From Sumerlaeia bacterium (GTDB lineage Bacteria > Sumerlaeota > Sumerlaeia > SLMS01 > JAHLLQ01): DNA of 64,000 nucleotides. The stretch covers positions 268,582 to 332,581 of the forward strand of contig JAVJSW010000060.1 of NCBI GenBank assembly GCA_040219255.1, written 5' to 3'. The translations under genes and the position numbers were made by a program. Below the pieces are notes generated by a model. That model searched no databases, was not told where the DNA came from, and saw nothing but the letters and a program-made list of their open reading frames with translations. Positions within the stretch are counted from its first letter, which is position 1; each line of letters starts with the position of its first letter. Positions 1 through 64,000 of this stretch are shown piece after piece.

Positions 1-1
1 C

Positions 2-1198
2 AACATGGGCATCACGGCGGTGGATGTGCGCGAGTCCTTCGCCGGCGACTTCGAATACCAGATCTTCGTATCCGTCACCAATTCTTCGGCTGAAGAAAAG
101 GAAGCCTACATCGAACTCCAGGCCGACGGCGAAGTCCTCGATCTGAAAGCCGCTGCCGTGCCACCGGGGGGAACCTCCGGCGTGGTGTTCTCGACCGGCG
201 AAATCCTCGACGGTATCGCGACGATCCGTCTCGATGGAGAGGACGCCCTGTCCCTCGACAACACCGCCCGCGTCCGCATCCAGCCCCCCACCGACATCAG
301 CATCCTGGTGGTTTCCAACGGCAACTTCTTTATTGAGCAAGCCCTCAGCGTGGACCCCCGCGTCAAAGTCAGCCGCATTTCCCCCGCTGGCTACACCCCC
401 AGCGAAGAATACGACATCGTCATCTTCGACAACGCCACATCGGGCGAGCTGCCCCCCGGCAACTTCGTCTTTATCAACAGTCTGCCCCCGCTCGAAACGT
501 TCGCCGAGGGCGCCGAAAATGTCAGCAATCCCCGCATTATCGACTGGAACCGGGTCCATCCGCTGACCCGCTACGTGAATTTCGAGGACGTCCTGATCGG
601 CCAGGCCATGGACATCGCCGCCCCGCGCGCCGCGTTGCCGATCCTGCAGGCGGTCGAGACGGACCTGATCACCCTGACCGAGACGGAAACACAGAAGTTC
701 CTCGTGATCGGCTTTGATGTCTTCAAGAGCTATTGGCCCGTCGATGTTTCGTTCCCTATTTTCATCGCTAACATGATCGACTATTTTTCGCGGTCCGGGT
801 CGGGGATTCTTCGGCCCAGCTACTCCACCGGCGAGACCATCGCCCTGATTCCCGGGCGCGAGGACACGAAAGTCACCGTCACCACACCCGCCGGCGAGAC
901 GCTCGATTTTCCCCTCGAAGGCATCAGCACGGCCTACCTGACCGAGACTTCGCGGGCCGGCATTTACAGTGCCAGCTACGACTCCCGGGCGGTGGTGGAC
1001 TTGCTGCCGGTGAACATGCTCTCCTTCGATGAAACGATCATCGCGCCGCGCGAGTCCCTGGTCGTGGGCGGCAGCGAAATTATCGGCAGCGACGAAAAGG
1101 TCCGCACCGATCAGGAAGTCTGGCACTGGTTCGTTCTGGCGGCCTTGGGAATCCTGATGGTGGAATGGGCGATTTATTGTCGCAGGACTTTTATGTAA
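2..1198 (+). CDS. 5'-partial BatA/VWA-associated membrane-anchored protein (C-terminal part)
   Basis: Frame open from window start; D-x-L-x-x-D-N motif (EDALSLDNTA), C-terminal W-H-W...LMVEW transmembrane segment typical of BatA/VWA-domain proteins. Confidence 0.65.
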   Translation, partial: NMGITAVDVRESFAGDFEYQIFVSVTNSSAEEKEAYIELQADGEVLDLKAAAVPPGGTSGVVFSTGEILDGIATIRLDGEDALSLDNTARVRIQPPTDISILVVSNGNFFIEQALSVDPRVKVSRISPAGYTPSEEYDIVIFDNATSGELPPGNFVFINSLPPLETFAEGAENVSNPRIIDWNRVHPLTRYVNFEDVLIGQAMDIAAPRAALPILQAVETDLITLTETETQKFLVIGFDVFKSYWPVDVSFPIFIANMIDYFSRSGSGILRPSYSTGETIALIPGREDTKVTVTTPAGETLDFPLEGISTAYLTETSRAGIYSASYDSRAVVDLLPVNMLSFDETIIAPRESLVVGGSEIIGSDEKVRTDQEVWHWFVLAALGILMVEWAIYCRRTFM

Positions 1199-1300
1199 TT
1201 CTGAATAGTCTTTGGCCGAAGTTCGATTCAGATTGAAACGCCCTGCCCGCCTCGCTAGCCCTGCTTAGCTCTTATCCCCCCTTCTTTAAAGGACCAAGAG

Positions 1301-1975
1301 ATGCCAAGCTCTCGAAGGCTGGCCGGGCTCCTCTGTGTGACCCTGGCCGCCATCTCTTCCTCCGCCCAATCCCCATCGCTGCCCGGCGACGCCAACGGCG
1401 ATGGGGTCCTGGACGTGGCCGATCTCGAACGGCTCGAACTCCACTTCTCCGGCGCCAATCCGCTTCCCGCAGGCACCCTTGCCTGCCTGGACGCGGACAA
1501 TGACGGACAGGTGACCCGCTCCGACTTCGACGCCCTCCGCACCGCTCTTCTTGAGCACCAACCCTTTCCCGCCACCTGCCCCACGCCCACCCCGACCATG
1601 ACCCCCACGGTCACGGCGTCGCCGACGCCCACGCCGACGTTGACCCCGACGCCGACGCCCGAGCCCGGGGATCTGGTGGTCCTCTCGCTTGCGGCCGTCA
1701 GCTACTATCGGCAAGCCGACCCTCGGGACCTCAACGACCGGGAGCAAGCGGTCGAAGCCCACCCCGCCTCCTTCTGGCGTCCCACCACGCTCGATACGCC
1801 ACGCGAGTCCCAAACCGTCTTCAATCCAACGTCTTACCTTCGTCCCACCACGCTCGAAGCGCCACGCGAGACCCAGACCGTCTTTGGCCCAACGTCCTAC
1901 GTTCGCTTCGCCCCCTTCGTTCCGTCTGGCACAAACACTCTTCAAACCAACGCCCCCAGCTTCGATCGCCCCTAA
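1301..1975 (+). CDS. Secreted dockerin-like (paired EF-hand) protein with Pro/Thr linker and C-terminal S[YF]xR repeats
   Basis: Signal peptide; GDANGDGVLDVAD and DADNDGQVTRSD Ca-binding loops; (PT)n linker. Confidence 0.75.
   Translation: MPSSRRLAGLLCVTLAAISSSAQSPSLPGDANGDGVLDVADLERLELHFSGANPLPAGTLACLDADNDGQVTRSDFDALRTALLEHQPFPATCPTPTPTMTPTVTASPTPTPTLTPTPTPEPGDLVVLSLAAVSYYRQADPRDLNDREQAVEAHPASFWRPTTLDTPRESQTVFNPTSYLRPTTLEAPRETQTVFGPTSYVRFAPFVPSGTNTLQTNAPSFDRP
1778..1903 (+). repeat. 63-nt tandem duplication inside the dockerin-protein CDS
   Basis: cgtcccaccacgctcga... at 1778 and 1841; encodes RPTTLDTPRESQTVFNPTSYL / RPTTLEAPRETQTVFGPTSYV. Confidence 0.9.
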
Positions 1976-1997
1976 CTTCCCAAAGGTCCCAACACCA

Positions 1998-3308
1998 ATG
2001 ATTCGCAAGTCTTTCTCTCACACCAAAACCCTCGTCGCCGGACTCGCGGCGGCGCTCCTGGCCGGTTCGGCCTTCGCCCAATTCGTCAGCGGAAGCAACG
2101 GCGAGGACGGCGAATTGCTCGTCGCCTCGAACATGACCCTGCCACTGCAAGACGACGGCGTGCATGAATACACCACCATCACCATCGAAGCCGGCGCGAC
2201 ACTGACCATCTCGCCGAACGCGAACAACACCCCGGTCTTTTTCCTGGCCAGCGGCCCCATCGTGGTCAACGGCACGATCAACGTGGCCGGGGCCAACGGG
2301 TTGCAACCAAGCAACACCGCCCCCTCCGTACCTGGAAACGAGGCGGACGGCGGCGCCGGGGGCTATGCGGGAGGTCTCGGCGCTCTGCCTGTTCCACTTG
2401 GCGGCGACGGGATTGCAACGTCCGGTCAGGGACCAGGCGGTGGACTTGCGTCCCTGAGTATCGGGGCGACGATAGGCAGAGCAGGTAACGGTGGCAGCCA
2501 TCGCGCGGCAGGCGGCATCGGTTCCGGGAGCGAACAGCCCGCGGCGCCAACTTATGGCGATCCACTCTTGCAAACGCTGCGCGGCGGCTCCGGCGGCGCG
2601 GGCAGCAATTATCAAGCCACTCAAGAGGGGACGCGTTCTAGCGGCGGCGGCGGCGGCGGCGGCGGCGCCATCCTGCTCGCCAGTTCCGACTCCATCACGA
2701 TCGACGGGATCGTGGACGCCCGCGGTGGAAACGGGGGAGGCGGTGTCTTTTCCGATGGAGGTGGATCCAGTGGAGCCGGAGGTGGCGCCGGCGGAGCCAT
2801 CCGCGTCGTCGCGGATACCGTTTCCGGCACGGGGCAGTTGCTGGCCAGCGGTGGAGCAGCCGGCGCTGGAACAAGCATCGGGGGTGCCGGTGGCAATGGA
2901 TGGATCCGCATCGAAACCTTCGCCGTGTCCGGGACGCTCCCGGCGAATTCGCGGCCCGGTCCGCTCTCCGGCGCGCCTAACCCCGTCGTCCGGCCCGGCG
3001 ATGCAAACCTGCCTTCCTTCCGTATCGTCTCCATCGGCGGCATCGACGTGCCCGAGCCCGCCAGCGGAAGCCTCGCCGCCCCCGACGTAATCTTCACGCC
3101 CCAGACCCCGAGCACCGTGACCATCGTCATCGAAACCGAAAACATCCCCGACGGCGCGATCATCAACCTGCGTATTCCCCTCGAAACGGGTGAAGTCCTC
3201 ACCGTTTCCACCCCTCCCGTGGTGAACGATGGAACCAGTGTGGATGTGATGATCCCGAACGGCTTTGGCGTGATTTACGGCTCGGCGGAGTTCAATCCCA
3301 CTCGCTAA
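1998..3308 (+). CDS. Secreted glycine-rich protein
   Basis: Likely start ATG 1998 (MIRKSF...AGSAFA signal peptide); GSGGAG / GGGGGGAI / GGGAGGAI Gly-rich repeats. Confidence 0.75.
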   Translation: MIRKSFSHTKTLVAGLAAALLAGSAFAQFVSGSNGEDGELLVASNMTLPLQDDGVHEYTTITIEAGATLTISPNANNTPVFFLASGPIVVNGTINVAGANGLQPSNTAPSVPGNEADGGAGGYAGGLGALPVPLGGDGIATSGQGPGGGLASLSIGATIGRAGNGGSHRAAGGIGSGSEQPAAPTYGDPLLQTLRGGSGGAGSNYQATQEGTRSSGGGGGGGGAILLASSDSITIDGIVDARGGNGGGGVFSDGGGSSGAGGGAGGAIRVVADTVSGTGQLLASGGAAGAGTSIGGAGGNGWIRIETFAVSGTLPANSRPGPLSGAPNPVVRPGDANLPSFRIVSIGGIDVPEPASGSLAAPDVIFTPQTPSTVTIVIETENIPDGAIINLRIPLETGEVLTVSTPPVVNDGTSVDVMIPNGFGVIYGSAEFNPTR

Positions 3309-3362
3309 TCGCCAGCCCGCGCGCGAAACTTGCGGTGGAATTCTCTGGAAAGGAGAACTCCT

Positions 3363-4055
3363 ATGAGCCGCCAACCCTCGCGCACTTCCACAGAACCCGC
3401 CTTCGTCGACCGGGTCGACGCGGGACGCCGCCTGAGCGAGGAATGCCACGCCTATGGAGGGCCGGAGACCTTGGTCCTGGCCCTGCCGCGCGGGGGCGTT
3501 CCCGTCGGGGCCGAGGTGGCCGCCGAACTCGGTGGGACCCTCGATGTCCTGATTGTCCGGAAGGTCGGCCTCCCCGGCCAGCGTGAACTCGCCATGGGCG
3601 CCGTCGCCAGCGGCGGCGTCCAGATCACCAACCGTGCCATCGTCCGCCAGAGCGGCATTCGCCCGGAGGATTTCGACGCCGCGGCCCGCCGCGAGCTGGT
3701 CGAACTCGAACGGCGTGAAGCCCGCTATCGGGGCAAGCGCCCCTTCCCCACCTTGCGCAATCGCACTGTGATCCTGGTGGACGATGGCCTCGCCACCGGC
3801 GCCACGATGTACGCCGCCACGGAAGCGGTTCGTCAACTCGGCGCCGAGCAATTGGTGGTGGCCACGCCAGTGACATCGCGCCAGGCGCGTCAGGCGATCC
3901 AACCCCATGTCGATGATTTCATCAGCCTGATCGAACCCGAGGAGTTTCTTGCCGTCGGCTACTGGTACGCCGATTTCCCGCAGGTCAGCGACCAGGAAGT
4001 GATGGCGATTCTGGAGGACTGGCAGCGTCCTCAGGGGCGAGCCACGCGCGGATGA
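3363..4055 (+). CDS. Phosphoribosyltransferase family protein
   Basis: LALPRGGVPVG and ILVDDGLATGAT PRPP-binding motif; AGGAGA RBS before ATG 3363. Confidence 0.9.
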   Translation: MSRQPSRTSTEPAFVDRVDAGRRLSEECHAYGGPETLVLALPRGGVPVGAEVAAELGGTLDVLIVRKVGLPGQRELAMGAVASGGVQITNRAIVRQSGIRPEDFDAAARRELVELERREARYRGKRPFPTLRNRTVILVDDGLATGATMYAATEAVRQLGAEQLVVATPVTSRQARQAIQPHVDDFISLIEPEEFLAVGYWYADFPQVSDQEVMAILEDWQRPQGRATRG

Positions 4056-5043
4056 CGAATTCGGCGGGCTTTCCGCGCGGAGAATAGCCGCGCTCGGGCT
4101 GGGTCTCAAAGCCGAGCCACTTGTAGAAAAACACCCCGCCCAACTCCGGCCGGCCATCCCAGGCCGAGATAAACGCCTGATACGCCCGGGCTTGCTCGCG
4201 CAGGTCGGGCGGATTCTTCAGCGTGTAATCCCACGGATACACCGCGCCACCATCGAGCGACGGGTAGCCCACCTCCGTCAGCAGCAGCGGCAGGTGGTCG
4301 AGGGCCTGCTCGCGCCGCCACTCCAGGATGTCGCTCCGGAAGATGCGCCAAGCGCTGTCCAGCGCCGCCTGATCGGCATTCTGGTCCTTCGTCAATTCGT
4401 AATAGGACGATAGTCCGATGGCGTCCAACCGATCCCACCATAATTCTGGCCCGAAGAGGTGATCCCAGTTACAGGAGTAAGTCAGCGAGGTGGCGGCGCA
4501 TTCCGCGCGCACGGCGGAAATCGTTTCTTCCCATTGCTCAGCGTAGATTTCCAGGGAGGAGAACTCGCTGCCGATGCTAACCCAATCACAGTTTTCCTCA
4601 TTCGCGATCCGAGCATAGTGAAGTATCCACGATCGATAATCTTCGAACCAGGCATCCAGGTCCGCCGGCGCCATATTGCCCCGCCATTCGTCGGGCCCGG
4701 GCGATTCGAGGAGCACGATGGGGAACAGCAGCGTCGCCATGCCGCGCGCGTGGCATTGGCGGATCGTGCGGCGCAGGGCGTTGTCCGGTATGGTGCGCCC
4801 GGCCTTGCGGTAGATTTCGGTCGAGGTGCCGTTCTCCTGAAGCAGCACCACTGTCAGGTTCACCGCGTTGACGCCCAGGGCCCCCAACTCGTCGATGGCG
4901 AACCCGTAATCGAAATCCGGGTCCGCGGCGTAGAGGGGCAGCACCGCGCCGCGCAGCTCGGGCGGCTGGGCGGGGAGCGGCGCGCTCTGAGTGAAAACCC
5001 ACATAAGGGCCAGAAAGGCCATTATTCCCCGGCGCGCTCTCAT
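3985..5043 (-). CDS. Secreted TIM-barrel glycoside hydrolase (GH113-like)
   Basis: Signal peptide; WRG, IGSE, TYSCNWD, LTEVGYPS motifs with two putative catalytic Glu; start overlaps HAD stop. Confidence 0.75.
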   Translation of the reverse strand: MRARRGIMAFLALMWVFTQSAPLPAQPPELRGAVLPLYAADPDFDYGFAIDELGALGVNAVNLTVVLLQENGTSTEIYRKAGRTIPDNALRRTIRQCHARGMATLLFPIVLLESPGPDEWRGNMAPADLDAWFEDYRSWILHYARIANEENCDWVSIGSEFSSLEIYAEQWEETISAVRAECAATSLTYSCNWDHLFGPELWWDRLDAIGLSSYYELTKDQNADQAALDSAWRIFRSDILEWRREQALDHLPLLLTEVGYPSLDGGAVYPWDYTLKNPPDLREQARAYQAFISAWDGRPELGGVFFYKWLGFETQPERGYSPRGKPAEFVIRAWLAPEDAASPPESPSLPGR

Positions 5044-5708
5044 CCCCGGGCGCCCGCCGAGAGTTCCTCGATCAGCGAGTCGAGGGTTCGCTCGGCCATG
5101 GACTCGAGAACGAAATCGGCCATGGAAAAATCCAGCCGCCGCGTGATGCCGTTGGGGATGATGGCCACGTGCATGCCCGCCGCCTTGGCCGCCACGAGGC
5201 CGTTGCGCGAGTCCTCGAAGACCAGGCAATTCCGCGGCGCGACGTTCAGGCGTTCCGCCGCCAGGAAAAACAGCGCTGGGTCCGGCTTGGTCTTTTCCAC
5301 CTCGTCGCCGGTGGCGAATTGCTCGAAATGCGCGATCAGGCCAAGGCGCTCCAGGTGCCCCGTGACCCATTCGCGGCCGCTGCTGCTGGCGACGCCCCGG
5401 CGCAGGCCCCGGGCCACCACGGAGGCGATCATCTCAGGTACGCCGGGCCGGGGCGGCGAGGCCTCGATGCGTGGCAGGTAGCGGGCCTTCACCTCAGCCA
5501 CGATGGCGTCGCGGTCGATGGGGGCGCCGGTTTTTTCTTCCATGTAGCGATAGACGTCGAAGTGGTCCGACGACCCGACGATGTTGGCCCAGACATCGAT
5601 GGGCAGTTCGGCGCCGCGATCGCGGAAAAGTTCGGCGAAAATCTCGTAGGTCGGCGTCTCCGTGTCCAGAATCAGCCCATCGAAATCGAAAATCACAGCT
5701 TCAATCAT
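5040..5708 (-). CDS. HAD-superfamily hydrolase (subfamily IA)
   Basis: FDFDGLILDT, KPDP and FEDS motifs. Confidence 0.92.
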   Translation of the reverse strand: MIEAVIFDFDGLILDTETPTYEIFAELFRDRGAELPIDVWANIVGSSDHFDVYRYMEEKTGAPIDRDAIVAEVKARYLPRIEASPPRPGVPEMIASVVARGLRRGVASSSGREWVTGHLERLGLIAHFEQFATGDEVEKTKPDPALFFLAAERLNVAPRNCLVFEDSRNGLVAAKAAGMHVAIIPNGITRRLDFSMADFVLESMAERTLDSLIEELSAGARG

Positions 5709-5750
5709 CAGGTCCCAGTCCTCGGCGAAGTCGCATCAGGCCAGAGCAAA

Positions 5751-7838
<2,088 letters not shown>

Positions 7839-7866
7839 TCAAGACGTATTGGCGGGGGAAATTATG

Positions 7867-7930
7867 GCCACAGATGACGCGGATGGACACCGATCAAAAA
7901 AACATCTGCGCTCTCTGCGTCATCTGAGGC
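7867..7930. repeat. Intergenic imperfect inverted repeat, CACAGA 9-nt-periodic family
   Basis: gccacagatgacgcggatggacaccgat ... atctgcgctctctgcgtcatctgaggc. Confidence 0.75.
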
Positions 7931-7936
7931 AGGAAA

Positions 7937-8758
7937 TCAAATCCCATCGCTCATGTAGGTGTGGATGCCGCACTCGGTTTTCTGGCTGCCGCTCCATCGG
8001 CCGGCGCGTTCGTCCTGGCCATCGGCGACGGGTTTGGTGCAGGGCGCGCAGCCGATGCTCTTGTAGCCTTCGAGGAACAGCGGGTGGACGGGGACATCGT
8101 GTTCGTCGATGTACTTCCACAGGTCGCGCTTCGACCAGTTGGCGAAGGGATTGATCTTCACCAGGGGCTCGCGGCCGGGGCGTTCGCTGACTTCCAGGAT
8201 TTTGGTGCGTTGGCGGATTTCGCTATGGTCGCTGCGGCGGATGCTGGTCACATAGGCCGACCGGCCGGACAGCGCGCGGCGCAGCGGCTCGACCTTGTTC
8301 AGGAAGCAGCACAAATCCGTGCCGACATGGGCGTGGCGGCGGGCTTCCTGGGGCACGTCGATCCCGTCCAGGTTCTCGCGCTTGTTCAGGTCGTCCGGGA
8401 ACTTGGCCAGGAAGGCCTCGCGGCCGCCCTGATAGCCCCAGGCTTCCACCTTCAGATTGTAGAGATCGCGGATATGATCGCGGAATCGGATGGTGTCTTC
8501 AAAGTGATAACCGGTTTCCAGAAAGATCACCGGGACGCGGTTGTCCACCTCGGACAGCATCCGCAGCAGCGCCCCCGACGACGCGCCGAAGGACGACGTG
8601 GCGGCGAAGCGCTCGGGGCCGTAAGTCCTCGCGGCCCAGGCAATAATGTCCCGAGCGGTCCAGGACTCCATCTCCTCGGACAACGCGCGCAGCTCCTCCA
8701 CCGTGGGCAGGGAAGAGACGGGGGGCTCGAGTTGAGCGAAAGCGGCCGTGGCGGTCAT
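7937..8758 (-). CDS. cysH: Adenylyl-/phosphoadenylyl-sulfate reductase (APS-reductase type, Fe-S motif present)
   Basis: TSSFG, FLETGYHF, CC...SIGCAPCT, ERAGRW...KTECGIH. Confidence 0.93.
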   Translation of the reverse strand: MTATAAFAQLEPPVSSLPTVEELRALSEEMESWTARDIIAWAARTYGPERFAATSSFGASSGALLRMLSEVDNRVPVIFLETGYHFEDTIRFRDHIRDLYNLKVEAWGYQGGREAFLAKFPDDLNKRENLDGIDVPQEARRHAHVGTDLCCFLNKVEPLRRALSGRSAYVTSIRRSDHSEIRQRTKILEVSERPGREPLVKINPFANWSKRDLWKYIDEHDVPVHPLFLEGYKSIGCAPCTKPVADGQDERAGRWSGSQKTECGIHTYMSDGI

Positions 8759-8783
8759 GGGGTGAACCTTTCCGAGGAAATAC

Positions 8784-8859
8784 TCCTACTTGCGGGTAGG
8801 AATTAGAGGCTAATCCCATGCCAACGCAAGGCGATTTCCTACTTGAAGGGTAGGAAATC
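8784..8859 (-). promoter_or_regulatory. Putative sigma54 promoter flanked by two TCCTAC-N6/7-GTAGGA palindromic operators upstream of cysH
   Basis: Palindromes at 8784-8801 and 8833-8859; minus-strand TGGCATG-GGAT-TAGC at 8823-8809. Confidence 0.6.
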
Positions 8860-8876
8860 CCGTAAGCGGAGGATTC

Positions 8877-10904
8877 TCAGCGCACAGACCAACCGGTCGG
8901 CGTGTCCACGGCTAGAGCGAATTCGCCCAGTTCGGTCAGGTCCGCAGCCGTGACGCGGTTACGGGCGTGGTCCCATGTGACGCCGGCAAGCAATTCGTCC
9001 CATGGGGCGTCGGGGCTGGGCCGGTGCATCAGGCGCAGGCCGCTCTCGCCGAGGCTCTGCACGTCGTCACCGATGTAGTCGAACTGCACCGTGGCGGTGT
9101 CCCATGGGGTTCCTTGGGCCGAAAGGGTCCACCGCGTGCGGGCGGTCTGGCTTGGGTTCAAACCAGTGAGGCCGCCGGTGCCGGTGGTCATCTCCACGAT
9201 GACAAGGCGCGAGGAAGCGGGTTCGCCCTTGGCGGCGGACTGGAATCCGGCGGAGACGCGGGCCTGTGGCGGCAAGTGCCCGTCTGGCCCGACGGAGCCA
9301 ATGGGGTAGAGGTGGCTTCGATCGGCCGGCAAAATCCGCCGGTAAGTCACCGTGGCCGGGCGGTCTTCGATCAGGCGGCCGGGATAAAGGACCCAGCCGG
9401 CGCTGTAGAGTTCCTGAACACTCATGCTGAGCGGGCTGACGGCGAGATCGTAGTAACCGTCGCCATCCAGGTCGCCCGCCAGGTCCACCGTCTCGCCAAA
9501 CTTGGCGCGGGCCACGGCGCCTTCGATTTGCCAGCCCGTGGCAGGTGTGAACTCCGACAGGCGCAGGGTTTCGGTGCCGCTCTGGCCATAAACGATGTAA
9601 ACGCTGCCGGTGTCGATCAGGGCCCCGAGGCCGGTGTTGTGCGCGCCCAGGGCCAAGTCCATGTGGCCATCGCGGTTCAGGTCGCCAAGGCCACAGCCAT
9701 CGATCCCCAGGTTATGGTGAGCGGCGGCGGCATGGATTCGATAGCCCGGCTGAGCGACACCGATGTCTTCCAGTCGGAAGCTTTGCCACTGTGAAGTCCC
9801 AAAGACGACGTAAGCTATCCCGGATGCCGGATTTCCGTCGGAGGGATCGATTCCGGCGCCCAGTAAGATGTCGTGAAATCCATCACCGTTCACGTCGCCG
9901 AGCCCACTGGCCTCTGTGATGCCGACGAATCCCCCGGTCTTGCGGATCGTGACTCGGCCCGGGCCGGGTTCGGTCAGCGAGAAAGGGGCGAAGTCCTCGC
10001 GGCCAAAGATCAGAACCAACGAGTCCTCGGCGGTTCCGGTTCCATCATCCGGGCGGACGCAGAAGTCCCCCAGCCCGTCGCCATTGAGATCGCCCAGGCC
10101 AGTGAAGCCCGAAGTCACGGCGTCGGAGCTAACCTTGACCGCTGTCATCTCGATCGCCCGGCCGTTCGCCACCATGGCGGGCAAGGGCTCCGGAGAGCGG
10201 CCACGTTGGCCAAAGATCAGATAGGCGGAGTCATCCACCGTGGTGGAGCCGGTTCCGGACGCGGCGATGAAATCCGGAATCCCGTCGCCGTTCACATCGC
10301 CCAGGCCTGCCAACTGCCTGCTGAAGAAATCGCCCTCGGCCAGGCCGTCGATGTCGTAGCCGCGGGGCGGAAAGATTTCAAGGTCCGTCAGGTCGCTTAA
10401 CTCGGCGCCACCAAACAGGACGAAAGCCCGGCCCTTGCGGTTTTCATAGCGCTCGGAACTCAGACCGAAATCCGCGAACCCATCACCGTCCAGATCGCCC
10501 AGCGCCGTGATCGAGCGCCCCGTGTCCCGAGGGACGAGGTTCTCGTGAATCCGAAAGCCCAGGCCATTCTGGGACAACGTCTCCAGGTTCAGGAGAGGAG
10601 ACGTTTCGCGCGCGCCGAAGACGACAAAGTTCTCGGTCCATTCCCGCGATGCCCCGCCTACCGACCCGATCAGCAAGTCCCCCAGTCCATCGCCGTTCAC
10701 ATCCCCGATGCCGGCGTTGTTGGGGCCGGTCAAGGCATAGCCTTTTGGTTCCTTGTGGAACACAAAACCGAAATCGCGGGCCTCGAGTTCCGTGATGGAA
10801 ACTCGGTTGGACTGCGCGGCCAGCGGCATCGCGCCCAGGCAGCCGAGCAGCAAACTGGCGAGTTGGAGGGTGCGGCGGCTGGCGGGGGAGGGCGAATCGG
10901 ACAT
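8877..10904 (-). CDS. Secreted FG-GAP (integrin-alpha beta-propeller) repeat protein
   Basis: Signal peptide; seven GD[VL][ND]GDGxxD-type repeats; C-terminal beta domain ending TPTGWSVR. Confidence 0.9.
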   Translation of the reverse strand: MSDSPSPASRRTLQLASLLLGCLGAMPLAAQSNRVSITELEARDFGFVFHKEPKGYALTGPNNAGIGDVNGDGLGDLLIGSVGGASREWTENFVVFGARETSPLLNLETLSQNGLGFRIHENLVPRDTGRSITALGDLDGDGFADFGLSSERYENRKGRAFVLFGGAELSDLTDLEIFPPRGYDIDGLAEGDFFSRQLAGLGDVNGDGIPDFIAASGTGSTTVDDSAYLIFGQRGRSPEPLPAMVANGRAIEMTAVKVSSDAVTSGFTGLGDLNGDGLGDFCVRPDDGTGTAEDSLVLIFGREDFAPFSLTEPGPGRVTIRKTGGFVGITEASGLGDVNGDGFHDILLGAGIDPSDGNPASGIAYVVFGTSQWQSFRLEDIGVAQPGYRIHAAAAHHNLGIDGCGLGDLNRDGHMDLALGAHNTGLGALIDTGSVYIVYGQSGTETLRLSEFTPATGWQIEGAVARAKFGETVDLAGDLDGDGYYDLAVSPLSMSVQELYSAGWVLYPGRLIEDRPATVTYRRILPADRSHLYPIGSVGPDGHLPPQARVSAGFQSAAKGEPASSRLVIVEMTTGTGGLTGLNPSQTARTRWTLSAQGTPWDTATVQFDYIGDDVQSLGESGLRLMHRPSPDAPWDELLAGVTWDHARNRVTAADLTELGEFALAVDTPTGWSVR

Positions 10905-10988
10905 TGCAGAGGGCTTTTCTATGATTTGTCGTCTGCCCGATTTCCTAGCCCTCAGTTTAACGCTGGGCAATCGAAATGGCGGCGGGCC

Positions 10989-11252
10989 TTAGCCCCCGCT
11001 CACCGGTGGCATCAGGGCCAGGCAGTCGCCGCTTTGCAGGAGGGCATCCGCTTCGGCCCATTCTTCGTTGATGGCGATCAGGATGCTGGCGCGCCAGCGA
11101 TCCAGCTTGGGATGGGCTTCGATCAGTTGGCCGATCAGGGAGTCGGCGGTGGTGCCGGCGGCAACTTCCACCACTTCCCGCTCGCGCCCGGTGGCGTCGC
11201 GCAGGGCCTGGAAATAGAGGACTTCGATGATCAGGGGGTCGGGCATTGTCAT
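10989..11252 (-). CDS. moaD: MoaD/ThiS-family sulfur carrier protein
   Basis: VLYFQALRDATG, AINEEW, C-terminal PPVSGG; ATGA overlap with upstream UDG. Confidence 0.85.
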   Translation of the reverse strand: MTMPDPLIIEVLYFQALRDATGREREVVEVAAGTTADSLIGQLIEAHPKLDRWRASILIAINEEWAEADALLQSGDCLALMPPVSGG

Positions 11253-12019
11253 CTCTTTCCGAAAACGTCCATGACCTTTTGCATGTCCTCCCAGACGACG
11301 CGCTTCTTGCGGGGGTCGCGCAGGAGGTAGGCGGGGTGGTAGGTGGGCATGACGGGGATGCCGCGCCATTCCATCCAGGTGCCGCGCGCGCGCGTCATGC
11401 TGAGCCGGGCGTGTTCGGGCATGAGGCCGACGAGGGCGGTCTTGCCGAGGGTGACGATGACCCGGGGCCGAACGATGGCGAGCTGCTCCTCAAGGTAGGG
11501 CAGGCACATGGCCATTTCGTCGGGTTCGGGCTGGCGGTTGCTGGGCGGGCGGCATTTGACGACGTTGCCGATGAAGACGTCTTCGCGCTGGAATTTCATG
11601 GCGGCGATGATTTTGTCGAGCAGTTCGCCGGCGCGGCCGACGAAGGGGCGGCCGGTGGCGTCTTCGTTGGCGCCGGGGCCTTCGCCCACAATGGCGAGTT
11701 CGGCGGCGGGGTTGCCTTCGCCGGGCACGGTCTGGGTGCGGCTGTGGCAGAGGCGGCACATGGTGCAGGCGGCGATGCGCTCGGCGGCGAGGCGGTCGAG
11801 CGCATCGCGGCGCTCGGCCAGGGGCATGCCCTCTCCGTGGACGAGAGCGGGACCGTGATCCGCGGACGGTGCGGCCTCGTGGTCGAAAAGATCCACGCCT
11901 GGCTCGTCCGCGGGCGATTCGGCGGCCTCGGCGGTTTCGATGCCTTCGAGAAACCCGAATCCGAGCGATCGGTACAAGGCCAGTTGGTGCTTGAGAGGGT
12001 CGGGCGTGGGGCGTTGCAT
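11249..12019 (-). CDS. Uracil-DNA glycosylase family 4
   Basis: CTMCRL, GEGPG...GRPFVGRAG, NVVKCRPP, TYHPAYLLR. Confidence 0.95.
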   Translation of the reverse strand: MQRPTPDPLKHQLALYRSLGFGFLEGIETAEAAESPADEPGVDLFDHEAAPSADHGPALVHGEGMPLAERRDALDRLAAERIAACTMCRLCHSRTQTVPGEGNPAAELAIVGEGPGANEDATGRPFVGRAGELLDKIIAAMKFQREDVFIGNVVKCRPPSNRQPEPDEMAMCLPYLEEQLAIVRPRVIVTLGKTALVGLMPEHARLSMTRARGTWMEWRGIPVMPTYHPAYLLRDPRKKRVVWEDMQKVMDVFGKR

Positions 12020-12238
12020 GGGCGGAGGAGACCTCGAGGGATCGGTCGGGGGGGGCGCTCGGGCGCGATGACGGGATGACGGTAGGGGGGAAGGCCGGGG
12101 GATGCAACGGCTACGCCAGTCTGGCGGAAGAGAATGTTGACATCCGCGCCGGTCGAACCCACCGTTGATTCAGGTCGTCCCTCCGCCTGTCCCTCTGGGG
12201 TGCGCGGGTGGCGGGCCGCGATGGAGGGATCGTTGGCA

Positions 12239-12267
12239 TTGACAGCCTGGTCCATCGACCGCAAAAT
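12239..12267 (+). promoter_or_regulatory. Putative sigma70 promoter of the pseudopilin cluster
   Basis: TTGACA-17nt-CAAAAT. Confidence 0.55.
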
Positions 12268-12279
12268 GAAACTTCATCG

Positions 12280-12849
12280 GTGAAGTACCGGCTATTTTCA
12301 GGAAGTGCCCAGCTCTTGCCCAGGTTCTCTCGACTCAACCATCGACGCGTTCGCGCCTTCTCCCTGGCGGAGATCATGGTGGTGGTGGCGATTCTGGCGG
12401 TTGGGTCGACGATCGCGCTTTACAGCTATTCCAGCTATCGGCGCACCCTGTCGGTCAATTCCACCGGGCGCAAGGCGCAGGCGATGATGGTCACGGCGAA
12501 AAACCTGGCGATCAACTCCGGGCGGCCCGTCCAGATGGTGGTCAATCTGGACAAGGAAACCTTCTGGATCGACGGTCTCGACCGGAACGGCAACCTGGAC
12601 AAGCCGAAGATTTATCCGGAAGAGCAGGCCGCGGAGTTCGTTCTGATCGAGCGGCTGAGGGTCGGACCCGACGTTTTCGATTCGGGCATTCACAGCATTC
12701 TGTTCGAGCCCGACGGCCGCAATCGCTTCGTGGTGGTGACGTTCCGCCGCGAATTCGACGATGCGACGGTGGCGGAGAACTACACTTCCATTCGCCTTTT
12801 CCCTTCGTCCCGCGAGCCCCAATTCCTGGAACGCACTCGCCTGGAGTAA
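12280..12849 (+). CDS. GspH/FimT-like minor pseudopilin
   Basis: RA|FSLAEIMVVVAIL prepilin motif; AKNLAINSGRPV and FEPDG resemble GspH/FimT; start codon uncertain. Confidence 0.75.
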   Translation: MKYRLFSGSAQLLPRFSRLNHRRVRAFSLAEIMVVVAILAVGSTIALYSYSSYRRTLSVNSTGRKAQAMMVTAKNLAINSGRPVQMVVNLDKETFWIDGLDRNGNLDKPKIYPEEQAAEFVLIERLRVGPDVFDSGIHSILFEPDGRNRFVVVTFRREFDDATVAENYTSIRLFPSSREPQFLERTRLE

Positions 12850-12856
12850 CCCCGCC

Positions 12857-13312
12857 ATGCGCCAGTCCGCCGTTCGCCGCGGCTTCACCCTTGTCGAGGT
12901 CCTGGTGGCCCTAGCGATCCTGCTGACGGGCATCGTGGCCATCGTTCAGCTCTTTCCCGTCAGCCTGCGAGCCAACACGGACGCGGCGCTGAAGGGCTCG
13001 GCGGTGATTCTCGCCTACCAGAAAGTCGAAGAAATGCGCCGCGACGAGTACCCGCTGCGCAGCGACAGCTTCACCGCCACGGTCCGGAATCTGGAAGGGG
13101 AAACGGACCCGGTGGCCTGGCCGGAAGATCCGCGGCTGACCTATTCCTACTCCGGGTTGAGCGCCGTCCTTGGCGACTTGCCGGAGGACCCCGGCGACCC
13201 GCGCACGGGGCGCGGCGTGGCCCGCGTGATCGTGCGCCTCAGCGAGAGCTTCGACCCGCAAACGCCGGTGATCTACGAACTGCGGTTCTACGGCGATCCG
13301 CTGGCCCCCTAG
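12857..13312 (+). CDS. GspI/PilV-like minor pseudopilin
   Basis: RRG|FTLVEVLVALAIL; AVILAYQKVEEMR. Confidence 0.8.
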   Translation: MRQSAVRRGFTLVEVLVALAILLTGIVAIVQLFPVSLRANTDAALKGSAVILAYQKVEEMRRDEYPLRSDSFTATVRNLEGETDPVAWPEDPRLTYSYSGLSAVLGDLPEDPGDPRTGRGVARVIVRLSESFDPQTPVIYELRFYGDPLAP

Positions 13313-13393
13313 CCGGCTTTGGCCTTCCTCTCTTTCTTTAGGACAAAATCGCAGGTGCCAATTTCTTCCGGTTGCCCCACACTTCCGGCAGTG

Positions 13394-13409
13394 TGGAATG
13401 TCCCTTGCA
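13394..13409 (+). promoter_or_regulatory. Putative sigma54 promoter upstream of the GspJ-like gene
   Basis: TGGAATG-TCCC-TTGCA, GG/GC spacing matches -24/-12. Confidence 0.45.
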
Positions 13410-13455
13410 CATTTCGCCACGGAACCTCGATTTCTCCGGTACGGACCCCGCGCCG

Positions 13456-14547
13456 ATGACGCAACGCTCCCCGAAAATCCGCCCCCGCACGCCGCTCGAG
13501 AGCCGGCGGCGGCGCTCTCGCGCCTTGAGCCTGACGGAGTTGATGGTGGCGATGACGGTGACCCTGGTCTTCACAGGGAGCGTCGTGACCGCTTTCCTGC
13601 AGATTTCCCGCGCCGCCGATGCCTCCGAGGCGCAAATCCGCGCCCATACGCGGGCCCGGGCGGCCCTCGATATCATCGCCCGCGACTTGCAGCGCGTCGC
13701 CTTCGACGTCAACCTCGACAACTCCATGCCCTCTCCCCAGCCCCAGGTCTTCAAAGTTCAGAGTCAAACCCTGGGCCACGGGGATTTGCGCGACAACGAT
13801 GGCGACGGACAGGTGGACGAGGAAGTGGTCAACGGTCTGGACGAAGACTGCGACTGGGTGGATACGCACGCCGAAGCGGATCCGGGAGGCGGATCGCCGC
13901 CCCTGATCGAGCGCGCCGCCTACACCGTCATCCCCGACTTGGGCGACGTCGCAGTGGACGAGGACAATCGTTTCTCGCGCGACATCCTCACGCTTCGCCT
14001 CCCCTCGGTGCGCACCAATGAGTTGGGCGAACCCTTGACGGAGCAAATCACTTACCGCCTCGACGACAGCGCGAGCTTTGGCAGCGAATGGGTGCTGCTC
14101 CGCCAGAACGTCATCATCAACGAAGTGACCATGGAGTCGGAAGTCGAAATCGAACCGGTCGTGTTCGACGTGGTGAGCCTGGACATTCTGCCGTGGAACG
14201 CGAACGACGATGTTACGAGCAACATCCTGACGGCGTGCGCGGCGCCTTCCCAGTACGGACCTTACTACGTGTCCGATTTCGATTCCGGCGATTATTTCAA
14301 CAACCCGGCGCGCCGACCGTTCTATGCGCCGGCCGGCATTCCTCCGTTTCCGTTTCCCGCGGCCGTTTACGTGCGCGTCACGGTGAACGCGGAGCCCATC
14401 CCGCTGGAGGAGTTTTCCGGCTGGCGCCCCGGCGATACCGCTTTGGATCGCACGCCGCTGAAGACGCTGAGCCTGGGGATGGTGGTGACGCTGGACGAGA
14501 CGGTGAGCCAAACGAATTACCGCGATTACGGAATGCCAAGGATGTGA
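13456..14547 (+). CDS. GspJ/PilW-like minor pseudopilin
   Basis: RA|LSLTELMVAM; ARAALDIIARDL; internal DNDGDGQVDEE Ca-binding-like motif. Confidence 0.75.
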   Translation: MTQRSPKIRPRTPLESRRRRSRALSLTELMVAMTVTLVFTGSVVTAFLQISRAADASEAQIRAHTRARAALDIIARDLQRVAFDVNLDNSMPSPQPQVFKVQSQTLGHGDLRDNDGDGQVDEEVVNGLDEDCDWVDTHAEADPGGGSPPLIERAAYTVIPDLGDVAVDEDNRFSRDILTLRLPSVRTNELGEPLTEQITYRLDDSASFGSEWVLLRQNVIINEVTMESEVEIEPVVFDVVSLDILPWNANDDVTSNILTACAAPSQYGPYYVSDFDSGDYFNNPARRPFYAPAGIPPFPFPAAVYVRVTVNAEPIPLEEFSGWRPGDTALDRTPLKTLSLGMVVTLDETVSQTNYRDYGMPRM

Positions 14548-14639
14548 CGCCTCGTCTTTCCTGACCTAAAGTTGACTTTTCGGTGGCCACGGTGCCCGAA
14601 CCCGCGAATTTTCCCCCCAGGACGGACTCCTGAATTGCT

Positions 14640-17195
14640 ATGGCGAACATGATGCGCCCCACCAGACAAGGCAGGATCGGCGGCCCCGCGAACCGGGGAT
14701 CGGCGATTCTTTTGGTGATCGCCATCCTTTCTATCCTGGTGCTTCTGGCCATCACGCTGTCGTTCACGAGCCGGCTGGAAGTGGCCTCGGCGGAGAACTT
14801 CGCCAATGGCGTCCAGAACCGCGTGGCCACGGAAACCGGCGTGGAGGAAGTGGCCTTCGCCCTGGCGTATCAACTTCCCAGCGGCCCGACGGGAAAGCTC
14901 GATCTGGCTCTGAGTTCCGAGCACCGCGGGCAACGCGAGCGCGCCATCGCGAGCGAATCGCTGGCATGGCGGGGCTTCCGCCTGACGCCCGCCACTCTCT
15001 CGCAACCGGCGGTCACCGCCGCCGCAACGCAGCAGACTTCAAACCGCAGCCTGCGAACCAACGCCTCCGGCGCCCTGATCCCCTATCACGAAACGGAAAA
15101 CTCCGAGGTGGTGGTGCTCGACGCCTCCGCCCGGGTTAACGTCAACGCCGCGCCTTACGAAGTGCTGGCCGGATTTTTCGACGCCCACGGGGCCGAATCG
15201 GGCCACGCGGTGGACGCCGACGCGCTGGCCCGGGCCATCGTGGCGGTGCGCCTGGGGCCCGACGGGGCGCCGGGCAAGAAGGACTTCGACGACGATTACG
15301 ACACGCGCGAGGGCCTGGCCGAATTGCTGCGCGAGGAAAACCCGGAACTGGCCGGCCGCCTGGACCTGCTTCTGCCAGAACTTCTGCAGTCCATCCGCGA
15401 ACCTTACGGGGACCTGCCGGAGGGCGAGGAGGAATGGCGCGCCGCGGCCCGCAAGGCCTTGATGACCAACACGGACGAGAGCGACGAGTACGTGGCGGAC
15501 CTTCGGCTGCCGCCCCTGGGCGACGACATCCGCTTCGGCAAGCTGTCGGACCTGCTGCGCTACGAGCTTATTCGCGACGCCGGCCTGACGCCGGAACTGC
15601 TGGAAAGCGCCCGGCCCTACCTGACGGTCTTCAGCGCGAGCGAGGACGATCTGCTGCGCGCTGACGCCATCGCCCGGGTGGACGCGAATCGCGCCACGGC
15701 GGAGGAAATCCGCGACGGCCTGCGGACGCTCTACGGCGACTCGGGCAAGAACGGCGTCCTCCTGACCCAATTCGCCGCCAATGTGGCCGACGCCCGGGAC
15801 TTCGACAGCGTGCCGACGATCTTCCACGGCTCGACGCGCGAGGACACCGTTCTCGGCTTCGAACGCACGCCCTATATCACGGAAGTTTATCCCGATTCCC
15901 TGACCGACGACGGGGAAGGCGACGACGGCCAGTTCGTGGAACTGTACAATCCCTGGACGGAACCTTTCGACCTGACTGGTTGGTCGCTGCGCGGCGCCGG
16001 GACGGCGTTCGCCATCACCGGTTCGATCGCGCCGAAGGGCTACCTGATCCTGACCGATGACCTGGACAGCACGTCCGACGACTCCGAGGACCTGATCGAG
16101 GGCACCGGCAGCCTGTACCACGTTTTCGGCGTGGTGGCCAACGGCCGCCAGCGGCGCGCTCTGGAAAGCGCCGGTTTCGCCCTGCCGCACACAACCTCCG
16201 GGCCGGTGACGGTGGAGCTGGTGAACGCGGACGGGGACCTGGTGGATCAGTTCACCTACCGCCCCGGCGCGCGTCCGACGGAAGGCATCTACTCGTTCCA
16301 ACGGACAAACCCGCTGGTGCGCTCGGTGGAACGCCTGCGCGCGACGCCTTTCGGTCTGCCGGCGGCGGAATTGCCCGATGATCCGGACACCTTCGACCGG
16401 TTGGCGCTGGCGCCGATGAATGGGCCCTTTGCCGATGTGACGGATGTCCTGATGGTTTTCGCCGGGTTCCACGACGCGGACTCGGGCGAGGAAAACCTGT
16501 GGGGCTATCCGGTGCTGGCCACGCCCAAGAGCCCGCGGCCGGACGACGCGCTGGCGGCGGCGGACCCGCTGGCGATCGATGCCCGCGTGGTGGATCTGCT
16601 GACCGTGGGCACGACCCCGCCGGCGATCAAGGCGAAGCGCACCTCGCGCAACGAGCAGGTGGCGTCGCTCTTCGCGGCGGACACGCGCCAGGACATCGCG
16701 GCGAGTTACAGCCGCGGCGATGTGGACGATCTGGCGGTGCAGCGCCTGACGGGTGTGGCTCTGGGCCGGGCGGTGACGGCAAACGTGCGGCACGGTCTGA
16801 TCAATGTGAACACGGCGCCGGAGACGGTGCTGGCCGCGGTGCCGGGCTTCGGCGCGCGGACGGCGGCGGTTCTGGCGGAGCGGCGCGGCCGCGAGGAATC
16901 GCAGGCCCGGGCCGGCGGCCTGGGCGATGGCCTGCTGTACCATCGGCTGAGCGATCTCCTGGTGGACGACGCGCTCTACGGCGGGGGCCAAGGGGTCTCG
17001 CGCGAGGAGCGGCTGGCCCGCTTCCGGTCGATCGCGCCCTACGTAGCCTTCAATTCGCGATCCTTTGTGCTTGTCGGACAGCCCAAGCTGGCGACAGAGT
17101 CGGGGCAGGACTTGCAGGAAGCTTTGCGGACGGAGTGGCTGGTTGCGACGGACCGGGGAACGCCCGAGACGATCGCCCGCCGGCCGGCCCGCTGA
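14640..17195 (+). CDS. Large GspK-like pseudopilin with lamin-tail-like domain and HhH motif
   Basis: RG|SAILLVIAIL without Glu5 (K-type); DASARVNVNAA, GLINVNTAPETVLAAVPGFG; ITEVYPD...QFVELYNP...DLTGWSL lamin-tail-like segment. Confidence 0.8.
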   Translation: MANMMRPTRQGRIGGPANRGSAILLVIAILSILVLLAITLSFTSRLEVASAENFANGVQNRVATETGVEEVAFALAYQLPSGPTGKLDLALSSEHRGQRERAIASESLAWRGFRLTPATLSQPAVTAAATQQTSNRSLRTNASGALIPYHETENSEVVVLDASARVNVNAAPYEVLAGFFDAHGAESGHAVDADALARAIVAVRLGPDGAPGKKDFDDDYDTREGLAELLREENPELAGRLDLLLPELLQSIREPYGDLPEGEEEWRAAARKALMTNTDESDEYVADLRLPPLGDDIRFGKLSDLLRYELIRDAGLTPELLESARPYLTVFSASEDDLLRADAIARVDANRATAEEIRDGLRTLYGDSGKNGVLLTQFAANVADARDFDSVPTIFHGSTREDTVLGFERTPYITEVYPDSLTDDGEGDDGQFVELYNPWTEPFDLTGWSLRGAGTAFAITGSIAPKGYLILTDDLDSTSDDSEDLIEGTGSLYHVFGVVANGRQRRALESAGFALPHTTSGPVTVELVNADGDLVDQFTYRPGARPTEGIYSFQRTNPLVRSVERLRATPFGLPAAELPDDPDTFDRLALAPMNGPFADVTDVLMVFAGFHDADSGEENLWGYPVLATPKSPRPDDALAAADPLAIDARVVDLLTVGTTPPAIKAKRTSRNEQVASLFAADTRQDIAASYSRGDVDDLAVQRLTGVALGRAVTANVRHGLINVNTAPETVLAAVPGFGARTAAVLAERRGREESQARAGGLGDGLLYHRLSDLLVDDALYGGGQGVSREERLARFRSIAPYVAFNSRSFVLVGQPKLATESGQDLQEALRTEWLVATDRGTPETIARRPAR

Positions 17196-17323
17196 ACCGG
17201 GTTGCGAGAATGGCGGCGGCGCGCACGGAGTTGACACCGGGCCGCCTCCGCCCCACCTTTTGTAAGACTGGAGGGTTTGAGCCCCCAAGCCCAAACCCGA
17301 ATCCGAAGAGGAGCACGACCTCC

Positions 17324-18244
17324 ATGGCAATCCCAGGAATGACGAGACGAACACGGCAGCGCGCTTTCACCCTGGTGGAACTCGTGATCGTGGGCGCCCT
17401 CATCGCCCTGTTCTCCGGGCTGGCCATCTTCGGCGTTCAGCAGCAGTTCCGCTCGAACACGCGCAAGGCCATGATCGGCGAAACCCGCCAATTGGCCCAG
17501 GCGCTCGATTTCGCCTTTCAGGATGTGGGCTTCTTTCCAGTACCTTGCTTCCTGGACGACAGCCGGACAACCTTCGAACTCAGCAGCCAGCAGGTCTTCG
17601 CTGGCGATCCCAACCGCCTGTACTTGAACATGGGTGTGTATGACATCCTGCCGCTCAACCAGATCGCCAACGTTCGCGAGAACTGGCGGGGGGCGTATTT
17701 CTCCGCGTCGCAATCCCGCAGCGCGGTGGCTCAGGGCCGGGGCGGTTCGAAGAAGATGGTTCTGCCGCTGGTGTCTCCCGATTTCGCCTTCGATTGGCCG
17801 GCGGACACCTACAACAATCCGTACATGATCTACATGCTGGACATCGATCCGGCGAGTACCGCCACGAACCCGACACTGCGGTTCACGGAGAACAGCACGC
17901 AGAACACGGGCAATTACGTCAATGCCGTCGTGAGCTACGGTCTGAACCAGGTGCCCGGTGGCGGCGATCTGTTCCAGGCGACAGGCAATTTCGACGACAT
18001 CGCCGATGGTGGCCCCTATGGCCTGCGGCTCTACACCGGCAATCCGAACAACACGGAACTGCCGCTGACTTATCTTTCGCCGGCGACGCTGACGCAATCG
18101 GCGGCGGATGCCCGGGCGAACGCCTGGACAACGGAATTCGCCCAGAACGCGGGGATCATCAATCGCCTCGCTCTGAACAACGATCTCAATGACCAAGTCG
18201 CCATCACCGATTCCGGTTCGGACGATGTGGTTTTCAGCTTCTAA
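17324..18244 (+). CDS. Enlarged GspG-type pseudopilin paralog 1
   Basis: RA|FTLVELVIV; WRGAY, ADTYNNPY, SYGLN, SDDVVFSF; GAGGAG RBS. Confidence 0.8.
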   Translation: MAIPGMTRRTRQRAFTLVELVIVGALIALFSGLAIFGVQQQFRSNTRKAMIGETRQLAQALDFAFQDVGFFPVPCFLDDSRTTFELSSQQVFAGDPNRLYLNMGVYDILPLNQIANVRENWRGAYFSASQSRSAVAQGRGGSKKMVLPLVSPDFAFDWPADTYNNPYMIYMLDIDPASTATNPTLRFTENSTQNTGNYVNAVVSYGLNQVPGGGDLFQATGNFDDIADGGPYGLRLYTGNPNNTELPLTYLSPATLTQSAADARANAWTTEFAQNAGIINRLALNNDLNDQVAITDSGSDDVVFSF

Positions 18245-18309
18245 CGTTTTTTCTCCGCTTGATGACGAGTTTTTCGAATAAGGGACCCCGATCCGTGATA
18301 CGCGTACCG

Positions 18310-19044
18310 ATGACAACGACCCGATCCCGCCGCCGCGCGTTCACCGCCGTGGAAATCGCCATGGTGGCGTCCGTGATCGCGATTATCGCGCTCCTCATTC
18401 TGCCGCTTTACCGCTCGCGTACGACGGAAGCGCGCCTTGTGGGGGCGCAGGATGAAATGGCCTCCCTGGCCAAGGCGATGCTGCTGGTGGAGGCGGACAT
18501 CGCCCGCGCGGTGCCGCTGCAGGCGCTCGACAACCGTTCGAGCCAGACGACCGGCGAGCCGCTGGCGGACATCCCCTACAGCGAACGCGCCCCGGAGTAT
18601 ACCTGGAACGGTCTGGAACTCGAAGAGAGCGCCATCGACCGTCAGTGGAAGGGCCCCTACATCTCCTACAACAAGTCCACGACGATGGGGGAAATCCGGT
18701 CGCTCCAGCCCTGGCTGGTCGTGGAAAACGGCGGGCCCCTGTATTACGAGGACCCGATCAGCCCGCCGGCCGGTTCGACCAACAACGCGGCGGACGCGCT
18801 GGCGGACCGCTTCCCGCTCGATCCCTTCGGCAACCCCTACATTTTCTTCAGCACCGGAATCTATCCGCACCCAAGCGCCTTCGCCAGCTCGATCTACAAC
18901 TCGCCGTACAATCAGGTCTGGTCCCTGGGGCCCGATGGCTTGCCGGGCGACGCGCCGACCTTTGGCAGCGCCGGCGACTATTACCCGACGCCGATCGGCC
19001 GCCTGAGCGAGACGGTGGGCGACGACATCCGCTACCGGTTCTAA
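18310..19044 (+). CDS. Enlarged GspG-type pseudopilin paralog 2
   Basis: RA|FTAVEIAMV; WKGPY, DPFGNPY, WSLGPDG, GDDI. Confidence 0.85.
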   Translation: MTTTRSRRRAFTAVEIAMVASVIAIIALLILPLYRSRTTEARLVGAQDEMASLAKAMLLVEADIARAVPLQALDNRSSQTTGEPLADIPYSERAPEYTWNGLELEESAIDRQWKGPYISYNKSTTMGEIRSLQPWLVVENGGPLYYEDPISPPAGSTNNAADALADRFPLDPFGNPYIFFSTGIYPHPSAFASSIYNSPYNQVWSLGPDGLPGDAPTFGSAGDYYPTPIGRLSETVGDDIRYRF

Positions 19045-19140
19045 GGCGGCAACGTTGCGCCCGCACCCGACGGATTCACCCTGAACACGCACGACGCCGA
19101 GGAAAGGCTTCTTCCCCCACTCATTCACGGGACGACCACG

Positions 19141-19923
19141 ATGAAACGAACCGCTTCTCATAAAGGCTTCTCGATCCTCGAGCTGCTGATCGCTCTGATT
19201 ATCATCGGCATCCTGGCCGTGATCCTCATCCCGTTGGTTTCGAACCGGACGGAGGAGGCGCGCCGCACCGCCGCCCTCGCCGATCTGGAACGGCTGGCCA
19301 ACGCGCAGGACCGGCTGGCGGTGGATATCGGGTACTACGGACGCCTGTTTTTTCTCAACGATGTTGGCAACCGCGCGAACGCCCAGCAGTTCCAGCGCGA
19401 TTTCGATCCGGCCGATGGCACGGTGGATAGCATCAGTTCTTACTTCGGTCCGGGGTCGAACTACTTCGGCAACATCAACCAGATCTTCATCGATCCAAAC
19501 ACGGGCAACCTGGTCGCCGCGGTGGTGGGATCGACGCTTCTCGGCAACATCAACGTGAACGAAACGGCGCTCAATTTCTACGGGCCGTACGTGAACTGGA
19601 ACCGGGACGAGAACAGCTACTCGCAGTCTCCGTTCGACGGCGGCGAAGGCACCGCGTACCTGCCGGACGGCATTCCGGACGATCCGTGGGGCAACAACTA
19701 CGTGATCTTCACGCGGGCTGGGATGCTGCTGGAACCGGCGGGCATTTTCACCACCAGCGCCAGTTTCCCGCTCGGCCTGGGCGGCGTGACGGTCAGCAAT
19801 CTGGACGAGGCCTTCGACCGGGCGACGCTGGTGAGCTTCGGCCCCGACGGACTGCCGGGAGACGGAGCGGGGACGCCGATCCCCGGAGAAGGCGACGACA
19901 TTGTCCGGAACTTCGGGCAGTAA
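19141..19923 (+). CDS. Enlarged GspG-type pseudopilin paralog 3
   Basis: KG|FSILELLIA; FYGPY, DPWGNNY, SFGPDG, GDDI. Confidence 0.85.
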   Translation: MKRTASHKGFSILELLIALIIIGILAVILIPLVSNRTEEARRTAALADLERLANAQDRLAVDIGYYGRLFFLNDVGNRANAQQFQRDFDPADGTVDSISSYFGPGSNYFGNINQIFIDPNTGNLVAAVVGSTLLGNINVNETALNFYGPYVNWNRDENSYSQSPFDGGEGTAYLPDGIPDDPWGNNYVIFTRAGMLLEPAGIFTTSASFPLGLGGVTVSNLDEAFDRATLVSFGPDGLPGDGAGTPIPGEGDDIVRNFGQ

Positions 19924-19960
19924 GATTTTCCGCACACTTGAAAAACCCGGTGATGCCATG

Positions 19961-19990
19961 TTGACGCGCCGGGCTTAGGATCACCACACT
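19961..19990 (+). promoter_or_regulatory. Putative sigma70 promoter upstream of GspG paralog 4
   Basis: TTGACG-18nt-CACACT in intergenic DNA. Confidence 0.4.
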
Positions 19991-20050
19991 TCATAGGACA
20001 ACGATCAGTTCCGACGGTTTCCCCAGTTTTTCGGAGGTTGGCACCATACA

Positions 20051-20848
20051 ATGAACCGTTTCTTCAAATCCCAGCGCAAAGGACTTTTCCTGCGCGCCAC
20101 TACCCTAACGGAGCTTTTGGTCGTTTTGGCGATCATTTCGCTCCTGGCGACACTGGCCGTGCCGGTGTACGTACAAAAGAGCGAGCAGGCCCGCCGGGCC
20201 GTCGCCCGCGCCGAAGTGCGCGAAATCGCCAATGCGGAAGAAGCCGTGATCATCACGCACGGTTTCGTGGTTCCGATGCACGTCCTCGACAACGTGCCGA
20301 ACCTTGACAACGGCGGCACAGACGTTCGCGACGATTTCGAGAACGACTCGAACGACGGCACGAAATTCGTCATCGATCCCTTCATCCCGCTCGACGACCA
20401 GTTCGGCAGCCAGCAGACGCTCTCCTCGAGCGACGACAAGGTGGAGCGGATGATCGCTTTCTGGCAGGGTCCGTTCCTGAATCCGGGCCGCGTTTTCCAG
20501 GGCACCAGCGGCGACAACAACACCGTCAACGCGAACCAGGAAGACATCTCGACGGATATCCTGCTGGATCCGTGGGGCCGTCCCTATCGCCTTTACAGCG
20601 ACCTGGGTCTGACCGGCGACGAGCCGGCTCCGTCGGCCATCAGCCAGATCGCGCTGACGACCAACAGCCGCGCCCGCAACTTCGACAATGGCCGTCTGAC
20701 GAACGACGACGACCGTTTCGACCGCTTTGCGGTGCTCTCCTACGGCTCGAATGGCATCGCGGACGATGGCGTGGGCGGCGACCTGGACGACGACATCTTC
20801 TACACCTTTGGCACGGTGGTGAACGAAACGTCGTTCAACCTGTTCTAA
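20051..20848 (+). CDS. Enlarged GspG-type pseudopilin paralog 4
   Basis: RA|TTLTELLVV; WQGPF, DPWGRPY, SYGSNG, DDDI. Confidence 0.85.
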   Translation: MNRFFKSQRKGLFLRATTLTELLVVLAIISLLATLAVPVYVQKSEQARRAVARAEVREIANAEEAVIITHGFVVPMHVLDNVPNLDNGGTDVRDDFENDSNDGTKFVIDPFIPLDDQFGSQQTLSSSDDKVERMIAFWQGPFLNPGRVFQGTSGDNNTVNANQEDISTDILLDPWGRPYRLYSDLGLTGDEPAPSAISQIALTTNSRARNFDNGRLTNDDDRFDRFAVLSYGSNGIADDGVGGDLDDDIFYTFGTVVNETSFNLF

Positions 20849-20899
20849 CCGGTCTCTCCTCGTCACTCTCCGCACCCTCTACCCCTGGACGGTCCTTTC

Positions 20900-21580
20900 A
20901 TGAAGCCCATTTCAGCCAAAGGCGTTTCGCTGCTTGAACTGCTGGTGGTCGTGCTGGTCGTGTCGATCCTGTCGACGATCGCCGTGGGCGTGTACAGCCG
21001 CGAACTGATCAAGAGCAAAGCGGCTCGCGCGCGTGCGGAGATCAGTGCGCTGGAAGTCGCGATCACGCGCTACCAACTCGACACGGGGCAATATCCCCCG
21101 TCGGGAACGAGCGGCGGCACGTTCAATTTCCTGCCGGCGACCGATGTGCCCTATCAGGGTTCGGGGTCTCTGTACGGCGCTCTCATGCGGGGCGTCCTGG
21201 AAAACGCGGTCGATTCGGATGCAGAGGTGACGCCGCTGTGGCAAGGCCCCTACATCGACTTCCGCGATAACACGGGGGTGTACGATTTCCCTTCGAACAC
21301 CGTCATCGATCCTTCCGTGGCGCCGTCCGGCGCGGTCTACCAGACGCAGTTCCTCGATCCCTTCAAGAGACCGTACTACTACATCCGCTCGACCGATTAC
21401 GATACGCTCGGAGGCACGCTGCTTCCCGCCAGCGATCCGCTCTTCACCATCGATCAGTTCTACAACCCGAGCACGTTCCAGCTCGTGTCCTTCGGCCCCG
21501 ACGGCCAGTCGACGGTCAACTCCGGCCTGATCGGGACCGATCCAGACGACTTGTCGAACTGGACCTCCTCTCAATTCTAG
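20900..21580 (+). CDS. Enlarged GspG-type pseudopilin paralog 5
   Basis: KG|VSLLELLVV; YQLDTGQYP, WQGPY, DPFKRPY, SFGPDG, DDLSNW. Confidence 0.88.
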   Translation: MKPISAKGVSLLELLVVVLVVSILSTIAVGVYSRELIKSKAARARAEISALEVAITRYQLDTGQYPPSGTSGGTFNFLPATDVPYQGSGSLYGALMRGVLENAVDSDAEVTPLWQGPYIDFRDNTGVYDFPSNTVIDPSVAPSGAVYQTQFLDPFKRPYYYIRSTDYDTLGGTLLPASDPLFTIDQFYNPSTFQLVSFGPDGQSTVNSGLIGTDPDDLSNWTSSQF

Positions 21581-21623
21581 GTTTTCCCTCCCGCCAACCT
21601 TCACTCCCGGATTCGGGAGATTA

Positions 21624-21654
21624 GCCTCCGCCCTCGAAAGGTGGAGGCCTTTTT
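21624..21654 (+). terminator. Rho-independent terminator closing the pseudopilin cluster
   Basis: gcctccgcc-loop-ggtggaggc followed by T-run. Confidence 0.7.
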
Positions 21655-21751
21655 CTTGTTTCGTACTTGCCCGGGGGCCGGAAAAGCGGTGTTAATCGCC
21701 GCGCCTCGCAGAGGCCCCTGCCCCTCCATTTTGCCGCGTTACGAGATTTCC

Positions 21752-22984
21752 ATGTTTGCTTCCTCACTCCGGACCGCCGTTCTGATTGCCGCTCTGCCCG
21801 TGGCGGTGGTGGCGCAAAGCGGCAACCGCGTTTCGAGTTCCGCTTCCACCACCGGCGAGCTGGTACAGACGGCGACTTCGACACCGACGCCGACTCCCAC
21901 GCCAACGGTGACTCCAACGGCGACCGCGGGGCCCACGCCAGCGACCGAGACGCCCGCGCCGACGGCGACGCCGCCGGGCCGGCGGATGCCACTGGAATCG
22001 CCGGTACGGCCCACGCCCGAGGCAACTCCGGAGCCCTCCCGGCCGGCCACCCCGGCGGCCGAGACGCCGGTACCTTCCTTGCCGGAAGGGGCGGAGGAGG
22101 CGCGCTACTACTGGAGCCTGAAGGGTGGCGGCGAAGTAATCGGGCGGCTGATCAAGGACACACCGGAGCAGATCTTCATCGACGTGGGGCCGGATATCCT
22201 GGCGATTCCGCGCGGAGCGGTGGAGCGGCGGCTGACCCTGGCGGATTTGCTGTCGGGCCCGGCGCAGGAGCGTTCGGCGTTGGCGGGGGTCACGGAGGGG
22301 CGCGAGGGGAGCGGTTCGCTCCTGAGCCAGCAGGAAATGGTGGAGGATGTGAAGAAGGGCGTGGTGCTGATCGCGAATCCGCGAGGCCGGGGGTCCGGGT
22401 TCGTGTTGGATGACGAAGGCCGCATCGTGACGAACTATCATGTGGTGCGGGGCGAGAAATACCACACCGTCACGATTTTTCAGTTGCGCAACGGCCAATG
22501 GGAACGCGAGCGATTCGAAAACGTGGAGCTGGAGGCTTACAGCACGCTGTACGACATCGCGCTGCTGCGGCTCGACATGGACGAGGTGGGGGAGCGGGGT
22601 GTGACACTGAACGTGGTTCCCGTGGCGCAACCGGGCGCGCTGCGCGTCGGCGACGCGGTTTACGCCGTGGGCAACCCGGGTATGGGCGCCATGATGCTGG
22701 AGAGCACGGTGACGGAAGGGATCGTCAGCTCGCTCGATCGCAATTTCAACGATGTGATTTACATCCAGACGACGGCGCCGGTGAACCCGGGCAACAGCGG
22801 CGGACCGCTGATCGACAGCGACGGGTCGGTAGTGGGGCTGGTGACTCTGAAGGCCATCTTCCAGGAAGGCATCGCGTTCGCTCTGCCGGTCGAACTGTTG
22901 CGCCATTTCCTGGCGAATTCGAATTCTTACGCGTACAGCCAGCAGGCCCAGAACGACGGATTCCGTTATCACCGGCCGGAATAG
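21752..22984 (+). CDS. Secreted trypsin-like serine protease (S1C, no PDZ) with Pro/Thr-rich N-terminus
   Basis: GSGF, TNYHVV, DIALL, NPGNSGGPL catalytic motifs. Confidence 0.9.
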   Translation: MFASSLRTAVLIAALPVAVVAQSGNRVSSSASTTGELVQTATSTPTPTPTPTVTPTATAGPTPATETPAPTATPPGRRMPLESPVRPTPEATPEPSRPATPAAETPVPSLPEGAEEARYYWSLKGGGEVIGRLIKDTPEQIFIDVGPDILAIPRGAVERRLTLADLLSGPAQERSALAGVTEGREGSGSLLSQQEMVEDVKKGVVLIANPRGRGSGFVLDDEGRIVTNYHVVRGEKYHTVTIFQLRNGQWERERFENVELEAYSTLYDIALLRLDMDEVGERGVTLNVVPVAQPGALRVGDAVYAVGNPGMGAMMLESTVTEGIVSSLDRNFNDVIYIQTTAPVNPGNSGGPLIDSDGSVVGLVTLKAIFQEGIAFALPVELLRHFLANSNSYAYSQQAQNDGFRYHRPE

Positions 22985-23020
22985 GCCGCACCTTCTCCCC
23001 GGACAATTCCCCCATTTAGG

Positions 23021-24868
23021 ATGAGTGCTATGAGTTATCTTCCCCGATTCCTGACGCGCCGGGCTTCGGCCTGGGCGATTTCCGGAGCGCTGTTGACCGC
23101 CCCCGCGGCCCTGACGGCGGACGAGCCGCTGCTGCGGATGCTGCCGGACGAGACCGTGGCGGCGGTGACGATCGCCGATGTGGAAACGTTGCGCGAGGAG
23201 TGGAAGCGCAGCATCTACGCCGAGGCGTGGGCCAGCCCGGAATTCAAGGGCATGCGCGAAGCGATCACGCAGGCGTGGGAGAAAGCGTCGGAGCGGGTCG
23301 AAAAGGACCTGGGGCTTTCGCTGGCGGATCTGTACGCGATGGCCGATGGCTCGGTCGGGATGGCGATTACGGAATTGGATTTCGAGACGGAAACGCCGCA
23401 CGCGGCGATTCTCGTGGGGCTGGACAAGGAGAAGCGCGAAAACGCGGAGCGCGTTGTGGATCGGGCATTGAAGGAATGGATGCCGGACACGGCCAAGAAA
23501 AGCGCCAACGAAGTCGGCGGCGTGCGGGTGTTTTCCTTCGAATTCGCCGATTCGTCCTCGGCCAGGGAAGTGCCCGATGGATTGCGGGGTTTGGAGTTGG
23601 AAACCGAAGCGGGAACTCGCCTGATCCAGTACGCGTTCACCGACAGCCATTTCATCCTGGGCGAGGGCGCCGGCAAACCGGTGGAGAAGGTGCTGCTGAC
23701 GATGTCGGGGCGGGACAAGGAAACGCTCGGGCAATCGAGCAAGTTCCGCCGCGAAGAGCAGCGCGTGAAAGACCTGGGTCTGATCCAGGGCTATATGGAC
23801 GCGGGCAAGTTTTTTGGCGACATGACCCGCATGAGCGAAGCCCCGGAAGAAGGCAAGAAGGCGTTCGAGGCGCTGGGCATTGCGAACCTGGGCGGGATCC
23901 TGATGATGTTCGACTTCGCCCCCAACGGCGCGACAACGCGCACCGGCCTTGGTGTGCCGGCGAACAGCGGGCTTTTGAGCACGATGCTCCGCGCGGGCGA
24001 ACCGAACCGGTTGCAGTTGCTGGAGAAGACGCCATCGAATGCCATCGCTATGGGAAGCTGGACGCTGGACGTGGGGGTGCTGTGGAATTCCATCCGCGAA
24101 TTGGTGAAGCAGACCCAGCCCCAGGCCGACGGGATGCTGAACGCGCAGTTGATGAACCTGCGCAATCAGTTCGGCGTCGATCTCGAGCGCGATATCCTGG
24201 ATCACATCAAGGGCGAGCACGCCTATTATCAGGTGCCTTTGCCTTCGGACCTGGCGCAGCGCCTGACGGAGGAGCAGCAGCAGTTCATGCCCGATTATTC
24301 CCAGGTGGTGATCCTCGGCCTGGAGAACGGTTCGGAAACGGCGAAGAGCATCAACACGCTGATGCAGAAGCTGACCGGCGATCCGTTCCAGTTGCCGCTG
24401 GAAAACCTGGATCAGCAGGGCTTCGCGCTGTGGGCGATGAAGCAGGACCCGGGTCAAGGGATGCCGATTCGGCCATGCCTGGGCGTGACGCCGGGGGGGC
24501 TGGTGTTGTCGTCGACACTGGAGGACGGGCAGGCGGCGATGCGGCGCCTGACGGGCGCGAGCAGCGATTCGCTGGCGAAGGACGAGAAGTTCCGGGCCGT
24601 GCGCGAGGTGCTGGGCACGAGCGACGGCGACCTGCGGGTGTTCAGCTATACGAGCCAGAAGGCCTACGAAGGGGCCTCGGACCAGATGCGCTGGATCGTC
24701 GAGGCGTTCAGCGGCGACCTGATTGCGCAGGGCATTTCGCTCTCGCCGGACGACATCCCACCGGCGTCCTGGTGGCGGCGGTACTTCCTCGGTTCGGGCC
24801 AGACGATCGTGCAGAACGAGAGCGGATTCCTGGCGGAGTACCGGATGCTGGCGCCGGAGGGGCAGTAG
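23021..24868 (+). CDS. Secreted protein, DUF3352-like
   Basis: Signal peptide; LPDET and LEKTPSNA two-lobed duplicated architecture; family assignment from memory. Confidence 0.55.
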   Translation: MSAMSYLPRFLTRRASAWAISGALLTAPAALTADEPLLRMLPDETVAAVTIADVETLREEWKRSIYAEAWASPEFKGMREAITQAWEKASERVEKDLGLSLADLYAMADGSVGMAITELDFETETPHAAILVGLDKEKRENAERVVDRALKEWMPDTAKKSANEVGGVRVFSFEFADSSSAREVPDGLRGLELETEAGTRLIQYAFTDSHFILGEGAGKPVEKVLLTMSGRDKETLGQSSKFRREEQRVKDLGLIQGYMDAGKFFGDMTRMSEAPEEGKKAFEALGIANLGGILMMFDFAPNGATTRTGLGVPANSGLLSTMLRAGEPNRLQLLEKTPSNAIAMGSWTLDVGVLWNSIRELVKQTQPQADGMLNAQLMNLRNQFGVDLERDILDHIKGEHAYYQVPLPSDLAQRLTEEQQQFMPDYSQVVILGLENGSETAKSINTLMQKLTGDPFQLPLENLDQQGFALWAMKQDPGQGMPIRPCLGVTPGGLVLSSTLEDGQAAMRRLTGASSDSLAKDEKFRAVREVLGTSDGDLRVFSYTSQKAYEGASDQMRWIVEAFSGDLIAQGISLSPDDIPPASWWRRYFLGSGQTIVQNESGFLAEYRMLAPEGQ

Positions 24869-25058
24869 GGGTTCTCGCGGGCCGGGTAAGCCGCCGCGGA
24901 GAAAGCCGCAAGGTGGGGTCACATCGTGGTGAAGGGACGGGCGCATGGGCGGGGGCTTCCTGTTCGGTTGACTTCGGAAGGAGTCTCTCACAGGCGATTC
25001 GGTTTGTCCCCTCATGTGGAACTTCGGGAGCAAGAAAGACAAAAAAGACAAAACGGCG

Positions 25059-25115
25059 TTGTCGCTCTGGATTAAATTTAAATTCACCACAGAGACACGG
25101 AGGGCACGGAGATTG
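25059..25115 (+). repeat. CACAGA-family intergenic repeat
   Basis: ctggattaaatttaaattcaccacagagacacggagggcacggagat, closely matching 27326-27366. Confidence 0.75.
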
Positions 25116-25408
25116 TTGACGGCGTTGGGTATGGGTGGGGATTCGAAGGGGGCGGTTATGGGGTCGAACTGTGTGGGATAAGACCGGCCGTTCCTGTCTG
25201 TCGAAACTGGATGGCTTGGCGATCTGGCAGAAATGGAGAAATGCGCTGCCCGTTTTCGAGCAAGTGAAGCCCTGGCAGCGCGTGGTGGTGAGTAAGCCAT
25301 GAAGGCAGGCGGGCCCGAAAGAGAGCCCTTGCCCGAAGTCTCGGTCCCCGGGAAAGGTGGCGCGCGCCATGGTTCTGACGCGCCAGACCTTTCCCGGGGA
25401 ATTCTCCT

Positions 25409-26848
25409 ATGATCTTCAAGCAGTACATCGATGGCGAGTGGGCCGATGCGGCCAACGGCGGCACCTGGGAAGTGATCAACCCGGCGACGGAGGGCTCGAT
25501 CGCGACGGTGCCCTTTGGCGACCGGGCCGACGCGGCGGCGGCGATCGCGGCGGCGGAGCGCGCCTTTTCCGCGTGGTCCGGCAAGACGGTTTACGAGCGG
25601 GCCGAGGTGTTGATGAAGACGTCGCACCTGATCCGTGAGCGGCTCGAGGAACTGCACCCCATCAACACGGCGGAGAGCGGTAAGACCATCGGCGATTCGA
25701 AGGGCGATTGGCTGGCGGCGGCGGCGTTGTTCGAGTGGTTCGCGGAGGAAGGCAAGCGGGCCTATGGCCGCACGATCCCGGCCCGCAAACCGGGCAAGCG
25801 GCTGATCGTCCTGCGCCAGCCCATCGGCGTGGTGGGGACCATCACGGCGTGGAATTTCCCCGCCTACAACACGGCGCGGGCCTGGTCGGCGGCGCTGGCG
25901 GCGGGTTGCACGGTGGTCGGCCGACCGTCGGAATACACGCCGATGACGGCGATGGCGATGGTGAACCTGATGGTGGAGGCCGGGATCCCGGCGGGGGTGA
26001 TGAACCTGATCAACGGCGAACCAGGGCCGATGGGCCAGGAAATGATGGAAAACGTGGCCTGCCGCAAAGTCCACTTCACAGGGTCCACGCGGGTCGGGCG
26101 GCTGCTGATGGATGGCGCGTCGAAGACCATGACTCGGCTGTCGCTGGAGTGCGGCGGGAACGCGCCGGTGCTGATTTTCCCGGACGCCGACATGGACTTG
26201 GTGACGAAGGGGCTGGCGTCGGCGAAGTGCCGCAACGTGGGCCAGGTCTGCATTTCGCCCCAGCGCTTCCTCGTCCACGGCGACGTGCACGACGAGTTCG
26301 TCGAGCGCGTTCTGCCGCAGTTCGGCGAGTTGAAAGTGGGCGATGGGTCGGACCCGGCGACGACCGTGGGGCCGCTGATCAACGCGCGCCAGCGCGACCG
26401 GGTGGAGGAATTGGTAGCCAAGACCCGCGACGAAGGCGCCACCGTCCAGGCCGGCGGTAAGCGGCCGGACGACCTGCACCGTGGCTATTTCTATGAACCG
26501 ACGCTGATGACGGGCGTCACGCCCGAGAGCACGCTCTTCCGCGAGGAAGTCTTCGGCCCGGTGCTGCCGGTGACGCGGTTTGAGGACGCGGACGAGGTGA
26601 TCGCCCTGGCGAACAAAACGGAGTACGGCCTGGCCAGCTACGTCTTCACGCGCGACCTCGCCACCGCCATCCGCGCCGCCGAGGGCCTGGAGTTCGGCAT
26701 CGTCTCGGTGAACGACTGGTCCAGCTCCACCATCGAAGGCCCCTTCCCCGGCTGGAAGCAAAGCGGCCAAGGGGCCGAATGCGGTCAGGAAGGGCTGGAG
26801 GAGTACCTGGAGACGAAGCTGGTGGGGATTGGGGGGCTTGGGTGGTAG
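25409..26848 (+). CDS. NAD(P)-dependent aldehyde dehydrogenase (succinate-semialdehyde dehydrogenase-like)
   Basis: WNFP, FTGST, LECGGNAP, GQVC, EEVFGP. Confidence 0.93.
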   Translation: MIFKQYIDGEWADAANGGTWEVINPATEGSIATVPFGDRADAAAAIAAAERAFSAWSGKTVYERAEVLMKTSHLIRERLEELHPINTAESGKTIGDSKGDWLAAAALFEWFAEEGKRAYGRTIPARKPGKRLIVLRQPIGVVGTITAWNFPAYNTARAWSAALAAGCTVVGRPSEYTPMTAMAMVNLMVEAGIPAGVMNLINGEPGPMGQEMMENVACRKVHFTGSTRVGRLLMDGASKTMTRLSLECGGNAPVLIFPDADMDLVTKGLASAKCRNVGQVCISPQRFLVHGDVHDEFVERVLPQFGELKVGDGSDPATTVGPLINARQRDRVEELVAKTRDEGATVQAGGKRPDDLHRGYFYEPTLMTGVTPESTLFREEVFGPVLPVTRFEDADEVIALANKTEYGLASYVFTRDLATAIRAAEGLEFGIVSVNDWSSSTIEGPFPGWKQSGQGAECGQEGLEEYLETKLVGIGGLGW

Positions 26849-26869
26849 CCTAAGCTGAGTCAAACCAAG

Positions 26870-27001
26870 GTAACACGGGCGTCCCGCCCGTGACCGGCGG
26901 CGGTTCTTTTGCGCCCGGGGGTTTGGCAAAGGGCGGCTGATCGGGGCAGCTTACTGGAAACAGGGGTTATCGGCGCTCTTTCCGCCTGAAGGCGGGACTA
27001 C
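26870..27001. repeat. Pair of oppositely oriented GTAG-type REP palindromes
   Basis: GTAACACGGGCGTCCCGCCCGTG (+, 26870-26892) and GTAGTCCCGCCTTCAGGCGGAA (-, 27001-26980). Confidence 0.7.
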
Positions 27002-27013
27002 GAACGGGGGCGC

Positions 27014-27029
27014 TGGATCGGGTTTTGCA
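27014..27029 (+). promoter_or_regulatory. Putative sigma54 promoter of chaB
   Basis: TGGATCG-GGTT-TTGCA. Confidence 0.4.
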
Positions 27030-27071
27030 ACTTTCCGGGGGTGAAGAGAAATCCCTCTGGAGGTTGGGCTT

Positions 27072-27299
27072 ATGCCGTACAATTCCCGAAATCAATTGCC
27101 GGAGGCGGTGCAGAAGCATCTGCCGCCGCACGCTCAGGACATCTACAAGGAAGCGTTCAACTCGGCGTTCGATCAGTACAAGAGCCCGAAGGACCGCAAG
27201 GGGGACGCCTCGCGCGAGGAAACGGCCCACAAGGTGGCCTGGAACGCGGTGAAGGGGAAGTATTCGAAGGGCGACGACGGGAACTGGCACCGGAAGTAG
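27072..27299 (+). CDS. chaB: ChaB family protein
   Basis: MPY...LPxxV...LPPHAQDIYKEAFNSA...AHKVAWNAVK; GGAGG RBS. Confidence 0.92.
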   Translation: MPYNSRNQLPEAVQKHLPPHAQDIYKEAFNSAFDQYKSPKDRKGDASREETAHKVAWNAVKGKYSKGDDGNWHRK

Positions 27300-27325
27300 G
27301 CGGGCGCTAGGACTTGGCTCTTGTC

Positions 27326-27487
27326 CTGGATTGAATTTCACCACGGGGACACGGAGGCACGGAGATGTGTGAAGCGAGAGAAGTTACGTCAGCTCTTGAT
27401 AAACTGAAGGGGCGTTTGAGCGGTTTGCCAGCCCCCCTCATCATGCAACTCTGTGTAACCTCTGTCCTCTGAGCCCTCTGTGGTGAG
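27326..27487. repeat. CACAGA-family inverted-repeat element
   Basis: ttcaccacggggacacggaggcacggag at left, ctctgtcctctgagccctctgtggtgag at right. Confidence 0.7.
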
Positions 27488-27498
27488 CGGTTCGGTAT

Positions 27499-28044
27499 CT
27501 ACGACTTGGCCTGATTCCAGGGCATCTTGCCCAGCACCATCGCCATGCCGCAGAAGCCGGTGAGGCCGGCGAAGAGCAGGCCGGCGCCGGCGAAGGCGGG
27601 GATGGCGAAGAAGCCGACGTGCACGAAGAAGCCGAGAGCGCTGCCAATCAGGATCAGGCTGCCGACGGTGATGTGGACCTGACGGATCAGGGGCAGCGTC
27701 TGGCGGCCCTTGACGGTGGGGAGGCCGGCGGCTTTCCAGGCTTCCGTGCCGCCTTCGACGAGGACGAGGTTTTCGGCCCCGGCGGCGGCGAGTTTGTCGC
27801 AGGCTTTGCGGGCGCGGGCGCCGCTCTGGCAGATGATGTAGGCGGGGGCGCCATCGGGCGTGGCGGCTTTCAGCTTCTCGGCGTCGATGGTGTCGAGGGG
27901 GATCGAAAGGGCGCCGGTGGCGTGCTCGGTTTCGAACTCGGCGGGGGTGCGGACGTCGATCAGGCGGGCTTTGGCGTCGGCCTTCAGGCGTTCGCTGGTT
28001 ACCTGGGGCGAGAGGGTTTGCGTGGGGGCGGTGGTGGCGGTCAT
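27499..28044 (-). CDS. Rhodanese + DUF2892 (YgaP-like) membrane sulfurtransferase
   Basis: IDVRTPAEF, ICQSGAR, GGTEAW; AGLTGFCGM...MPWN. Confidence 0.9.
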   Translation of the reverse strand: MTATTAPTQTLSPQVTSERLKADAKARLIDVRTPAEFETEHATGALSIPLDTIDAEKLKAATPDGAPAYIICQSGARARKACDKLAAAGAENLVLVEGGTEAWKAAGLPTVKGRQTLPLIRQVHITVGSLILIGSALGFFVHVGFFAIPAFAGAGLLFAGLTGFCGMAMVLGKMPWNQAKS

Positions 28045-29780
28045 TGGTCTTTTCCTTCCTGACGTTCGAGAACGTCCTTGGCCATTTGCCATGTCAGGTA
28101 CGAGCCGCTGAGGTTGCGGCAGTTGAAGCCGTTCTGCTCGAGGATGCGGCAGGCGTAGTAGCTGCGCTGGCCGCTCTGGCAATGGACGACGATGTCGCGG
28201 TCGCGGGGCAGTTCGCCGAGGCGCGCGCGCAGTTGATCGAGGGGGATGTTGTGGCTTTCGGCGCCGGGGCGGGGCAGGATCACTTTACCGTTTTCGCGCT
28301 CGGGCGGGTTGCGGACGTCGAGGAGGTAATAGCTGGCGGGGTCGCGCTGGGCCAGTTCGACCCAGTCGATGGGATCGACGAAGCCGGAGAGAGCGTTCTG
28401 GGCCGCCATGCCAACGATGTTGACGGGGTCCTTGGCGGCGCCGAAGGGCGGAGCGTAGGTCAGTTCCAGCTCGGCCAGGTCGTCGGCGGTCATATCCGCG
28501 GCGAGGGCCGTGGCGAAGACATCGAGGCGCCGGTCGACGCCTTCGCCGCCGACGATCTGCGCGCCGAGGAGGCGGCCGTCCTCGCGGTGAAAGAGCGCCT
28601 TGATATCCATCATCTCCGCGCCCGGGTAGTAGGTCACGTGGTGCGGGCGATGGATGCGGATGATCTCGTGGGGCACGTTCATTTTGAGGAGGCGCTTTTC
28701 GCTCAGGCCGGTGCAACCGGCGGCGACTTCGAAGAGGCGGAGAATGGCCGTGCCGTAGGTGCCGTCGTAAGGGATCAGGTCGTTCTGCGACTCGGCGAAG
28801 ATGTTGTCGGCCACGAGGCGGCCCTGGCGGTTGGCAGGCCCGGCGAGGGGAATATGGGCGGGCTCGCCGAAGATCGGGTCGTGGACCTCGATGGCGTCGC
28901 CCACGGCCCAGATGTGGGGGACCGAGGTGCGCAGAAAGTCATCGACGGCGATGCCGCCGGTGACGCCGGTGGCGATGTTGGCGCCGCCGAGCCAGCGGAT
29001 GTCGGGCCGCACGCCGAGGCCCATGACGACCACGTCGGCGGGAAAGCGCTCGCCCTTCTTGGTGACGACGACGGAGGCGGCGGCGTCGCTGCCGGGGGCC
29101 GGTTCGTCGAACTGCTGGACGCCGTCGCTGAGGCGCAAATCGACGCCGTGCTTGCGGAGGGCGCGGTGCAGGTGCTCGGCCATTTCCGGGTCGAGGGGCG
29201 CCATGACCTGGGGGGCGAGTTCGATCAGTGTGACGGCGAGGCCGCGATGGATGAGCTGCTCGGCCATTTCCAGGCCAATGTAGCCCCCGCCCACGACGAC
29301 GGCGCGCTTGGCGTTCTGGCCGGAGATCCAGGCGTTGATGGCGTCCGTGTCGGGGACGTTGCGCAGGGTGAAATGGCCGGGGCGGTCGATGCCGGGAATC
29401 GGGGGCCGCAGGGGCGCGGCGCCGGGGGAGAGAACCAGCTCGTCATAGGGCTCGTCCGTTTCCTCGCCCGTTTGCAGGTCCCGCAGGCGCACCGTCTGGG
29501 CCTTGGGGTCCACGGCGATGGCTTCCGTGCGGACGCGCACGTCCATGCCGAAGCGGCTGGCGAGGGATTCGGGCGAATTGAGGATGAGCTTCTGCCGGTC
29601 GGCGATTTCACCGCCAATGTGGTAGGGAAGCCCGCAGTTGGCGAAAGAGACGTAGGGCCCCTTTTCCACCATCACGATGCGGGCGGATTCGGAGAGTCGC
29701 CGCGCCCGGGCCGCACAGCTCGCGCCGCCCGCCACGCCTCCCACGATCACAATGCGTTTGCCGCCGCTGTCGTCTGTCAT
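28041..29780 (-). CDS. CoA-disulfide/persulfide reductase with C-terminal rhodanese domain
   Basis: GGVAGGAS, SFANCGLPY, GGGYIGLE, YAPPF, HCQSGQRS. Confidence 0.93.
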   Translation of the reverse strand: MTDDSGGKRIVIVGGVAGGASCAARARRLSESARIVMVEKGPYVSFANCGLPYHIGGEIADRQKLILNSPESLASRFGMDVRVRTEAIAVDPKAQTVRLRDLQTGEETDEPYDELVLSPGAAPLRPPIPGIDRPGHFTLRNVPDTDAINAWISGQNAKRAVVVGGGYIGLEMAEQLIHRGLAVTLIELAPQVMAPLDPEMAEHLHRALRKHGVDLRLSDGVQQFDEPAPGSDAAASVVVTKKGERFPADVVVMGLGVRPDIRWLGGANIATGVTGGIAVDDFLRTSVPHIWAVGDAIEVHDPIFGEPAHIPLAGPANRQGRLVADNIFAESQNDLIPYDGTYGTAILRLFEVAAGCTGLSEKRLLKMNVPHEIIRIHRPHHVTYYPGAEMMDIKALFHREDGRLLGAQIVGGEGVDRRLDVFATALAADMTADDLAELELTYAPPFGAAKDPVNIVGMAAQNALSGFVDPIDWVELAQRDPASYYLLDVRNPPERENGKVILPRPGAESHNIPLDQLRARLGELPRDRDIVVHCQSGQRSYYACRILEQNGFNCRNLSGSYLTWQMAKDVLERQEGKDQ

Positions 29781-29787
29781 GGTCGTC

Positions 29788-30132
29788 TTAGCCTTGTCCT
29801 GGGTAAAGGTTGCCGAAGCTTTCGAGGGTTTCCAGGTGCTGGCGCCGGACGCTGTCGCACATCACTTCGCAGACGTCGAAGATCGACTCTTCTTTGACGG
29901 CGTAGATGGATTGGGCGCCATCGCGGCGCTGGGCCACGAGGCCGGCGCGTTTGAGGATCCCGAGGTGTTTGGAGACCGAGGCTTGACCGAGGCCGAGTTC
30001 GTTGCTCAGGGTCGTCACGTTGGCTTCGCCGCTTTTCAGGCGGATCAAGAGGCGCAGGCGGTTTTCGTCGGCGAGGGCGCGAAACCGTTCGGTGAGGAGG
30101 GGGATGAGGACTTCCATCTGCTCTTCGTTCAT
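29788..30132 (-). CDS. ArsR/SmtB family transcriptional regulator
   Basis: FRALADENRL, SKHLGILKRAGLV, C-terminal CxxxC. Confidence 0.92.
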   Translation of the reverse strand: MNEEQMEVLIPLLTERFRALADENRLRLLIRLKSGEANVTTLSNELGLGQASVSKHLGILKRAGLVAQRRDGAQSIYAVKEESIFDVCEVMCDSVRRQHLETLESFGNLYPGQG

Positions 30133-30273
30133 GAATGTTTTCCCTTATCAGAATGTTCCTCTGTTCTCTAATGGGCCTCCTCGGTGCTGTCAAGGCCTTC
30201 TCTCTGGCCTTGTGGCGAATAATTCCGGTGGTGTAGCGTAGGGGTCTGAGACTTCCCGATCGGCCGTCGTTCC

Positions 30274-31896
30274 ATGGCGCGCAAGCTGCTCTTCAATTCC
30301 CCCAAGCGCTGGGCCTTCAATGGCTTGCATGTGCTGCTGTGGGTGGCGGCGATCCTTGTGCCGCCGGGATTTACGATGACCACCTGGGTGGTGCTGGGGT
30401 TGGCGGTGGGGGTCAGTCTGGCTTGGTCCGCGGACCGGCAGTTGACCGAGTGGCTGCACCAGCGCCGGGGCAAGCCGCTGTCTTTTTCCGGTTTCCTGAG
30501 CGACCGGGGGGCGCCGCTGCTGCTGACGCTGTCGGCGGTTGGCCTGGGGGCGTTCGTGCTGGCGTGGTGGAATGTGCTGGCCGGGGCGATGCCGCCTCAG
30601 GTGGCGCTTTGGATTTTCCTGGGGCTGGCGGCTCCGGCCATGATGGCCTTTGCGATTTACGCGTTCCGGTTCGAGACGCAGGTGTACCTTTTCCGGCGCG
30701 AGATGCCGCGCCCCGCGCTCACCCGCCTGCTGAGCCGCGCCTGTGCCTTCGGGATGCAGCCCGGGTTGTACATGAAGCCGCTGGCGATCACCGGGTTGTA
30801 TTTCGGGTTCTGGCTTGGGCTGCTGTGGGTGGTGGCGGGGGGCTATTACTTTGCGGCGCACCATTTCTGGGGGGCATCGCTCGATCCATTCCGGTGGGAT
30901 GGGCTGGGGGATTACACCGTGTTGGGGTATTTGGTGGTGCTGTCGCTGAGTTTCTTCTTTCTGACGACGTGGCGCTTGTCGAACCTGCGGCTGGTGAATC
31001 TGATTCATCGCCAGGGGCGGCTGCGCAAGGGGCAGCTTCGCCACGAGATCGACACGGCGGCGGGGACTTTGGGGTTCACGCCGACGCTGGCGACGGGGGC
31101 GTTTTTCTGGCTGGCCTGCGGGGTGATGATGTTGGGCGGGTACAACATGGGGTATTGGGTGCGGGAGTGGTTCGGCCTGGGCGAGATGACGGCGATGATC
31201 GTGGGGCTGGCGCTGGGGGCGGTGGGGTTCTGGGTGATCGTGCTGTTTCCGGCGCAGTGGGCGATGCCGCTGCTGGCCCAGCACGATTGCGGATGGGTGC
31301 GCGCCATCGAAGCCAGCACGCGGCTGGTCGCGATCGAGCGCGGGCGGGCGTTCGGCGTGGCGCTGATTGCGAACCTGCTGGGGCTGAGTCTCCTCGGCCG
31401 GCCCGCCGGGCACCTGTTCAAGCTGTTGTCGCTCGAAGGTCTCGATCCGCTGCTGGCGCTGCTGTTGAAGGAAAAAACGCCAGTGGAGGCCCGGGCGGCC
31501 TGGGCGGAATTGCGCGAGGCGGAGGAGTTCGAGGAAGAAGACGGTGGGGGCGGTGGGCGCCCGCCGGCGTCGCGGCGCCCGGCCCAACTCGAGCGCGGGT
31601 TCGATCTTCTGCTGCACCAGGGCCGCTACCTGGACGCCCTGAACGTCTTCCAGATGTTCCGCCGGGATCATCCTCGCGATAGCGACGCGTTGCATGGCGA
31701 AACGCTGGCGCTGCTGCACATGGGAAACATTTTCGCGGCCCAGGAACGGCTCGAGCGCTGGCGCACCGCGCACCCTGGCGATGCCCGGGCCGAGCGCTTA
31801 ATGGATGACATCGCCGCCGGGCGGTGGGACGAAGACGGGCCCCTGTACCGCGAGGCGCAGCGCCGCAACAGCCAACCGGTCGGCCGCGGAATTTAA
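30274..31896 (+). CDS. Multi-pass membrane protein with C-terminal TPR-like domain
   Basis: Many hydrophobic segments; C-terminal helical repeats (QGRYLDALNVF...HPRDSDA). Confidence 0.65.
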   Translation: MARKLLFNSPKRWAFNGLHVLLWVAAILVPPGFTMTTWVVLGLAVGVSLAWSADRQLTEWLHQRRGKPLSFSGFLSDRGAPLLLTLSAVGLGAFVLAWWNVLAGAMPPQVALWIFLGLAAPAMMAFAIYAFRFETQVYLFRREMPRPALTRLLSRACAFGMQPGLYMKPLAITGLYFGFWLGLLWVVAGGYYFAAHHFWGASLDPFRWDGLGDYTVLGYLVVLSLSFFFLTTWRLSNLRLVNLIHRQGRLRKGQLRHEIDTAAGTLGFTPTLATGAFFWLACGVMMLGGYNMGYWVREWFGLGEMTAMIVGLALGAVGFWVIVLFPAQWAMPLLAQHDCGWVRAIEASTRLVAIERGRAFGVALIANLLGLSLLGRPAGHLFKLLSLEGLDPLLALLLKEKTPVEARAAWAELREAEEFEEEDGGGGGRPPASRRPAQLERGFDLLLHQGRYLDALNVFQMFRRDHPRDSDALHGETLALLHMGNIFAAQERLERWRTAHPGDARAERLMDDIAAGRWDEDGPLYREAQRRNSQPVGRGI

Positions 31897-31923
31897 TACC
31901 ACCCTTCCCTTAGGAGTTTCCCT

Positions 31924-32274
31924 ATGAAAGCCTTCGCCGATTCCCCCTTCTGGCGCGCCATCGCCGTGGCCGCCGTGGTGGCGCTGTTCGCTGTCGCCTT
32001 CCGAGGCAGCGACGCCCCCGCCGAAGCCTTCGCATCCAGCGCCTACGCGCAGCCCGGTCAACCTCCGGCGGGCGTGGTGCAGATGATGCCCTCTATGCCG
32101 GGGGCCATCCCCTCGATCGCGATCACGTCGGCGATTCAGGAGCAGAACGGGAGTTGCGCCGTGGTGGCGGTCGTCCCCAAGGCAGGCGGCGGGCTGCAAT
32201 TCGCCATGATGACCGGCGTCAATCTTCGTTCTCTGGGTGCTGTCCAAACCCGCGACATCCCCAACACCAAGTAA
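31924..32274 (+). CDS. Small secreted or membrane-anchored hypothetical protein
   Basis: AGGAG RBS; N-terminal hydrophobic segment. Confidence 0.6.
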   Translation: MKAFADSPFWRAIAVAAVVALFAVAFRGSDAPAEAFASSAYAQPGQPPAGVVQMMPSMPGAIPSIAITSAIQEQNGSCAVVAVVPKAGGGLQFAMMTGVNLRSLGAVQTRDIPNTK

Positions 32275-32292
32275 AGCCAGCCCCCGCCGCCC

Positions 32293-33318
32293 TTGTCCCG
32301 TTCCTCCGCTCCGCTGCCGTTCTGGCTCTTGATCGCTGTCTTAGGCGCCGTCCTGCTGGGGGCGGTACTATGGGCGCCGACGGTCGGGCCGACGGAGCTG
32401 TCGCTGGCGCGGGCGCTCGATTCCTCGATTCCCGCCGAGACGAACACCGACCGCATCGTGCTGTTTGAGCTGAGGCTGCCCCGGGTCGCGCTCGCGCTGG
32501 CCGTGGGGGTGGCGTTGGCGCTGGCGGGGGCGGCTTTTCAGGCGTTGCTGAGGAACGATTTGGCGACGCCCTACACGCTGGGCGTCAGCGGCGGGGCCAG
32601 CCTCGGCGCCCTTCTGGTGCTCCAAGCCGCCGGAGGCGCCGGAGCGGGCGCGGCGGTGCTCTATGGTCTGGTGCCGCTGGCCGCGTTCGCGGGGGGAGCG
32701 GCGGCCGCCGCGACGGTGCTGGTGCTCGCCGCGCGGAGCCGGGGCCCTGGATCGGAGCGGGGGGCGAGCCTGATTCTGGCTGGCGTGACGCTGAACCTGC
32801 TCTTCGGCGCCGCTGTGATGATCCTGCAATACCGAAGCGATCCCTACGAAGTCGCCGGCATGATCCGCTGGCTGATGGGCAGTCTGGACGCCACGGACTT
32901 CACGGCGGCGGCGGTCGTCGGCGGAGGCGCGGTGCTGGTGGGCGCGATCCTGATGGCGTCGGCGATGGCGCTGAACGTGATGACGCTCGGCGATGCGACG
33001 GCGGCGCACCTGGGGTTTCATCCGGGGCGGGTGCGGGCGTTGTGCCTCATGGCGGGGGCGCTGGGGGCGGCGCTGTGCGTGGCCTACGCCGGGCCGGTGG
33101 GGTTTGTGGGGCTGATTATCCCGCACATGATGCGGCGATTCACGGGGCCGGATCACCGGCGGCTGCTACCCGCCTGCGCGCTGGCGGGAGCGGCGTTCCT
33201 GGTGCTCTGCGACGCCGTGGGCAGGCTCCTCGGCGGCAACACGGAAATCCCGGTGGGCATCGTGACGGCGGTGCTGGGCGGGCCGTTTTTCCTGTGGTTA
33301 TTGTTCCGGCGGGGATGA
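32293..33318 (+). CDS. FecCD/BtuC family ABC transporter permease
   Basis: LRLPRV, QALLRNDLATPYTLGVSGGA, GFVGLIIPH, EIPVGIVT. Confidence 0.93.
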   Translation: MSRSSAPLPFWLLIAVLGAVLLGAVLWAPTVGPTELSLARALDSSIPAETNTDRIVLFELRLPRVALALAVGVALALAGAAFQALLRNDLATPYTLGVSGGASLGALLVLQAAGGAGAGAAVLYGLVPLAAFAGGAAAAATVLVLAARSRGPGSERGASLILAGVTLNLLFGAAVMILQYRSDPYEVAGMIRWLMGSLDATDFTAAAVVGGGAVLVGAILMASAMALNVMTLGDATAAHLGFHPGRVRALCLMAGALGAALCVAYAGPVGFVGLIIPHMMRRFTGPDHRRLLPACALAGAAFLVLCDAVGRLLGGNTEIPVGIVTAVLGGPFFLWLLFRRG

Positions 33319-33852
33319 GGCGGCGGCGAGTTCGCTGCGGAGCAATTGCTCGCGGATGGCGAGTTCGCTCCGCTTGATCCGCCACAGCACAAGCGGCACC
33401 ACGCCCAGCCCCACAGCCATCAGCCCAGCGAACGCCAGCAGTGGGATCATGGCCGCCGGGTCGGGCGCCGCGAGGGCCTTCATCAGCACCAGCCCCGTAA
33501 AAACCCATGCGAAAGCTGTCAGGTGGGCGACCTGCCACAGACCGTAAACCCGGCGGTGGTAGCGGCGGCTCCGGGCCAGCGACAGCATGTAAATTCCCAT
33601 GTTGAGGGGCGCCAGCGTGCACAGCAGCAGCCCCAGCCGCATCCAGATCGGGCCGCTTTCCTGCAGGAATAAAAGTCCCATCGGCAGCGTCAGGATAAGG
33701 GCCACGACCCCGCTGACCTGGGTCAGCCGCTGGCGCAGGGGGCTGAGTTTCGGCGAGAGCAGCTCCTGCATCGCCGCGTCGAAGTGCGCTTTGCGGCGCG
33801 GGTCTGGGGTGGTCTGTTCGATCAATTGGTCGCGAAGGGTGGTGGAAGTCAT
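33298..33852 (-). CDS. Putative membrane anti-sigma factor
   Basis: Four hydrophobic segments; start overlaps the ECF sigma stop codon. Confidence 0.65.
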   Translation of the reverse strand: MTSTTLRDQLIEQTTPDPRRKAHFDAAMQELLSPKLSPLRQRLTQVSGVVALILTLPMGLLFLQESGPIWMRLGLLLCTLAPLNMGIYMLSLARSRRYHRRVYGLWQVAHLTAFAWVFTGLVLMKALAAPDPAAMIPLLAFAGLMAVGLGVVPLVLWRIKRSELAIREQLLRSELAAASSPPEQ

Positions 33853-34403
33853 TTGGCGCGTTCCTCCTGAAGGATGTGGCGAAGTTTGCGTTTGGCGGTG
33901 TGAATGCGGCTCTTGACGGTGCCCTCGGGAATGGCGAGGAGCCCGGCGATGTCCGCGATGGAGAGGTCGTCGAGAAAGTGCAACACGATGGGCTCGCGGT
34001 GGAGCAGGTCCAGCCGGCCGATGGCCCAGTGCAGCTCCTGGGCTTCGGCGGGCGAGAAGTCCGGTTCCTCCGCCGCGGGCCCGGCGCGGTCTGATTCCTC
34101 GGGCAGGGTGTCGTGGATGATCTGGCCGCGTTGCTGGGCAAAGGCGGCGTTGCGGGCAATGCGGTAAATCCAGGCAGGAAAAGCCCCCGGCTGGCGCAAC
34201 TTCGGCAACCCCCGCAACGCCCGCAGCCACGTCTCCTGCAACGCGTCCCAAGCGTCGTCCTCAGTCGGCGCGATGCGGCGCAGATAGTAGAGCAGCGGCC
34301 GCTCCCACTGAGCCACCAGCGGCGCGAATGCGGACTCGTCCCCGCGTTGGAGCCGCACGATCAGGAGTTCGAGCTGTAATCGTTCTGTCTTACTGAGAGC
34401 CAT
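33849..34403 (-). CDS. ECF RNA polymerase sigma factor
   Basis: DALQETWL, FPAWIYRIARN, GTVKSRIH. Confidence 0.93.
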   Translation of the reverse strand: MALSKTERLQLELLIVRLQRGDESAFAPLVAQWERPLLYYLRRIAPTEDDAWDALQETWLRALRGLPKLRQPGAFPAWIYRIARNAAFAQQRGQIIHDTLPEESDRAGPAAEEPDFSPAEAQELHWAIGRLDLLHREPIVLHFLDDLSIADIAGLLAIPEGTVKSRIHTAKRKLRHILQEERAK

Positions 34404-34439
34404 AATGCTGGGCCCTTCCAAAAAGGCGTTCACCCAGAC

Positions 34440-34467
34440 AGATGCGGCAAAGGGGGGTGGCGGTTCA
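34440..34467 (-). promoter_or_regulatory. Putative ECF-type autoregulatory promoter
   Basis: Minus strand TGAACC-16nt-GCATCT upstream of the ECF sigma gene. Confidence 0.55.
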
Positions 34468-34558
34468 GATTGGGGGGGAAGTTTTTCTCGTGTGCCTACG
34501 CTTGCTGGAAACCAGGAAATACAAATCGTTCGGTCGATGACATGCCTGTCTCAACGTT

Positions 34559-35170
34559 TCATCGCATCAGTCCAAACAGGATCAAGACAACAAGACCTAA
34601 AATAAGAAGACATCCGATGAGTCCGGGGATATCCGCGGCGCCAAAATCCGGCGTCAACCCGCGCGACTTTCGATATGCACGGTGGCATGATTTACAGAAC
34701 ACAAATTTCTCTATGCGGCCTCCTGTGCAGGGATACCTCTGCTCGACTACTTCGGTCTTGACCTCGCGGCAGACAATGTGACGATGGCATTTATCGCAAT
34801 TGCCCGAGGCGCACACAAATTTCCTGATTTTGGGATCATAGCAACGAGCGATTCCATGGCACGAATCGCACGATATGGAATTCGGATGACCACAGTTGGG
34901 ACAAGGCCTTCCCGACAGGACATCCCCAATTCTCAACTGCTGATTGCAGGCTTTGCAGGATATCGTTCCAGTCAATACCTCATTCTTCAATTTTTTTTCT
35001 TCGTCATGCTCCTTTTCGAGTCGCTCCTTTTCAGCCAACCTTGCTTGTCTCGCTTCGTGCTCAGCCTGTTTCAGCTTTGCATCCAGAGGGCGAGGATGCT
35101 TGCAGTGCGGGCAAAAGGCCGCTTTCGGGCTGACCAAGCCTTGGCAATAAACACATTCTTTCAGCATCAT
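34559..35170 (-). CDS. Cys-rich multi zinc-ribbon protein with C-terminal TM helix (AT-richer islet)
   Basis: Seven CxxC motifs, charged coiled segment, hydrophobic C-terminus. Confidence 0.65.
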   Translation of the reverse strand: MMLKECVYCQGLVSPKAAFCPHCKHPRPLDAKLKQAEHEARQARLAEKERLEKEHDEEKKLKNEVLTGTISCKACNQQLRIGDVLSGRPCPNCGHPNSISCDSCHGIARCYDPKIRKFVCASGNCDKCHRHIVCREVKTEVVEQRYPCTGGRIEKFVFCKSCHRAYRKSRGLTPDFGAADIPGLIGCLLILGLVVLILFGLMR

Positions 35171-35997
35171 TCACGTACACCCAAAACGAAGAAAAATTCT
35201 CTGTCCAGAGAAGTGTGGCCAAACTCCGGCATCACCGGCAAATTGAAGTTTTTTATCAATCTGGGAACAATCTGAATTATAAGCCAATCGATCATTCCGT
35301 AAAGAGGGGAATAAGATCTTTCCGGCCAGCAGTAGTGACGAAGAATGACACTCACATACTTCCTGGAAAGAAGATCGTTGACATGCGCGAAGAAATCGAG
35401 GAGAAAATTATATAGGAGAGGGTCATGAAAATTCGCTGATTCGCGGGAAAGCTTTTCTATCCAGTCCATTGATGGCAATTCATCCACGTTAAGCGCCTTG
35501 CGAACATAATGAAAGTAGAGATCCTCGAGGGAGTGCTCAAAGCAAAGAATCGAGCCATCCCTGATATATACGAGCTGGTCGAAGAAGTCTCCTGTGATTA
35601 CAGAGCCTTTGACCTGAAAGAGATCGAGGTATTGTTTCAGCGGAGACGCCATTTGCGCCGATGCCTCGATACCATTGTAGTGATAGGCGTTTGCTGGCCT
35701 AACCGCTTTGAGGGCGATAATGATTGCGCTCGAGCTTCCTGGGCCAATCTCAACAACCCGCCTATAATGGCCAGTCTGTGCCAGCCTCTCAAAGCACCGT
35801 GCGTACCTGAGAATAAGCTGCAAATTCCAATGAGCAGACTCTGGGATGTCTCTTGACCGCTCCAAGAGCCTGCGGGCCCGCCACTCGGTACACAGTCTTT
35901 CAGGCCAGGAATCCCAACGCCTCGTCTGATGCATGATCAACAGTGGCCATTTCCCACAAAAACTGAGTGCTTCCTGGGTGTCCCAATGCTGGAGCAA
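35167..35997 (-). CDS. Putative class I SAM-dependent methyltransferase-fold protein (AT-richer islet)
   Basis: VVEIGPGSS, YNGIE, ITGDFFD; start uncertain. Confidence 0.55.
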   Translation of the reverse strand: MLQHWDTQEALSFCGKWPLLIMHQTRRWDSWPERLCTEWRARRLLERSRDIPESAHWNLQLILRYARCFERLAQTGHYRRVVEIGPGSSSAIIIALKAVRPANAYHYNGIEASAQMASPLKQYLDLFQVKGSVITGDFFDQLVYIRDGSILCFEHSLEDLYFHYVRKALNVDELPSMDWIEKLSRESANFHDPLLYNFLLDFFAHVNDLLSRKYVSVILRHYCWPERSYSPLYGMIDWLIIQIVPRLIKNFNLPVMPEFGHTSLDREFFFVLGVRE

Positions 35998-36140
35998 TAC
36001 AAGAACAGTGTGATGTGGCGCGTCTTAATCGTGTATGAGGAAAGTTCATCCCCACCCACCCATCCGATGCAATCGGAACTTAAAAACTCGCTTGGACGGA
36101 GAGCAGCGGTCCCAAAAACCTGATTCTCTTCGCAGTCACC

Positions 36141-36620
36141 TCAACCGCCCCATCCCCCCAGCGCCCCATAAACCCCCATCGCGCAGGACATGGCGAGGTT
36201 GAGGCTGCGGGCGCGGGGGTCTCTCATTTCCAGGCGAAGGCTGCGGGCGGGGCCGATGGCGGTGTGGATGGCGTCGGGGACGCCGTGGCTTTCGTTGCCG
36301 AAGAGCAAGGCGTCGCCGGGGCGGATGGGGGCGGAGTGCGCGGGCACGGTGCCCCGGGTGGTGTAGAGCCAGACGGTGCTCTCGGGGAGGAGGGCGGCGC
36401 GGCAGGCCTCCCAATCGACGTGGACCTGCCAGTCCAGAAAATCCAGATAATCCATTCCGGCGCGCCGCAGGGCGCGATCATCAAGTGGAAAGGGCACGGG
36501 CCGCACGACGTGGAGCCGCACCCGCATGGCCGCGCAAAGCCGGGCCACGGACCCGACATTCTGCGGGATGCGCGGCGAGTAGAGGATCACGTTGAGGTCG
36601 GGCGGGGCGGGGTCGGTCAT
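36141..36620 (-). CDS. trmL: tRNA (cytidine/uridine-34 2'-O)-methyltransferase, SpoU family
   Basis: PRIPQNVG, LRRAGMDY, FGNESHG, RSLNLA. Confidence 0.9.
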   Translation of the reverse strand: MTDPAPPDLNVILYSPRIPQNVGSVARLCAAMRVRLHVVRPVPFPLDDRALRRAGMDYLDFLDWQVHVDWEACRAALLPESTVWLYTTRGTVPAHSAPIRPGDALLFGNESHGVPDAIHTAIGPARSLRLEMRDPRARSLNLAMSCAMGVYGALGGWGG

Positions 36621-36693
36621 GGCTTGCTCTTGCGCCCAAGGGGCCCGGGGCGGCAATGGCGGAGTGACTTTTCCCGGCGGGCGGCGCGAAACC

Positions 36694-38052
36694 ATGGCGG
36701 ACAACACGGCAGACATGACTACCGGCGAGGCGTTTCGCGCGGGGCTGCGGGTGCTCTGGCGGGGGCCCAAGTGGCTGCTGCTGCTGGGGGCGTTGTTCCT
36801 GGCGACAATGTGGCCGGTGGGGCGGAGCGTTCCGCCGGAAATGTGGGGGCTCGAGCCCTCGCCCCTGCCTCGCACCGCGGGAGGGCTGTGGAAGCCCCTT
36901 TCCGTGGACGCTGGGTTGATTTTCCCGATGCGGCCAGGAGCGGATTTTTTCTCGACCTACGAGGCCGGCGCCCGGGTGCTGCGCGGGGGCGATCCGTATT
37001 CCGTGGTGCCGGGCAGCGAAGCCGTCCGCGCGCCTTACTTCACCACTTATCGCTACCTGCCGATTCCGGCCTATACGCTCGGCGTGGGGCTGAACGCCCT
37101 GCCGCCGTGGTGGAGTTTCCTCGCCTGGATCGCCTTCAATATGGGGCTGATCGTGGCGAACCTGGCGCTGACGGCGGGGCGGCGGCCGGGGGCGCTGCCG
37201 CTGCTGATCGCGATATGGTGCGCGTGGTTTCCCCTCGCGGTCGAGTGGCACCTCGGTCAGTTCACGGTGCTGATGGCGACGCTGATTCTGTGGGGCCTGG
37301 ACGCCCTGACCTGCGGCGCCCGGGCTGGCGGAGCGGTGGCCTGGGCGGGTTCGGTGGCGCTGAAGATCTACACCGGCGCCATGGCGCTGCCGCTGTGGCT
37401 CGGCGGGCGGCGGCGCGAGGCCGTGCTGGGCCTGGCCGTGGTGGGCGTGCTGGCGGGCGGGTATTTCCTGGCGCGACCGGACAGCTTTGCCGCCTTTCGG
37501 GCGCTCAACGTGGACCAGCGCAGTCTGCTGCTCCAGCGCCAGCCCTACGCCGGGGCCCAGGGCGTCCAGGAAGCGGTCAACGCCACCATCTGGATCGCGC
37601 AGGGCCGCGACCTCGACACCGCCCTCGATCCCGCCGGCCAGGCGCCCGCACTTCGCGACCCGGTGGTTTGGGTGAATGGGTTGCTGATCGCGGCCTACGG
37701 CGCGGGGTTGTTGTGGCTGACGTGGCGCAGGCGGGGGCGGCTGGACCCGCTGGTGTTGGGCGGTTATTGGGCATTGTGGTTTGTGGCCTATCCGGATTGC
37801 TGGGAACACCACTACGTCCTGCTCCAGGCCTTGACGGCCTGGTGGCTCGCGCGGGGCGTCCTCGGCCCCAGGGCGGCGGTGGCGGTGTGGGCGCTGGCGG
37901 GCGGGCCGTCGCTGTGGGTGGTGCTGCGAGAGGTTCTCGGGCCGGAGCACGAAACGCTGGAGGCGCTGGTTGGCCTCGCCTACTTCTGGCAGCGCCCGGC
38001 GGGGCTGGCGGTGTTGCTGGGGGCGGGGGTGTGGGGGCTGAGGCGAAAATAA
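36694..38052 (+). CDS. GT-C membrane glycosyltransferase (GT87/DUF2029-like)
   Basis: ADFFSTY...DPY, YRYLP, GQF, LKIY, WEHHY in a multi-TM protein. Confidence 0.75.
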   Translation: MADNTADMTTGEAFRAGLRVLWRGPKWLLLLGALFLATMWPVGRSVPPEMWGLEPSPLPRTAGGLWKPLSVDAGLIFPMRPGADFFSTYEAGARVLRGGDPYSVVPGSEAVRAPYFTTYRYLPIPAYTLGVGLNALPPWWSFLAWIAFNMGLIVANLALTAGRRPGALPLLIAIWCAWFPLAVEWHLGQFTVLMATLILWGLDALTCGARAGGAVAWAGSVALKIYTGAMALPLWLGGRRREAVLGLAVVGVLAGGYFLARPDSFAAFRALNVDQRSLLLQRQPYAGAQGVQEAVNATIWIAQGRDLDTALDPAGQAPALRDPVVWVNGLLIAAYGAGLLWLTWRRRGRLDPLVLGGYWALWFVAYPDCWEHHYVLLQALTAWWLARGVLGPRAAVAVWALAGGPSLWVVLREVLGPEHETLEALVGLAYFWQRPAGLAVLLGAGVWGLRRK

Positions 38053-38210
38053 TCACCACAGAGACGCGGAGGACGCAGAGGTTGTTCTTTTTATTGAGCT
38101 TACTCTGCACCTTTACAGTACAAGGGACAATTGTGTGTTCGGGGCGTTGGGTGTCGGGTTATCGGCTTCATTGAAGTCCCTGACTGGGAAGGGGGTCACT
38201 CTGTGGTTGA
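38052..38210. repeat. CACAGA-family inverted-repeat element
   Basis: atcaccacagagacgcggaggacgcagag ... ctctgtggttga around an AT-richer spacer. Confidence 0.65.
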
Positions 38211-38273
38211 GAACCGGGAGGGCCGCCCCGCAAGCTGCGCCCGCAACTTCCCGGCAGAGGACCGCCCCGCTCT

Positions 38274-39167
38274 ATGGCGACCACGGAAACGATCGGCAAT
38301 GTCACCCTGGTGCTGGCCCACCCGGACCAGGTTCCGGCGCAATGGATCGGCAACGATCGCGTGCGCGAGCAACTCGCCGCGTCCTGGACCACGGTGGCCG
38401 AGGACGACATCCCGCTGAACCCGCGACTGGTCGGGCGGCCCGGCGTGGGCAAGACGACCCTGGCGTGCGGTGTCGCCCTCGCCATGCAGCGCGAAATCTA
38501 CATCATGCAGTGCACGATGGACACGCGGCCCGAGGACCTGCTCGTGACGCCGGTGATCGCCGGCGCGGGCCAGATCGCCTATCACGCCTCGCCGCTGGTG
38601 ACGGCCATGCTGCGCGGCGGGGTCTGCATTCTGGACGAAGGCAACCGCATGAGCGAAAAGTCGTGGGCGTCGCTGGCGCCGTTGCTCGACATGCGGCGCT
38701 ATGTCGAGAGCATCGTGGCCGGGGTCAAGATTCACGCGCACGATGATTTCCGCATCTGCGTCACGATGAACGACGACGCCAGCACCTACGAAATTCCCGA
38801 GTACATCCAGTCGCGCCTGGCGCCCCAGATCGAAGTGACCTTCCCCGACCGCGACGAAGAAATCGCGATCCTGCGGCTCAACATTCCCTTCGCGGGCGAG
38901 CAGCTCATCGCCTACGTCGCCGATTTCCTGCAGAAAGCCCACGCCGTGAATCTGCCCTTCAGCAGCCGCGACGGCGTCAATGTGCTGCGATACGCGTTGA
39001 AAATGGGGAGCTTGCGCAAGGAAGACCCGCAAGGCTTCCTGCACGAAGCGATCGAAGCGGTGCTCGGCCGCGATGGGCTCGAATTCCTCGACTCCGGCCT
39101 ACCCGCCGACCGCATGCGCGGCGCGATGCGGGAAGTGACCGAGGAGGACGAAGAGGAACGGGAGTAA
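38274..39167 (+). CDS. MoxR-like AAA+ ATPase
   Basis: GRPGVGKT Walker A, ILDEGNR Walker B, TMN, SRL. Confidence 0.88.
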   Translation: MATTETIGNVTLVLAHPDQVPAQWIGNDRVREQLAASWTTVAEDDIPLNPRLVGRPGVGKTTLACGVALAMQREIYIMQCTMDTRPEDLLVTPVIAGAGQIAYHASPLVTAMLRGGVCILDEGNRMSEKSWASLAPLLDMRRYVESIVAGVKIHAHDDFRICVTMNDDASTYEIPEYIQSRLAPQIEVTFPDRDEEIAILRLNIPFAGEQLIAYVADFLQKAHAVNLPFSSRDGVNVLRYALKMGSLRKEDPQGFLHEAIEAVLGRDGLEFLDSGLPADRMRGAMREVTEEDEEERE

Positions 39168-39192
39168 AGCGGAGTGGCTGAGGATTTTTCAT

Positions 39193-39314
39193 TTGGCCAC
39201 AGATGAGCACAGATTGGCGCGGATGGAGTGACAAACCGCGAACAAGACGGACTCAGCGGGATTGAACCTCCTTAATGTTAGGTCTTCTGTGTTCATCCGC
39301 GTCATCAGCGGCTA
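39193..39314. repeat. CACAGA-family inverted-repeat element
   Basis: ggccacagatgagcacagattggcgcggat ... tctgtgttcatccgcgtcatcagcggcta. Confidence 0.75.
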
Positions 39315-39338
39315 GAATTCAGGCTGCCCGCCGCTGGT

Positions 39339-39782
39339 TCACGTCTCCGGAATCCAGTTCCCGATGTCGTCGGCGGTGCCCGGCTCGCCGTCGGGGCCGT
39401 TGCTCCAGAGATCGTACTCTTTACGGATTTCACCCGGGGCCTTGTACTCGAAGGGGTTCTTCCAAGGGTCGGGCGCCAGGGCGTTGGAGTCGACGTAGGG
39501 GCCGTCCCAGAGTTCCTTCGAGACACTGGACGGCGGTTCGAGCAGGGCCATCAGTCCTTCCTGGTCGGTGGGATAGCGGCCGACGTCCATGAGGAAAAGG
39601 TTCAGGGAGTTGGCCAGGGTGTGAACCTGGGACTTGGCGGCGCCGATGCGGGCGGTCTGGAGGCGGTTCGTGAACTTGGGGACGATGATCGCGACAAGCA
39701 TCCCCATGATGACCACGACGAAAAGCATTTCGAGAAAGGTGAGGGCGCGCCGCGCGGTGGCGCCGTTCTGACGGGAGAGCAT
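39339..39782 (-). CDS. gspG: Type II secretion major pseudopilin (canonical size)
   Basis: RA|LTFLEML; DVGRYPTDQEGLMAL, WDGPY, DPWKNPF, WSNGPDG...DDIGNW. Confidence 0.9.
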   Translation of the reverse strand: MLSRQNGATARRALTFLEMLFVVVIMGMLVAIIVPKFTNRLQTARIGAAKSQVHTLANSLNLFLMDVGRYPTDQEGLMALLEPPSSVSKELWDGPYVDSNALAPDPWKNPFEYKAPGEIRKEYDLWSNGPDGEPGTADDIGNWIPET

Positions 39783-39981
39783 GGTGTGGCTCCTTGCGGA
39801 TTGAACTGATCGCGCACACGGACCGGCCAGTGCGTGCGATCGGTCTTGGGCAAGGAGTGAGCCCCGGGGCCGAGGGCTGTGGTTTCTCGAGTTGCGTCTT
39901 GGCTGGGCAAAAAGGAACCGCGAAACGGCCATGCGGCAATTGCAGGATCGCGTCTCGCGGCTCTGGAAGGGGCGAGAGTGG

Positions 39982-41385
39982 TTACTCCGCCGGAAGGGTC
40001 AACTCGGCGGCGACGCGCCTGTCCATTTCGATCGTGCGCCGCAGCAGATCGACGATCGCTTCCGCCTGCTGCTCGTAGCCGGCGACAAGTTCGGCGGGAA
40101 TGGTCCAGTTCTCCGGGGCTTTGTCGTAGAACCCGGCCAGCACTTGACCCAGGAGTGTGTCGATGCGGCCCGACGGATAGGTGGGGGTGTTCGTCTCGAT
40201 CATTCGTATGGTGTGGTCCTGATTCATGACCACCATCGCGTCGAAGCCAATCCAGCCATCGTTCACCAGGAAGTAAACGCGGTAGAGGCGATAGCGCTGT
40301 CCGTCCATTTCAAAGGAGTAGACATACACGTTCTCGCGGTCGGTCAGGTCCGGGAACGGCGTACCGCGCAGGACGTCGATGCCGAGGGCGTCGGACTGAA
40401 CGCCGAAGCGGCTGGTGATGACTTCGGGGGGGCGGACGCTGACGCCGAGGATGCCGCGATTGGGAACGCGCAGGGCCGCAAAGGCTTCTTCATCGATCCA
40501 TGGTTCGGCGGAAATCTCGTGTGACTCAACCGCCCCGTCCGCGCCGATTTTCAAGTGGGCGGTCACCACCTGATGGCCCGCGGGGAAGGGCAGCAGGAGC
40601 GCGCCGTTGGCAACACGGGCTTCACCTGTGGGGTTGTTGGATTCGATAACGGCCGTCACGGCGGGGTAGCGCTGGGCGATGTGGGCGTTCTGGCGTGGCG
40701 GGAATTCGGAGAGCACCAGAACCGGCTGGCCGGGATCGACCTCCGCCACCGCTTCTTTCAGGATATCTTCCGGATTTCGATAAGCGGCCGATTCGAGGGC
40801 CAGCGGCATGCCGGAGAGGCGGGATTTATCCGCCGCGGCGATCAACGTCACGGTTTGGCTGGCGCCCAGGTCCACGCTCTTGTCGTCGTTGAGATCGAAG
40901 GGCTCATAGCGGCGCCCCGCGGCATCCAGGTTGCCCAGGTACATGGGCCATCGGTCGGGGTCGGCGTAGCTGAACCCCAGGCCCGCCGCGCCGTAATTGG
41001 CGTAATCCTTGGCGGTGATGTGGACCGCGTCGTAGCCCTTTTCCTCGAACCAGCGCCACTGGGGGCTGAAGTACTCCGTCTCGCGGTTGATGTCGGAAAC
41101 GGTCGATCCGCCGACGTCGATCAGAAGGGCGTTCGGGTGGGCGTCGAGAAGACGGTCGATGGCGTCGGTCAGCTTGCCGGTGGCCTCTTCCCGCTGGACT
41201 TGGGGGTCTTCGCCGACGGGCGTGAAGGCGCGGCCCAGATGCCCCGTCAGGATCAGGGTCAGGTCATGGGTTTCGCCGGCGGACTCGGCGGCGTCCGCCG
41301 CCGCGAGGGACCCGGGCAGAAAGGTGATCGCCGCCAGGGCGAGGATATGGGAAGAGAAGCGTAAGGTTGTGCGAGTGGGCCTCAT
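39982..41385 (-). CDS. Secreted protein with degenerate 5'-nucleotidase-like metallophosphoesterase domain
   Basis: Signal peptide; LTLILTGHL, LLIDVGG, GYDAV, VLVLSE align with UshA-type motifs but lack metal ligands. Confidence 0.55.
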   Translation of the reverse strand: MRPTRTTLRFSSHILALAAITFLPGSLAAADAAESAGETHDLTLILTGHLGRAFTPVGEDPQVQREEATGKLTDAIDRLLDAHPNALLIDVGGSTVSDINRETEYFSPQWRWFEEKGYDAVHITAKDYANYGAAGLGFSYADPDRWPMYLGNLDAAGRRYEPFDLNDDKSVDLGASQTVTLIAAADKSRLSGMPLALESAAYRNPEDILKEAVAEVDPGQPVLVLSEFPPRQNAHIAQRYPAVTAVIESNNPTGEARVANGALLLPFPAGHQVVTAHLKIGADGAVESHEISAEPWIDEEAFAALRVPNRGILGVSVRPPEVITSRFGVQSDALGIDVLRGTPFPDLTDRENVYVYSFEMDGQRYRLYRVYFLVNDGWIGFDAMVVMNQDHTIRMIETNTPTYPSGRIDTLLGQVLAGFYDKAPENWTIPAELVAGYEQQAEAIVDLLRRTIEMDRRVAAELTLPAE

Positions 41386-41409
41386 GGAGCGATCTTTCGC
41401 GGCGAATGG

Positions 41410-42336
41410 TTATTCGGCGATGGAGGCGGCGACGGCGCGAAGGCCTTCACGGAAAGTCCGGGGCGAGTAGCCGATGGCGTCGCGCAGGCGCGAGCTGTCG
41501 AGCGAAACGTCCCGGGGCCGGGGGGCGGCGGTGGGAACCTCGGCGAGAAGCCGGGGCGCCAGGAGCGACTCGGGATGGCCGAAGACCTCGCAGGTCAGCC
41601 GTCCCATTTCCAGCCGCGTCAGCCGCTCCGGCCCGCCCGCGTGGTAGAGACCGAAGAGCCGGCGCTCGGCGATCGAAGCGAGGGCTTCGCACAGGTCGCC
41701 GGAGAAAACCGGCGTGCGCACTTCGTCGCTGAACAACGTCAGTGGCTCGCCTTTCTCCAGCGTTCCGCGCATCCACGCCAGAAAGCTCCCTTTGTGAGTG
41801 GCCGGCGGACCGTAGATCAGGGCCGCCCGCACCACCGTTCCCGTGGCCATGGCGTTGACCGCCACTTCCATCTGACGCTTTTGACCGCCATAGACCATCA
41901 GGGGTTTGGCGCCGTCGACTTCGGAATAGGGTGCATTGTCGCCGCTGAACACCAGATCGGTGGACAGTGCGATGAGGTGCGTGTCCGGGCTGTGCTCCTG
42001 AACGGCGGCGATCAGATTGGCGGTGGCGCCCACGATGGCGTGGTGGGCGCCCTGCGGGTCGGTCTCGCACTGGTTCGGGTCGGTCATGGCGGCGGTGTGG
42101 AAAATCACGGGGGGCCGCATGTCGCGCACCAGGCGCCCCACCGCCAGTTTGTCGCGCAGGTCCACCGGCACGGCGTCGGCGCGGGGGACCTGGATGGGGC
42201 GTTGGAGGAAAGTCCCCGCGACGCGCAGTCCCGCCTGCGCCAGGAAGCGTCCCAGGTGTTCGCCCAGGAAGCCGGACATGCCGGTAACCAGAAGGGGACG
42301 CGGGGCCGCCGCGAGGGCCGCGTAAGACGCCATCAC
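41410..42336 (-). CDS. RmlD-like SDR oxidoreductase
   Basis: TGMSGFLG, STDLVFSG, YGGQK, RPRDVSL. Confidence 0.88.
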   Translation of the reverse strand: MMASYAALAAAPRPLLVTGMSGFLGEHLGRFLAQAGLRVAGTFLQRPIQVPRADAVPVDLRDKLAVGRLVRDMRPPVIFHTAAMTDPNQCETDPQGAHHAIVGATANLIAAVQEHSPDTHLIALSTDLVFSGDNAPYSEVDGAKPLMVYGGQKRQMEVAVNAMATGTVVRAALIYGPPATHKGSFLAWMRGTLEKGEPLTLFSDEVRTPVFSGDLCEALASIAERRLFGLYHAGGPERLTRLEMGRLTCEVFGHPESLLAPRLLAEVPTAAPRPRDVSLDSSRLRDAIGYSPRTFREGLRAVAASIAE

Positions 42337-43283
42337 AGGGGCACCTCGACTTCGTCGAGAATGCGGCGGATGCCGTCTTCGTCCTCGTGGGCGCTCATGG
42401 CCCCGCGGTCGAAGGTGCGGGCTACCTGGCAGCGGTGCGCCAGCACGGGCACGGCGACCTTCTGGATGTCGTCAGGGGTGACGAAATCGCGGCCGAGGAC
42501 GTAGGCGAGGGCCTGGGAGCAGCGGCGCAGGGCCAGCAGACCGCGGGTCGAGCAGCCCAGTTCGAAAAGCGGCGAAACGCGTGTCGCGTCCGCCACCCGC
42601 GCCATATAATCGAGCAGGTCGTCATCCACATGAACCTTGGAGGCTTCCTCCTGCATCGCGGTCACCTCGTCGCCCGTGAGAACGGGGTCGACCTTCGGCT
42701 CGACCATCGCGAGGTGTTGTTCTTTCAGGATTTGAATCTCGTGTCCGCGATCCGGATAGCCGATGTGGAGCCGCATCAGGAAGCGGTCCATCTGGCTCTT
42801 GGGCAGAGGAAAAGTCCCATGGAATTCCAAAGGATTTTGTGTGGCCAGCACCATGAACGGGAGCGGCAACTGATGGATCTTGCCGTCCATGGAAACCTGA
42901 GCCGTGTTCATCGCCTCCAGGAGCGCGCTCTGCGTCTTCGGCGTGGTGCGGTTGATTTCATCGGCCAGCACGACGTTGGCGAAGAGGGGCCCGGGATTGA
43001 ACTCGAAGACGTGGTTGTCCTGATTGTAGATGGTCACGCCGAGGATGTCGCTGGGCAGGAGATCGCTGGTGAACTGGATGCGTTGAAAGGAGCAATCGAG
43101 GCTGCCGGCGATGACGCGGGCCAGGGTGGTTTTGCCGACGCCGGGGACGTCTTCGAGGAGGAGGTGGCCGCGGGCGAAGAGGGCGACCACGGAAAGCTGG
43201 ACGATCTCGTCTTTGCCACGGATGACGCTGGAGATATTCTTGAGGAGTTTTTCGACGGCGGGGCGGGTTGAGTTCTGGCTCAC
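42333..43283 (-). CDS. MoxR-proper AAA+ ATPase
   Basis: EDVPGVGKT, RIQFTSDLLPSD, ADEINR, ATQNP, QMDRF. Confidence 0.95.
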   Translation of the reverse strand: MSQNSTRPAVEKLLKNISSVIRGKDEIVQLSVVALFARGHLLLEDVPGVGKTTLARVIAGSLDCSFQRIQFTSDLLPSDILGVTIYNQDNHVFEFNPGPLFANVVLADEINRTTPKTQSALLEAMNTAQVSMDGKIHQLPLPFMVLATQNPLEFHGTFPLPKSQMDRFLMRLHIGYPDRGHEIQILKEQHLAMVEPKVDPVLTGDEVTAMQEEASKVHVDDDLLDYMARVADATRVSPLFELGCSTRGLLALRRCSQALAYVLGRDFVTPDDIQKVAVPVLAHRCQVARTFDRGAMSAHEDEDGIRRILDEVEVPL

Positions 43284-43644
43284 GAAATTGGACCTTGAGG
43301 ATGGGAATCGAGCGGGCGGGACCGTACGCAGTGAGCCAGTTTCATTCCCTGTGGGTCAAGGTCTCTTCGCGCGCCCAGCGGAACGGTCCACAAATTTGAA
43401 ATTGATGAAGTTAGGTGATCGCTCCAGTGTTTCCGATGACACGAAATCACGGTGCCGTCACAAAGATTTAGTTGGACCGTGGGAGTTTATTTTCGATGCG
43501 TACTAAGAGATTGCAAAGAATTGCGTTGACTCAACCGATCCGAAATGGCTTGGTGAGACCGACTAGCCAAAAGGCTTACGCCACCGTGCCCATTTGGACC
43601 GAAATCGGGCACGAACGACTCACACACCGGGAGAATCCCGCCTT

Positions 43645-44673
43645 ATGAAAACTTCATTGGCTTTTGGTGCTCTGGCCCTCTTCAGCTTCGCCGCCTCGAC
43701 GGCCTCCGCACAGATCCTCTGGCAAGACGATTTCGAAACGGACTCGAGCGCTGACTACACCGTCCTGACGCTTGGCAACGTCCCTGCCAGCGTTCCCGCC
43801 TTCGCGTTCGATTATTCCGCCATCACGACCGACCGGGGCACCGACATCGGCCTCGCCCCCCGCAGCGCTCCTGGCGACAGCGAATCCGCCCTCTACATGG
43901 AAGTCAACAACGACAGCGAAGAAATCGCTAATGGCTCCGGCGCCGTGTCTCACGCCGCTGTCGCCACCAGCGCGTCCTTCTCTGGCGATTATGAAGTCGC
44001 CGTGGATATCTTCCAGTCCATCAACGGTGTGGATGACGGTTCGGCCGACGGCTCCACGACTTACTGGCATGTGATCGTCAACGCCACCGGCAACCAGGTG
44101 TTCGATTGGGACGCTCCGCCGCCGACCGCCACGACCGACGGTTACATGTTCGGCGGTAACGCCGACAACGGCGCTGGCTCCTACGACTACTTCGCCGTCG
44201 AAGGTACCGCCGGTGCGGACAACTTCTCCGCGACGCCTGGTGTCATTTGGCCGAACTCCTCGGTGACCGGCACGGCGACCGCAGGTGACAACCTCGGCCG
44301 CGATGGCGACGCCCGCCGCGCCGCTGGCGCCTCCTTCGGTCCCGGTGTGGACGAGTTCGAAACCCTCTTCCCCGATGCGTCCGTTCCTGCGGGCGGCGCC
44401 GGTGGCGAGCAGTGGATGACCGTTTACATGAAGCAGGTCGGTGGCGTGATCCAGTCGAAGATCGACACGGAATTCGTGGCCGAGCCCCTGGTCGTGTGGA
44501 CCCTGGACGACCCGGATGACACCTACGTTTCCGGCCGCGTCATGCTTCAGCACACCGACATCTTCGTCGGCTCCACCCCGCCCGACGGCAAGCAGTTTGT
44601 TCTGTTCGACAACCTCACCGTCTCCGTGACCTCCGCCGAAGTCTCCAGCGATATCTGGATGATGGTCGACTAA
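43645..44673 (+). CDS. Secreted acidic beta-rich protein with Trp-containing C-terminal tail
   Basis: Signal peptide MKTSL...ASA; DDFE...FDN beta-sandwich signature; own terminator. Confidence 0.75.
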   Translation: MKTSLAFGALALFSFAASTASAQILWQDDFETDSSADYTVLTLGNVPASVPAFAFDYSAITTDRGTDIGLAPRSAPGDSESALYMEVNNDSEEIANGSGAVSHAAVATSASFSGDYEVAVDIFQSINGVDDGSADGSTTYWHVIVNATGNQVFDWDAPPPTATTDGYMFGGNADNGAGSYDYFAVEGTAGADNFSATPGVIWPNSSVTGTATAGDNLGRDGDARRAAGASFGPGVDEFETLFPDASVPAGGAGGEQWMTVYMKQVGGVIQSKIDTEFVAEPLVVWTLDDPDDTYVSGRVMLQHTDIFVGSTPPDGKQFVLFDNLTVSVTSAEVSSDIWMMVD

Positions 44674-44730
44674 GTCCCTCCACCCCAACGGAGTCCGTCC
44701 TCCCGGCCGGTCTCCACGGATAAAATCGAG

Positions 44731-44766
44731 AACCCGGTCTGGACTTTCCAGGCCGGGTTTTTGTTT
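44731..44766 (+). terminator. Rho-independent terminator
   Basis: aacccggtctgga-ctt-tccaggccgggtt followed by T-rich tail. Confidence 0.75.
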
Positions 44767-44829
44767 GTGGGGGAGGGAGGCCTGGACCCAGTCGGCCCTG
44801 GTTCGATCCCGTTTGTCGAAAGACTGCCC

Positions 44830-45564
44830 ATGAAATCCGTCCTTTTCCACCCCGTGGCCGTTCTCGCCTGCGCCGCCGCGCTCTCCGCCGGATGTGGCGA
44901 TTCGGCCACCACCTCCTCGAAGGCGGGACAAAACGACACGGCGAGCGCCAGTACTCCCGTCAGTGCTCCCTCCGGCGTTTCAGAGGCCCGGGAGACCGCC
45001 CCTGTCGCCTTTCGTCCCGGTCGCGAGAGCGTCGGCACCCCCCTGCCGGACCTGGAACTGCCGCTGTTCGGTTCCACGACGGAGACGCTCAGCCTTCGCG
45101 GCCTGATCGACGGCGAGAGTTTCGTCGGCGTGATCTTCCATTCGCCCGCCTGCCCCTGCGCCAACAATTGCGCCGAGGCAGTGACGAAAGATCTGGCGGA
45201 CGAGAAATACGGCCGCGTGAAACTGATCGCCATTGTCAGCGATCCGCAGATGGACTACGAATGGTTCGCCGATTCGCTCGAGGCCCAGGTGTCCGATGGG
45301 ACGCTGCCGTACCCGGTGCTTCTGGATCGGAACCAGGAGGCCCTCCGGCTGTTCGGCGCGGTGCGCACGCCCGAGGTGTTTCTGGCGGATCGCGAGGGCA
45401 TCGTGCGATTTTGGGGCGCCCCGGAGTCGAGCCTCTTTCCCGGTTCGGACGGCCATCGCTTCTATTTGAAGGAAGCGGCCGACGCGCTCCTCGCGGGTGA
45501 AAAGCCGCCGCTGCGTCGGGCCGAACCGATCGGCTGCCTGATTTCCCAACCGGGCATCTCCTGA
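44830..45564 (+). CDS. Thioredoxin-fold redoxin (AhpC/TSA-like) lipoprotein
   Basis: LSAG|C lipobox; CPC, RTPEVF, C-terminal GCLI. Confidence 0.8.
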   Translation: MKSVLFHPVAVLACAAALSAGCGDSATTSSKAGQNDTASASTPVSAPSGVSEARETAPVAFRPGRESVGTPLPDLELPLFGSTTETLSLRGLIDGESFVGVIFHSPACPCANNCAEAVTKDLADEKYGRVKLIAIVSDPQMDYEWFADSLEAQVSDGTLPYPVLLDRNQEALRLFGAVRTPEVFLADREGIVRFWGAPESSLFPGSDGHRFYLKEAADALLAGEKPPLRRAEPIGCLISQPGIS

Positions 45565-45598
45565 CCGGTTTTTTTTACCCCAGTTTTAAAGGACCGTC

Positions 45599-46105
45599 GT
45601 GACCCAGACCCAACCTGTCACCGTTGTCTCCAGCGGCCTCCCCATTCTCTATCTGTATCGCAGCGACCAATTGGCCCTGCTTCCGGCGATGTATCGTCAG
45701 GTATTGGTTCCCGTTTGCGTCTGGAATCAACTGCGGGCTCTGAACGGCGAGGGTTTGAACGCGCCCGATCCGGAGCGCCTCGATTGGCTGACGTCCGGTC
45801 CGGTGGACCTGGAGAACGCGCCGCCCAAACCCCGCCACGTCGGGGTGAACGAGTGGAACACGCTGCGGCTGGCGAGGGATCGGCCGAACCCGCTGGTTCT
45901 GATCGAGCACCGCAACGCTCGCAAGCAGGCTCAGGCCATGGGCATGCGATGCACCGGTCTGCTGGGGATGATTCTGATGGCCAAGCGCAAGGGACTGATC
46001 GGCGACGTGAAGAGTCCGATCCGCAAATTGCAGGAACAGGGCGGGTTTCTGATCACTGAGAAGGCGGTGCGGCTGGCGCTCCAGATGTCGGGCGAAGCGC
46101 ATTAA
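45599..46105 (+). CDS. DUF3368/PIN-fold protein with degenerate active site
   Basis: GLLGMILMAKRKGLI...GFLI...GE C-terminal pattern; AAGGA RBS. Confidence 0.75.
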   Translation: MTQTQPVTVVSSGLPILYLYRSDQLALLPAMYRQVLVPVCVWNQLRALNGEGLNAPDPERLDWLTSGPVDLENAPPKPRHVGVNEWNTLRLARDRPNPLVLIEHRNARKQAQAMGMRCTGLLGMILMAKRKGLIGDVKSPIRKLQEQGGFLITEKAVRLALQMSGEAH

Positions 46106-46267
46106 CGTACCATCGGGCGCGGGGGCCGTACCGTTTGGTACGCGGGGGCGAGCGCCGATTCCGCGCAACCCGTGCGAAATCAGTTTTCAGTAGGAAGATC
46201 CCGGACCTGGCACGAGCCGCGTGTAGGATGGGATCACCCGACTCCGATTTCGAGAGGCCGCGCCGCC

Positions 46268-47935
46268 ATGGGATCCCGCCTGTTTTTCTTCACACTGCTC
46301 CCGGTGCTGTTGGCCTTCGCCACACCCGGCCCGGCCGATCTGACCCCCAGCCAGATCGATCATTACTTCGAGGGTGTCTGGCAGGCGGAGGGCCTCACCC
46401 CCGCCGAGCGTTCCAGCGATGACGAGTTCCTGCGCCGTCTGTCACTGGACGTTCGGGGGGTGGTGCCGAGCGCCGAGGAGACGATCGCGTTTCTGACCGA
46501 TTCCTCGCCGATGAAGCGGGTCGAGGTGATCGAGGATTTTCTCGCCAGCCCGGAGCGGAGCGAGGCGTGGGCGGCCTACTGGAGCAAGGTCCTGGTGGGA
46601 ACGCCACCTCAGATCCAAAACCCGCTGGCCCAGCAGAAGGCCCTCGAGCCATTTACCGAATGGGTGTCGATTCAATTCCAGCGCGGCGCGGGCTTCGACG
46701 ATTTCATGACGGCGATCCTGACGGCGGAGGGCGACCTGGCGGAAAACCCGGCGGTCCTGCCGACGCTGCGGTGGCGCAACGCGCCGGAAAGTCTGGCGGG
46801 CACCATGAGCCGGGCCTTCCTGGGCCAGCAAATCCAATGCGCCCAATGCCACGACTCGAAGGAAAACTCGACTCTGACGCAGAAGAAGTTCTGGGAGCTG
46901 ACGGCGTTCTTCGGCGGCACCCGGACGCGTCGCAACCTTTCCCAGGACGAAGTCAAAGAGGCGATCGAGGCCGGCTCGGGGATGGGCGTGATGGCGCGCA
47001 TGGACGCCCGAGTCGAGGCGCGCCAGCGCGAATTTAAAGTCGTCGAAGTGGGCGGGCGCTGGCAGACGAAGGTGCCGGACTCGGAACTGCGCGTGGAGCC
47101 GCGCTACCTGGACGGCACGCCGGCGGTGAAGTCTTCGGATAAATCGCGCCGGGCGCAGTTGGCCGATTTCATCGAGCGCCGCGACCGCGAGCAGTTCGCC
47201 AAGAACTTCGTCAATCGGCTCTGGGCGCGCTATTTTGGCCGCGGCCTGATGGACCCGGTGGACGAATGGGCCATGGGCCGCGAACCCGATCATCCGGCGC
47301 TGCTGAACAACCTCGCGTGGGAGTTCGCGCAGAGCGGCTACGACGTGAAGCACATCGAGCGGTTGATTCTCAATTCGCGCGTGTACCAACTTTCCGCCAC
47401 GGCCTCGGAAGAGACCGCCGGGCGCCCCGACCTCTTCGCCTGCGCGCCGGTGCGGCCGCTCAACGCCGAGCAGATCGTGGCGAGCCTGACCCGGGCCACC
47501 GGCGCCGATGGCATCGCCGACGCCATGGCGCAAGGGCGACTCGGCCGTTTCGGCGAATCCGCCCCGGACCTGCTGATGCAGAGGTTCCACGCCGAATTCG
47601 TCCACACTTTCGACAACGACGAAATGGAATGGAGCAATGCCTTCGAGAGTTCCATCCCTCAGGCGCTGTTCCTGATGAACGACGAGACGATGGCGCGGAC
47701 GGTGTCCTTCGCGAAGGGCTCGATGCTGTCGCGAATCGGATCGACGACCACCGACCCGGGCGAGGTGACCCAGTACCTTTACCTGAGCGCGCTGTCCCGC
47801 CAGCCATCGGCCGAAGAGCTTGAGCGGGTCTCGGCCGCGCTGGCGGCCTCAAAGAGCAAGGTGGAGCAGAAGGCTCTGGCCGAGGATGTCCTGTGGGCCC
47901 TGGTAGCCAGCACGGAATTCCTGACGAACCATTAG
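46268..47935 (+). CDS. DUF1549/DUF1553 domain protein
   Basis: FLRRLSLD, FLGQQIQCAQCHD, FVNRLW...FGRGL, IPQALFLMN, EFLTNH. Confidence 0.9.
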   Translation: MGSRLFFFTLLPVLLAFATPGPADLTPSQIDHYFEGVWQAEGLTPAERSSDDEFLRRLSLDVRGVVPSAEETIAFLTDSSPMKRVEVIEDFLASPERSEAWAAYWSKVLVGTPPQIQNPLAQQKALEPFTEWVSIQFQRGAGFDDFMTAILTAEGDLAENPAVLPTLRWRNAPESLAGTMSRAFLGQQIQCAQCHDSKENSTLTQKKFWELTAFFGGTRTRRNLSQDEVKEAIEAGSGMGVMARMDARVEARQREFKVVEVGGRWQTKVPDSELRVEPRYLDGTPAVKSSDKSRRAQLADFIERRDREQFAKNFVNRLWARYFGRGLMDPVDEWAMGREPDHPALLNNLAWEFAQSGYDVKHIERLILNSRVYQLSATASEETAGRPDLFACAPVRPLNAEQIVASLTRATGADGIADAMAQGRLGRFGESAPDLLMQRFHAEFVHTFDNDEMEWSNAFESSIPQALFLMNDETMARTVSFAKGSMLSRIGSTTTDPGEVTQYLYLSALSRQPSAEELERVSAALAASKSKVEQKALAEDVLWALVASTEFLTNH

Positions 47936-47951
47936 CCTCGCGAAATGGGAA

Positions 47952-48070
47952 TTGGCCGCAGATCAATCTGATGAATGGAGATGGTCAGGCGAAAAAATCC
48001 TATTTATCCCATTCATCGGCGGCAAAAATATCTCTGTGGAAGCTTCAACATCTGAATTTTCTGCGGCTAA
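47952..48070. repeat. CACAGA-family (degenerate) inverted-repeat element
   Basis: ttggccgcagatcaatctgatgaatggagat ... catctgaattttctgcggctaa. Confidence 0.6.
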
Positions 48071-48089
48071 TTCTTCGAAAGGCCCAATC

Positions 48090-49490
48090 ATGACGCATGA
48101 AGCCCCCCATCACACGCAGTCTTGCGAATGCGAGGAATCGGTCGAGACTCATCGCGACGCGGCGTTCGGCCGACGGGCGTTCCTGCGGCGGTCTATCGGG
48201 TCGCTGGCGGCGTTGTCGCTGGGCGGGACGTTGGCGGGTTGGCTGACCGATGGCGGGGCCAGCGGCGTGTCGGCGCTCTATGCGCGCACGGCGGAGTCGA
48301 CGGGGCCCGTGCCGCTGCCGCAGGACGCGCCGGTGAAGTCGATCGTCTTGCTGTGGATGGATGGGGGTCCGAGTCAGATGGAGACCTTCGATCCGAAACC
48401 TGGCCACCGCAACGGCGGGCCATCGGGGGCCATCGCCACGGCGATTCCGGGAGTGAAAATCAGCGCCAACATGCCGCGTACGGCCGAGGTGCTGGATCGC
48501 TTCACCGTGATTCGCGCCATGTCCACGCGCGAGGGCAACCACCAACGCGCCCGCGATCTGATGCACACGGGCTTCGTGGCCAACCCGACGGTGGCCTATC
48601 CGGGGCTGGGCTCCATCGTGGCGTTCGAGAAGGGGGACTTCGAGGCGCCGCTGCCGCAGAACATTGCCCTGAACGCGCCGGGGCACCGAGCGGGGATTCT
48701 GGGGCTGGATTTCGATCCGTTCTCCGTTCGGAATATGAAAAGGCCGGTCGATAACCTGTACCCGTCGCACAAGGGCATGACGGACGAGCGCATCGACCGC
48801 CGACTCGAGTTCCTGAAGGCGCAGCAGGAAAGTTTCCAGGCGCGGCTCGGCGGCAATTCCACCCACATCGCCGACAGCCATTCAGCCATCGTGGAAAGCG
48901 CCGTGCGCTTCATGCGGGCGGAGGAAGCGGCGGCGTTTTCGTTGGACGACGAATCGGAAACGGTGAAGGCGGCCTATGGGGATTCGGATTTCGGGCGCGG
49001 CTGCCTGATGGCGCGGCGGCTGGTCGAGCAAGGCGTGCCCTTTGTGGAGGTAACGCTGAGCGGCTGGGACACGCACCAGGATAACTTCACGCGGGCGGGC
49101 GAGCTATGCGGCGAGATGGACCCCGCGGTGGCGGCACTAATCCGCGATCTGGAGGAGCGCGACCTGATGGATTCGACGCTGGTGGTCTGGATGGGAGAGT
49201 TCGGCCGGACGCCAAAGATCAACCCCAATGAAGGCCGCGATCATTATCCTAAGGCTTGGAGCGTGGCCATGGCGGGCGCCGGCGTGAAGCGCGGCGTGGT
49301 GCTGGGCGAGACCTCGGCGGATGGCACGGAGGTGGTGGGCTCGGCGGTGGAGACGGCGGACCTGTTCCGGACGATTCTGTGGTTGGCAGGGATCGATCCG
49401 GATTATCAGTACTATTCGCCGAAAGGTCGGCCCCTGACCTATGCCGATGGGGGACGGATCCTTCGGGGGGCGGTGAGCCTGCACGTCTAA
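48090..49490 (+). CDS. Tat-exported DUF1501 domain protein
   Basis: GRRAFL Tat motif; GGPSQMETFDPKP, GWDTH, GEFGRTP, GRDH. Confidence 0.92.
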   Translation: MTHEAPHHTQSCECEESVETHRDAAFGRRAFLRRSIGSLAALSLGGTLAGWLTDGGASGVSALYARTAESTGPVPLPQDAPVKSIVLLWMDGGPSQMETFDPKPGHRNGGPSGAIATAIPGVKISANMPRTAEVLDRFTVIRAMSTREGNHQRARDLMHTGFVANPTVAYPGLGSIVAFEKGDFEAPLPQNIALNAPGHRAGILGLDFDPFSVRNMKRPVDNLYPSHKGMTDERIDRRLEFLKAQQESFQARLGGNSTHIADSHSAIVESAVRFMRAEEAAAFSLDDESETVKAAYGDSDFGRGCLMARRLVEQGVPFVEVTLSGWDTHQDNFTRAGELCGEMDPAVAALIRDLEERDLMDSTLVVWMGEFGRTPKINPNEGRDHYPKAWSVAMAGAGVKRGVVLGETSADGTEVVGSAVETADLFRTILWLAGIDPDYQYYSPKGRPLTYADGGRILRGAVSLHV

Positions 49491-49632
49491 CTGAAACGAT
49501 CTCAGACACTTGTTTCCTTTCCAGTGCGATCTGGCGAGGTGGCAAGCATCTTTCTTCGACTCCTTGTCGTGTGGGTGTGGCTCGCAACGCCGTGCCCCGC
49601 GACAGAACGCATCCTCTCCAAGGAGTCGAAAT

Positions 49633-51558
49633 ATGAATCGCCGAATTGTTCTACCAATAAGCTGCGTGCTGGCGCTGGGGGCTTCCGTGCCTCTGGCCGC
49701 ACAGAGCGCCGATCAGCAGAACCGATCAACGCCAACTCAACAAATGACCACCCGCCAATCCGCCGAGACGAAAGGCGTTGTGGAAATCATCACGGCGTCG
49801 CCGGATCACAAAATCCTGGCGGAGTTCCTGAAAAAAGCCGAGCTGGTTGAGAGACTCGAAGGCAAGAGTTCCTACACGGTGTTCGCGCCGACGGACGAAG
49901 CCTTCGAAAAGCTGGACCAGGAAACCAGGGAACGGCTGCGCAACGATGAAAATGAGTTGCTGCGAGTGATCAGCTTCCATGTCGTGCCGAAGCAAATCGG
50001 TTCTCAAGAAAACCGCACCGGGACGACGATTCGCGCCGAAGGTCCGCAAGTGTACGACACCCTGTCGGGGCGAAAAATCGTTGTTGGACCGAACGGCCGC
50101 ATTTCGGGGACGATGCCGGAGGACACGATCCAGGCCCAGGACGGCGTGATCTACGTGTTCGATCGGGTGTTGATGCCGCCAGAGATGACGCGCGAGGAAG
50201 CGCGCCAGTTCGCCGCCGAATCGGTGAAGCGCAGTTCCGTTCAGGGCGGCGGCGTCGCCGTGAACCTGACCGATGAACAACTCGAACGGCTGCGCGAGGC
50301 GCGGGAAACCCGCCGCGAGAAGCGGCAGGACGAGGAGATTCGTCCCTATGGCCGCACCGGAGACGAGCGCGAAGAGCTGCGCGAGGAGCGCGAGGACTAC
50401 CGTGAAGAGCTTCGCGAAGACGGTCCGGGCTCGGAGGACGTCCGGGATGCGCGGCGCGATCTGATCGAGGAACGGCGGGATTCCGCCCAGGCCCGCCAAG
50501 CGGTGCCCGGTCGCGGGGTTGACCTGGACAAGAACGTCCGCACCGATTCAGCGGAAACGACCGGCCGGCAGGATGGCAACGCGCCGCAGGGCGCTCCCGG
50601 CGATGGCTACCCGAACTGGGGCCACGACCTGGAGGGAGAGGAGCGTCCGGTGGACGTCGAAGGTGAGAACCTGACGGAAGAAGAACTCGAGGAGCGGCGC
50701 GAAGCGAAGCTGGAGCGCCGAGAGCAGCGCCGGGAAAATCAGCGCGAACAGGAATGGAAAGAAGCCTCGGCGGAAATCCAACGCCGGAGCGCCTCGCGAA
50801 CCGGCGCCAACGTCGAGAGCGACGAATACATCGAGGAAATGCAGGACGCCCGCCAACGCAACGCCGTGCTGGAATTCTTCGACGATCCACCCACGGAAGA
50901 ACTGGAAGATCTGCGTGAAGCCGAGCGGGAGTTGCGCGAGGCCATCGAGGGCGGAGCGGACGCCGACGAAATTCGCGATCTGCGCGAAGAAGTCGCGGAG
51001 GCCAAACGCGACTATCGCGAGGCCGCAGAACTGGGCGGTGCCGTCGTCACGGCCCCCGACATCCCCGGCCTGATGGTGGACGCCCAGGGCCAGGACGTCC
51101 GCAAAGGCAACACGATCACCTACAAGTTGAGCAATATGAGCGAGTTGAGCACGCTCAACGATCTCGTCAAGGAAGTCAACTTGCAGGTGGGTCTGTCCGA
51201 CGCCGGGCCCTACACGCTGTTCGCGCCGACGAACGAAGCCTTCGAGGCGATCGACGAGCGGACCCTCGAGGAATACAGGAACAATCCCGAGCAGTTGAAG
51301 AACCTGCTTCTGAACCACGTCGCCAAGGGCGAGATCATGGCGCAGGACCTGAAAGATCGCTCCATGGTCCGCACCGTCGTGGGCGAGCCGGTGATTATCA
51401 GCGACTTCCAGGGCAAGACGCACGTGGGTGGCGGCGAACTGGTTCGCACCGACATCCGCACCAGCAACGGCGTGATCCACATCATCGACTCGATGCTGCC
51501 AGTGACCTTTGCTATCGAGGATGCGGACGAGGTGCCGTTGGCGCCGCCGGGACAGTAA
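49633..51558 (+). CDS. Secreted protein with two fasciclin (FAS1) domains and long charged linker
   Basis: YTVFAPTDEAF...GVIYVFDRVL and YTLFAPTNEAF...NGVIHIIDSML; AGGAG RBS. Confidence 0.9.
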   Translation: MNRRIVLPISCVLALGASVPLAAQSADQQNRSTPTQQMTTRQSAETKGVVEIITASPDHKILAEFLKKAELVERLEGKSSYTVFAPTDEAFEKLDQETRERLRNDENELLRVISFHVVPKQIGSQENRTGTTIRAEGPQVYDTLSGRKIVVGPNGRISGTMPEDTIQAQDGVIYVFDRVLMPPEMTREEARQFAAESVKRSSVQGGGVAVNLTDEQLERLREARETRREKRQDEEIRPYGRTGDEREELREEREDYREELREDGPGSEDVRDARRDLIEERRDSAQARQAVPGRGVDLDKNVRTDSAETTGRQDGNAPQGAPGDGYPNWGHDLEGEERPVDVEGENLTEEELEERREAKLERREQRRENQREQEWKEASAEIQRRSASRTGANVESDEYIEEMQDARQRNAVLEFFDDPPTEELEDLREAERELREAIEGGADADEIRDLREEVAEAKRDYREAAELGGAVVTAPDIPGLMVDAQGQDVRKGNTITYKLSNMSELSTLNDLVKEVNLQVGLSDAGPYTLFAPTNEAFEAIDERTLEEYRNNPEQLKNLLLNHVAKGEIMAQDLKDRSMVRTVVGEPVIISDFQGKTHVGGGELVRTDIRTSNGVIHIIDSMLPVTFAIEDADEVPLAPPGQ

Positions 51559-51613
51559 TCGGTCTACCAGGCGGAAGACCCGGATTCGGGGTTTCGCCAG
51601 GGAAAAGACGAGG

Positions 51614-51650
51614 TCCCCTCTTTCGCTTCGGAAGGGGGGATTTTCCTTTT
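51614..51650 (+). terminator. Rho-independent terminator
   Basis: tcccctctttcg-ctt-cggaagggggga followed by T-rich tail. Confidence 0.7.
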
Positions 51651-51689
51651 GTTCCGGTCCGATTTTGAGGCACGGTGCAAGTCGAATGA

Positions 51690-54512
<2,823 letters not shown>

Positions 54513-54550
54513 TCCGCCGAGTCTTCGGCGGCCTGAATCCTGCCTGATGG

Positions 54551-54587
54551 AAGGGGCGCGGGAGGTTTTTCTCCCGCGCCCCTTTTC
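54551..54587 (+). terminator. Rho-independent terminator after gyrB
   Basis: 14-bp perfect stem aaggggcgcgggag/ctcccgcgcccctt ending in T-run. Confidence 0.8.
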
Positions 54588-54627
54588 GATTCCAGCGGTC
54601 CGTTCCGGGCCGCCGCAGGAGACCACA

Positions 54628-55029
54628 ATGGACCATTCCGCCAGCCGCCCCGTCGGCCGCGCCACCACGCCCCGGGAAGGCACCGCAAGCCACGACGAAC
54701 AGGAACGTATCCGCCGCCGTCTCAGGCGTTTAGCCCATCTTTGGGATAGCCATTTCCGGCTTCCCGGAACCGATTTCCGCTTTGGGCTGGATGGCTTGCT
54801 GGGTCTGATTCCCGGAGTCGGTGACTTGGCCGGGGCGGCGTTTTCCTGCTATCTCATCTACGAGGCTGAAAAACTCGGCGCTTCGCGTCGGCAGCAAGCC
54901 CAAATGGTGGCGAATGTGCTGCTCGACGCTCTGATCGGCACGGTTCCGCTGGTGGGGGATCTGTTCGATTTCGCCTTCAAAGCGAACCAAAGAAATCTGA
55001 AAATACTCGGGATAGATCCGAAGTCCTAG
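54628..55029 (+). CDS. DUF4112 domain protein
   Basis: FRFGLDGLLGLIPGVGD, VPLVGDLFDFAFKAN. Confidence 0.88.
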   Translation: MDHSASRPVGRATTPREGTASHDEQERIRRRLRRLAHLWDSHFRLPGTDFRFGLDGLLGLIPGVGDLAGAAFSCYLIYEAEKLGASRRQQAQMVANVLLDALIGTVPLVGDLFDFAFKANQRNLKILGIDPKS

Positions 55030-55055
55030 GAACGTCGGGGGATTTTCCGGCGAGT

Positions 55056-55070
55056 TGGCGCCGGGCTTGC
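55056..55070 (+). promoter_or_regulatory. Putative sigma54 promoter of the stress-protein operon
   Basis: TGGCGCC-GGGC-TTGC. Confidence 0.55.
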
Positions 55071-55125
55071 CAATTCCCTGTCTTGACGAATTTACCCATT
55101 CTCTATTTCAGATAAGGAGTGCTTC

Positions 55126-55935
55126 ATGGAACCGAACAAAGTGACAACCCATGATGCGTCCGGACGGCCCGGCGAGGCGCGTCAGGACGCCGAGGCACGG
55201 GCCCGGACGGCGGAGTCGAAGGCGAAGAGCCACGCCGAAGACGTGCGGGTGCAAGCGCGCGCCGAGGGGCAGTCGGCGGAAGCCCGCGCCCAGGAGAAGC
55301 GCGAAAACCTCTCGCGCCAGGCCAAGGACGCCTACTCGGACGCCAAGGATACGGCGCGGCAGCAGGCCACCGAGACGAAGCATCAGGCGGCGGAATTCGC
55401 CCAGCGCACCGCCGACGAGCAGAAGGCTCGGGCCGCCGCAGAGGTTCGCACTTTCGGCGAAGCTCTGCACCGGGCCGGCAATCGCCTCGAAGAGGGCGAC
55501 GATCCCAACATCGCCGATTACGCTCATGGAGCCGCGGAACGGCTCGAGGGCGTGGCGAATTATCTGGAGACGACTTCGCCGGGGCACTTGCTCGACGACG
55601 CGTCGGACTTCACGCGCCGCAATCCAGAGTACGTTCTGGGCGGCATGTTCCTGGCCGGGCTGGCGCTCTCGCGCTTTCTGAAGGCCAGCAGCCCCACCCG
55701 GCGGCGCCGGGACAGCTCGGAATACGACGAGGTCTTTGCCACCTCCGGCTACCCCTACGGCGATTACGAGCCCTACTCGAATCCGCCCGCGGGCTATGGC
55801 CAGGGCCGCATCCCGGAAGACCGCTGGCGTGGCATCGAACCGCCCTATCCGCCGGGCGAACCCCGCTCCGCCGGCCGCACCCCCGATCCCGCCGCCACGT
55901 CCGTGACGGGTCAGAAGGAGGGGCGCGATGGCTGA
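55126..55935 (+). CDS. LEA-like helical stress protein with membrane anchor
   Basis: Ala/Glu/Lys/Arg-rich repeats; FTRRNP...AGLALSRFLKAS; AAGGAG RBS. Confidence 0.75.
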   Translation: MEPNKVTTHDASGRPGEARQDAEARARTAESKAKSHAEDVRVQARAEGQSAEARAQEKRENLSRQAKDAYSDAKDTARQQATETKHQAAEFAQRTADEQKARAAAEVRTFGEALHRAGNRLEEGDDPNIADYAHGAAERLEGVANYLETTSPGHLLDDASDFTRRNPEYVLGGMFLAGLALSRFLKASSPTRRRRDSSEYDEVFATSGYPYGDYEPYSNPPAGYGQGRIPEDRWRGIEPPYPPGEPRSAGRTPDPAATSVTGQKEGRDG

Positions 55936-56341
55936 GGAACGAACAACCACGGAAACGCGCTCTCTTGGCGAACTGCTGAGGGAACTGCGCGCCGAAGGCA
56001 CCACGCTGATGAAGCAGGAAGTGGAGCTGGCGAAAACGGAAACCCAGGAGACGGTGCAGACCTACATGCGCAATGCGGCCTCGGTGGCGGTGGGGGGAGC
56101 GATCCTCTACGCCGGTATCATCCTGCTGCTCTTCGCGGCGTCGGCCGGTCTGGCGACGCTGCTTGTGGATAACGGCATGGCAGTCGAGACGGCAGAGCTG
56201 CTCTCGCGGCTCATCGTCGGCGGTGTGGTGGCGTTGATTGGGGCCATCGCCCTGAAGATGGGCATGAGCAAGATCAAGCATACCTCTCCCGTACCGAAGA
56301 AAACCCTAGAGACCTTGAAGGAGGATAAGCAATGGGCGTAG
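55928..56341 (+). CDS. Phage-holin-like superfamily membrane protein (DUF1469-like)
   Basis: SLGELL...QEVELAK, two TM helices, PKKTLETLKED. Confidence 0.85.
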   Translation: MAEERTTTETRSLGELLRELRAEGTTLMKQEVELAKTETQETVQTYMRNAASVAVGGAILYAGIILLLFAASAGLATLLVDNGMAVETAELLSRLIVGGVVALIGAIALKMGMSKIKHTSPVPKKTLETLKEDKQWA

Positions 56342-57738
56342 GCGAAAGCACAACGAGCGTGAGAAACGACACGAAATATTCCACCGATCCGGGCACTCCG
56401 CCGCCCTATCCGAGCGATGCCTCGTCGCGCGAGATTCGCGAAGACGTGGCCCGCACGCGGTCGGATATGGACAGTACGCTGGACGAAATCGGGCGCCGCC
56501 TCCATCCGAGGCATTTGCTCGACGATCTCCTGGACGCGCTGTCGAGCCGCACCGGCGACGGCCAGGTCAAAGGCAAAGCGAAGGACGCCGGTTCGACGCT
56601 GATGCACAAAGTGAAAGACCACCCGATTCCGGCGGCGCTGATCGGCGGAGGGTTGATCTATATGCTCTTCGAGAGCGAACGGACGCCCACGCCTCATCTG
56701 CGGCGCCGCAGCCACGGCACCCGCTATGTGCCGGACCTGTCGGACCCGTACTTGGCCGATTCGTCGATGTTGACCGAGGAGCGTTACTTCGCGCGGGACT
56801 ACCCGGGCGCAAGCCGTCAGGACCCCTACGAGGATCTGTTCGACGACGAGTTCTATGGACGCGGGCCCGGCGAGCCGTTTGGCTACGAGGGCATCGCGCC
56901 TCTGTCGGCGGAGGAATACGCGCGACGCGATTACTCCATCGAATCCGGACGAATGAGCGCCGGACCTGATGGAGGGGGCGAAGGCAATGGCCCGGGCCGC
57001 GCCGGCCAGGCTAAGGAAAAGGCTCGCGAAGGCAAAGAGCGCGCAACCGGAGCCGCCCAGGACGCGAAGCATCGCGCCAGCGACGCGGCGAATCGCGCGA
57101 AGGACAAGACGAGCCACGCGGCGGGAGCACTCTCCGACCGGGCGCGTTACATGCAGGAGCGGGGCCGCATCCAGGCGGCGCACGCCCGCCGGGCCGCCGC
57201 CTATCGCGCCGCCGAGGCGCGCCGGGCCGCCGCCCATGGCTATCGCGCCGGACGCGACACGATCGCCGAGCAGGTGGAGGACAATCCGCTGGTTGCCGGT
57301 TTTGTCGCTCTCGCCGCGGGAGCGCTGGTCGGACTGGCTCTGCCCAAGACCCGGCGCGAGGACGAGTGGATGGGCGATGAAGCATCGCGCGCCAAGGCCC
57401 GCGCCCGGAACCTGAGCGAGGAAGCCTATCATCGTGGCCGGGCGACCGCCGCGTCTTCCGCTTCGGCGGCGATGGACGAAGCTGAACGCCAGGGCATCGC
57501 CCCGGGCCAGCTGGCCGAGAAGGGCCGTGATGTGGCCCATCGCACCGGCGATGCGTTCTCCGAAGCGGCACAGGATCGCGATGTCGATCCGAATTCCCTG
57601 CGCGAGAAGAGCAAAGCCGTCGCCCAGGCTGCCAAATCCGAAGCCAAGCACGAGGCTTCGGGCGGCAAGGAGCAGATGAAAGCGGAAGGCCAGGCCGCCA
57701 AGGAAGAAACCAAGCGGGACGTGAAGAAGGAGGGCTAA
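56332..57738 (+). CDS. DUF3618 domain protein with LEA-like repeats
   Basis: EIREDVARTRSDMDSTLDEI, HPIPAALIG, NPLV...LPKTRREDEWMG. Confidence 0.85.
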   Translation: MGVGESTTSVRNDTKYSTDPGTPPPYPSDASSREIREDVARTRSDMDSTLDEIGRRLHPRHLLDDLLDALSSRTGDGQVKGKAKDAGSTLMHKVKDHPIPAALIGGGLIYMLFESERTPTPHLRRRSHGTRYVPDLSDPYLADSSMLTEERYFARDYPGASRQDPYEDLFDDEFYGRGPGEPFGYEGIAPLSAEEYARRDYSIESGRMSAGPDGGGEGNGPGRAGQAKEKAREGKERATGAAQDAKHRASDAANRAKDKTSHAAGALSDRARYMQERGRIQAAHARRAAAYRAAEARRAAAHGYRAGRDTIAEQVEDNPLVAGFVALAAGALVGLALPKTRREDEWMGDEASRAKARARNLSEEAYHRGRATAASSASAAMDEAERQGIAPGQLAEKGRDVAHRTGDAFSEAAQDRDVDPNSLREKSKAVAQAAKSEAKHEASGGKEQMKAEGQAAKEETKRDVKKEG

Positions 57739-57944
57739 AGGGCCTGCCTTCGGGTCCGCTGGCGCACCCCTATGACCGCGGCCGCCAGGCGTCTTCGCCT
57801 CCACGCCGGGGGCGGGAGGGACGCTTGCCCCGCAAGCCCGAAGAAAACCTTTGCGGAAAGAAGCCGGTCGCGATTGCGGCCGGCTTCCTTCTTTGCTGCC
57901 ATTGGCGCAGGAAAGCCGAGGCCGCACCGGCCGCGCGCCCCTGA

Positions 57945-57967
57945 GTAGCACGGGCGTCTCGCCCATG
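57945..57967 (+). repeat. GTAG-type REP palindrome
   Basis: GTAGCACGGGCGTCTCGCCCATG. Confidence 0.7.
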
Positions 57968-58046
57968 ACCCGCGGCGCTTTTCTCCAAAAGCTCACCCTC
58001 AGCGAGCAGCGGCTTTCCAACCAACCTCTCAAGGGAGCGCGACACG

Positions 58047-59789
58047 TTGCAGACGGAGAAGGGGTTCCTGATCGCGATCGGTCCCGGCGGGACGTTTCTC
58101 GCCGGCGTGGACGAACCGCTCGGCAGCGGCGCCGCGGCGCATGGCTATGCCGTGCGCGAGGGCCGCATCGTGCCCGCCCGGGAAGCTGAAGTCCCCGCCG
58201 AAGGCGCGCTCGCCCACCCTCCCGATGGCGGCCTTCTGAGCCAAGTCCGCTGGGCGCCGGGGCTCGTCGAAATTCTGACGGACCCGGCGGGGGCCTTCCC
58301 CGTCTATTCGGCTCATGCGCCGGGCGTGTTGTTCCTGGGCACCGATGCCTGGGCAATTGCGGAGGAGGCGGAGCTGCGGGGCCTGAACGCGGAAAGCGCG
58401 CTGGCGCTGATGGCGTTCGAGTTCGTGCCGGGGCTGGAAACGCTGGTGGACGGGCTGGAGGAACTGCCGGCGAATTGCCGGGTTGTGTTCTCGCGCACCG
58501 AGGGCGGCGCGTGGCGTCGCGAGGAGCAGCCCTTGCCGCGCCTGAGCCCGGTGCCGGCGGAGCCAGGCGCCTCCGAGGCTGATCGGGTGAAGGCCGCGGC
58601 GGAAAACCTGCGGGCCGTGTGCGCGCCGGTGGCCTCGGCGTCCGGGCCGGTGGCGCTGAACCTGAGTGGCGGTTGGGACAGCCGGGCGCTGCTGGGCGTG
58701 ATGGCGCCTCGCCTCGGCGGCGACGGCCTGTTCACCTGCACCTATGGGAATGGCCGCTTTGGCGGAACCGAACTGGCCCGCCGCGTGTCGCGGGAAGTGG
58801 GCATCCCGAGCCGCTTTCATCCGTTCGACGACGGGCGCCACCTGGAGTTGTGGTGGCTCAGCCTGTGCCGCGAGATGCCGCCGGTGGCGCGCTACAACCT
58901 GAGCGACGGCGGCAAAGCGGTGGGCGAGAACCTGTACCGCGGCGCCGCGTTGGCGACTTGTGGCCACAGCGGTGACGGCAACACGAAGGCCCAGTTCCCG
59001 GCCTCGGCGGCTCCGGCCGACGCGGAAGGCCTGGGCGCCTGGGCGGGGCGGCGGTATCGGTCGTCGCTGACGGACGAGGAAGCGCGCGATCTGCTGCGGC
59101 CCGGGAGCGATGGCCTCGCCGAGGCGCCGGGGCGCCTCGCCCGCGAGACCGCGCGGGTGGCGTGGGAGGCCGAGTCGCCCGTGGGCTCGGGCGTGCGGTG
59201 GTTTCTGGGCCAGCGGGTGCGGCGCAATGTCTTGTCCGAGGTGCGGCTCCTGGAGCGCCACGCGCCGGTGGTTTTCCTGCCGATGATGGAGCCGGCGTTC
59301 CGGGCGTTCTGGGCGGGCGCGAGCGCGGCGGAACTGACGGACCAGAGGCTGTGGCGGCTGGCGCTGCGGGATCATGTCTTTGTCGAGGGGATGGCGGCGC
59401 TGGGCCGATTGCCGCGGGAAGGCGGTGGCTTCGTGGACCCGGACGGGCCGGGCAATCGGGCCGGGTCCATGGCACGGCGTGTGGTGATGGCGGCGGCGCG
59501 GCGTGTGGCGCCCGGCATGGCCAGCGCCGCGATGGACGCCGACCCGACGGTGGCGTGGTGGCGCGGCGACAAGCGCCTTTTCTGGTTCGTGCACGACACG
59601 CTGATGGCGTCGGCCTTCTATTCCGAACACTTCGAACGGGAAGCGTTGAGGTTGTGGCTGTTACGATCCCGTCGGAGCTATCGCGCGGCCCGCACCACGG
59701 TGTGGAACATGATGACCGTGGCGGGGGCGGAGCGGCTGCTTATCGGCTTGAAGCCGTCGCGTTTTCCTCCGGCACTTCGTCGGGGGTGA
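58047..59789 (+). CDS. Asparagine synthase-related (PP-loop) protein
   Basis: TDPAGAFPVY, TLVDGLEELP, LSGGWDSR; no N-terminal Cys; start uncertain. Confidence 0.7.
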   Translation: MQTEKGFLIAIGPGGTFLAGVDEPLGSGAAAHGYAVREGRIVPAREAEVPAEGALAHPPDGGLLSQVRWAPGLVEILTDPAGAFPVYSAHAPGVLFLGTDAWAIAEEAELRGLNAESALALMAFEFVPGLETLVDGLEELPANCRVVFSRTEGGAWRREEQPLPRLSPVPAEPGASEADRVKAAAENLRAVCAPVASASGPVALNLSGGWDSRALLGVMAPRLGGDGLFTCTYGNGRFGGTELARRVSREVGIPSRFHPFDDGRHLELWWLSLCREMPPVARYNLSDGGKAVGENLYRGAALATCGHSGDGNTKAQFPASAAPADAEGLGAWAGRRYRSSLTDEEARDLLRPGSDGLAEAPGRLARETARVAWEAESPVGSGVRWFLGQRVRRNVLSEVRLLERHAPVVFLPMMEPAFRAFWAGASAAELTDQRLWRLALRDHVFVEGMAALGRLPREGGGFVDPDGPGNRAGSMARRVVMAAARRVAPGMASAAMDADPTVAWWRGDKRLFWFVHDTLMASAFYSEHFEREALRLWLLRSRRSYRAARTTVWNMMTVAGAERLLIGLKPSRFPPALRRG

Positions 59790-60960
59790 GGACGCGCTGT
59801 GGGGCCTCTGTGCGCCCCACGCCGGGGGTCAGGGCGGGGTCTTCCTCGGCGGAGAGAATAAATCGGAACTCTTGCTCGCTGATGCGGCCTTCGCGCAGGA
59901 GGCGCTTGCCATCGGCCAGGATGTCGCCGATTTGGTAGCGGCGCACGGCCTTGTCCACCTCGCCGGGGCTTGCGCCTGCCATGATGTCGTTGCGCAGTTC
60001 GGTGCTCATGCGGACGAGTTCGAAAAGACCGGTGCGGCGGGTGTCGCTGGCTTCGGCTGAATCCTTAACGCGGACGAGGCGTTGGGCGATCGAGCCGGAC
60101 GTCGCCGAGGCGACCAGGTAGGGATCGATCCCCATGGATGGCAAGCGGCTGAAGACGCGCGAGGCACGTCCGGCGTGGATCGTCGATAGGACGGTATGAC
60201 CAGTCATGCCGGCCTGCACGGCGGTGCGGGCCGTTTCCGGATCCAGGATTTCGCCCACCATAATGACGTCCGGGTCGTGGCGCAGGATCGAGCGGAGCGA
60301 TTTGGCGAAGGTCAAGCCCTGGCCTTCATTGACTTGCACCTGCGAGGCGAATTCCAGCTCGCGCTCGACCGGGTCCTCCAGAGTGACGAAGTTCAGCCGG
60401 TCGCCGTATTCGCCATGAAGCCGCCGCAGCATGGCGTAGATGGTCGTGGTCTTGCCGCTGCCGCTGGGGCCGGTCAGGTAGATCACCCCGCCTCGTTGAA
60501 AGAGCAAGTCGTCGACTCCATCGCGAACGGCCCGGCTCATACCGAGGGATTGCAGGTCGTGCAGGCGTTCGCCCTTTTCCGGCAGACGAATTACGGCGTT
60601 TTCCCCGCGCACGGTGGGAATGACGGCCACGCGCAGGTCGATGGGTGGTTGGTCCTCGTCGTCGCCTTCCCATTGGATGCGCCCGTCCTGCGGCTCGTGG
60701 TGGATGAAACCCTGGAGCCGGCCCAGGACCTTGAGTCGGGTGATCAACATTCCGGCCTGCTCCAACGGCAGATCGGCCAACGTATGCAAGATCCCCTCGC
60801 GGCGGCCCCGCGCCCGCAGGGCGTCGCGTTGATGCATGAAGTGAAGGTCCGAAAAGCGGTTCTCGCGGGCAAACCGCAGGAACCTGGCGACGGTCTCGAT
60901 AGCCCAGTTTTCATCGTGGGGAATGGCCTTGAGCCGCTCTTGCAATCTGGTGGTATCCAT
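59740..60960 (-). CDS. GspE/PilB-family secretion ATPase (short form)
   Basis: SDLHF, PQDGR, GPSGSGKTTT, TLEDPVE, LRHDPDVIMVGE, TGHTVLSTIHA. Confidence 0.92.
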   Translation of the reverse strand: MDTTRLQERLKAIPHDENWAIETVARFLRFARENRFSDLHFMHQRDALRARGRREGILHTLADLPLEQAGMLITRLKVLGRLQGFIHHEPQDGRIQWEGDDEDQPPIDLRVAVIPTVRGENAVIRLPEKGERLHDLQSLGMSRAVRDGVDDLLFQRGGVIYLTGPSGSGKTTTIYAMLRRLHGEYGDRLNFVTLEDPVERELEFASQVQVNEGQGLTFAKSLRSILRHDPDVIMVGEILDPETARTAVQAGMTGHTVLSTIHAGRASRVFSRLPSMGIDPYLVASATSGSIAQRLVRVKDSAEASDTRRTGLFELVRMSTELRNDIMAGASPGEVDKAVRRYQIGDILADGKRLLREGRISEQEFRFILSAEEDPALTPGVGRTEAPQRVLTPDEVPEENATASSR

Positions 60961-61096
60961 GACGCTCGCTTCCAAAAAAAAATCTGGCTGACAAGTAGGG
61001 GATTGCAAGATGCAGGCAAGATGGCCCATAGCCTTTCCGCCGCGAGCTTTCCGGCCCGTGCCGAACCCGTCCGCCAATCCTTTCGGAGGAAACGCC

Positions 61097-61675
61097 ATGT
61101 CTCGATTATTCGCTGCCCTGATCTGCCTCGGCCTTGGGTGGGGTGTTGCCGTCTTGACCGGCTGCGCGTCCGGAGACCGGCAGAACGCGGGCCAGGTTCC
61201 CGAGTCCACGGACACGCTCCCCATCGGGGCGGAGGCGCCGAAGTTTCGGCTCTTTGATAGCGCGGGGAACGGGGTCGCCCTCGAAGACTTCGCCGGGCGC
61301 CCGGTCGTCCTGGTTTTCTATCCGGGAAACGATACGCCGACCTGTACCCGGCAGCTTTGCGAACTGCGCGATGACTGGGGGGCGTTCGAGAAAGAAGACG
61401 TCGCGGTTCTGGCTATCAACCCGGCCGACGGCGCCAGCCACGCCCGCTTCAAAGCCGAATACGACTTGCCCTTTCCCCTCCTGGTCGATCCCGGCGGCGA
61501 GGTCGCCAAGGCGTACATGAGCCAAGGGGTCTTCGGCATCAACCGCCGCACCGTCTATGCGGTGGGGCCGGATGGGCGGATTGTCTTTGCCGAGCGCGGC
61601 CGCCCCACACCCGCGCGCATCCTGCAAGCCATCGCCTCCGAGCCCGCCTCCGCCGGCGCGGCGGGCGCCGGATAA
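61097..61675 (+). CDS. BCP/PrxQ-type peroxiredoxin, probable lipoprotein
   Basis: LTG|C lipobox; FYPGNDTPTCTRQLC. Confidence 0.88.
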   Translation: MSRLFAALICLGLGWGVAVLTGCASGDRQNAGQVPESTDTLPIGAEAPKFRLFDSAGNGVALEDFAGRPVVLVFYPGNDTPTCTRQLCELRDDWGAFEKEDVAVLAINPADGASHARFKAEYDLPFPLLVDPGGEVAKAYMSQGVFGINRRTVYAVGPDGRIVFAERGRPTPARILQAIASEPASAGAAGAG

Positions 61676-61705
61676 GCCCCCGGGAAGGCCACAATACCCG
61701 CCATC

Positions 61706-63025
<1,320 letters not shown>

Positions 63026-63092
63026 GGGGGGAAATGTTTCGACGAGTTCGCAAACACCCCGTCTATCCATCCGATTTGATGATCGTAAAAAG

Positions 63093-63209
63093 GTAACACG
63101 GGCGTCTCGCCCGTGACCCAATAGCCATGGCCCCCGCCCGACACCTTACTCCAAGAGTCACTTGAAATCGAAATATCGCCGCCGGTCACGGGCGGGACGC
63201 CCGTGCTAC
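63093..63209. repeat. Inverted pair of GTAG-type REPs (REPIN-like)
   Basis: GTAACACGGGCGTCTCGCCCGTG (+, 63093-63115) and GTAGCACGGGCGTCCCGCCCGTG (-, 63209-63187). Confidence 0.8.
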
Positions 63210-63214
63210 ACAGA

Positions 63215-64000
63215 CTACATCTTCTGCCCCACAATATAATAATCCTGCGGCCCATAAAGCAACTCATTGAGCCGATCGAAGTTCGCCTGGCAGCGCACAT
63301 CGCCCGCGAGGGCCATGCGTTCGTGTTCGGGGACCGGGTTGATGCCTTCGTGGACGAGGTGGCGGAAGCCGGCGGTTTCCATCAGGAGCTGCATCATCTG
63401 CGGGAAAATCAGGCGTTCGTGGGTCAGGTCGAATTGGAACCACTTGTGCGCCATCAGGGTGTTCGGGTTCAACGTTTCCAGGATCAGCAGACCGCCCGGC
63501 CGCAGCCCGTACAGCGCCGCCCGCAGGAACGCCATGAGGACCTTGGGCGGCAGGTGCTCGACAAATTGAAAAGCCGTGATGGCGTCCCAGGCGTCGCGCT
63601 CGCCGGATTCCAGGTAGTGGATCGCGTCGTCCACATCGATGGGCAGGTTGCGGTCCTGGCCGTATTTGGCCATGGCGCGGTTGATGTCCACGCCCCGGGC
63701 GTCCCAGCCCTGGGCGCGGAGGACCTCGACGAAGATGCCGTCGCCACAGGCGGCGTCGAGCACGCGGGGCTTTTTGATTTCGGGCGGCAGGTGGCGGCGG
63801 ATGCGGGCGATGTATTCCTGCTGGCGCTCGCGGAGCTGCTTTTCATCGCCGCGGAATTGACGTTGAAAACGCAGGTAGGCGAGATCGAGCCGGTACTGGG
63901 CGAGGTCTTTGGCGGGGGCGGCGCCATCGGCGGTGGCGGGGGGTTCTTCGGCGGGCATGTCCACCACCAGAGGGGCCGTGGCGGCGGGCGCGAGATCGGA
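63215..64000 (-). CDS. Class I SAM-dependent methyltransferase, probably 5'-partial
   Basis: FRGD, VLDAACGDG, GVDIN, FVEHL, LRPGG, ETLNP; frame open to the window end. Confidence 0.88.
   Translation of the reverse strand, partial: SDLAPAATAPLVVDMPAEEPPATADGAAPAKDLAQYRLDLAYLRFQRQFRGDEKQLRERQQEYIARIRRHLPPEIKKPRVLDAACGDGIFVEVLRAQGWDARGVDINRAMAKYGQDRNLPIDVDDAIHYLESGERDAWDAITAFQFVEHLPPKVLMAFLRAALYGLRPGGLLILETLNPNTLMAHKWFQFDLTHERLIFPQMMQLLMETAGFRHLVHEGINPVPEHERMALAGDVRCQANFDRLNELLYGPQDYYIVGQKM

Follow-up and report, generated by a model that had tools for sequence, protein, structure and literature searches.

A Candidatus Sumerlaeota pilin locus with an H-I-J-K-type gene set followed by five GspG-like genes

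Described pilin operons and how the locus compares

In Pseudomonas-type type IVa pilus (T4aP) minor-pilin operons, the genes run in the order fimU-pilV-pilW-pilX-pilY1-pilE. The Sumerlaeota locus analyzed here, part of a 64-kb stretch of DNA that we call the window, shares with them the H-I-J-K order of its initiation pilins and a K-type subunit without Glu+5. Unlike them, it contains no PilY1/PilC adhesin gene, its K subunit itself bearing an additional, Ig-like lamin-tail domain; where those operons have a single PilE, this locus has five GspG-type pilins after K; and a PilA-type major pilin is missing from the locus. The equivalences of the FimU, PilV, PilW and PilX subunits are laid out in Table 1 of PMC13533445. 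As with T4aP systems, which are multi-locus (PMC6668835), the Sumerlaeota locus is set apart from motor genes.

[quoted passage not shown] While the T2SS order is G-H-I-J-K with one G, here H-I-J-K precedes five G genes. The G subunits of the locus are 1.5–2 times longer and its K subunit 2.5 times longer. Moreover, PilT is found in the full operon of related loci, and no GspC/L/M/D family member was matched nearby.

A further pilin-only cluster, TTHA1216-1222 of Thermus thermophilus, is described in PMC5131608 and PMC6561018 as seven genes including PilA1-3, ComZ, PilA4 and a PilA4-like gene, and as serving a retractile T4aP. According to these sources, GspI-/GspJ-like pilins come first, followed by an oversized tip pilin with a large inserted beta domain (ComZ) and then by major-type pilins, as in our locus. 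Compared by description rather than by sequence, ComZ bears a beta-solenoid whereas g4 carries a lamin-tail domain, and two PilA4-type pilins follow there versus five GspG-type pilins here.

The Verru_Chthon cassette A-D likewise consists of pilin-signal genes in another little-studied phylum, with four genes in the cassette. The type IV pilus (T4P) filament of Streptococcus sanguinis is reportedly a heteropolymer. More than one major pilin is described for this T4P (PMC11121087, PMC6497953), a precedent for several adjacent major-type pilin genes being used in one pilus system; the host is a monoderm whose two or three paralogs are recent and nearly identical, in contrast to the five deeply diverged ones here.

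Gene layout and subunit families

The locus comprises nine plus-strand ORFs (12280-21580), four for minor pilins of H-, I-, J- and K-like type and then five for GspG-fold pilins (Table 1). A first-pass annotation of this DNA had listed the same series on one strand, closed by a terminator and free of any ATPase, platform protein, secretin or prepilin peptidase; the ORFs and the hairpin were recovered, and none of these components was matched in the locus. The conventional gspG and the ATPase that it had placed elsewhere in the window were also found, as ORFs 39339-39932 (PF08334, E 8e-30; TIGR01710, 126 bits, above the 88.85 cut-off) and 59740-61224 (PF00437, E 8e-76; no MshEN domain). The nine-gene set is far beyond chance, as dozens of other genomes contain the full series again.

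Table 1 Features of the nine-gene locus, with positions counted from the first nucleotide of the window
Feature	Position	Strand	Motif or details
Promoter-like site	12239-12267	+	TTGACA-17 nt-CAAAAT; consensus match, directly 5' of g1
g1, GspH/FimU-like minor pilin	12280-12849 (alternative start TTG 12316)	+	RAFSLAEI
g2, GspI/PilV-like minor pilin	12857-13312	+	RGFTLVEV
g3, GspJ/PilW-like minor pilin	13456-14547	+	RALSLTEL; acidic DxDxDG-type insert
g4, GspK/PilX-like apical pilin	14640-17195	+	851 aa; inserted lamin-tail (Ig-like) domain; HhH/T2SSK segment
g5, expanded GspG-fold pilin	17324-18244	+	RAFTLVEL; about 300 aa, long C-terminal extension
g6, expanded GspG-fold pilin	18310-19044 (alternative start 18262)	+	RAFTAVEI
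g7, expanded GspG-fold pilin	19141-19923	+	KGFSILEL
g8, expanded GspG-fold pilin	20051-20848	+	RATTLTEL
g9, GspG-fold pilin, nearest of the five to canonical GspG	20900-21580	+	KGVSLLEL
Terminator-like hairpin and T-tail, operon end	21624-21648	+	9 pairs, 7 G-C, loop 7, tail CTTTTTCTTG

One promoter-like site, short intergenic gaps and one terminator suggest that the nine genes are transcribed as a single operon. Promoter-like matches in 11900-22000 (1 observed versus 1.5 expected from shuffles) are weak evidence alone, and the terminator-like sites (5 observed versus 8.3 expected) are consensus matches only. Within g5–g9, the consensus scan yielded no strong internal terminator or promoter match, and the locus contains neither long DNA repeats nor invertible segments.

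Eight of the nine genes carry the class III signal motif [G/A]-x-[S/T]-L-x-E with Glu at +5, and the same eight match Pfam N_methyl or TIGR02532. The ninth, g4, keeps the hydrophobic N-terminal segment and lacks Glu+5, as do K-type caps; K-family pilins are described as apical and devoid of Glu+5 in PMC13533445. With its class III signals, hydrophobic N-terminal helices and Glu+5, the locus shows the features of type IV filament superfamily pilins, in agreement with the earlier annotation.

The putative H and I assignments (g1 and g2) rest on sub-threshold HMM hits and gene position. For g1, matches comprise N_methyl (E 6e-6), GspH PF12019 (E 0.0023, below cut-off) and TIGR01708 (E 1e-4), and its orthologs occupy the same position in related loci. 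The g2 product matches PilV (TIGR02523, E 2e-9, 38 bits, below the 52.2 cut-off) and GspI (TIGR01707, E 2e-5, below cut-off), and is 31–60% identical to its locus orthologs (BLASTP). For g3, the PilW/GspJ assignment comes from the Atlas only, with a feature score of 0.95 to PilW clusters and a TM by target of 0.73 to a T2SSJ cluster and 0.69–0.70 to PilW clusters; in a profile search against PDB sequences the match was confined to the N-terminal helix. Its acidic motif is kept across 30 aligned orthologs. The GspK evidence for g4 consists of NF037980 (E 8e-10) and PF03934 T2SSK (residues 721-752), and a lamin tail domain (PF00932) covers residues 412-540 (E 2e-11, 44.5 bits, above the 34.3 cut-off). 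Both assignments are backed by Foldseek on the AF2 model (pLDDT 75), which agrees in returning lamin Ig-folds (E 2e-4, prob 1.0) and the XcpX/GspK chains 9a1f_T, 6utu_C and 5vtm_X (prob 0.94–0.99). By order and family, these predicted minor pilins map one-to-one onto the H-I-J-K/FimU-PilV-PilW-PilX initiation set.

In the alignment, the core GspG motifs W.GPY, DPWGNPY, S.GPDG and DDI are common to g5–g9 and the canonical GspG of the window. At 220–300 aa, the five are much larger than GspG owing to large inserts, and the other G-like paralogs are 23–28% identical to g5. The g5 Atlas model reaches a TM by target of 0.77 and 0.74 to GspG clusters. Profile matches are found for g6 (T2SSG, E 1e-3; TIGR01710, E 2e-8; below cut-off), g7 (TIGR01710, E 2e-15, 56.8 bits, below the cut-off of 88.85) and g8 (TIGR01710, E 3e-8), and g9 exceeds the T2SSG cut-off (E 1.4e-6, 28.7 bits versus 21; TIGR01710, E 2e-11). 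All 196 homologs of g8 bear generic names, and its AF2 model (pLDDT 87) gave zero Foldseek matches to the PDB at E ≤ 0.001.

Two other pilin-like groups were considered and rejected. The Verru_Chthon profiles (TIGR02596/02598/02599) scored 14.4–20.5 bits on g1, g2, g3 and g5, through the N-terminal helix only, against cut-offs of 51.4–256.5. The HpsB/HpsC pseudopilins of hormogonium polysaccharide secretion (NF038303/NF038304) reached 16.7 bits versus 200 for g3 and 12.6 bits versus 150 for g7.

Conservation and motor genes in related loci

The closest relatives of the locus are Candidatus Sumerlaeota MAGs. Among 33 related loci whose sequence extends 4.5 kb or more past K, g5–g9 are complete and in order in 22, none of the five is present in 11, and a partial set occurs in none. 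Upstream, H-I-J lies directly 5' of K in 30 of the 39 loci whose sequence reaches 2.3 kb or more ahead of K, and K stands alone in four loci. Since the five-G block is not adjacent to H-I-J-K in 11/33 loci, the two blocks can be separated. The conservation of gene order and number in relatives held up, with all nine genes in the same order in 22 of the 33 assessable loci. For the five-G block, the literature searched contained no matching operon; g1–g4 have one-to-one counterparts in the known set.

Each of g5–g9 forms its own well-supported Sumerlaeota clade in FastTree analyses (g5, 31 rows, support 99; g6, 26 rows, 98; g7, 25 rows, 97; g8, 26 rows, 99; g9, 24 rows, 98), and they are therefore ancient paralogs, each with its own role. 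The g9 clade joins canonical GspG at support 99. Copies from three loci outside Sumerlaeota (L046–L048) take basal positions in the g5, g6 and g9 clades and sit beside the g7 and g8 clades, and the distant relatives L049–L051 show the classic single-G order G-H-I-J-K.

In 7 of the 25 assessable Sumerlaeota loci (L017, L018, L021, L028, L033, L034 and L040), genes in the order PilB/GspE-PilT-PilB/GspE-PilC/GspF lie directly 5' of the locus on the same strand, as they also do in two loci outside the phylum (L047, L048). Within this motor set, only PilT scores above its cut-off (TIGR01420, 435 bits versus 319 in the full operon of L018). PilB reaches 617 bits versus 675.65, about equal to its GspE score, and PilC 424 bits versus 700, about equal to GspF. 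The two PilB/GspE paralogs of the full operon carry MshEN domains, and the platform protein is 73–94% identical among the matches listed (at least 120 clusters). In the K tree, the window belongs to a clade of 22 rows (support 98) without any motor-linked locus; loci of that kind are placed closer to the base and in the outgroup.

Apart from the one ATPase, the ORFs scanned in the window (36 + 13, locus included) gave no T2SSE, T2SSF, secretin, Peptidase_A24 or PilMNO match, and the PilB-PilT-PilC set was not seen there. No secretin, PilMNOPQ or GspC/L/M match was obtained among 187 ORFs of 21 related loci, and no prepilin peptidase was found in the window ORFs or the scanned flanks of related loci. 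The earlier notion of a system without machinery of its own is not supported: because orthologous loci carry the motor genes directly upstream, their absence here appears to be a lineage-specific operon split. Splits of motor from pilin genes are ordinary (Denise et al.); in HGW-BRC1-1, PilC lies on a 562,605-bp contig and the K locus on a 120,932-bp contig. We infer that the partner machinery is located in this genome outside the 64-kb window. For 16 Sumerlaeota MAGs, the supplement of PMC8092238 lists pilD in 15, pilQ in 14, pilM in all 16, and pilN and pilP in none, and according to the main text all MAGs have genes for twitching that depends on type IV pili.

Regarding T4aP membership, the locus has GspG-type subunits rather than a PilA-type major pilin, and no PilM/N/O/P/Q match was obtained in the window or the flanks. 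GspG-type subunits fit a T2SS better than a T4aP, which counts against a T4aP-like filament. Counting against a type IV pilus-like one are the absence of motor, peptidase and secretin from the window and the position of the five-G block away from H-I-J-K in 11/33 loci.

Predicted filament and alternative readings

We consider it probable that the locus encodes the filament subunits of a type IV filament system conserved across the uncultivated phylum Candidatus Sumerlaeota. The system would be unusual in having five conserved subunits of GspG-like type and a lamin-tail domain in its tip protein. The nine genes would form one transcript unit, and the eight prepilins with class III signal and Glu+5 would be cleaved by a prepilin peptidase encoded elsewhere. 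Lacking Glu+5, the K-like g4 would cap the filament and, given the homology to GspHIJK and PilVWX-FimU, build the initiation/tip complex together with g2 (I), g3 (J) and g1 (H), its lamin-tail Ig domain being exposed at the tip as a putative binding module. Beneath the tip, g5–g9 would polymerise into a predicted heteromeric shaft. Their age, the conservation of each one and their all-or-none gain and loss lead us to favour several of them sharing one filament over a role as spares. As the most GspG-like of the five, g9 would be the likeliest bulk subunit. Assembly and retraction may be driven by the two MshEN PilB/GspE-type ATPases, the PilT-family ATPase and the PilC/GspF platform, encoded directly upstream in other lineages and presumably elsewhere in the genome, outside the window, in this one. 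With PilT among the genes of the full operon, a T4aP-like and probably retractile pilus is a better fit than a classical T2SS piston.

Alternatively, H-I-J-K and the G-like subunits could form the short periplasmic endopilus of a T2SS that pushes folded enzymes (e.g., glycoside hydrolases) through a GspD secretin, with five G subunits widening or tuning the piston. We regard this as unlikely. Every subunit has affinity to Gsp families (T2SSG, GspH, GspI, T2SSK, XcpX structures), and GspG and GspH-I-J-K are all represented, though with five G-type genes placed after K; the single-G order of L049–L051 also fits a pseudopilus. However, the above-cut-off PilT-family gene inside the full operon departs from a T2SS, which has no retraction ATPase, and neither a GspD secretin nor the GspC/L/M platform was matched in the window or the scanned flanks. 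In the supplement of PMC8092238, gspD is annotated in 15/16 Sumerlaeota MAGs but gspC in none of the 16, and a cap that bears a lamin-tail Ig domain is suggestive of a tip exposed for binding.

It is very doubtful that g5–g9 are alternative major pilins, each used with a different PilB/PilC set or under a different condition, so that several homopolymeric filaments share one H-I-J-K tip. Multiple motors would be at hand, with 1–8 pilB, 1–7 pilC and 1–12 pilT copies per Sumerlaeota MAG in the same supplement and two PilB/GspE paralogs in the full operon, but five subunits do not match two ATPases in number. The G block is detachable from H-I-J-K, yet always as a whole (0 partial sets among 33 loci), and all five genes share one operon that lacks switching repeats and any strong internal terminator or promoter match.

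Compared with the filament module that we favour, it is scarcely credible that g5–g9 are pilin-signal-anchored surface or periplasmic proteins merely using prepilin peptidase (like the archaeal bindosome or PVC-type pilin-like proteins), as their insert-derived size and the globular part of g8, without a significant PDB fold match, might suggest, since all five retain Glu+5 together with every GspG core motif, the g5 model resembles GspG, and the genes are operonic with the initiation complex and, in relatives, the motor.

Layout and signals of the pilin locus

The nine-gene pseudopilin locus reported in the first-pass annotation lies where it had been placed, with all genes on one strand, H-, I-, J- and K-like genes (g1 to g4) followed by five GspG-like genes (g5 to g9), and gaps of 7 to 143 bases between the chosen coordinates of adjoining genes. 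The terminator said to close it was recovered as a T-tailed hairpin, and a promoter-like match precedes g1. On this layout the nine genes would be co-transcribed.

Features of the pilin locus, the surrounding window and related loci (positions are those of the window unless a related locus, L, is named)
Feature	Position	Strand	Description
Promoter-like match	12239-12267		TTGACA-17-CAAAAT; consensus match only
Nine-gene locus	12280-21580	+	g1 to g9
g1	12280/12316-12849	+	H-like
g2	12857-13312	+	I-like
g3	13456-14547	+	J-like
g4	14640-17195	+	K-like
g5	17324-18244	+	GspG-like
g6	18310-19044	+	GspG-like
g7	19141-19923	+	GspG-like
g8	20051-20848	+	GspG-like
g9	20900-21580	+	GspG-like
Terminator-like hairpin	21624-21648		9-bp stem and T-tail; consensus match only
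Protease/DUF3352 pair	21641-24868	+	trypsin-like serine protease, DUF3352 protein
ECF-type sigma factor	33849-34433
Low-G+C stretch	34001-36000
GT87 gene	36592-38052
Canonical GspG	39339-39932	-	147 aa
Protein without family match	39982-41385		467 aa
Overlapping ORFs	58029-59789	opposite	533 and 580 aa
GspE/PilB-family ATPase	59740-61224	-	lone
Ankyrin-repeat protein	L040:12925-16932	-	1335 aa
Extra gene	L046:4085-5800		~280 aa
Extra gene	L047:11290-12132		~280 aa

At the start of eight of the nine genes, a class III prepilin motif ([G/A]-x-[S/T]-L-x-E) leads into a hydrophobic helix; g4 has the hydrophobic segment and no Glu at +5. The products are presumably processed as prepilins. At position -1 of the cleavage site, Ala replaces Gly in five of the eight window pilins, with 18 Ala versus 11 Gly among g8 orthologs (n = 29) and 11 Ala versus 21 Gly among g5 orthologs. 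Ala at this position also occurs in many orthologs and in the window's canonical GspG, and may bear on the specificity of the phylum's prepilin peptidase.

Families and folds of the subunits

By order and family, g1 to g4 map onto the H-I-J-K / FimU-PilV-PilW-PilX initiation set, for which Table 1 of PMC13533445 gives the subunit equivalences. Matches of g1 to GspH (weak) and of g2 to PilV/GspI fall below the curated cut-offs. For g3, Pfam recognised the N-terminal motif only, while the Atlas places the protein with PilW/GspJ (feature score 0.95; TM by target 0.73 for the T2SSJ cluster and 0.69-0.70 for PilW clusters). Profiles built from the ortholog alignments of g3 and g1 matched the N-terminal helix alone among PDB sequences. 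Besides, g3 carries an acidic stretch, consensus YGDGIDNDGDG..DEE..DG.D.DGDW, in which several Asp are invariant (alignment A4, 30 orthologs); no Pfam family matched it, and its sequence resembles calcium-binding DxDxDG loops.

The 851-aa g4 product combines GspK matches at both ends with a lamin tail domain in the middle. Its AF2 model (pLDDT 75, built on 18 homologs) matched both lamin Ig-folds (E 2e-4, probability 1.0) and XcpX/GspK chains (probability 0.94-0.99). A set of 5.8 billion proteins held only 19 homologs, and those with a named source come from Sumerlaeota, apart from one Planctomycetes protein at 22% identity. The filament tip would be the site of K and its Ig domain. Instead of a separate PilY1-type adhesin, the phylum has retained a putative cap protein that itself bears an Ig-like binding domain.

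With 220-300 aa, the products of g5 to g9 are longer than the canonical GspG, with which they align via W.GPY, DPWGNPY, S.GPDG and DDI, large inserts lying between the motifs. The Atlas model of g5 matched GspG clusters with a TM by target of 0.77 and 0.74. For g8, a confident AF2 model (pLDDT 87) gave no PDB match at E <= 0.001 when searched full-length with Foldseek, a comparison in which the long N-terminal helix probably carries most weight; the g8 ortholog-alignment profile matched, among PDB sequences, this helix and one weak GspG stretch (2kep, E 0.0011).

Identity with the Verru_Chthon cassette or with Hps pseudopilins was ruled out on score. PMC5131608 and PMC6561018 describe, for Thermus thermophilus, a cluster made up of pilins alone: GspI-like and GspJ-like ones come first, then an oversized tip pilin into which a beta domain is inserted, and finally the major-type pilins. 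Open-access papers and bioRxiv yielded no description of the nine-gene locus, of five GspG-type genes after K, or of a K-type pilin bearing a lamin tail domain. Labels such as "T2SS protein G/H" in Sumerlaeota hide a defined nine-gene module.

Conservation and age of the five GspG-like genes

A scan of species-representative genomes yielded 51 related loci, nearly all titled Candidatus Sumerlaeota, Sumerlaeia or BRC1, and the window proteins were compared with all their ORFs by BLASTP. Gene order and number in relatives, named earlier as a check on the locus, proved conserved. Within the Sumerlaeota set L001-L045, 33 loci extend 4.5 kb or more beyond K; g5, g6, g7, g8 and g9 are complete and in order in 22 of these and entirely missing in 11, with no partial set. 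Loci with shorter flanks carry the first genes of the block, as expected, until the contig runs out. H-I-J lies directly upstream of K in 30 of the 39 loci with at least 2.3 kb before K. In one more (L015) all three are present and listed out of order, since one ORF call is over-long. Three loci (L023, L033, L040) have only I-J, an N_methyl-bearing ORF standing just upstream of I in L033, and five (L037, L038, L039, L041, L044) have none of the three. Pfam scans found unrelated housekeeping genes in the flanks of loci with H-I-J-K only or K only. The distant relatives L049-L051 follow the classic GspG-GspH-I-J-K order with one GspG, and their K has 770 aa.

We placed 152 mature g5 to g9 and GspG sequences in a FastTree phylogeny, dropping ORFs without the motif or of at most 120 aa; support values, here and in the K tree, are local SH-like values and not bootstraps. 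Each of g5 to g9 forms its own Sumerlaeota clade (31, 26, 25, 26 and 24 rows, respectively; support 97-99). Copies from L046-L048, loci without Sumerlaeota in their titles, branch basally to the clades of g5, g6 and g9 and next to those of g7 and g8, and g9 groups with canonical GspG (support 99). The locus holds no long repeats or invertible segments, only short motif-level repeats. Given these deep separate clades, g5 to g9 are therefore ancient paralogs, and an origin by recent duplication, cassette switching or inversion is ruled out. The phylum has retained five distinct major-type subunits as an all-or-none set from a time before it diversified.

The usual description of a type IV filament is a single major subunit with a few low-abundance tip pilins. 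Here, several G-like subunits would co-assemble. If all five are built into one fibre, the locus would be a natural case in which to test how these machines fix the order of their subunits, and would show how filament surfaces diversify. It is possible, though we consider it improbable, that the five GspG-fold paralogs co-polymerise in fixed order or stoichiometry as an obligately multi-subunit shaft, the lamin-tail Ig domain and HhH segment of the g4 cap serving as a DNA or polymer receptor. Such a filament architecture would have no counterpart among the T2SS, T4aP, Com and Tad systems studied so far, and would be shared by an entire uncultivated phylum and one or more neighbouring lineages.

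Several loci differ in their surroundings. On the 6-Mb chromosome carrying L040, the motor and H-I-J-K are present and the ankyrin-repeat protein follows K where the five G-like genes would be expected; the close relative L043 retains them. In L046-L048, an extra gene of some 280 aa without Pfam or NCBIfam match stands between K and the five G-like genes. Just downstream in L047 and L048, a PMT_2 gene and two GT87 glycosyltransferase genes lie on the opposite strand and might glycosylate the pilins; the window also has a GT87 gene. The protease/DUF3352 pair that follows the terminator recurs in L002-L006 only, and is thus a synteny marker of the window's close clade rather than part of the system.

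Motor genes and other filament genes

The locus had also been described as free of assembly machinery. This stands for the window's pilin genes, and families for secretin, PilMNOP, GspCLM and prepilin peptidase were unmatched in the 187 related-locus ORFs and window ORFs scanned, but it does not extend to several of the relatives, in which the motor adjoins the locus. In 7 of 25 assessable Sumerlaeota loci (L017, L018, L021, L028, L033, L034, L040), as well as in L047 and L048, H is immediately preceded by motor genes on its own strand. Where the flank is long enough, their order is PilB/GspE (MshEN), PilT-family ATPase, second PilB/GspE (MshEN) and PilC/GspF platform. The PilT gene scores above its NCBIfam cut-off (435 versus 319 bits), and the two PilB/GspE and the PilC/GspF fall just below T4aP and T2SS cut-offs alike. 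A filament driven by this set would be retractable.

In a FastTree phylogeny of K, rooted at the midpoint only, the window falls in a 22-row clade (support 98) without any motor-linked locus, some rows having upstream flanks too short to judge; motor-linked loci lie nearer the base and in the outgroup. These positions are consistent with an ancestrally complete operon that became divided in the lineage of the window, and the motor would then lie elsewhere in this genome. In HGW-BRC1-1, PilC is on a 562,605-bp contig and the K locus (L037) on one of 120,932 bp; for the platform protein, identity across the 120 clusters listed ranges from 73% to 94%. A multi-locus arrangement is typical of T4aP systems (PMC6668835). 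The lack of motor genes close by does not in itself make a pilin locus an orphan. For 16 Sumerlaeota MAGs, the supplement of PMC8092238 lists pilD in 15, pilQ in 14 and gspD in 15, with 1-8 copies of pilB, 1-7 of pilC and 1-12 of pilT, and no gspC, pilN or pilP in any of them; the main text attributes type IV pilus-dependent twitching genes to all Sumerlaeota MAGs and says no more.

Two further filament genes noted earlier in the window were both recovered. The canonical GspG (TIGR01710, 126 bits, above cut-off) adjoins no other filament gene; it sits downstream of the 467-aa protein, with RmlD-like and MoxR-type AAA genes further upstream on the same strand. The ATPase (PF00437, E 8e-76) lacks the MshEN N-domain, has no platform gene next to it and shares only some 40% identity with the operon-linked ATPases of L018; it is probably one of many such paralogs in the phylum.

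Outside these genes, the window looks chromosomal in the ORF family scan, and an Rfam scan of its whole length gave no match, so no rRNA or tRNA. Two long overlapping ORFs, neither with a Pfam match and at most one of them probably a real gene, occupy a stretch of 71% G+C. Across the window G+C is 62-71%, with a single dip to 53% at 34-36 kb; the low-G+C stretch, with its ECF-type sigma factor, an ORF without family match and a double zinc ribbon protein, may be a foreign insert.

What the first reader, a model, noticed from the sequence alone, without database searches (positions are those of the whole stretch)
17324..21580. Five tandem GspG paralogs with conserved core motifs and variable inserts
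Seen: all five (226-306 aa versus 147 aa for the canonical gspG here) keep the ordered motifs [WF]xG[PA][YF], D[PT][WFY]xx[PN]Y, SxGx[DN] and terminal DD[IVL], but the intervening segments are unrelated Asn/Asp/Gly-rich inserts. No obvious DNA-level repeats, so the duplication is old. Each gene is intact with its own leader, so these are not silent cassettes. Inference: fixed subunits of a heteropolymer or alternative major pilins with different surfaces.
Basis: partly seen in the sequence, partly recalled or inferred. Interest (0 to 1): 0.75.

Follow-up and report, generated by a model that had tools for sequence, protein, structure and literature searches.

The report
Five fixed enlarged pseudopilin genes, phylum-wide
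Five neighbouring genes encode oversized relatives of the main subunit of bacterial secretion pili, and nearly every genome of the candidate phylum Sumerlaeota keeps them in the same order, which suggests a pilus-like filament built from unusually many different parts.

Summary
Window 17324-21580 carries five intact prepilin genes (P1-P5, 226-306 aa). Each has a short basic leader, Glu5, the ordered GspG core motifs and large loop inserts. DNA repeats between them are at most 31 nt.

All five derive from GspG:
- AlphaFold models of P1 and P3 (pLDDT 92 and 90) match EpsG and PulG best among 48,161 chains.
- Profiles of P2 and P5 align along most or all of the canonical GspG.
- P4 is a full-length paralogue of P3.

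In 16 loci from 10 families, each gene position forms its own clade (support 97-100). Across all 75 Sumerlaeota genomes held, P1-P5 are found in 74, 73, 69, 68 and 73. P5 lies 3.4-5.0 kb downstream of P1 in 62 of them.

The block usually follows GspH/I/J/K-like genes, giving a nine-pilin operon, and never lies next to machinery genes. dN/dS is 0.11-0.23.

Codon adaptation of P1-P5 resembles that of the minor pilins, not the short canonical GspG.

My best reading is that these are non-interchangeable subunits with fixed places in one filament, probably low-copy connector layers below the tip complex. A five-component shaft is not excluded. I found no expression data and no publication describing this array.

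The parts
12239..12267 (+). Promoter-like site (TTGACA, 17 nt, CAAAAT) ahead of the first pilin gene
   Evidence: 10 of 12 consensus positions. The scan found 2 sites in the region against 1.7 expected from shuffles, so this is only consistent with an operon start.
12208..12849 (+). GspH-like minor pilin gene. The true start is probably 12280 or 12316, and the mature protein begins at about 12358.
   Evidence: N_methyl 26 bits (over cut-off); GspH PF12019 18.8 bits (under cut-off 21); weak GspH/XpsH hits; candidate starts.
12761..13312 (+). GspI/PilV-like minor pilin gene (probable start 12857)
   Evidence: TIGR02523 PilV 38 bits and TIGR01707 GspI 24.8 bits, both under cut-off. N_methyl 28.5 bits..
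13372..14547 (+). GspJ-position minor pilin gene (about 340 aa mature)
   Evidence: N_methyl 19.2 bits (under cut-off); only weak hits (Verru_Chthon cassette protein C, HpsC). The assignment rests on position and size, so it is an inference.
14640..17195 (+). GspK-like large minor pilin (851 aa) carrying a lamin-tail (LTD) domain. Residue 5 after the putative cleavage site is not Glu.
   Evidence: LTD 44.5 bits (cut-off 34.3); T2SSK 24.1 bits (cut-off 24.2). NF037980 GspK 38.8 bits (cut-off 130). N-terminus; found in 41 of 41 relatives.
17324..18244 (+). P1, an enlarged GspG-type pseudopilin (306 aa; 292 aa mature). It is the most divergent of the five, has no Pro22, and has a 92-residue insert before the DD motif.
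18259..19044 (+). P2, an enlarged GspG-type pseudopilin (about 234 aa mature), with Pro22 conserved
   Evidence: hhalign to the canonical GspG family: 99.5%, 124 columns.
19141..19923 (+). P3, an enlarged GspG-type pseudopilin (260 aa), with Gly14 and Pro22
   Evidence: T2SSG 21.3 bits (cut-off 21).
20051..20848 (+). P4, an enlarged GspG-type pseudopilin (265 aa) with Pro22 and a conserved tail of 17-19 residues after the DD motif
   Evidence: No Pfam family at E<=0.1.
20900..21580 (+). P5, an enlarged GspG-type pseudopilin (226 aa). It is the closest of the five to canonical GspG and has no Pro22.
   Evidence: hhalign 99.7%, 133 columns, full length. T2SSG 28.7 bits.
21624..21658 (+). Terminator-like hairpin (9 pairs, 7 of them G-C) with a T-rich tail, 44 nt after the P5 stop
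   Evidence: The total number of terminator-like sites in the region (9) is not above the shuffles (11.1), so this is consistent with an operon end but does not prove it.
39339..39782 (-). Short canonical GspG (147 aa). It serves as comparator and is a candidate shaft subunit (inference).
   Evidence: PF08334 103.5 bits. CAI 0.740, 95th percentile of 3600 ORFs; relatives in 29 of 31 genomes at E<=1e-20.

Best explanation
Shown: P1-P5 are five ancient, non-interchangeable descendants of the type II secretion major pseudopilin GspG. Each has been enlarged by its own loop inserts. In most Sumerlaeota they follow GspH-, I-, J- and K-like minor pilin genes and so form a nine-pilin operon.

Inferred: all nine proteins are cut by the prepilin peptidase and built, through their N-terminal helices, into one type IV filament or pseudopilus. 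The machine that assembles it is encoded elsewhere. Each paralogue takes a fixed place in that filament.

Preferred variant (inferred): P1-P5 are low-copy subunits stacked in order beneath the K-I-J-H tip complex. They would work as connector layers, as GspH does in type II secretion and PilE in type IVa pili. This would give a wide, acidic head, probably calcium-stabilised, on top of a shaft made of a short, highly expressed pilin such as the canonical GspG.

Unknown: what the filament does. Candidates are secretion of the phylum's many hydrolases, adhesion, and uptake.
For: Prepilin features are present in all five: a leader of 8-27 residues, Gly/Ala at -1 and Glu5.

GspG origin:
- AlphaFold models: P3 pLDDT 89.6 and P1 pLDDT 91.7.
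- Best two of 48,161 chains for both models are EpsG (Z 6.4, rmsd 2.9 A, 100 of 119 residues; and Z 5.7, rmsd 2.7 A, 99 of 119) and PulG (Z 5.3 and 5.0).
- hhalign against the canonical GspG family: P5 99.7% over 133 columns and P2 99.5% over 124 columns.
- The P4 profile hits P3 orthologues full length.
- There are no Cys pairs, and the C-terminal DD loop is kept as in GspG.

Fixed places:
- Tree of 81 pilins from 16 loci plus an outgroup: positions 1-4 are each one clade (SH-aLRT 100, 99, 97, 99). Position 5 plus one lineage-specific duplicate forms a clade at 99. None of 500 label shuffles was as clustered.
- Phylum-wide, out of 75 genomes: P1 in 74, P2 in 73 (one match each), P3 in 69, P4 in 68, P5 in 73.
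- P5 lies downstream of P1 on the same contig and strand, spanning 3.35-4.96 kb, in 62 of 75 genomes.

Purifying selection: dN/dS 0.11-0.23.

Link to the tip genes: P1 is adjacent to K in 35 of 41 genomes. K lacks Glu5, as a top subunit would.

Low-copy reading: CAI of P1-P5 is 0.58-0.68 (48th-81st percentile), like H-K at 0.58-0.66. The two short GspGs score 0.74-0.79 and the ribosomal reference has a median of 0.71.

Helix argument: each paralogue has its own conserved helix. Only P2-P4 keep Pro22. At least 24 dispersed pilin genes in this genome share one helix.
Against: - No expression, protein or imaging data. No RNA run was available, so stoichiometry is inferred from codon usage alone. 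That is a weak proxy in a GC-rich, probably slow-growing organism, and I measured it in one genome only.
- In classical gsp operons the major pseudopilin is co-transcribed with the minor ones, so operon membership does not show low copy number.
- No known connector layer has five members.
- In four genomes of two families (G031, G033, G037, G039) the P1-P5 block lies away from H-I-J-K. The link to that tip complex is therefore frequent, not obligatory.
- The Z scores of 5-6.4 are below the level at which the aligner's notes call a fold match safe on its own. The assignment rests on them together with coverage, motifs and profiles.
- The H, I and J assignments rest on sub-threshold hits and gene order.
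- The partner machine has not been identified. The genome has about 7 platform genes, about 17 ATPase matches and 8 secretin matches, none nearby.
Confidence: 0.5

Rival explanations
1. Heteropolymeric shaft. P1-P5 are all major subunits and together form the body of a thick filament. They could follow a repeating order P1-P2-P3-P4-P5 or be mixed.
For: - All five keep the full GspG core, Glu5 and the DD loop.
- P2-P4 keep Pro22, and P3 also keeps Gly14, as shaft-forming pilins do (the role of these residues is recalled, not tested).
- Universal retention and fixed gene order fit obligate co-assembly.
- Surface inserts evolve faster than the core: mean pairwise identity 0.13-0.46 against 0.45-0.86. 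That is expected of exposed shaft surfaces.
- Two-component T4F heteropolymers exist (PMC10628169, passages read).
Against: - Codon adaptation is at the level of the minor pilins and below that of both short GspGs.
- P1 and P5 lack Pro22.
- The five helices differ from one another, whereas the S. sanguinis pair shares an identical N-terminal portion.
- No precedent exists for more than two major subunits.
Confidence: 0.25
2. Alternative major pilins. One of the five is used at a time, or per condition, to give filaments with different surfaces.
For: The loop inserts, which the GspG fold places on the outside of the subunit, differ between the paralogues. Many bacteria carry spare pilin genes (general knowledge).
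Against: - The genes form one unit with gaps of 14-128 nt. The only strong terminator-like hairpin comes after P5.
- There are no recombination repeats.
- Each paralogue has been kept as a single-copy orthologue across the phylum, where redundancy would allow losses.
- The N-terminal helices are paralogue-specific. The genome's truly interchangeable-looking pilins share one helix.
Confidence: 0.07
3. Not filament subunits. These are pilin-like proteins that use the prepilin leader only for membrane anchoring or export, and act as cell-surface or periplasmic binding proteins.
For: The genome holds dozens of pilin-like genes outside any pilus locus. No machinery gene lies next to the block in any locus examined.
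Against: - The block follows H-I-J-K-like genes in 35 of 41 genomes.
- Glu5 and the complete GspG assembly core are conserved.
- The helices are conserved at 0.57-0.65 mean pairwise identity across the sampled loci.
Confidence: 0.08

Closest known systems
Type II secretion major pseudopilin GspG (PulG, EpsG, XcpT; PF08334, TIGR01710)
   Same: - Prepilin leader, Glu5 and a long N-terminal helix.
- The same ordered core motifs and C-terminal DD loop, with no disulphide.
- The P1 and P3 models match EpsG and PulG best.
- P2 and P5 align by profile along most or all of GspG.
   Different: - Mature size is 219-293 aa against about 135 aa, with four loops expanded.
- There are five distinct orthologous lineages in place of one gene.
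- They are encoded after H-I-J-K, not before, and never with gspC-F or gspD.
- TIGR01710 scores are 16-57 bits against a cut-off of 88.85.
- Codon adaptation is lower than that of the genome's own short GspGs.
Type IVa minor-pilin operon fimU-pilV-pilW-pilX-pilY1-pilE of Pseudomonas aeruginosa (recalled, not from a call; PilE structure 4noa appears)
   Same: - Gene order: H-like, I-like, J-like and K-like genes, then a pilin shaped like a major pilin that links the tip complex to the shaft.
- The operon is separate from both the machinery and the major pilin gene.
- PilE aligns to the P3 model at Z 3.6 over 74 of 108 residues.
   Different: - Five connector-position genes in place of one.
- They are of the GspG (calcium-loop) type, not the disulphide type.
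- There is no PilY1. Here K carries an LTD domain.
Heteropolymeric type IV filaments: Streptococcus sanguinis PilE1/PilE2 pilus (PDB 8pfb) and the Methanocaldococcus villosus ArlB1/ArlB2 archaellum
   Same: More than one pilin-type subunit is built into one filament. The paralogues are encoded side by side.
   Different: - Those systems have two subunits. PilE1 and PilE2 are highly similar, share the N-terminal portion and are placed stochastically. ArlB1 and ArlB2 alternate (PMC10628169, passages read).
- Here there are five subunits, only 21-27% identical to one another, each with its own helix.
Verru_Chthon cassette pilin-like proteins A-D (TIGR02596-TIGR02600)
   Same: Cassettes of several prepilin-type proteins of unknown role in PVC-group bacteria. 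There are weak hits from H, I, J and P1.
   Different: All hits are far below cut-off (for example 19.6 bits against 256.5). None of P2-P5 has it as best hit. I do not file this under that family.
Large major pilin of Myxococcus xanthus T4aP (208 aa, PDB 8tj2; PMC11046646 seen in a search listing only)
   Same: It shows that a pilin much larger than usual can form a shaft.
   Different: It is a single major pilin of the T4aP type. It aligns to the P3 model only at Z 3.1.

Membership tests
Type IV pilin-like proteins (class III signal peptide; PF07963 / TIGR02532) | Short basic leader, Gly/Ala at -1, hydrophobic N-terminal helix, Glu at +5 | tested here: met
   One search shows leaders of 8-27 residues, -1 Gly or Ala and Glu5 in all five. 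Glu is invariant in every orthologue alignment. Pfam N_methyl is over its cut-off only for P3 (24.4 bits). P1 (19.3) and P5 (19.1) are just under, P2 scores 12.9, and P4 is not listed.
T2SS major pseudopilin GspG | Score over the curated family cut-offs (PF08334 21 bits; TIGR01710 88.85 bits) | tested here: not met
   PF08334: P5 28.7 and P3 21.3 pass; P2 19.6 fails; P1 and P4 have no hit. TIGR01710: 16.2, 34.6, 56.8, 33.8 and 43.9 bits, all under 88.85. They are therefore GspG-derived but not GspG equivalogs.
T2SS major pseudopilin GspG | GspG fold: long helix, alpha-beta loop and a three-stranded sheet | tested here: met
   For P1 and P3 only. EpsG 4lw9_A: Z 5.7 and 6.4, rmsd 2.7 and 2.9 A, 99 and 100 of 119 residues. 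PulG 5wda_A: Z 5.0 and 5.3. These are ranks 1 and 2 of 48,161 chains. Foldseek gave no match at E<=0.001. P2, P4 and P5 were not modelled.
T2SS major pseudopilin GspG | C-terminal calcium-binding loop in place of a disulphide (feature recalled from the EpsG/PulG literature) | tested here: inconclusive
   The S-x-G-x-D/N-G ... D-D-I motif aligns with that of canonical GspG for P5 and P2, and the DD is invariant in all five families. There are 0-1 Cys per protein. Metal binding itself cannot be tested here.
T2SS major pseudopilin GspG | Encoded in a gsp operon with the ATPase, platform and secretin, ahead of gspH-K | tested here: not met
   The order is H-I-J-K-P1..P5. No T2SSE, T2SSF or secretin gene lies next to the block in the window or in the other loci examined.
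T2SS major pseudopilin GspG | Being the most abundant (shaft) subunit | not testable with these tools
   The only proxy is CAI: 0.58-0.68 against 0.74-0.79 for the short GspGs. No RNA run was listed.
Minor pseudopilin set GspH/I/J/K (upstream genes) | Scores over the curated cut-offs for each family | tested here: not met
   GspH PF12019 18.8 against 21. GspI TIGR01707 24.8 against 44.35. GspJ TIGR01711: no hit for the J-position gene. GspK NF037980 38.8 against 130, and PF03934 24.1 against 24.2. They are named by order, size and weak similarity.
Heteropolymeric type IV filament | Two or more pilins shown in comparable amounts in one filament | not testable with these tools
   This needs proteomics or cryo-EM. 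The genomic evidence shows only co-inheritance.

The most novel reading that the evidence does not exclude
Sumerlaeota build a type IV filament whose body is an ordered heteropolymer of five different enlarged pseudopilins, P1-P5 in gene order. Each would recognise the previous one through its own helix and inserts. This would be the first filament of this superfamily with more than two shaft subunits and with a programmed subunit sequence.
Probability: 0.15. Interest if true: 0.9.

Novelty: new variant of a known kind. Interest (0 to 1): 0.62.

Why it matters
Type IV filaments (pili, pseudopili, archaella) are thought of as one major subunit plus a small tip complex. The only heteropolymers described have two subunits.

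Here a whole phylum has kept five distinct, enlarged GspG-type subunits in fixed order since before its families diverged, usually fused to the H-I-J-K tip genes. This means one of two things:
- The tip or connector architecture can be far more elaborate than known, with nine different pilins.
- A shaft can be made from many components.

Either outcome bears on how subunit order is specified during assembly.

The block also gives a sharp genomic marker for Sumerlaeota. It points to a concrete surface structure to look for in a phylum known almost only from metagenomes, whose ecology (polymer degradation) probably depends on secretion or adhesion machinery.

Tried and rejected
- The search for related loci on genome contigs with the P1 alignment chose the generic N-terminal helix as its pattern. 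It returned 4 unrelated pilin loci from other phyla.
- Profile searches of PDB sequences with P1, P3 and P5 matched only the N-terminal helix, or about 100 residues for P5.
- Foldseek against PDB gave no match at E<=0.001 for either model.
- hhalign of P1, P3 and P4 against canonical GspG reported only the helix, 58-60 columns.
- Sequencing runs: no RNA holder was listed, only one DNA holder study.
- Complex prediction with the helix-truncated P2, P3, P5 and P4 (P4 as partner) returned 'no answer': score 0.00 in two runs, controls not folded.
- Pfam on flanking genes of 10 loci, and of the four relocated blocks, found no conserved neighbour and no machinery gene.
- Rfam found nothing in 33300-38400.
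- Literature: searches found no description of this array. [quoted passage not shown] PMC10866078 has none of the terms. Supplements were not opened and might list pilin genes.
- I considered and dropped three ideas:
  - Silent cassettes or antigenic variation, because there are no repeats.
  - Recent tandem duplication, because the stem branches are 0.44-1.45.
  - Pseudogenes, because the frames are open, with no stops inside the best matches in most genomes.

Full report
**What is there.** On the + strand of the window, nine genes with prepilin-type N-termini follow one another:
- A GspH-like gene (12208-12849).
- A GspI/PilV-like gene (12761-13312).
- A large gene at the GspJ position (13372-14547).
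- An 851-aa GspK-like gene with a lamin-tail domain (14640-17195).
- The five genes of the finding: P1 17324-18244, P2 18259-19044, P3 19141-19923, P4 20051-20848 and P5 20900-21580.

Family scans give mostly sub-threshold but consistent names for the first four. A promoter-like site lies before the first gene. The strongest terminator-like hairpin of the region (21624-21648) lies 44 nt after the P5 stop. The total site counts are not above shuffles, so this is only consistent with a single transcription unit. Gaps between the five genes are 14-128 nt.

**The observation.** Each of the five proteins has a basic leader of 8-16 residues (10-27 for P2), Gly or Ala at -1, Glu5 and a hydrophobic helix. 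Each has 0 or 1 cysteine and a net acidic charge. That GspG lies at 39339-39782 on the minus strand and scores 103.5 bits on PF08334. An alignment of 19 canonical GspGs from relatives shows that these motifs are simply the GspG core. The paralogues are 21-27% identical to P1.

Four loops are expanded. From the helix end to the W motif there are 47-78 residues against about 20. From GPY to DPW there are 30-53 against about 9. From the first strand to S-x-G there are 27-50 against about 10. From S-x-G to DD there are 14-92 against about 6. Direct DNA repeats between the genes are 15-31 nt and lie on motif codons. One correction applies: P3 and P4 are recognisably related over their whole length.

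**Are they GspG-fold proteins?** With alignments of 84 and 83 homologues, AlphaFold2 gave confident models: P3 with pLDDT 89.6 and pTM 0.85, P1 with pLDDT 91.7 and pTM 0.86. An exhaustive structural comparison against 48,161 PDB representatives ranked the Vibrio EpsG and Klebsiella PulG pseudopilins first and second for both models:
- P3: EpsG Z 6.4, rmsd 2.9 A, 100 of 119 residues, 30% identity; PulG Z 5.3, 122 of 130.
- P1: EpsG Z 5.7, rmsd 2.7 A, 99 of 119; PulG Z 5.0, 120 of 130.

These Z values are modest, and Foldseek found nothing at E<=0.001. However, the matches span nearly the whole target and agree with the motifs.

Profile-profile comparison with the canonical GspG family gives 99.7% over 133 columns for P5, which is full length, and 99.5% over 124 columns for P2. 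For P1, P3 and P4 it stops at the first insert. Curated thresholds are mostly missed. PF08334 is passed by P5 and marginally by P3. TIGR01710 is missed by all five. I therefore call them GspG-derived, not GspG equivalogs.

The GspK-like protein was found in 41 of 41 relatives. I fetched 17 loci around it. Sixteen of 18 loci, counting the window, carry the five genes directly downstream in the same order. One of these (G030) has a sixth gene. The two loci without them (G033, G031) were left out of the tree.

I built a maximum-likelihood tree of the 81 mature pilins plus the window's canonical GspG as outgroup (IQ-TREE quick search, LG+G4). Each of positions 1-4 comes out as one clade with SH-aLRT 100, 99, 97 and 99. 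Position 5 together with the extra G030 copy comes out at 99. None of 500 label shuffles was as clustered. The stem branches are long (0.44-1.45), so the duplications predate the divergence of the sampled families. With that single, long outgroup the order is P5, then P4, then P1-P3. The root is therefore uncertain.

**Phylum-wide distribution.** Names that public sources give to homologues place the genome in Candidatus Sumerlaeota. I searched all 75 species genomes held for the phylum with the five orthologue profiles:

| Paralogue | Genomes with a match (of 75) | Threshold | High-quality genomes (of 43) |
|---|---|---|---|
| P1 | 74 | E<=1e-10 | 43 |
| P2 | 73, one match each | 1e-30 | 43 |
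| P3 | 69 | 1e-35 | 43 |
| P4 | 68 | 1e-35 | 39 |
| P5 | 73 | 1e-15 | 43 |

The positions of P1 and P5 in these genomes are as follows:
- In 62 of 75 genomes they lie on one contig and strand, with P5 downstream, spanning 3.35-4.96 kb (median 4.1 kb).
- In 9 genomes they are on different contigs of fragmented assemblies.
- In 3 genomes only P1 was found, and in 1 genome only P5.
- No genome lacks both.

There are some variations:
- Genus g38 (G046-G048) has a second P3-like gene where P4 should be, and no P4 hit.
- Family f11 (G031, G037) has P4 duplicated in tandem.
- G030 and G062 have P5 duplicated.

K and P1 are adjacent in 35 of 41 genomes. In G031, G033, G037 and G039 the intact block sits elsewhere among unrelated genes.

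Flanking genes are not conserved beyond the window's own family, where a trypsin-like protease follows the block, with a DUF3352 protein in two of the loci checked. In a library of 1.84 billion cluster representatives, the P4 profile finds only 97 proteins at E<=1e-30 and 240 at 1e-10. The weaker full-length hits include proteins recovered earlier as P3 homologues. The protein atlas does show enlarged GspG-like clusters in Acidobacteriota and Planctomycetota. I could not follow up these leads.

**Selection and conservation.** In the closest pair with unsaturated synonymous sites (G002/G007, dS 0.8-1.7), dN/dS is 0.20, 0.11, 0.17, 0.23 and 0.15 for P1-P5. Against the window's nearest relative it is 0.22-0.43. 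Other pairs are saturated. Within each orthologue group, the helix and core motifs keep 0.45-0.86 mean pairwise identity and the inserts keep 0.13-0.46. The inserts therefore evolve faster, as exposed loops would. They still carry group-specific conserved motifs. P4 alone has a conserved tail of 17-19 residues after the DD motif.

**Major or minor subunits?** No RNA run holds the locus, so I used codon adaptation. The reference set was 25 ORFs of the EF-Tu and ribosomal protein block of the same genome. I identified that block by reading the translations, not with a family scan.
- P1-P5 score 0.58, 0.68, 0.60, 0.67 and 0.63, which is the 48th-81st percentile of 3600 ORFs.
- H-K score 0.58-0.66.
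- The window's short GspG scores 0.74 (95th percentile), and the second short GspG scores 0.79.
- The reference median is 0.71.

This places P1-P5 with the minor pilins. The evidence comes from one genome and is a weak proxy.

The same genome holds at least 24 dispersed pilin-like genes that share one nearly identical N-terminal helix. That is the pattern expected for interchangeable subunits. P1-P5, by contrast, each have their own helix, conserved across the phylum. Only P2-P4 keep Pro22, and only P3 also keeps Gly14. K has no Glu at position 5, as expected for the top subunit of a filament. That expectation is recalled from GspK and was not tested.

**Machinery.** The genome has about 7 platform genes (16 domain matches), 20 ATPase matches (17 at E below 1e-30), 8 secretin matches and one prepilin peptidase match. 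None lies near the operon. The partner machine is unknown.

**Interpretation.** The following is shown:
- There are five ancient, intact, GspG-derived prepilins under purifying selection.
- Each is orthologous by position, and they are kept together in fixed order in essentially every Sumerlaeota genome.
- They usually follow H-I-J-K-like genes.

The following is inferred. They are non-interchangeable parts of one filament. I prefer (0.5) the reading that they are low-copy, ordered connector layers beneath the K-I-J-H tip. This parallels the gene order of the Pseudomonas fimU-pilVWXY1E operon, in which a major-pilin-like PilE follows the H-, I-, J- and K-like genes (recalled). It also fits the finding that P5, the last gene, is the most GspG-like.

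A five-component shaft has probability 0.25, of which an ordered repeat is about 0.15. It is not excluded and would be unprecedented. The known heteropolymers have two subunits, placed stochastically in S. sanguinis and alternating in M. villosus (PMC10628169, passages). Alternative major pilins (0.07) and non-filament roles (0.08) fit the data poorly. A multimer prediction of the helix-truncated P2-P5 gave no answer (recorded under Tried and rejected only).

**Novelty.** Six literature searches and term passages from two Sumerlaeota genome papers show no description of this array. Supplements were not read. I rate it a new variant of a known kind: a type IV filament pilin set with an unusually large, fixed complement of enlarged GspG paralogues.

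Noticed in passing
window 14640-17195 (+): The GspK-like minor pilin is 851 aa and carries a lamin-tail (LTD) domain (44.5 bits, residues 412-540) between its pilin N-terminus and the GspK/HhH-like C-terminal part. It is conserved in 41 of 41 relatives. It may be the adhesive or ligand-binding tip module.
   Followed up: partly
own genome G000, dispersed (e.g. C4:183909, C27:67761, C1:75065, C42:190451; list): At least 24 pilin-like genes of 173-251 mature residues share one nearly identical N-terminal helix but differ in the rest. Their CAI ranges from 0.50 to 0.81. This looks like a large family of interchangeable pilins or pilin-anchored proteins, as in Planctomycetes.
   Followed up: no
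window 19555-19574 and 20819-20838 (+): A 20-nt repeat (90% identical) encodes the same V-N-E-T motif inside P3 (just before its W-x-G-P-Y motif) and in the conserved C-terminal tail of P4. Only P4 has such a tail, 17-19 residues long. The motif contains an N-x-T sequon. The tail might reach a neighbouring subunit, but that is speculation.
   Followed up: partly
relatives: G046-G048 (genus g38); G031 and G037 (family f11); G030; G062: Lineage-specific changes in the array: a second P3-like gene in P4's place with no P4 hit (g38), a tandem P4 duplicate (f11), and a tandem P5 duplicate (G030, G062).
   Followed up: partly
window 21641-24868 (+): A trypsin-like serine protease follows the pilin block in the window and in the four other loci of its own family that were scanned. 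A DUF3352 protein follows the protease in the window and in one of those loci. The protease ORF as listed overlaps the terminator-like hairpin, so its true start is probably later.
   Followed up: partly
window 34001-36000: A low-GC stretch (0.53 against about 0.65) holds two minus-strand ORFs. One (34559-35170) has a weak double-zinc-ribbon hit below cut-off. The other (35167-35997) has no family. There is no Rfam match in 33300-38400. It may be foreign DNA.
   Followed up: partly
window 46172-49490 (+) and 59740-61224 (-): A PSCyt2/PSD1 protein and a DUF1501 protein lie side by side, a pair typical of Planctomycetes-like genomes. A lone T2SSE-family ATPase has no pilus genes around it.
   Followed up: no
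protein atlas clusters: Enlarged GspG-like clusters (222-266 aa, partly PF08334) from Acidobacteriota and Planctomycetota score 0.95-0.97 by features against P1 and P4. Whether those phyla also have multi-paralogue arrays could not be checked.
   Followed up: no
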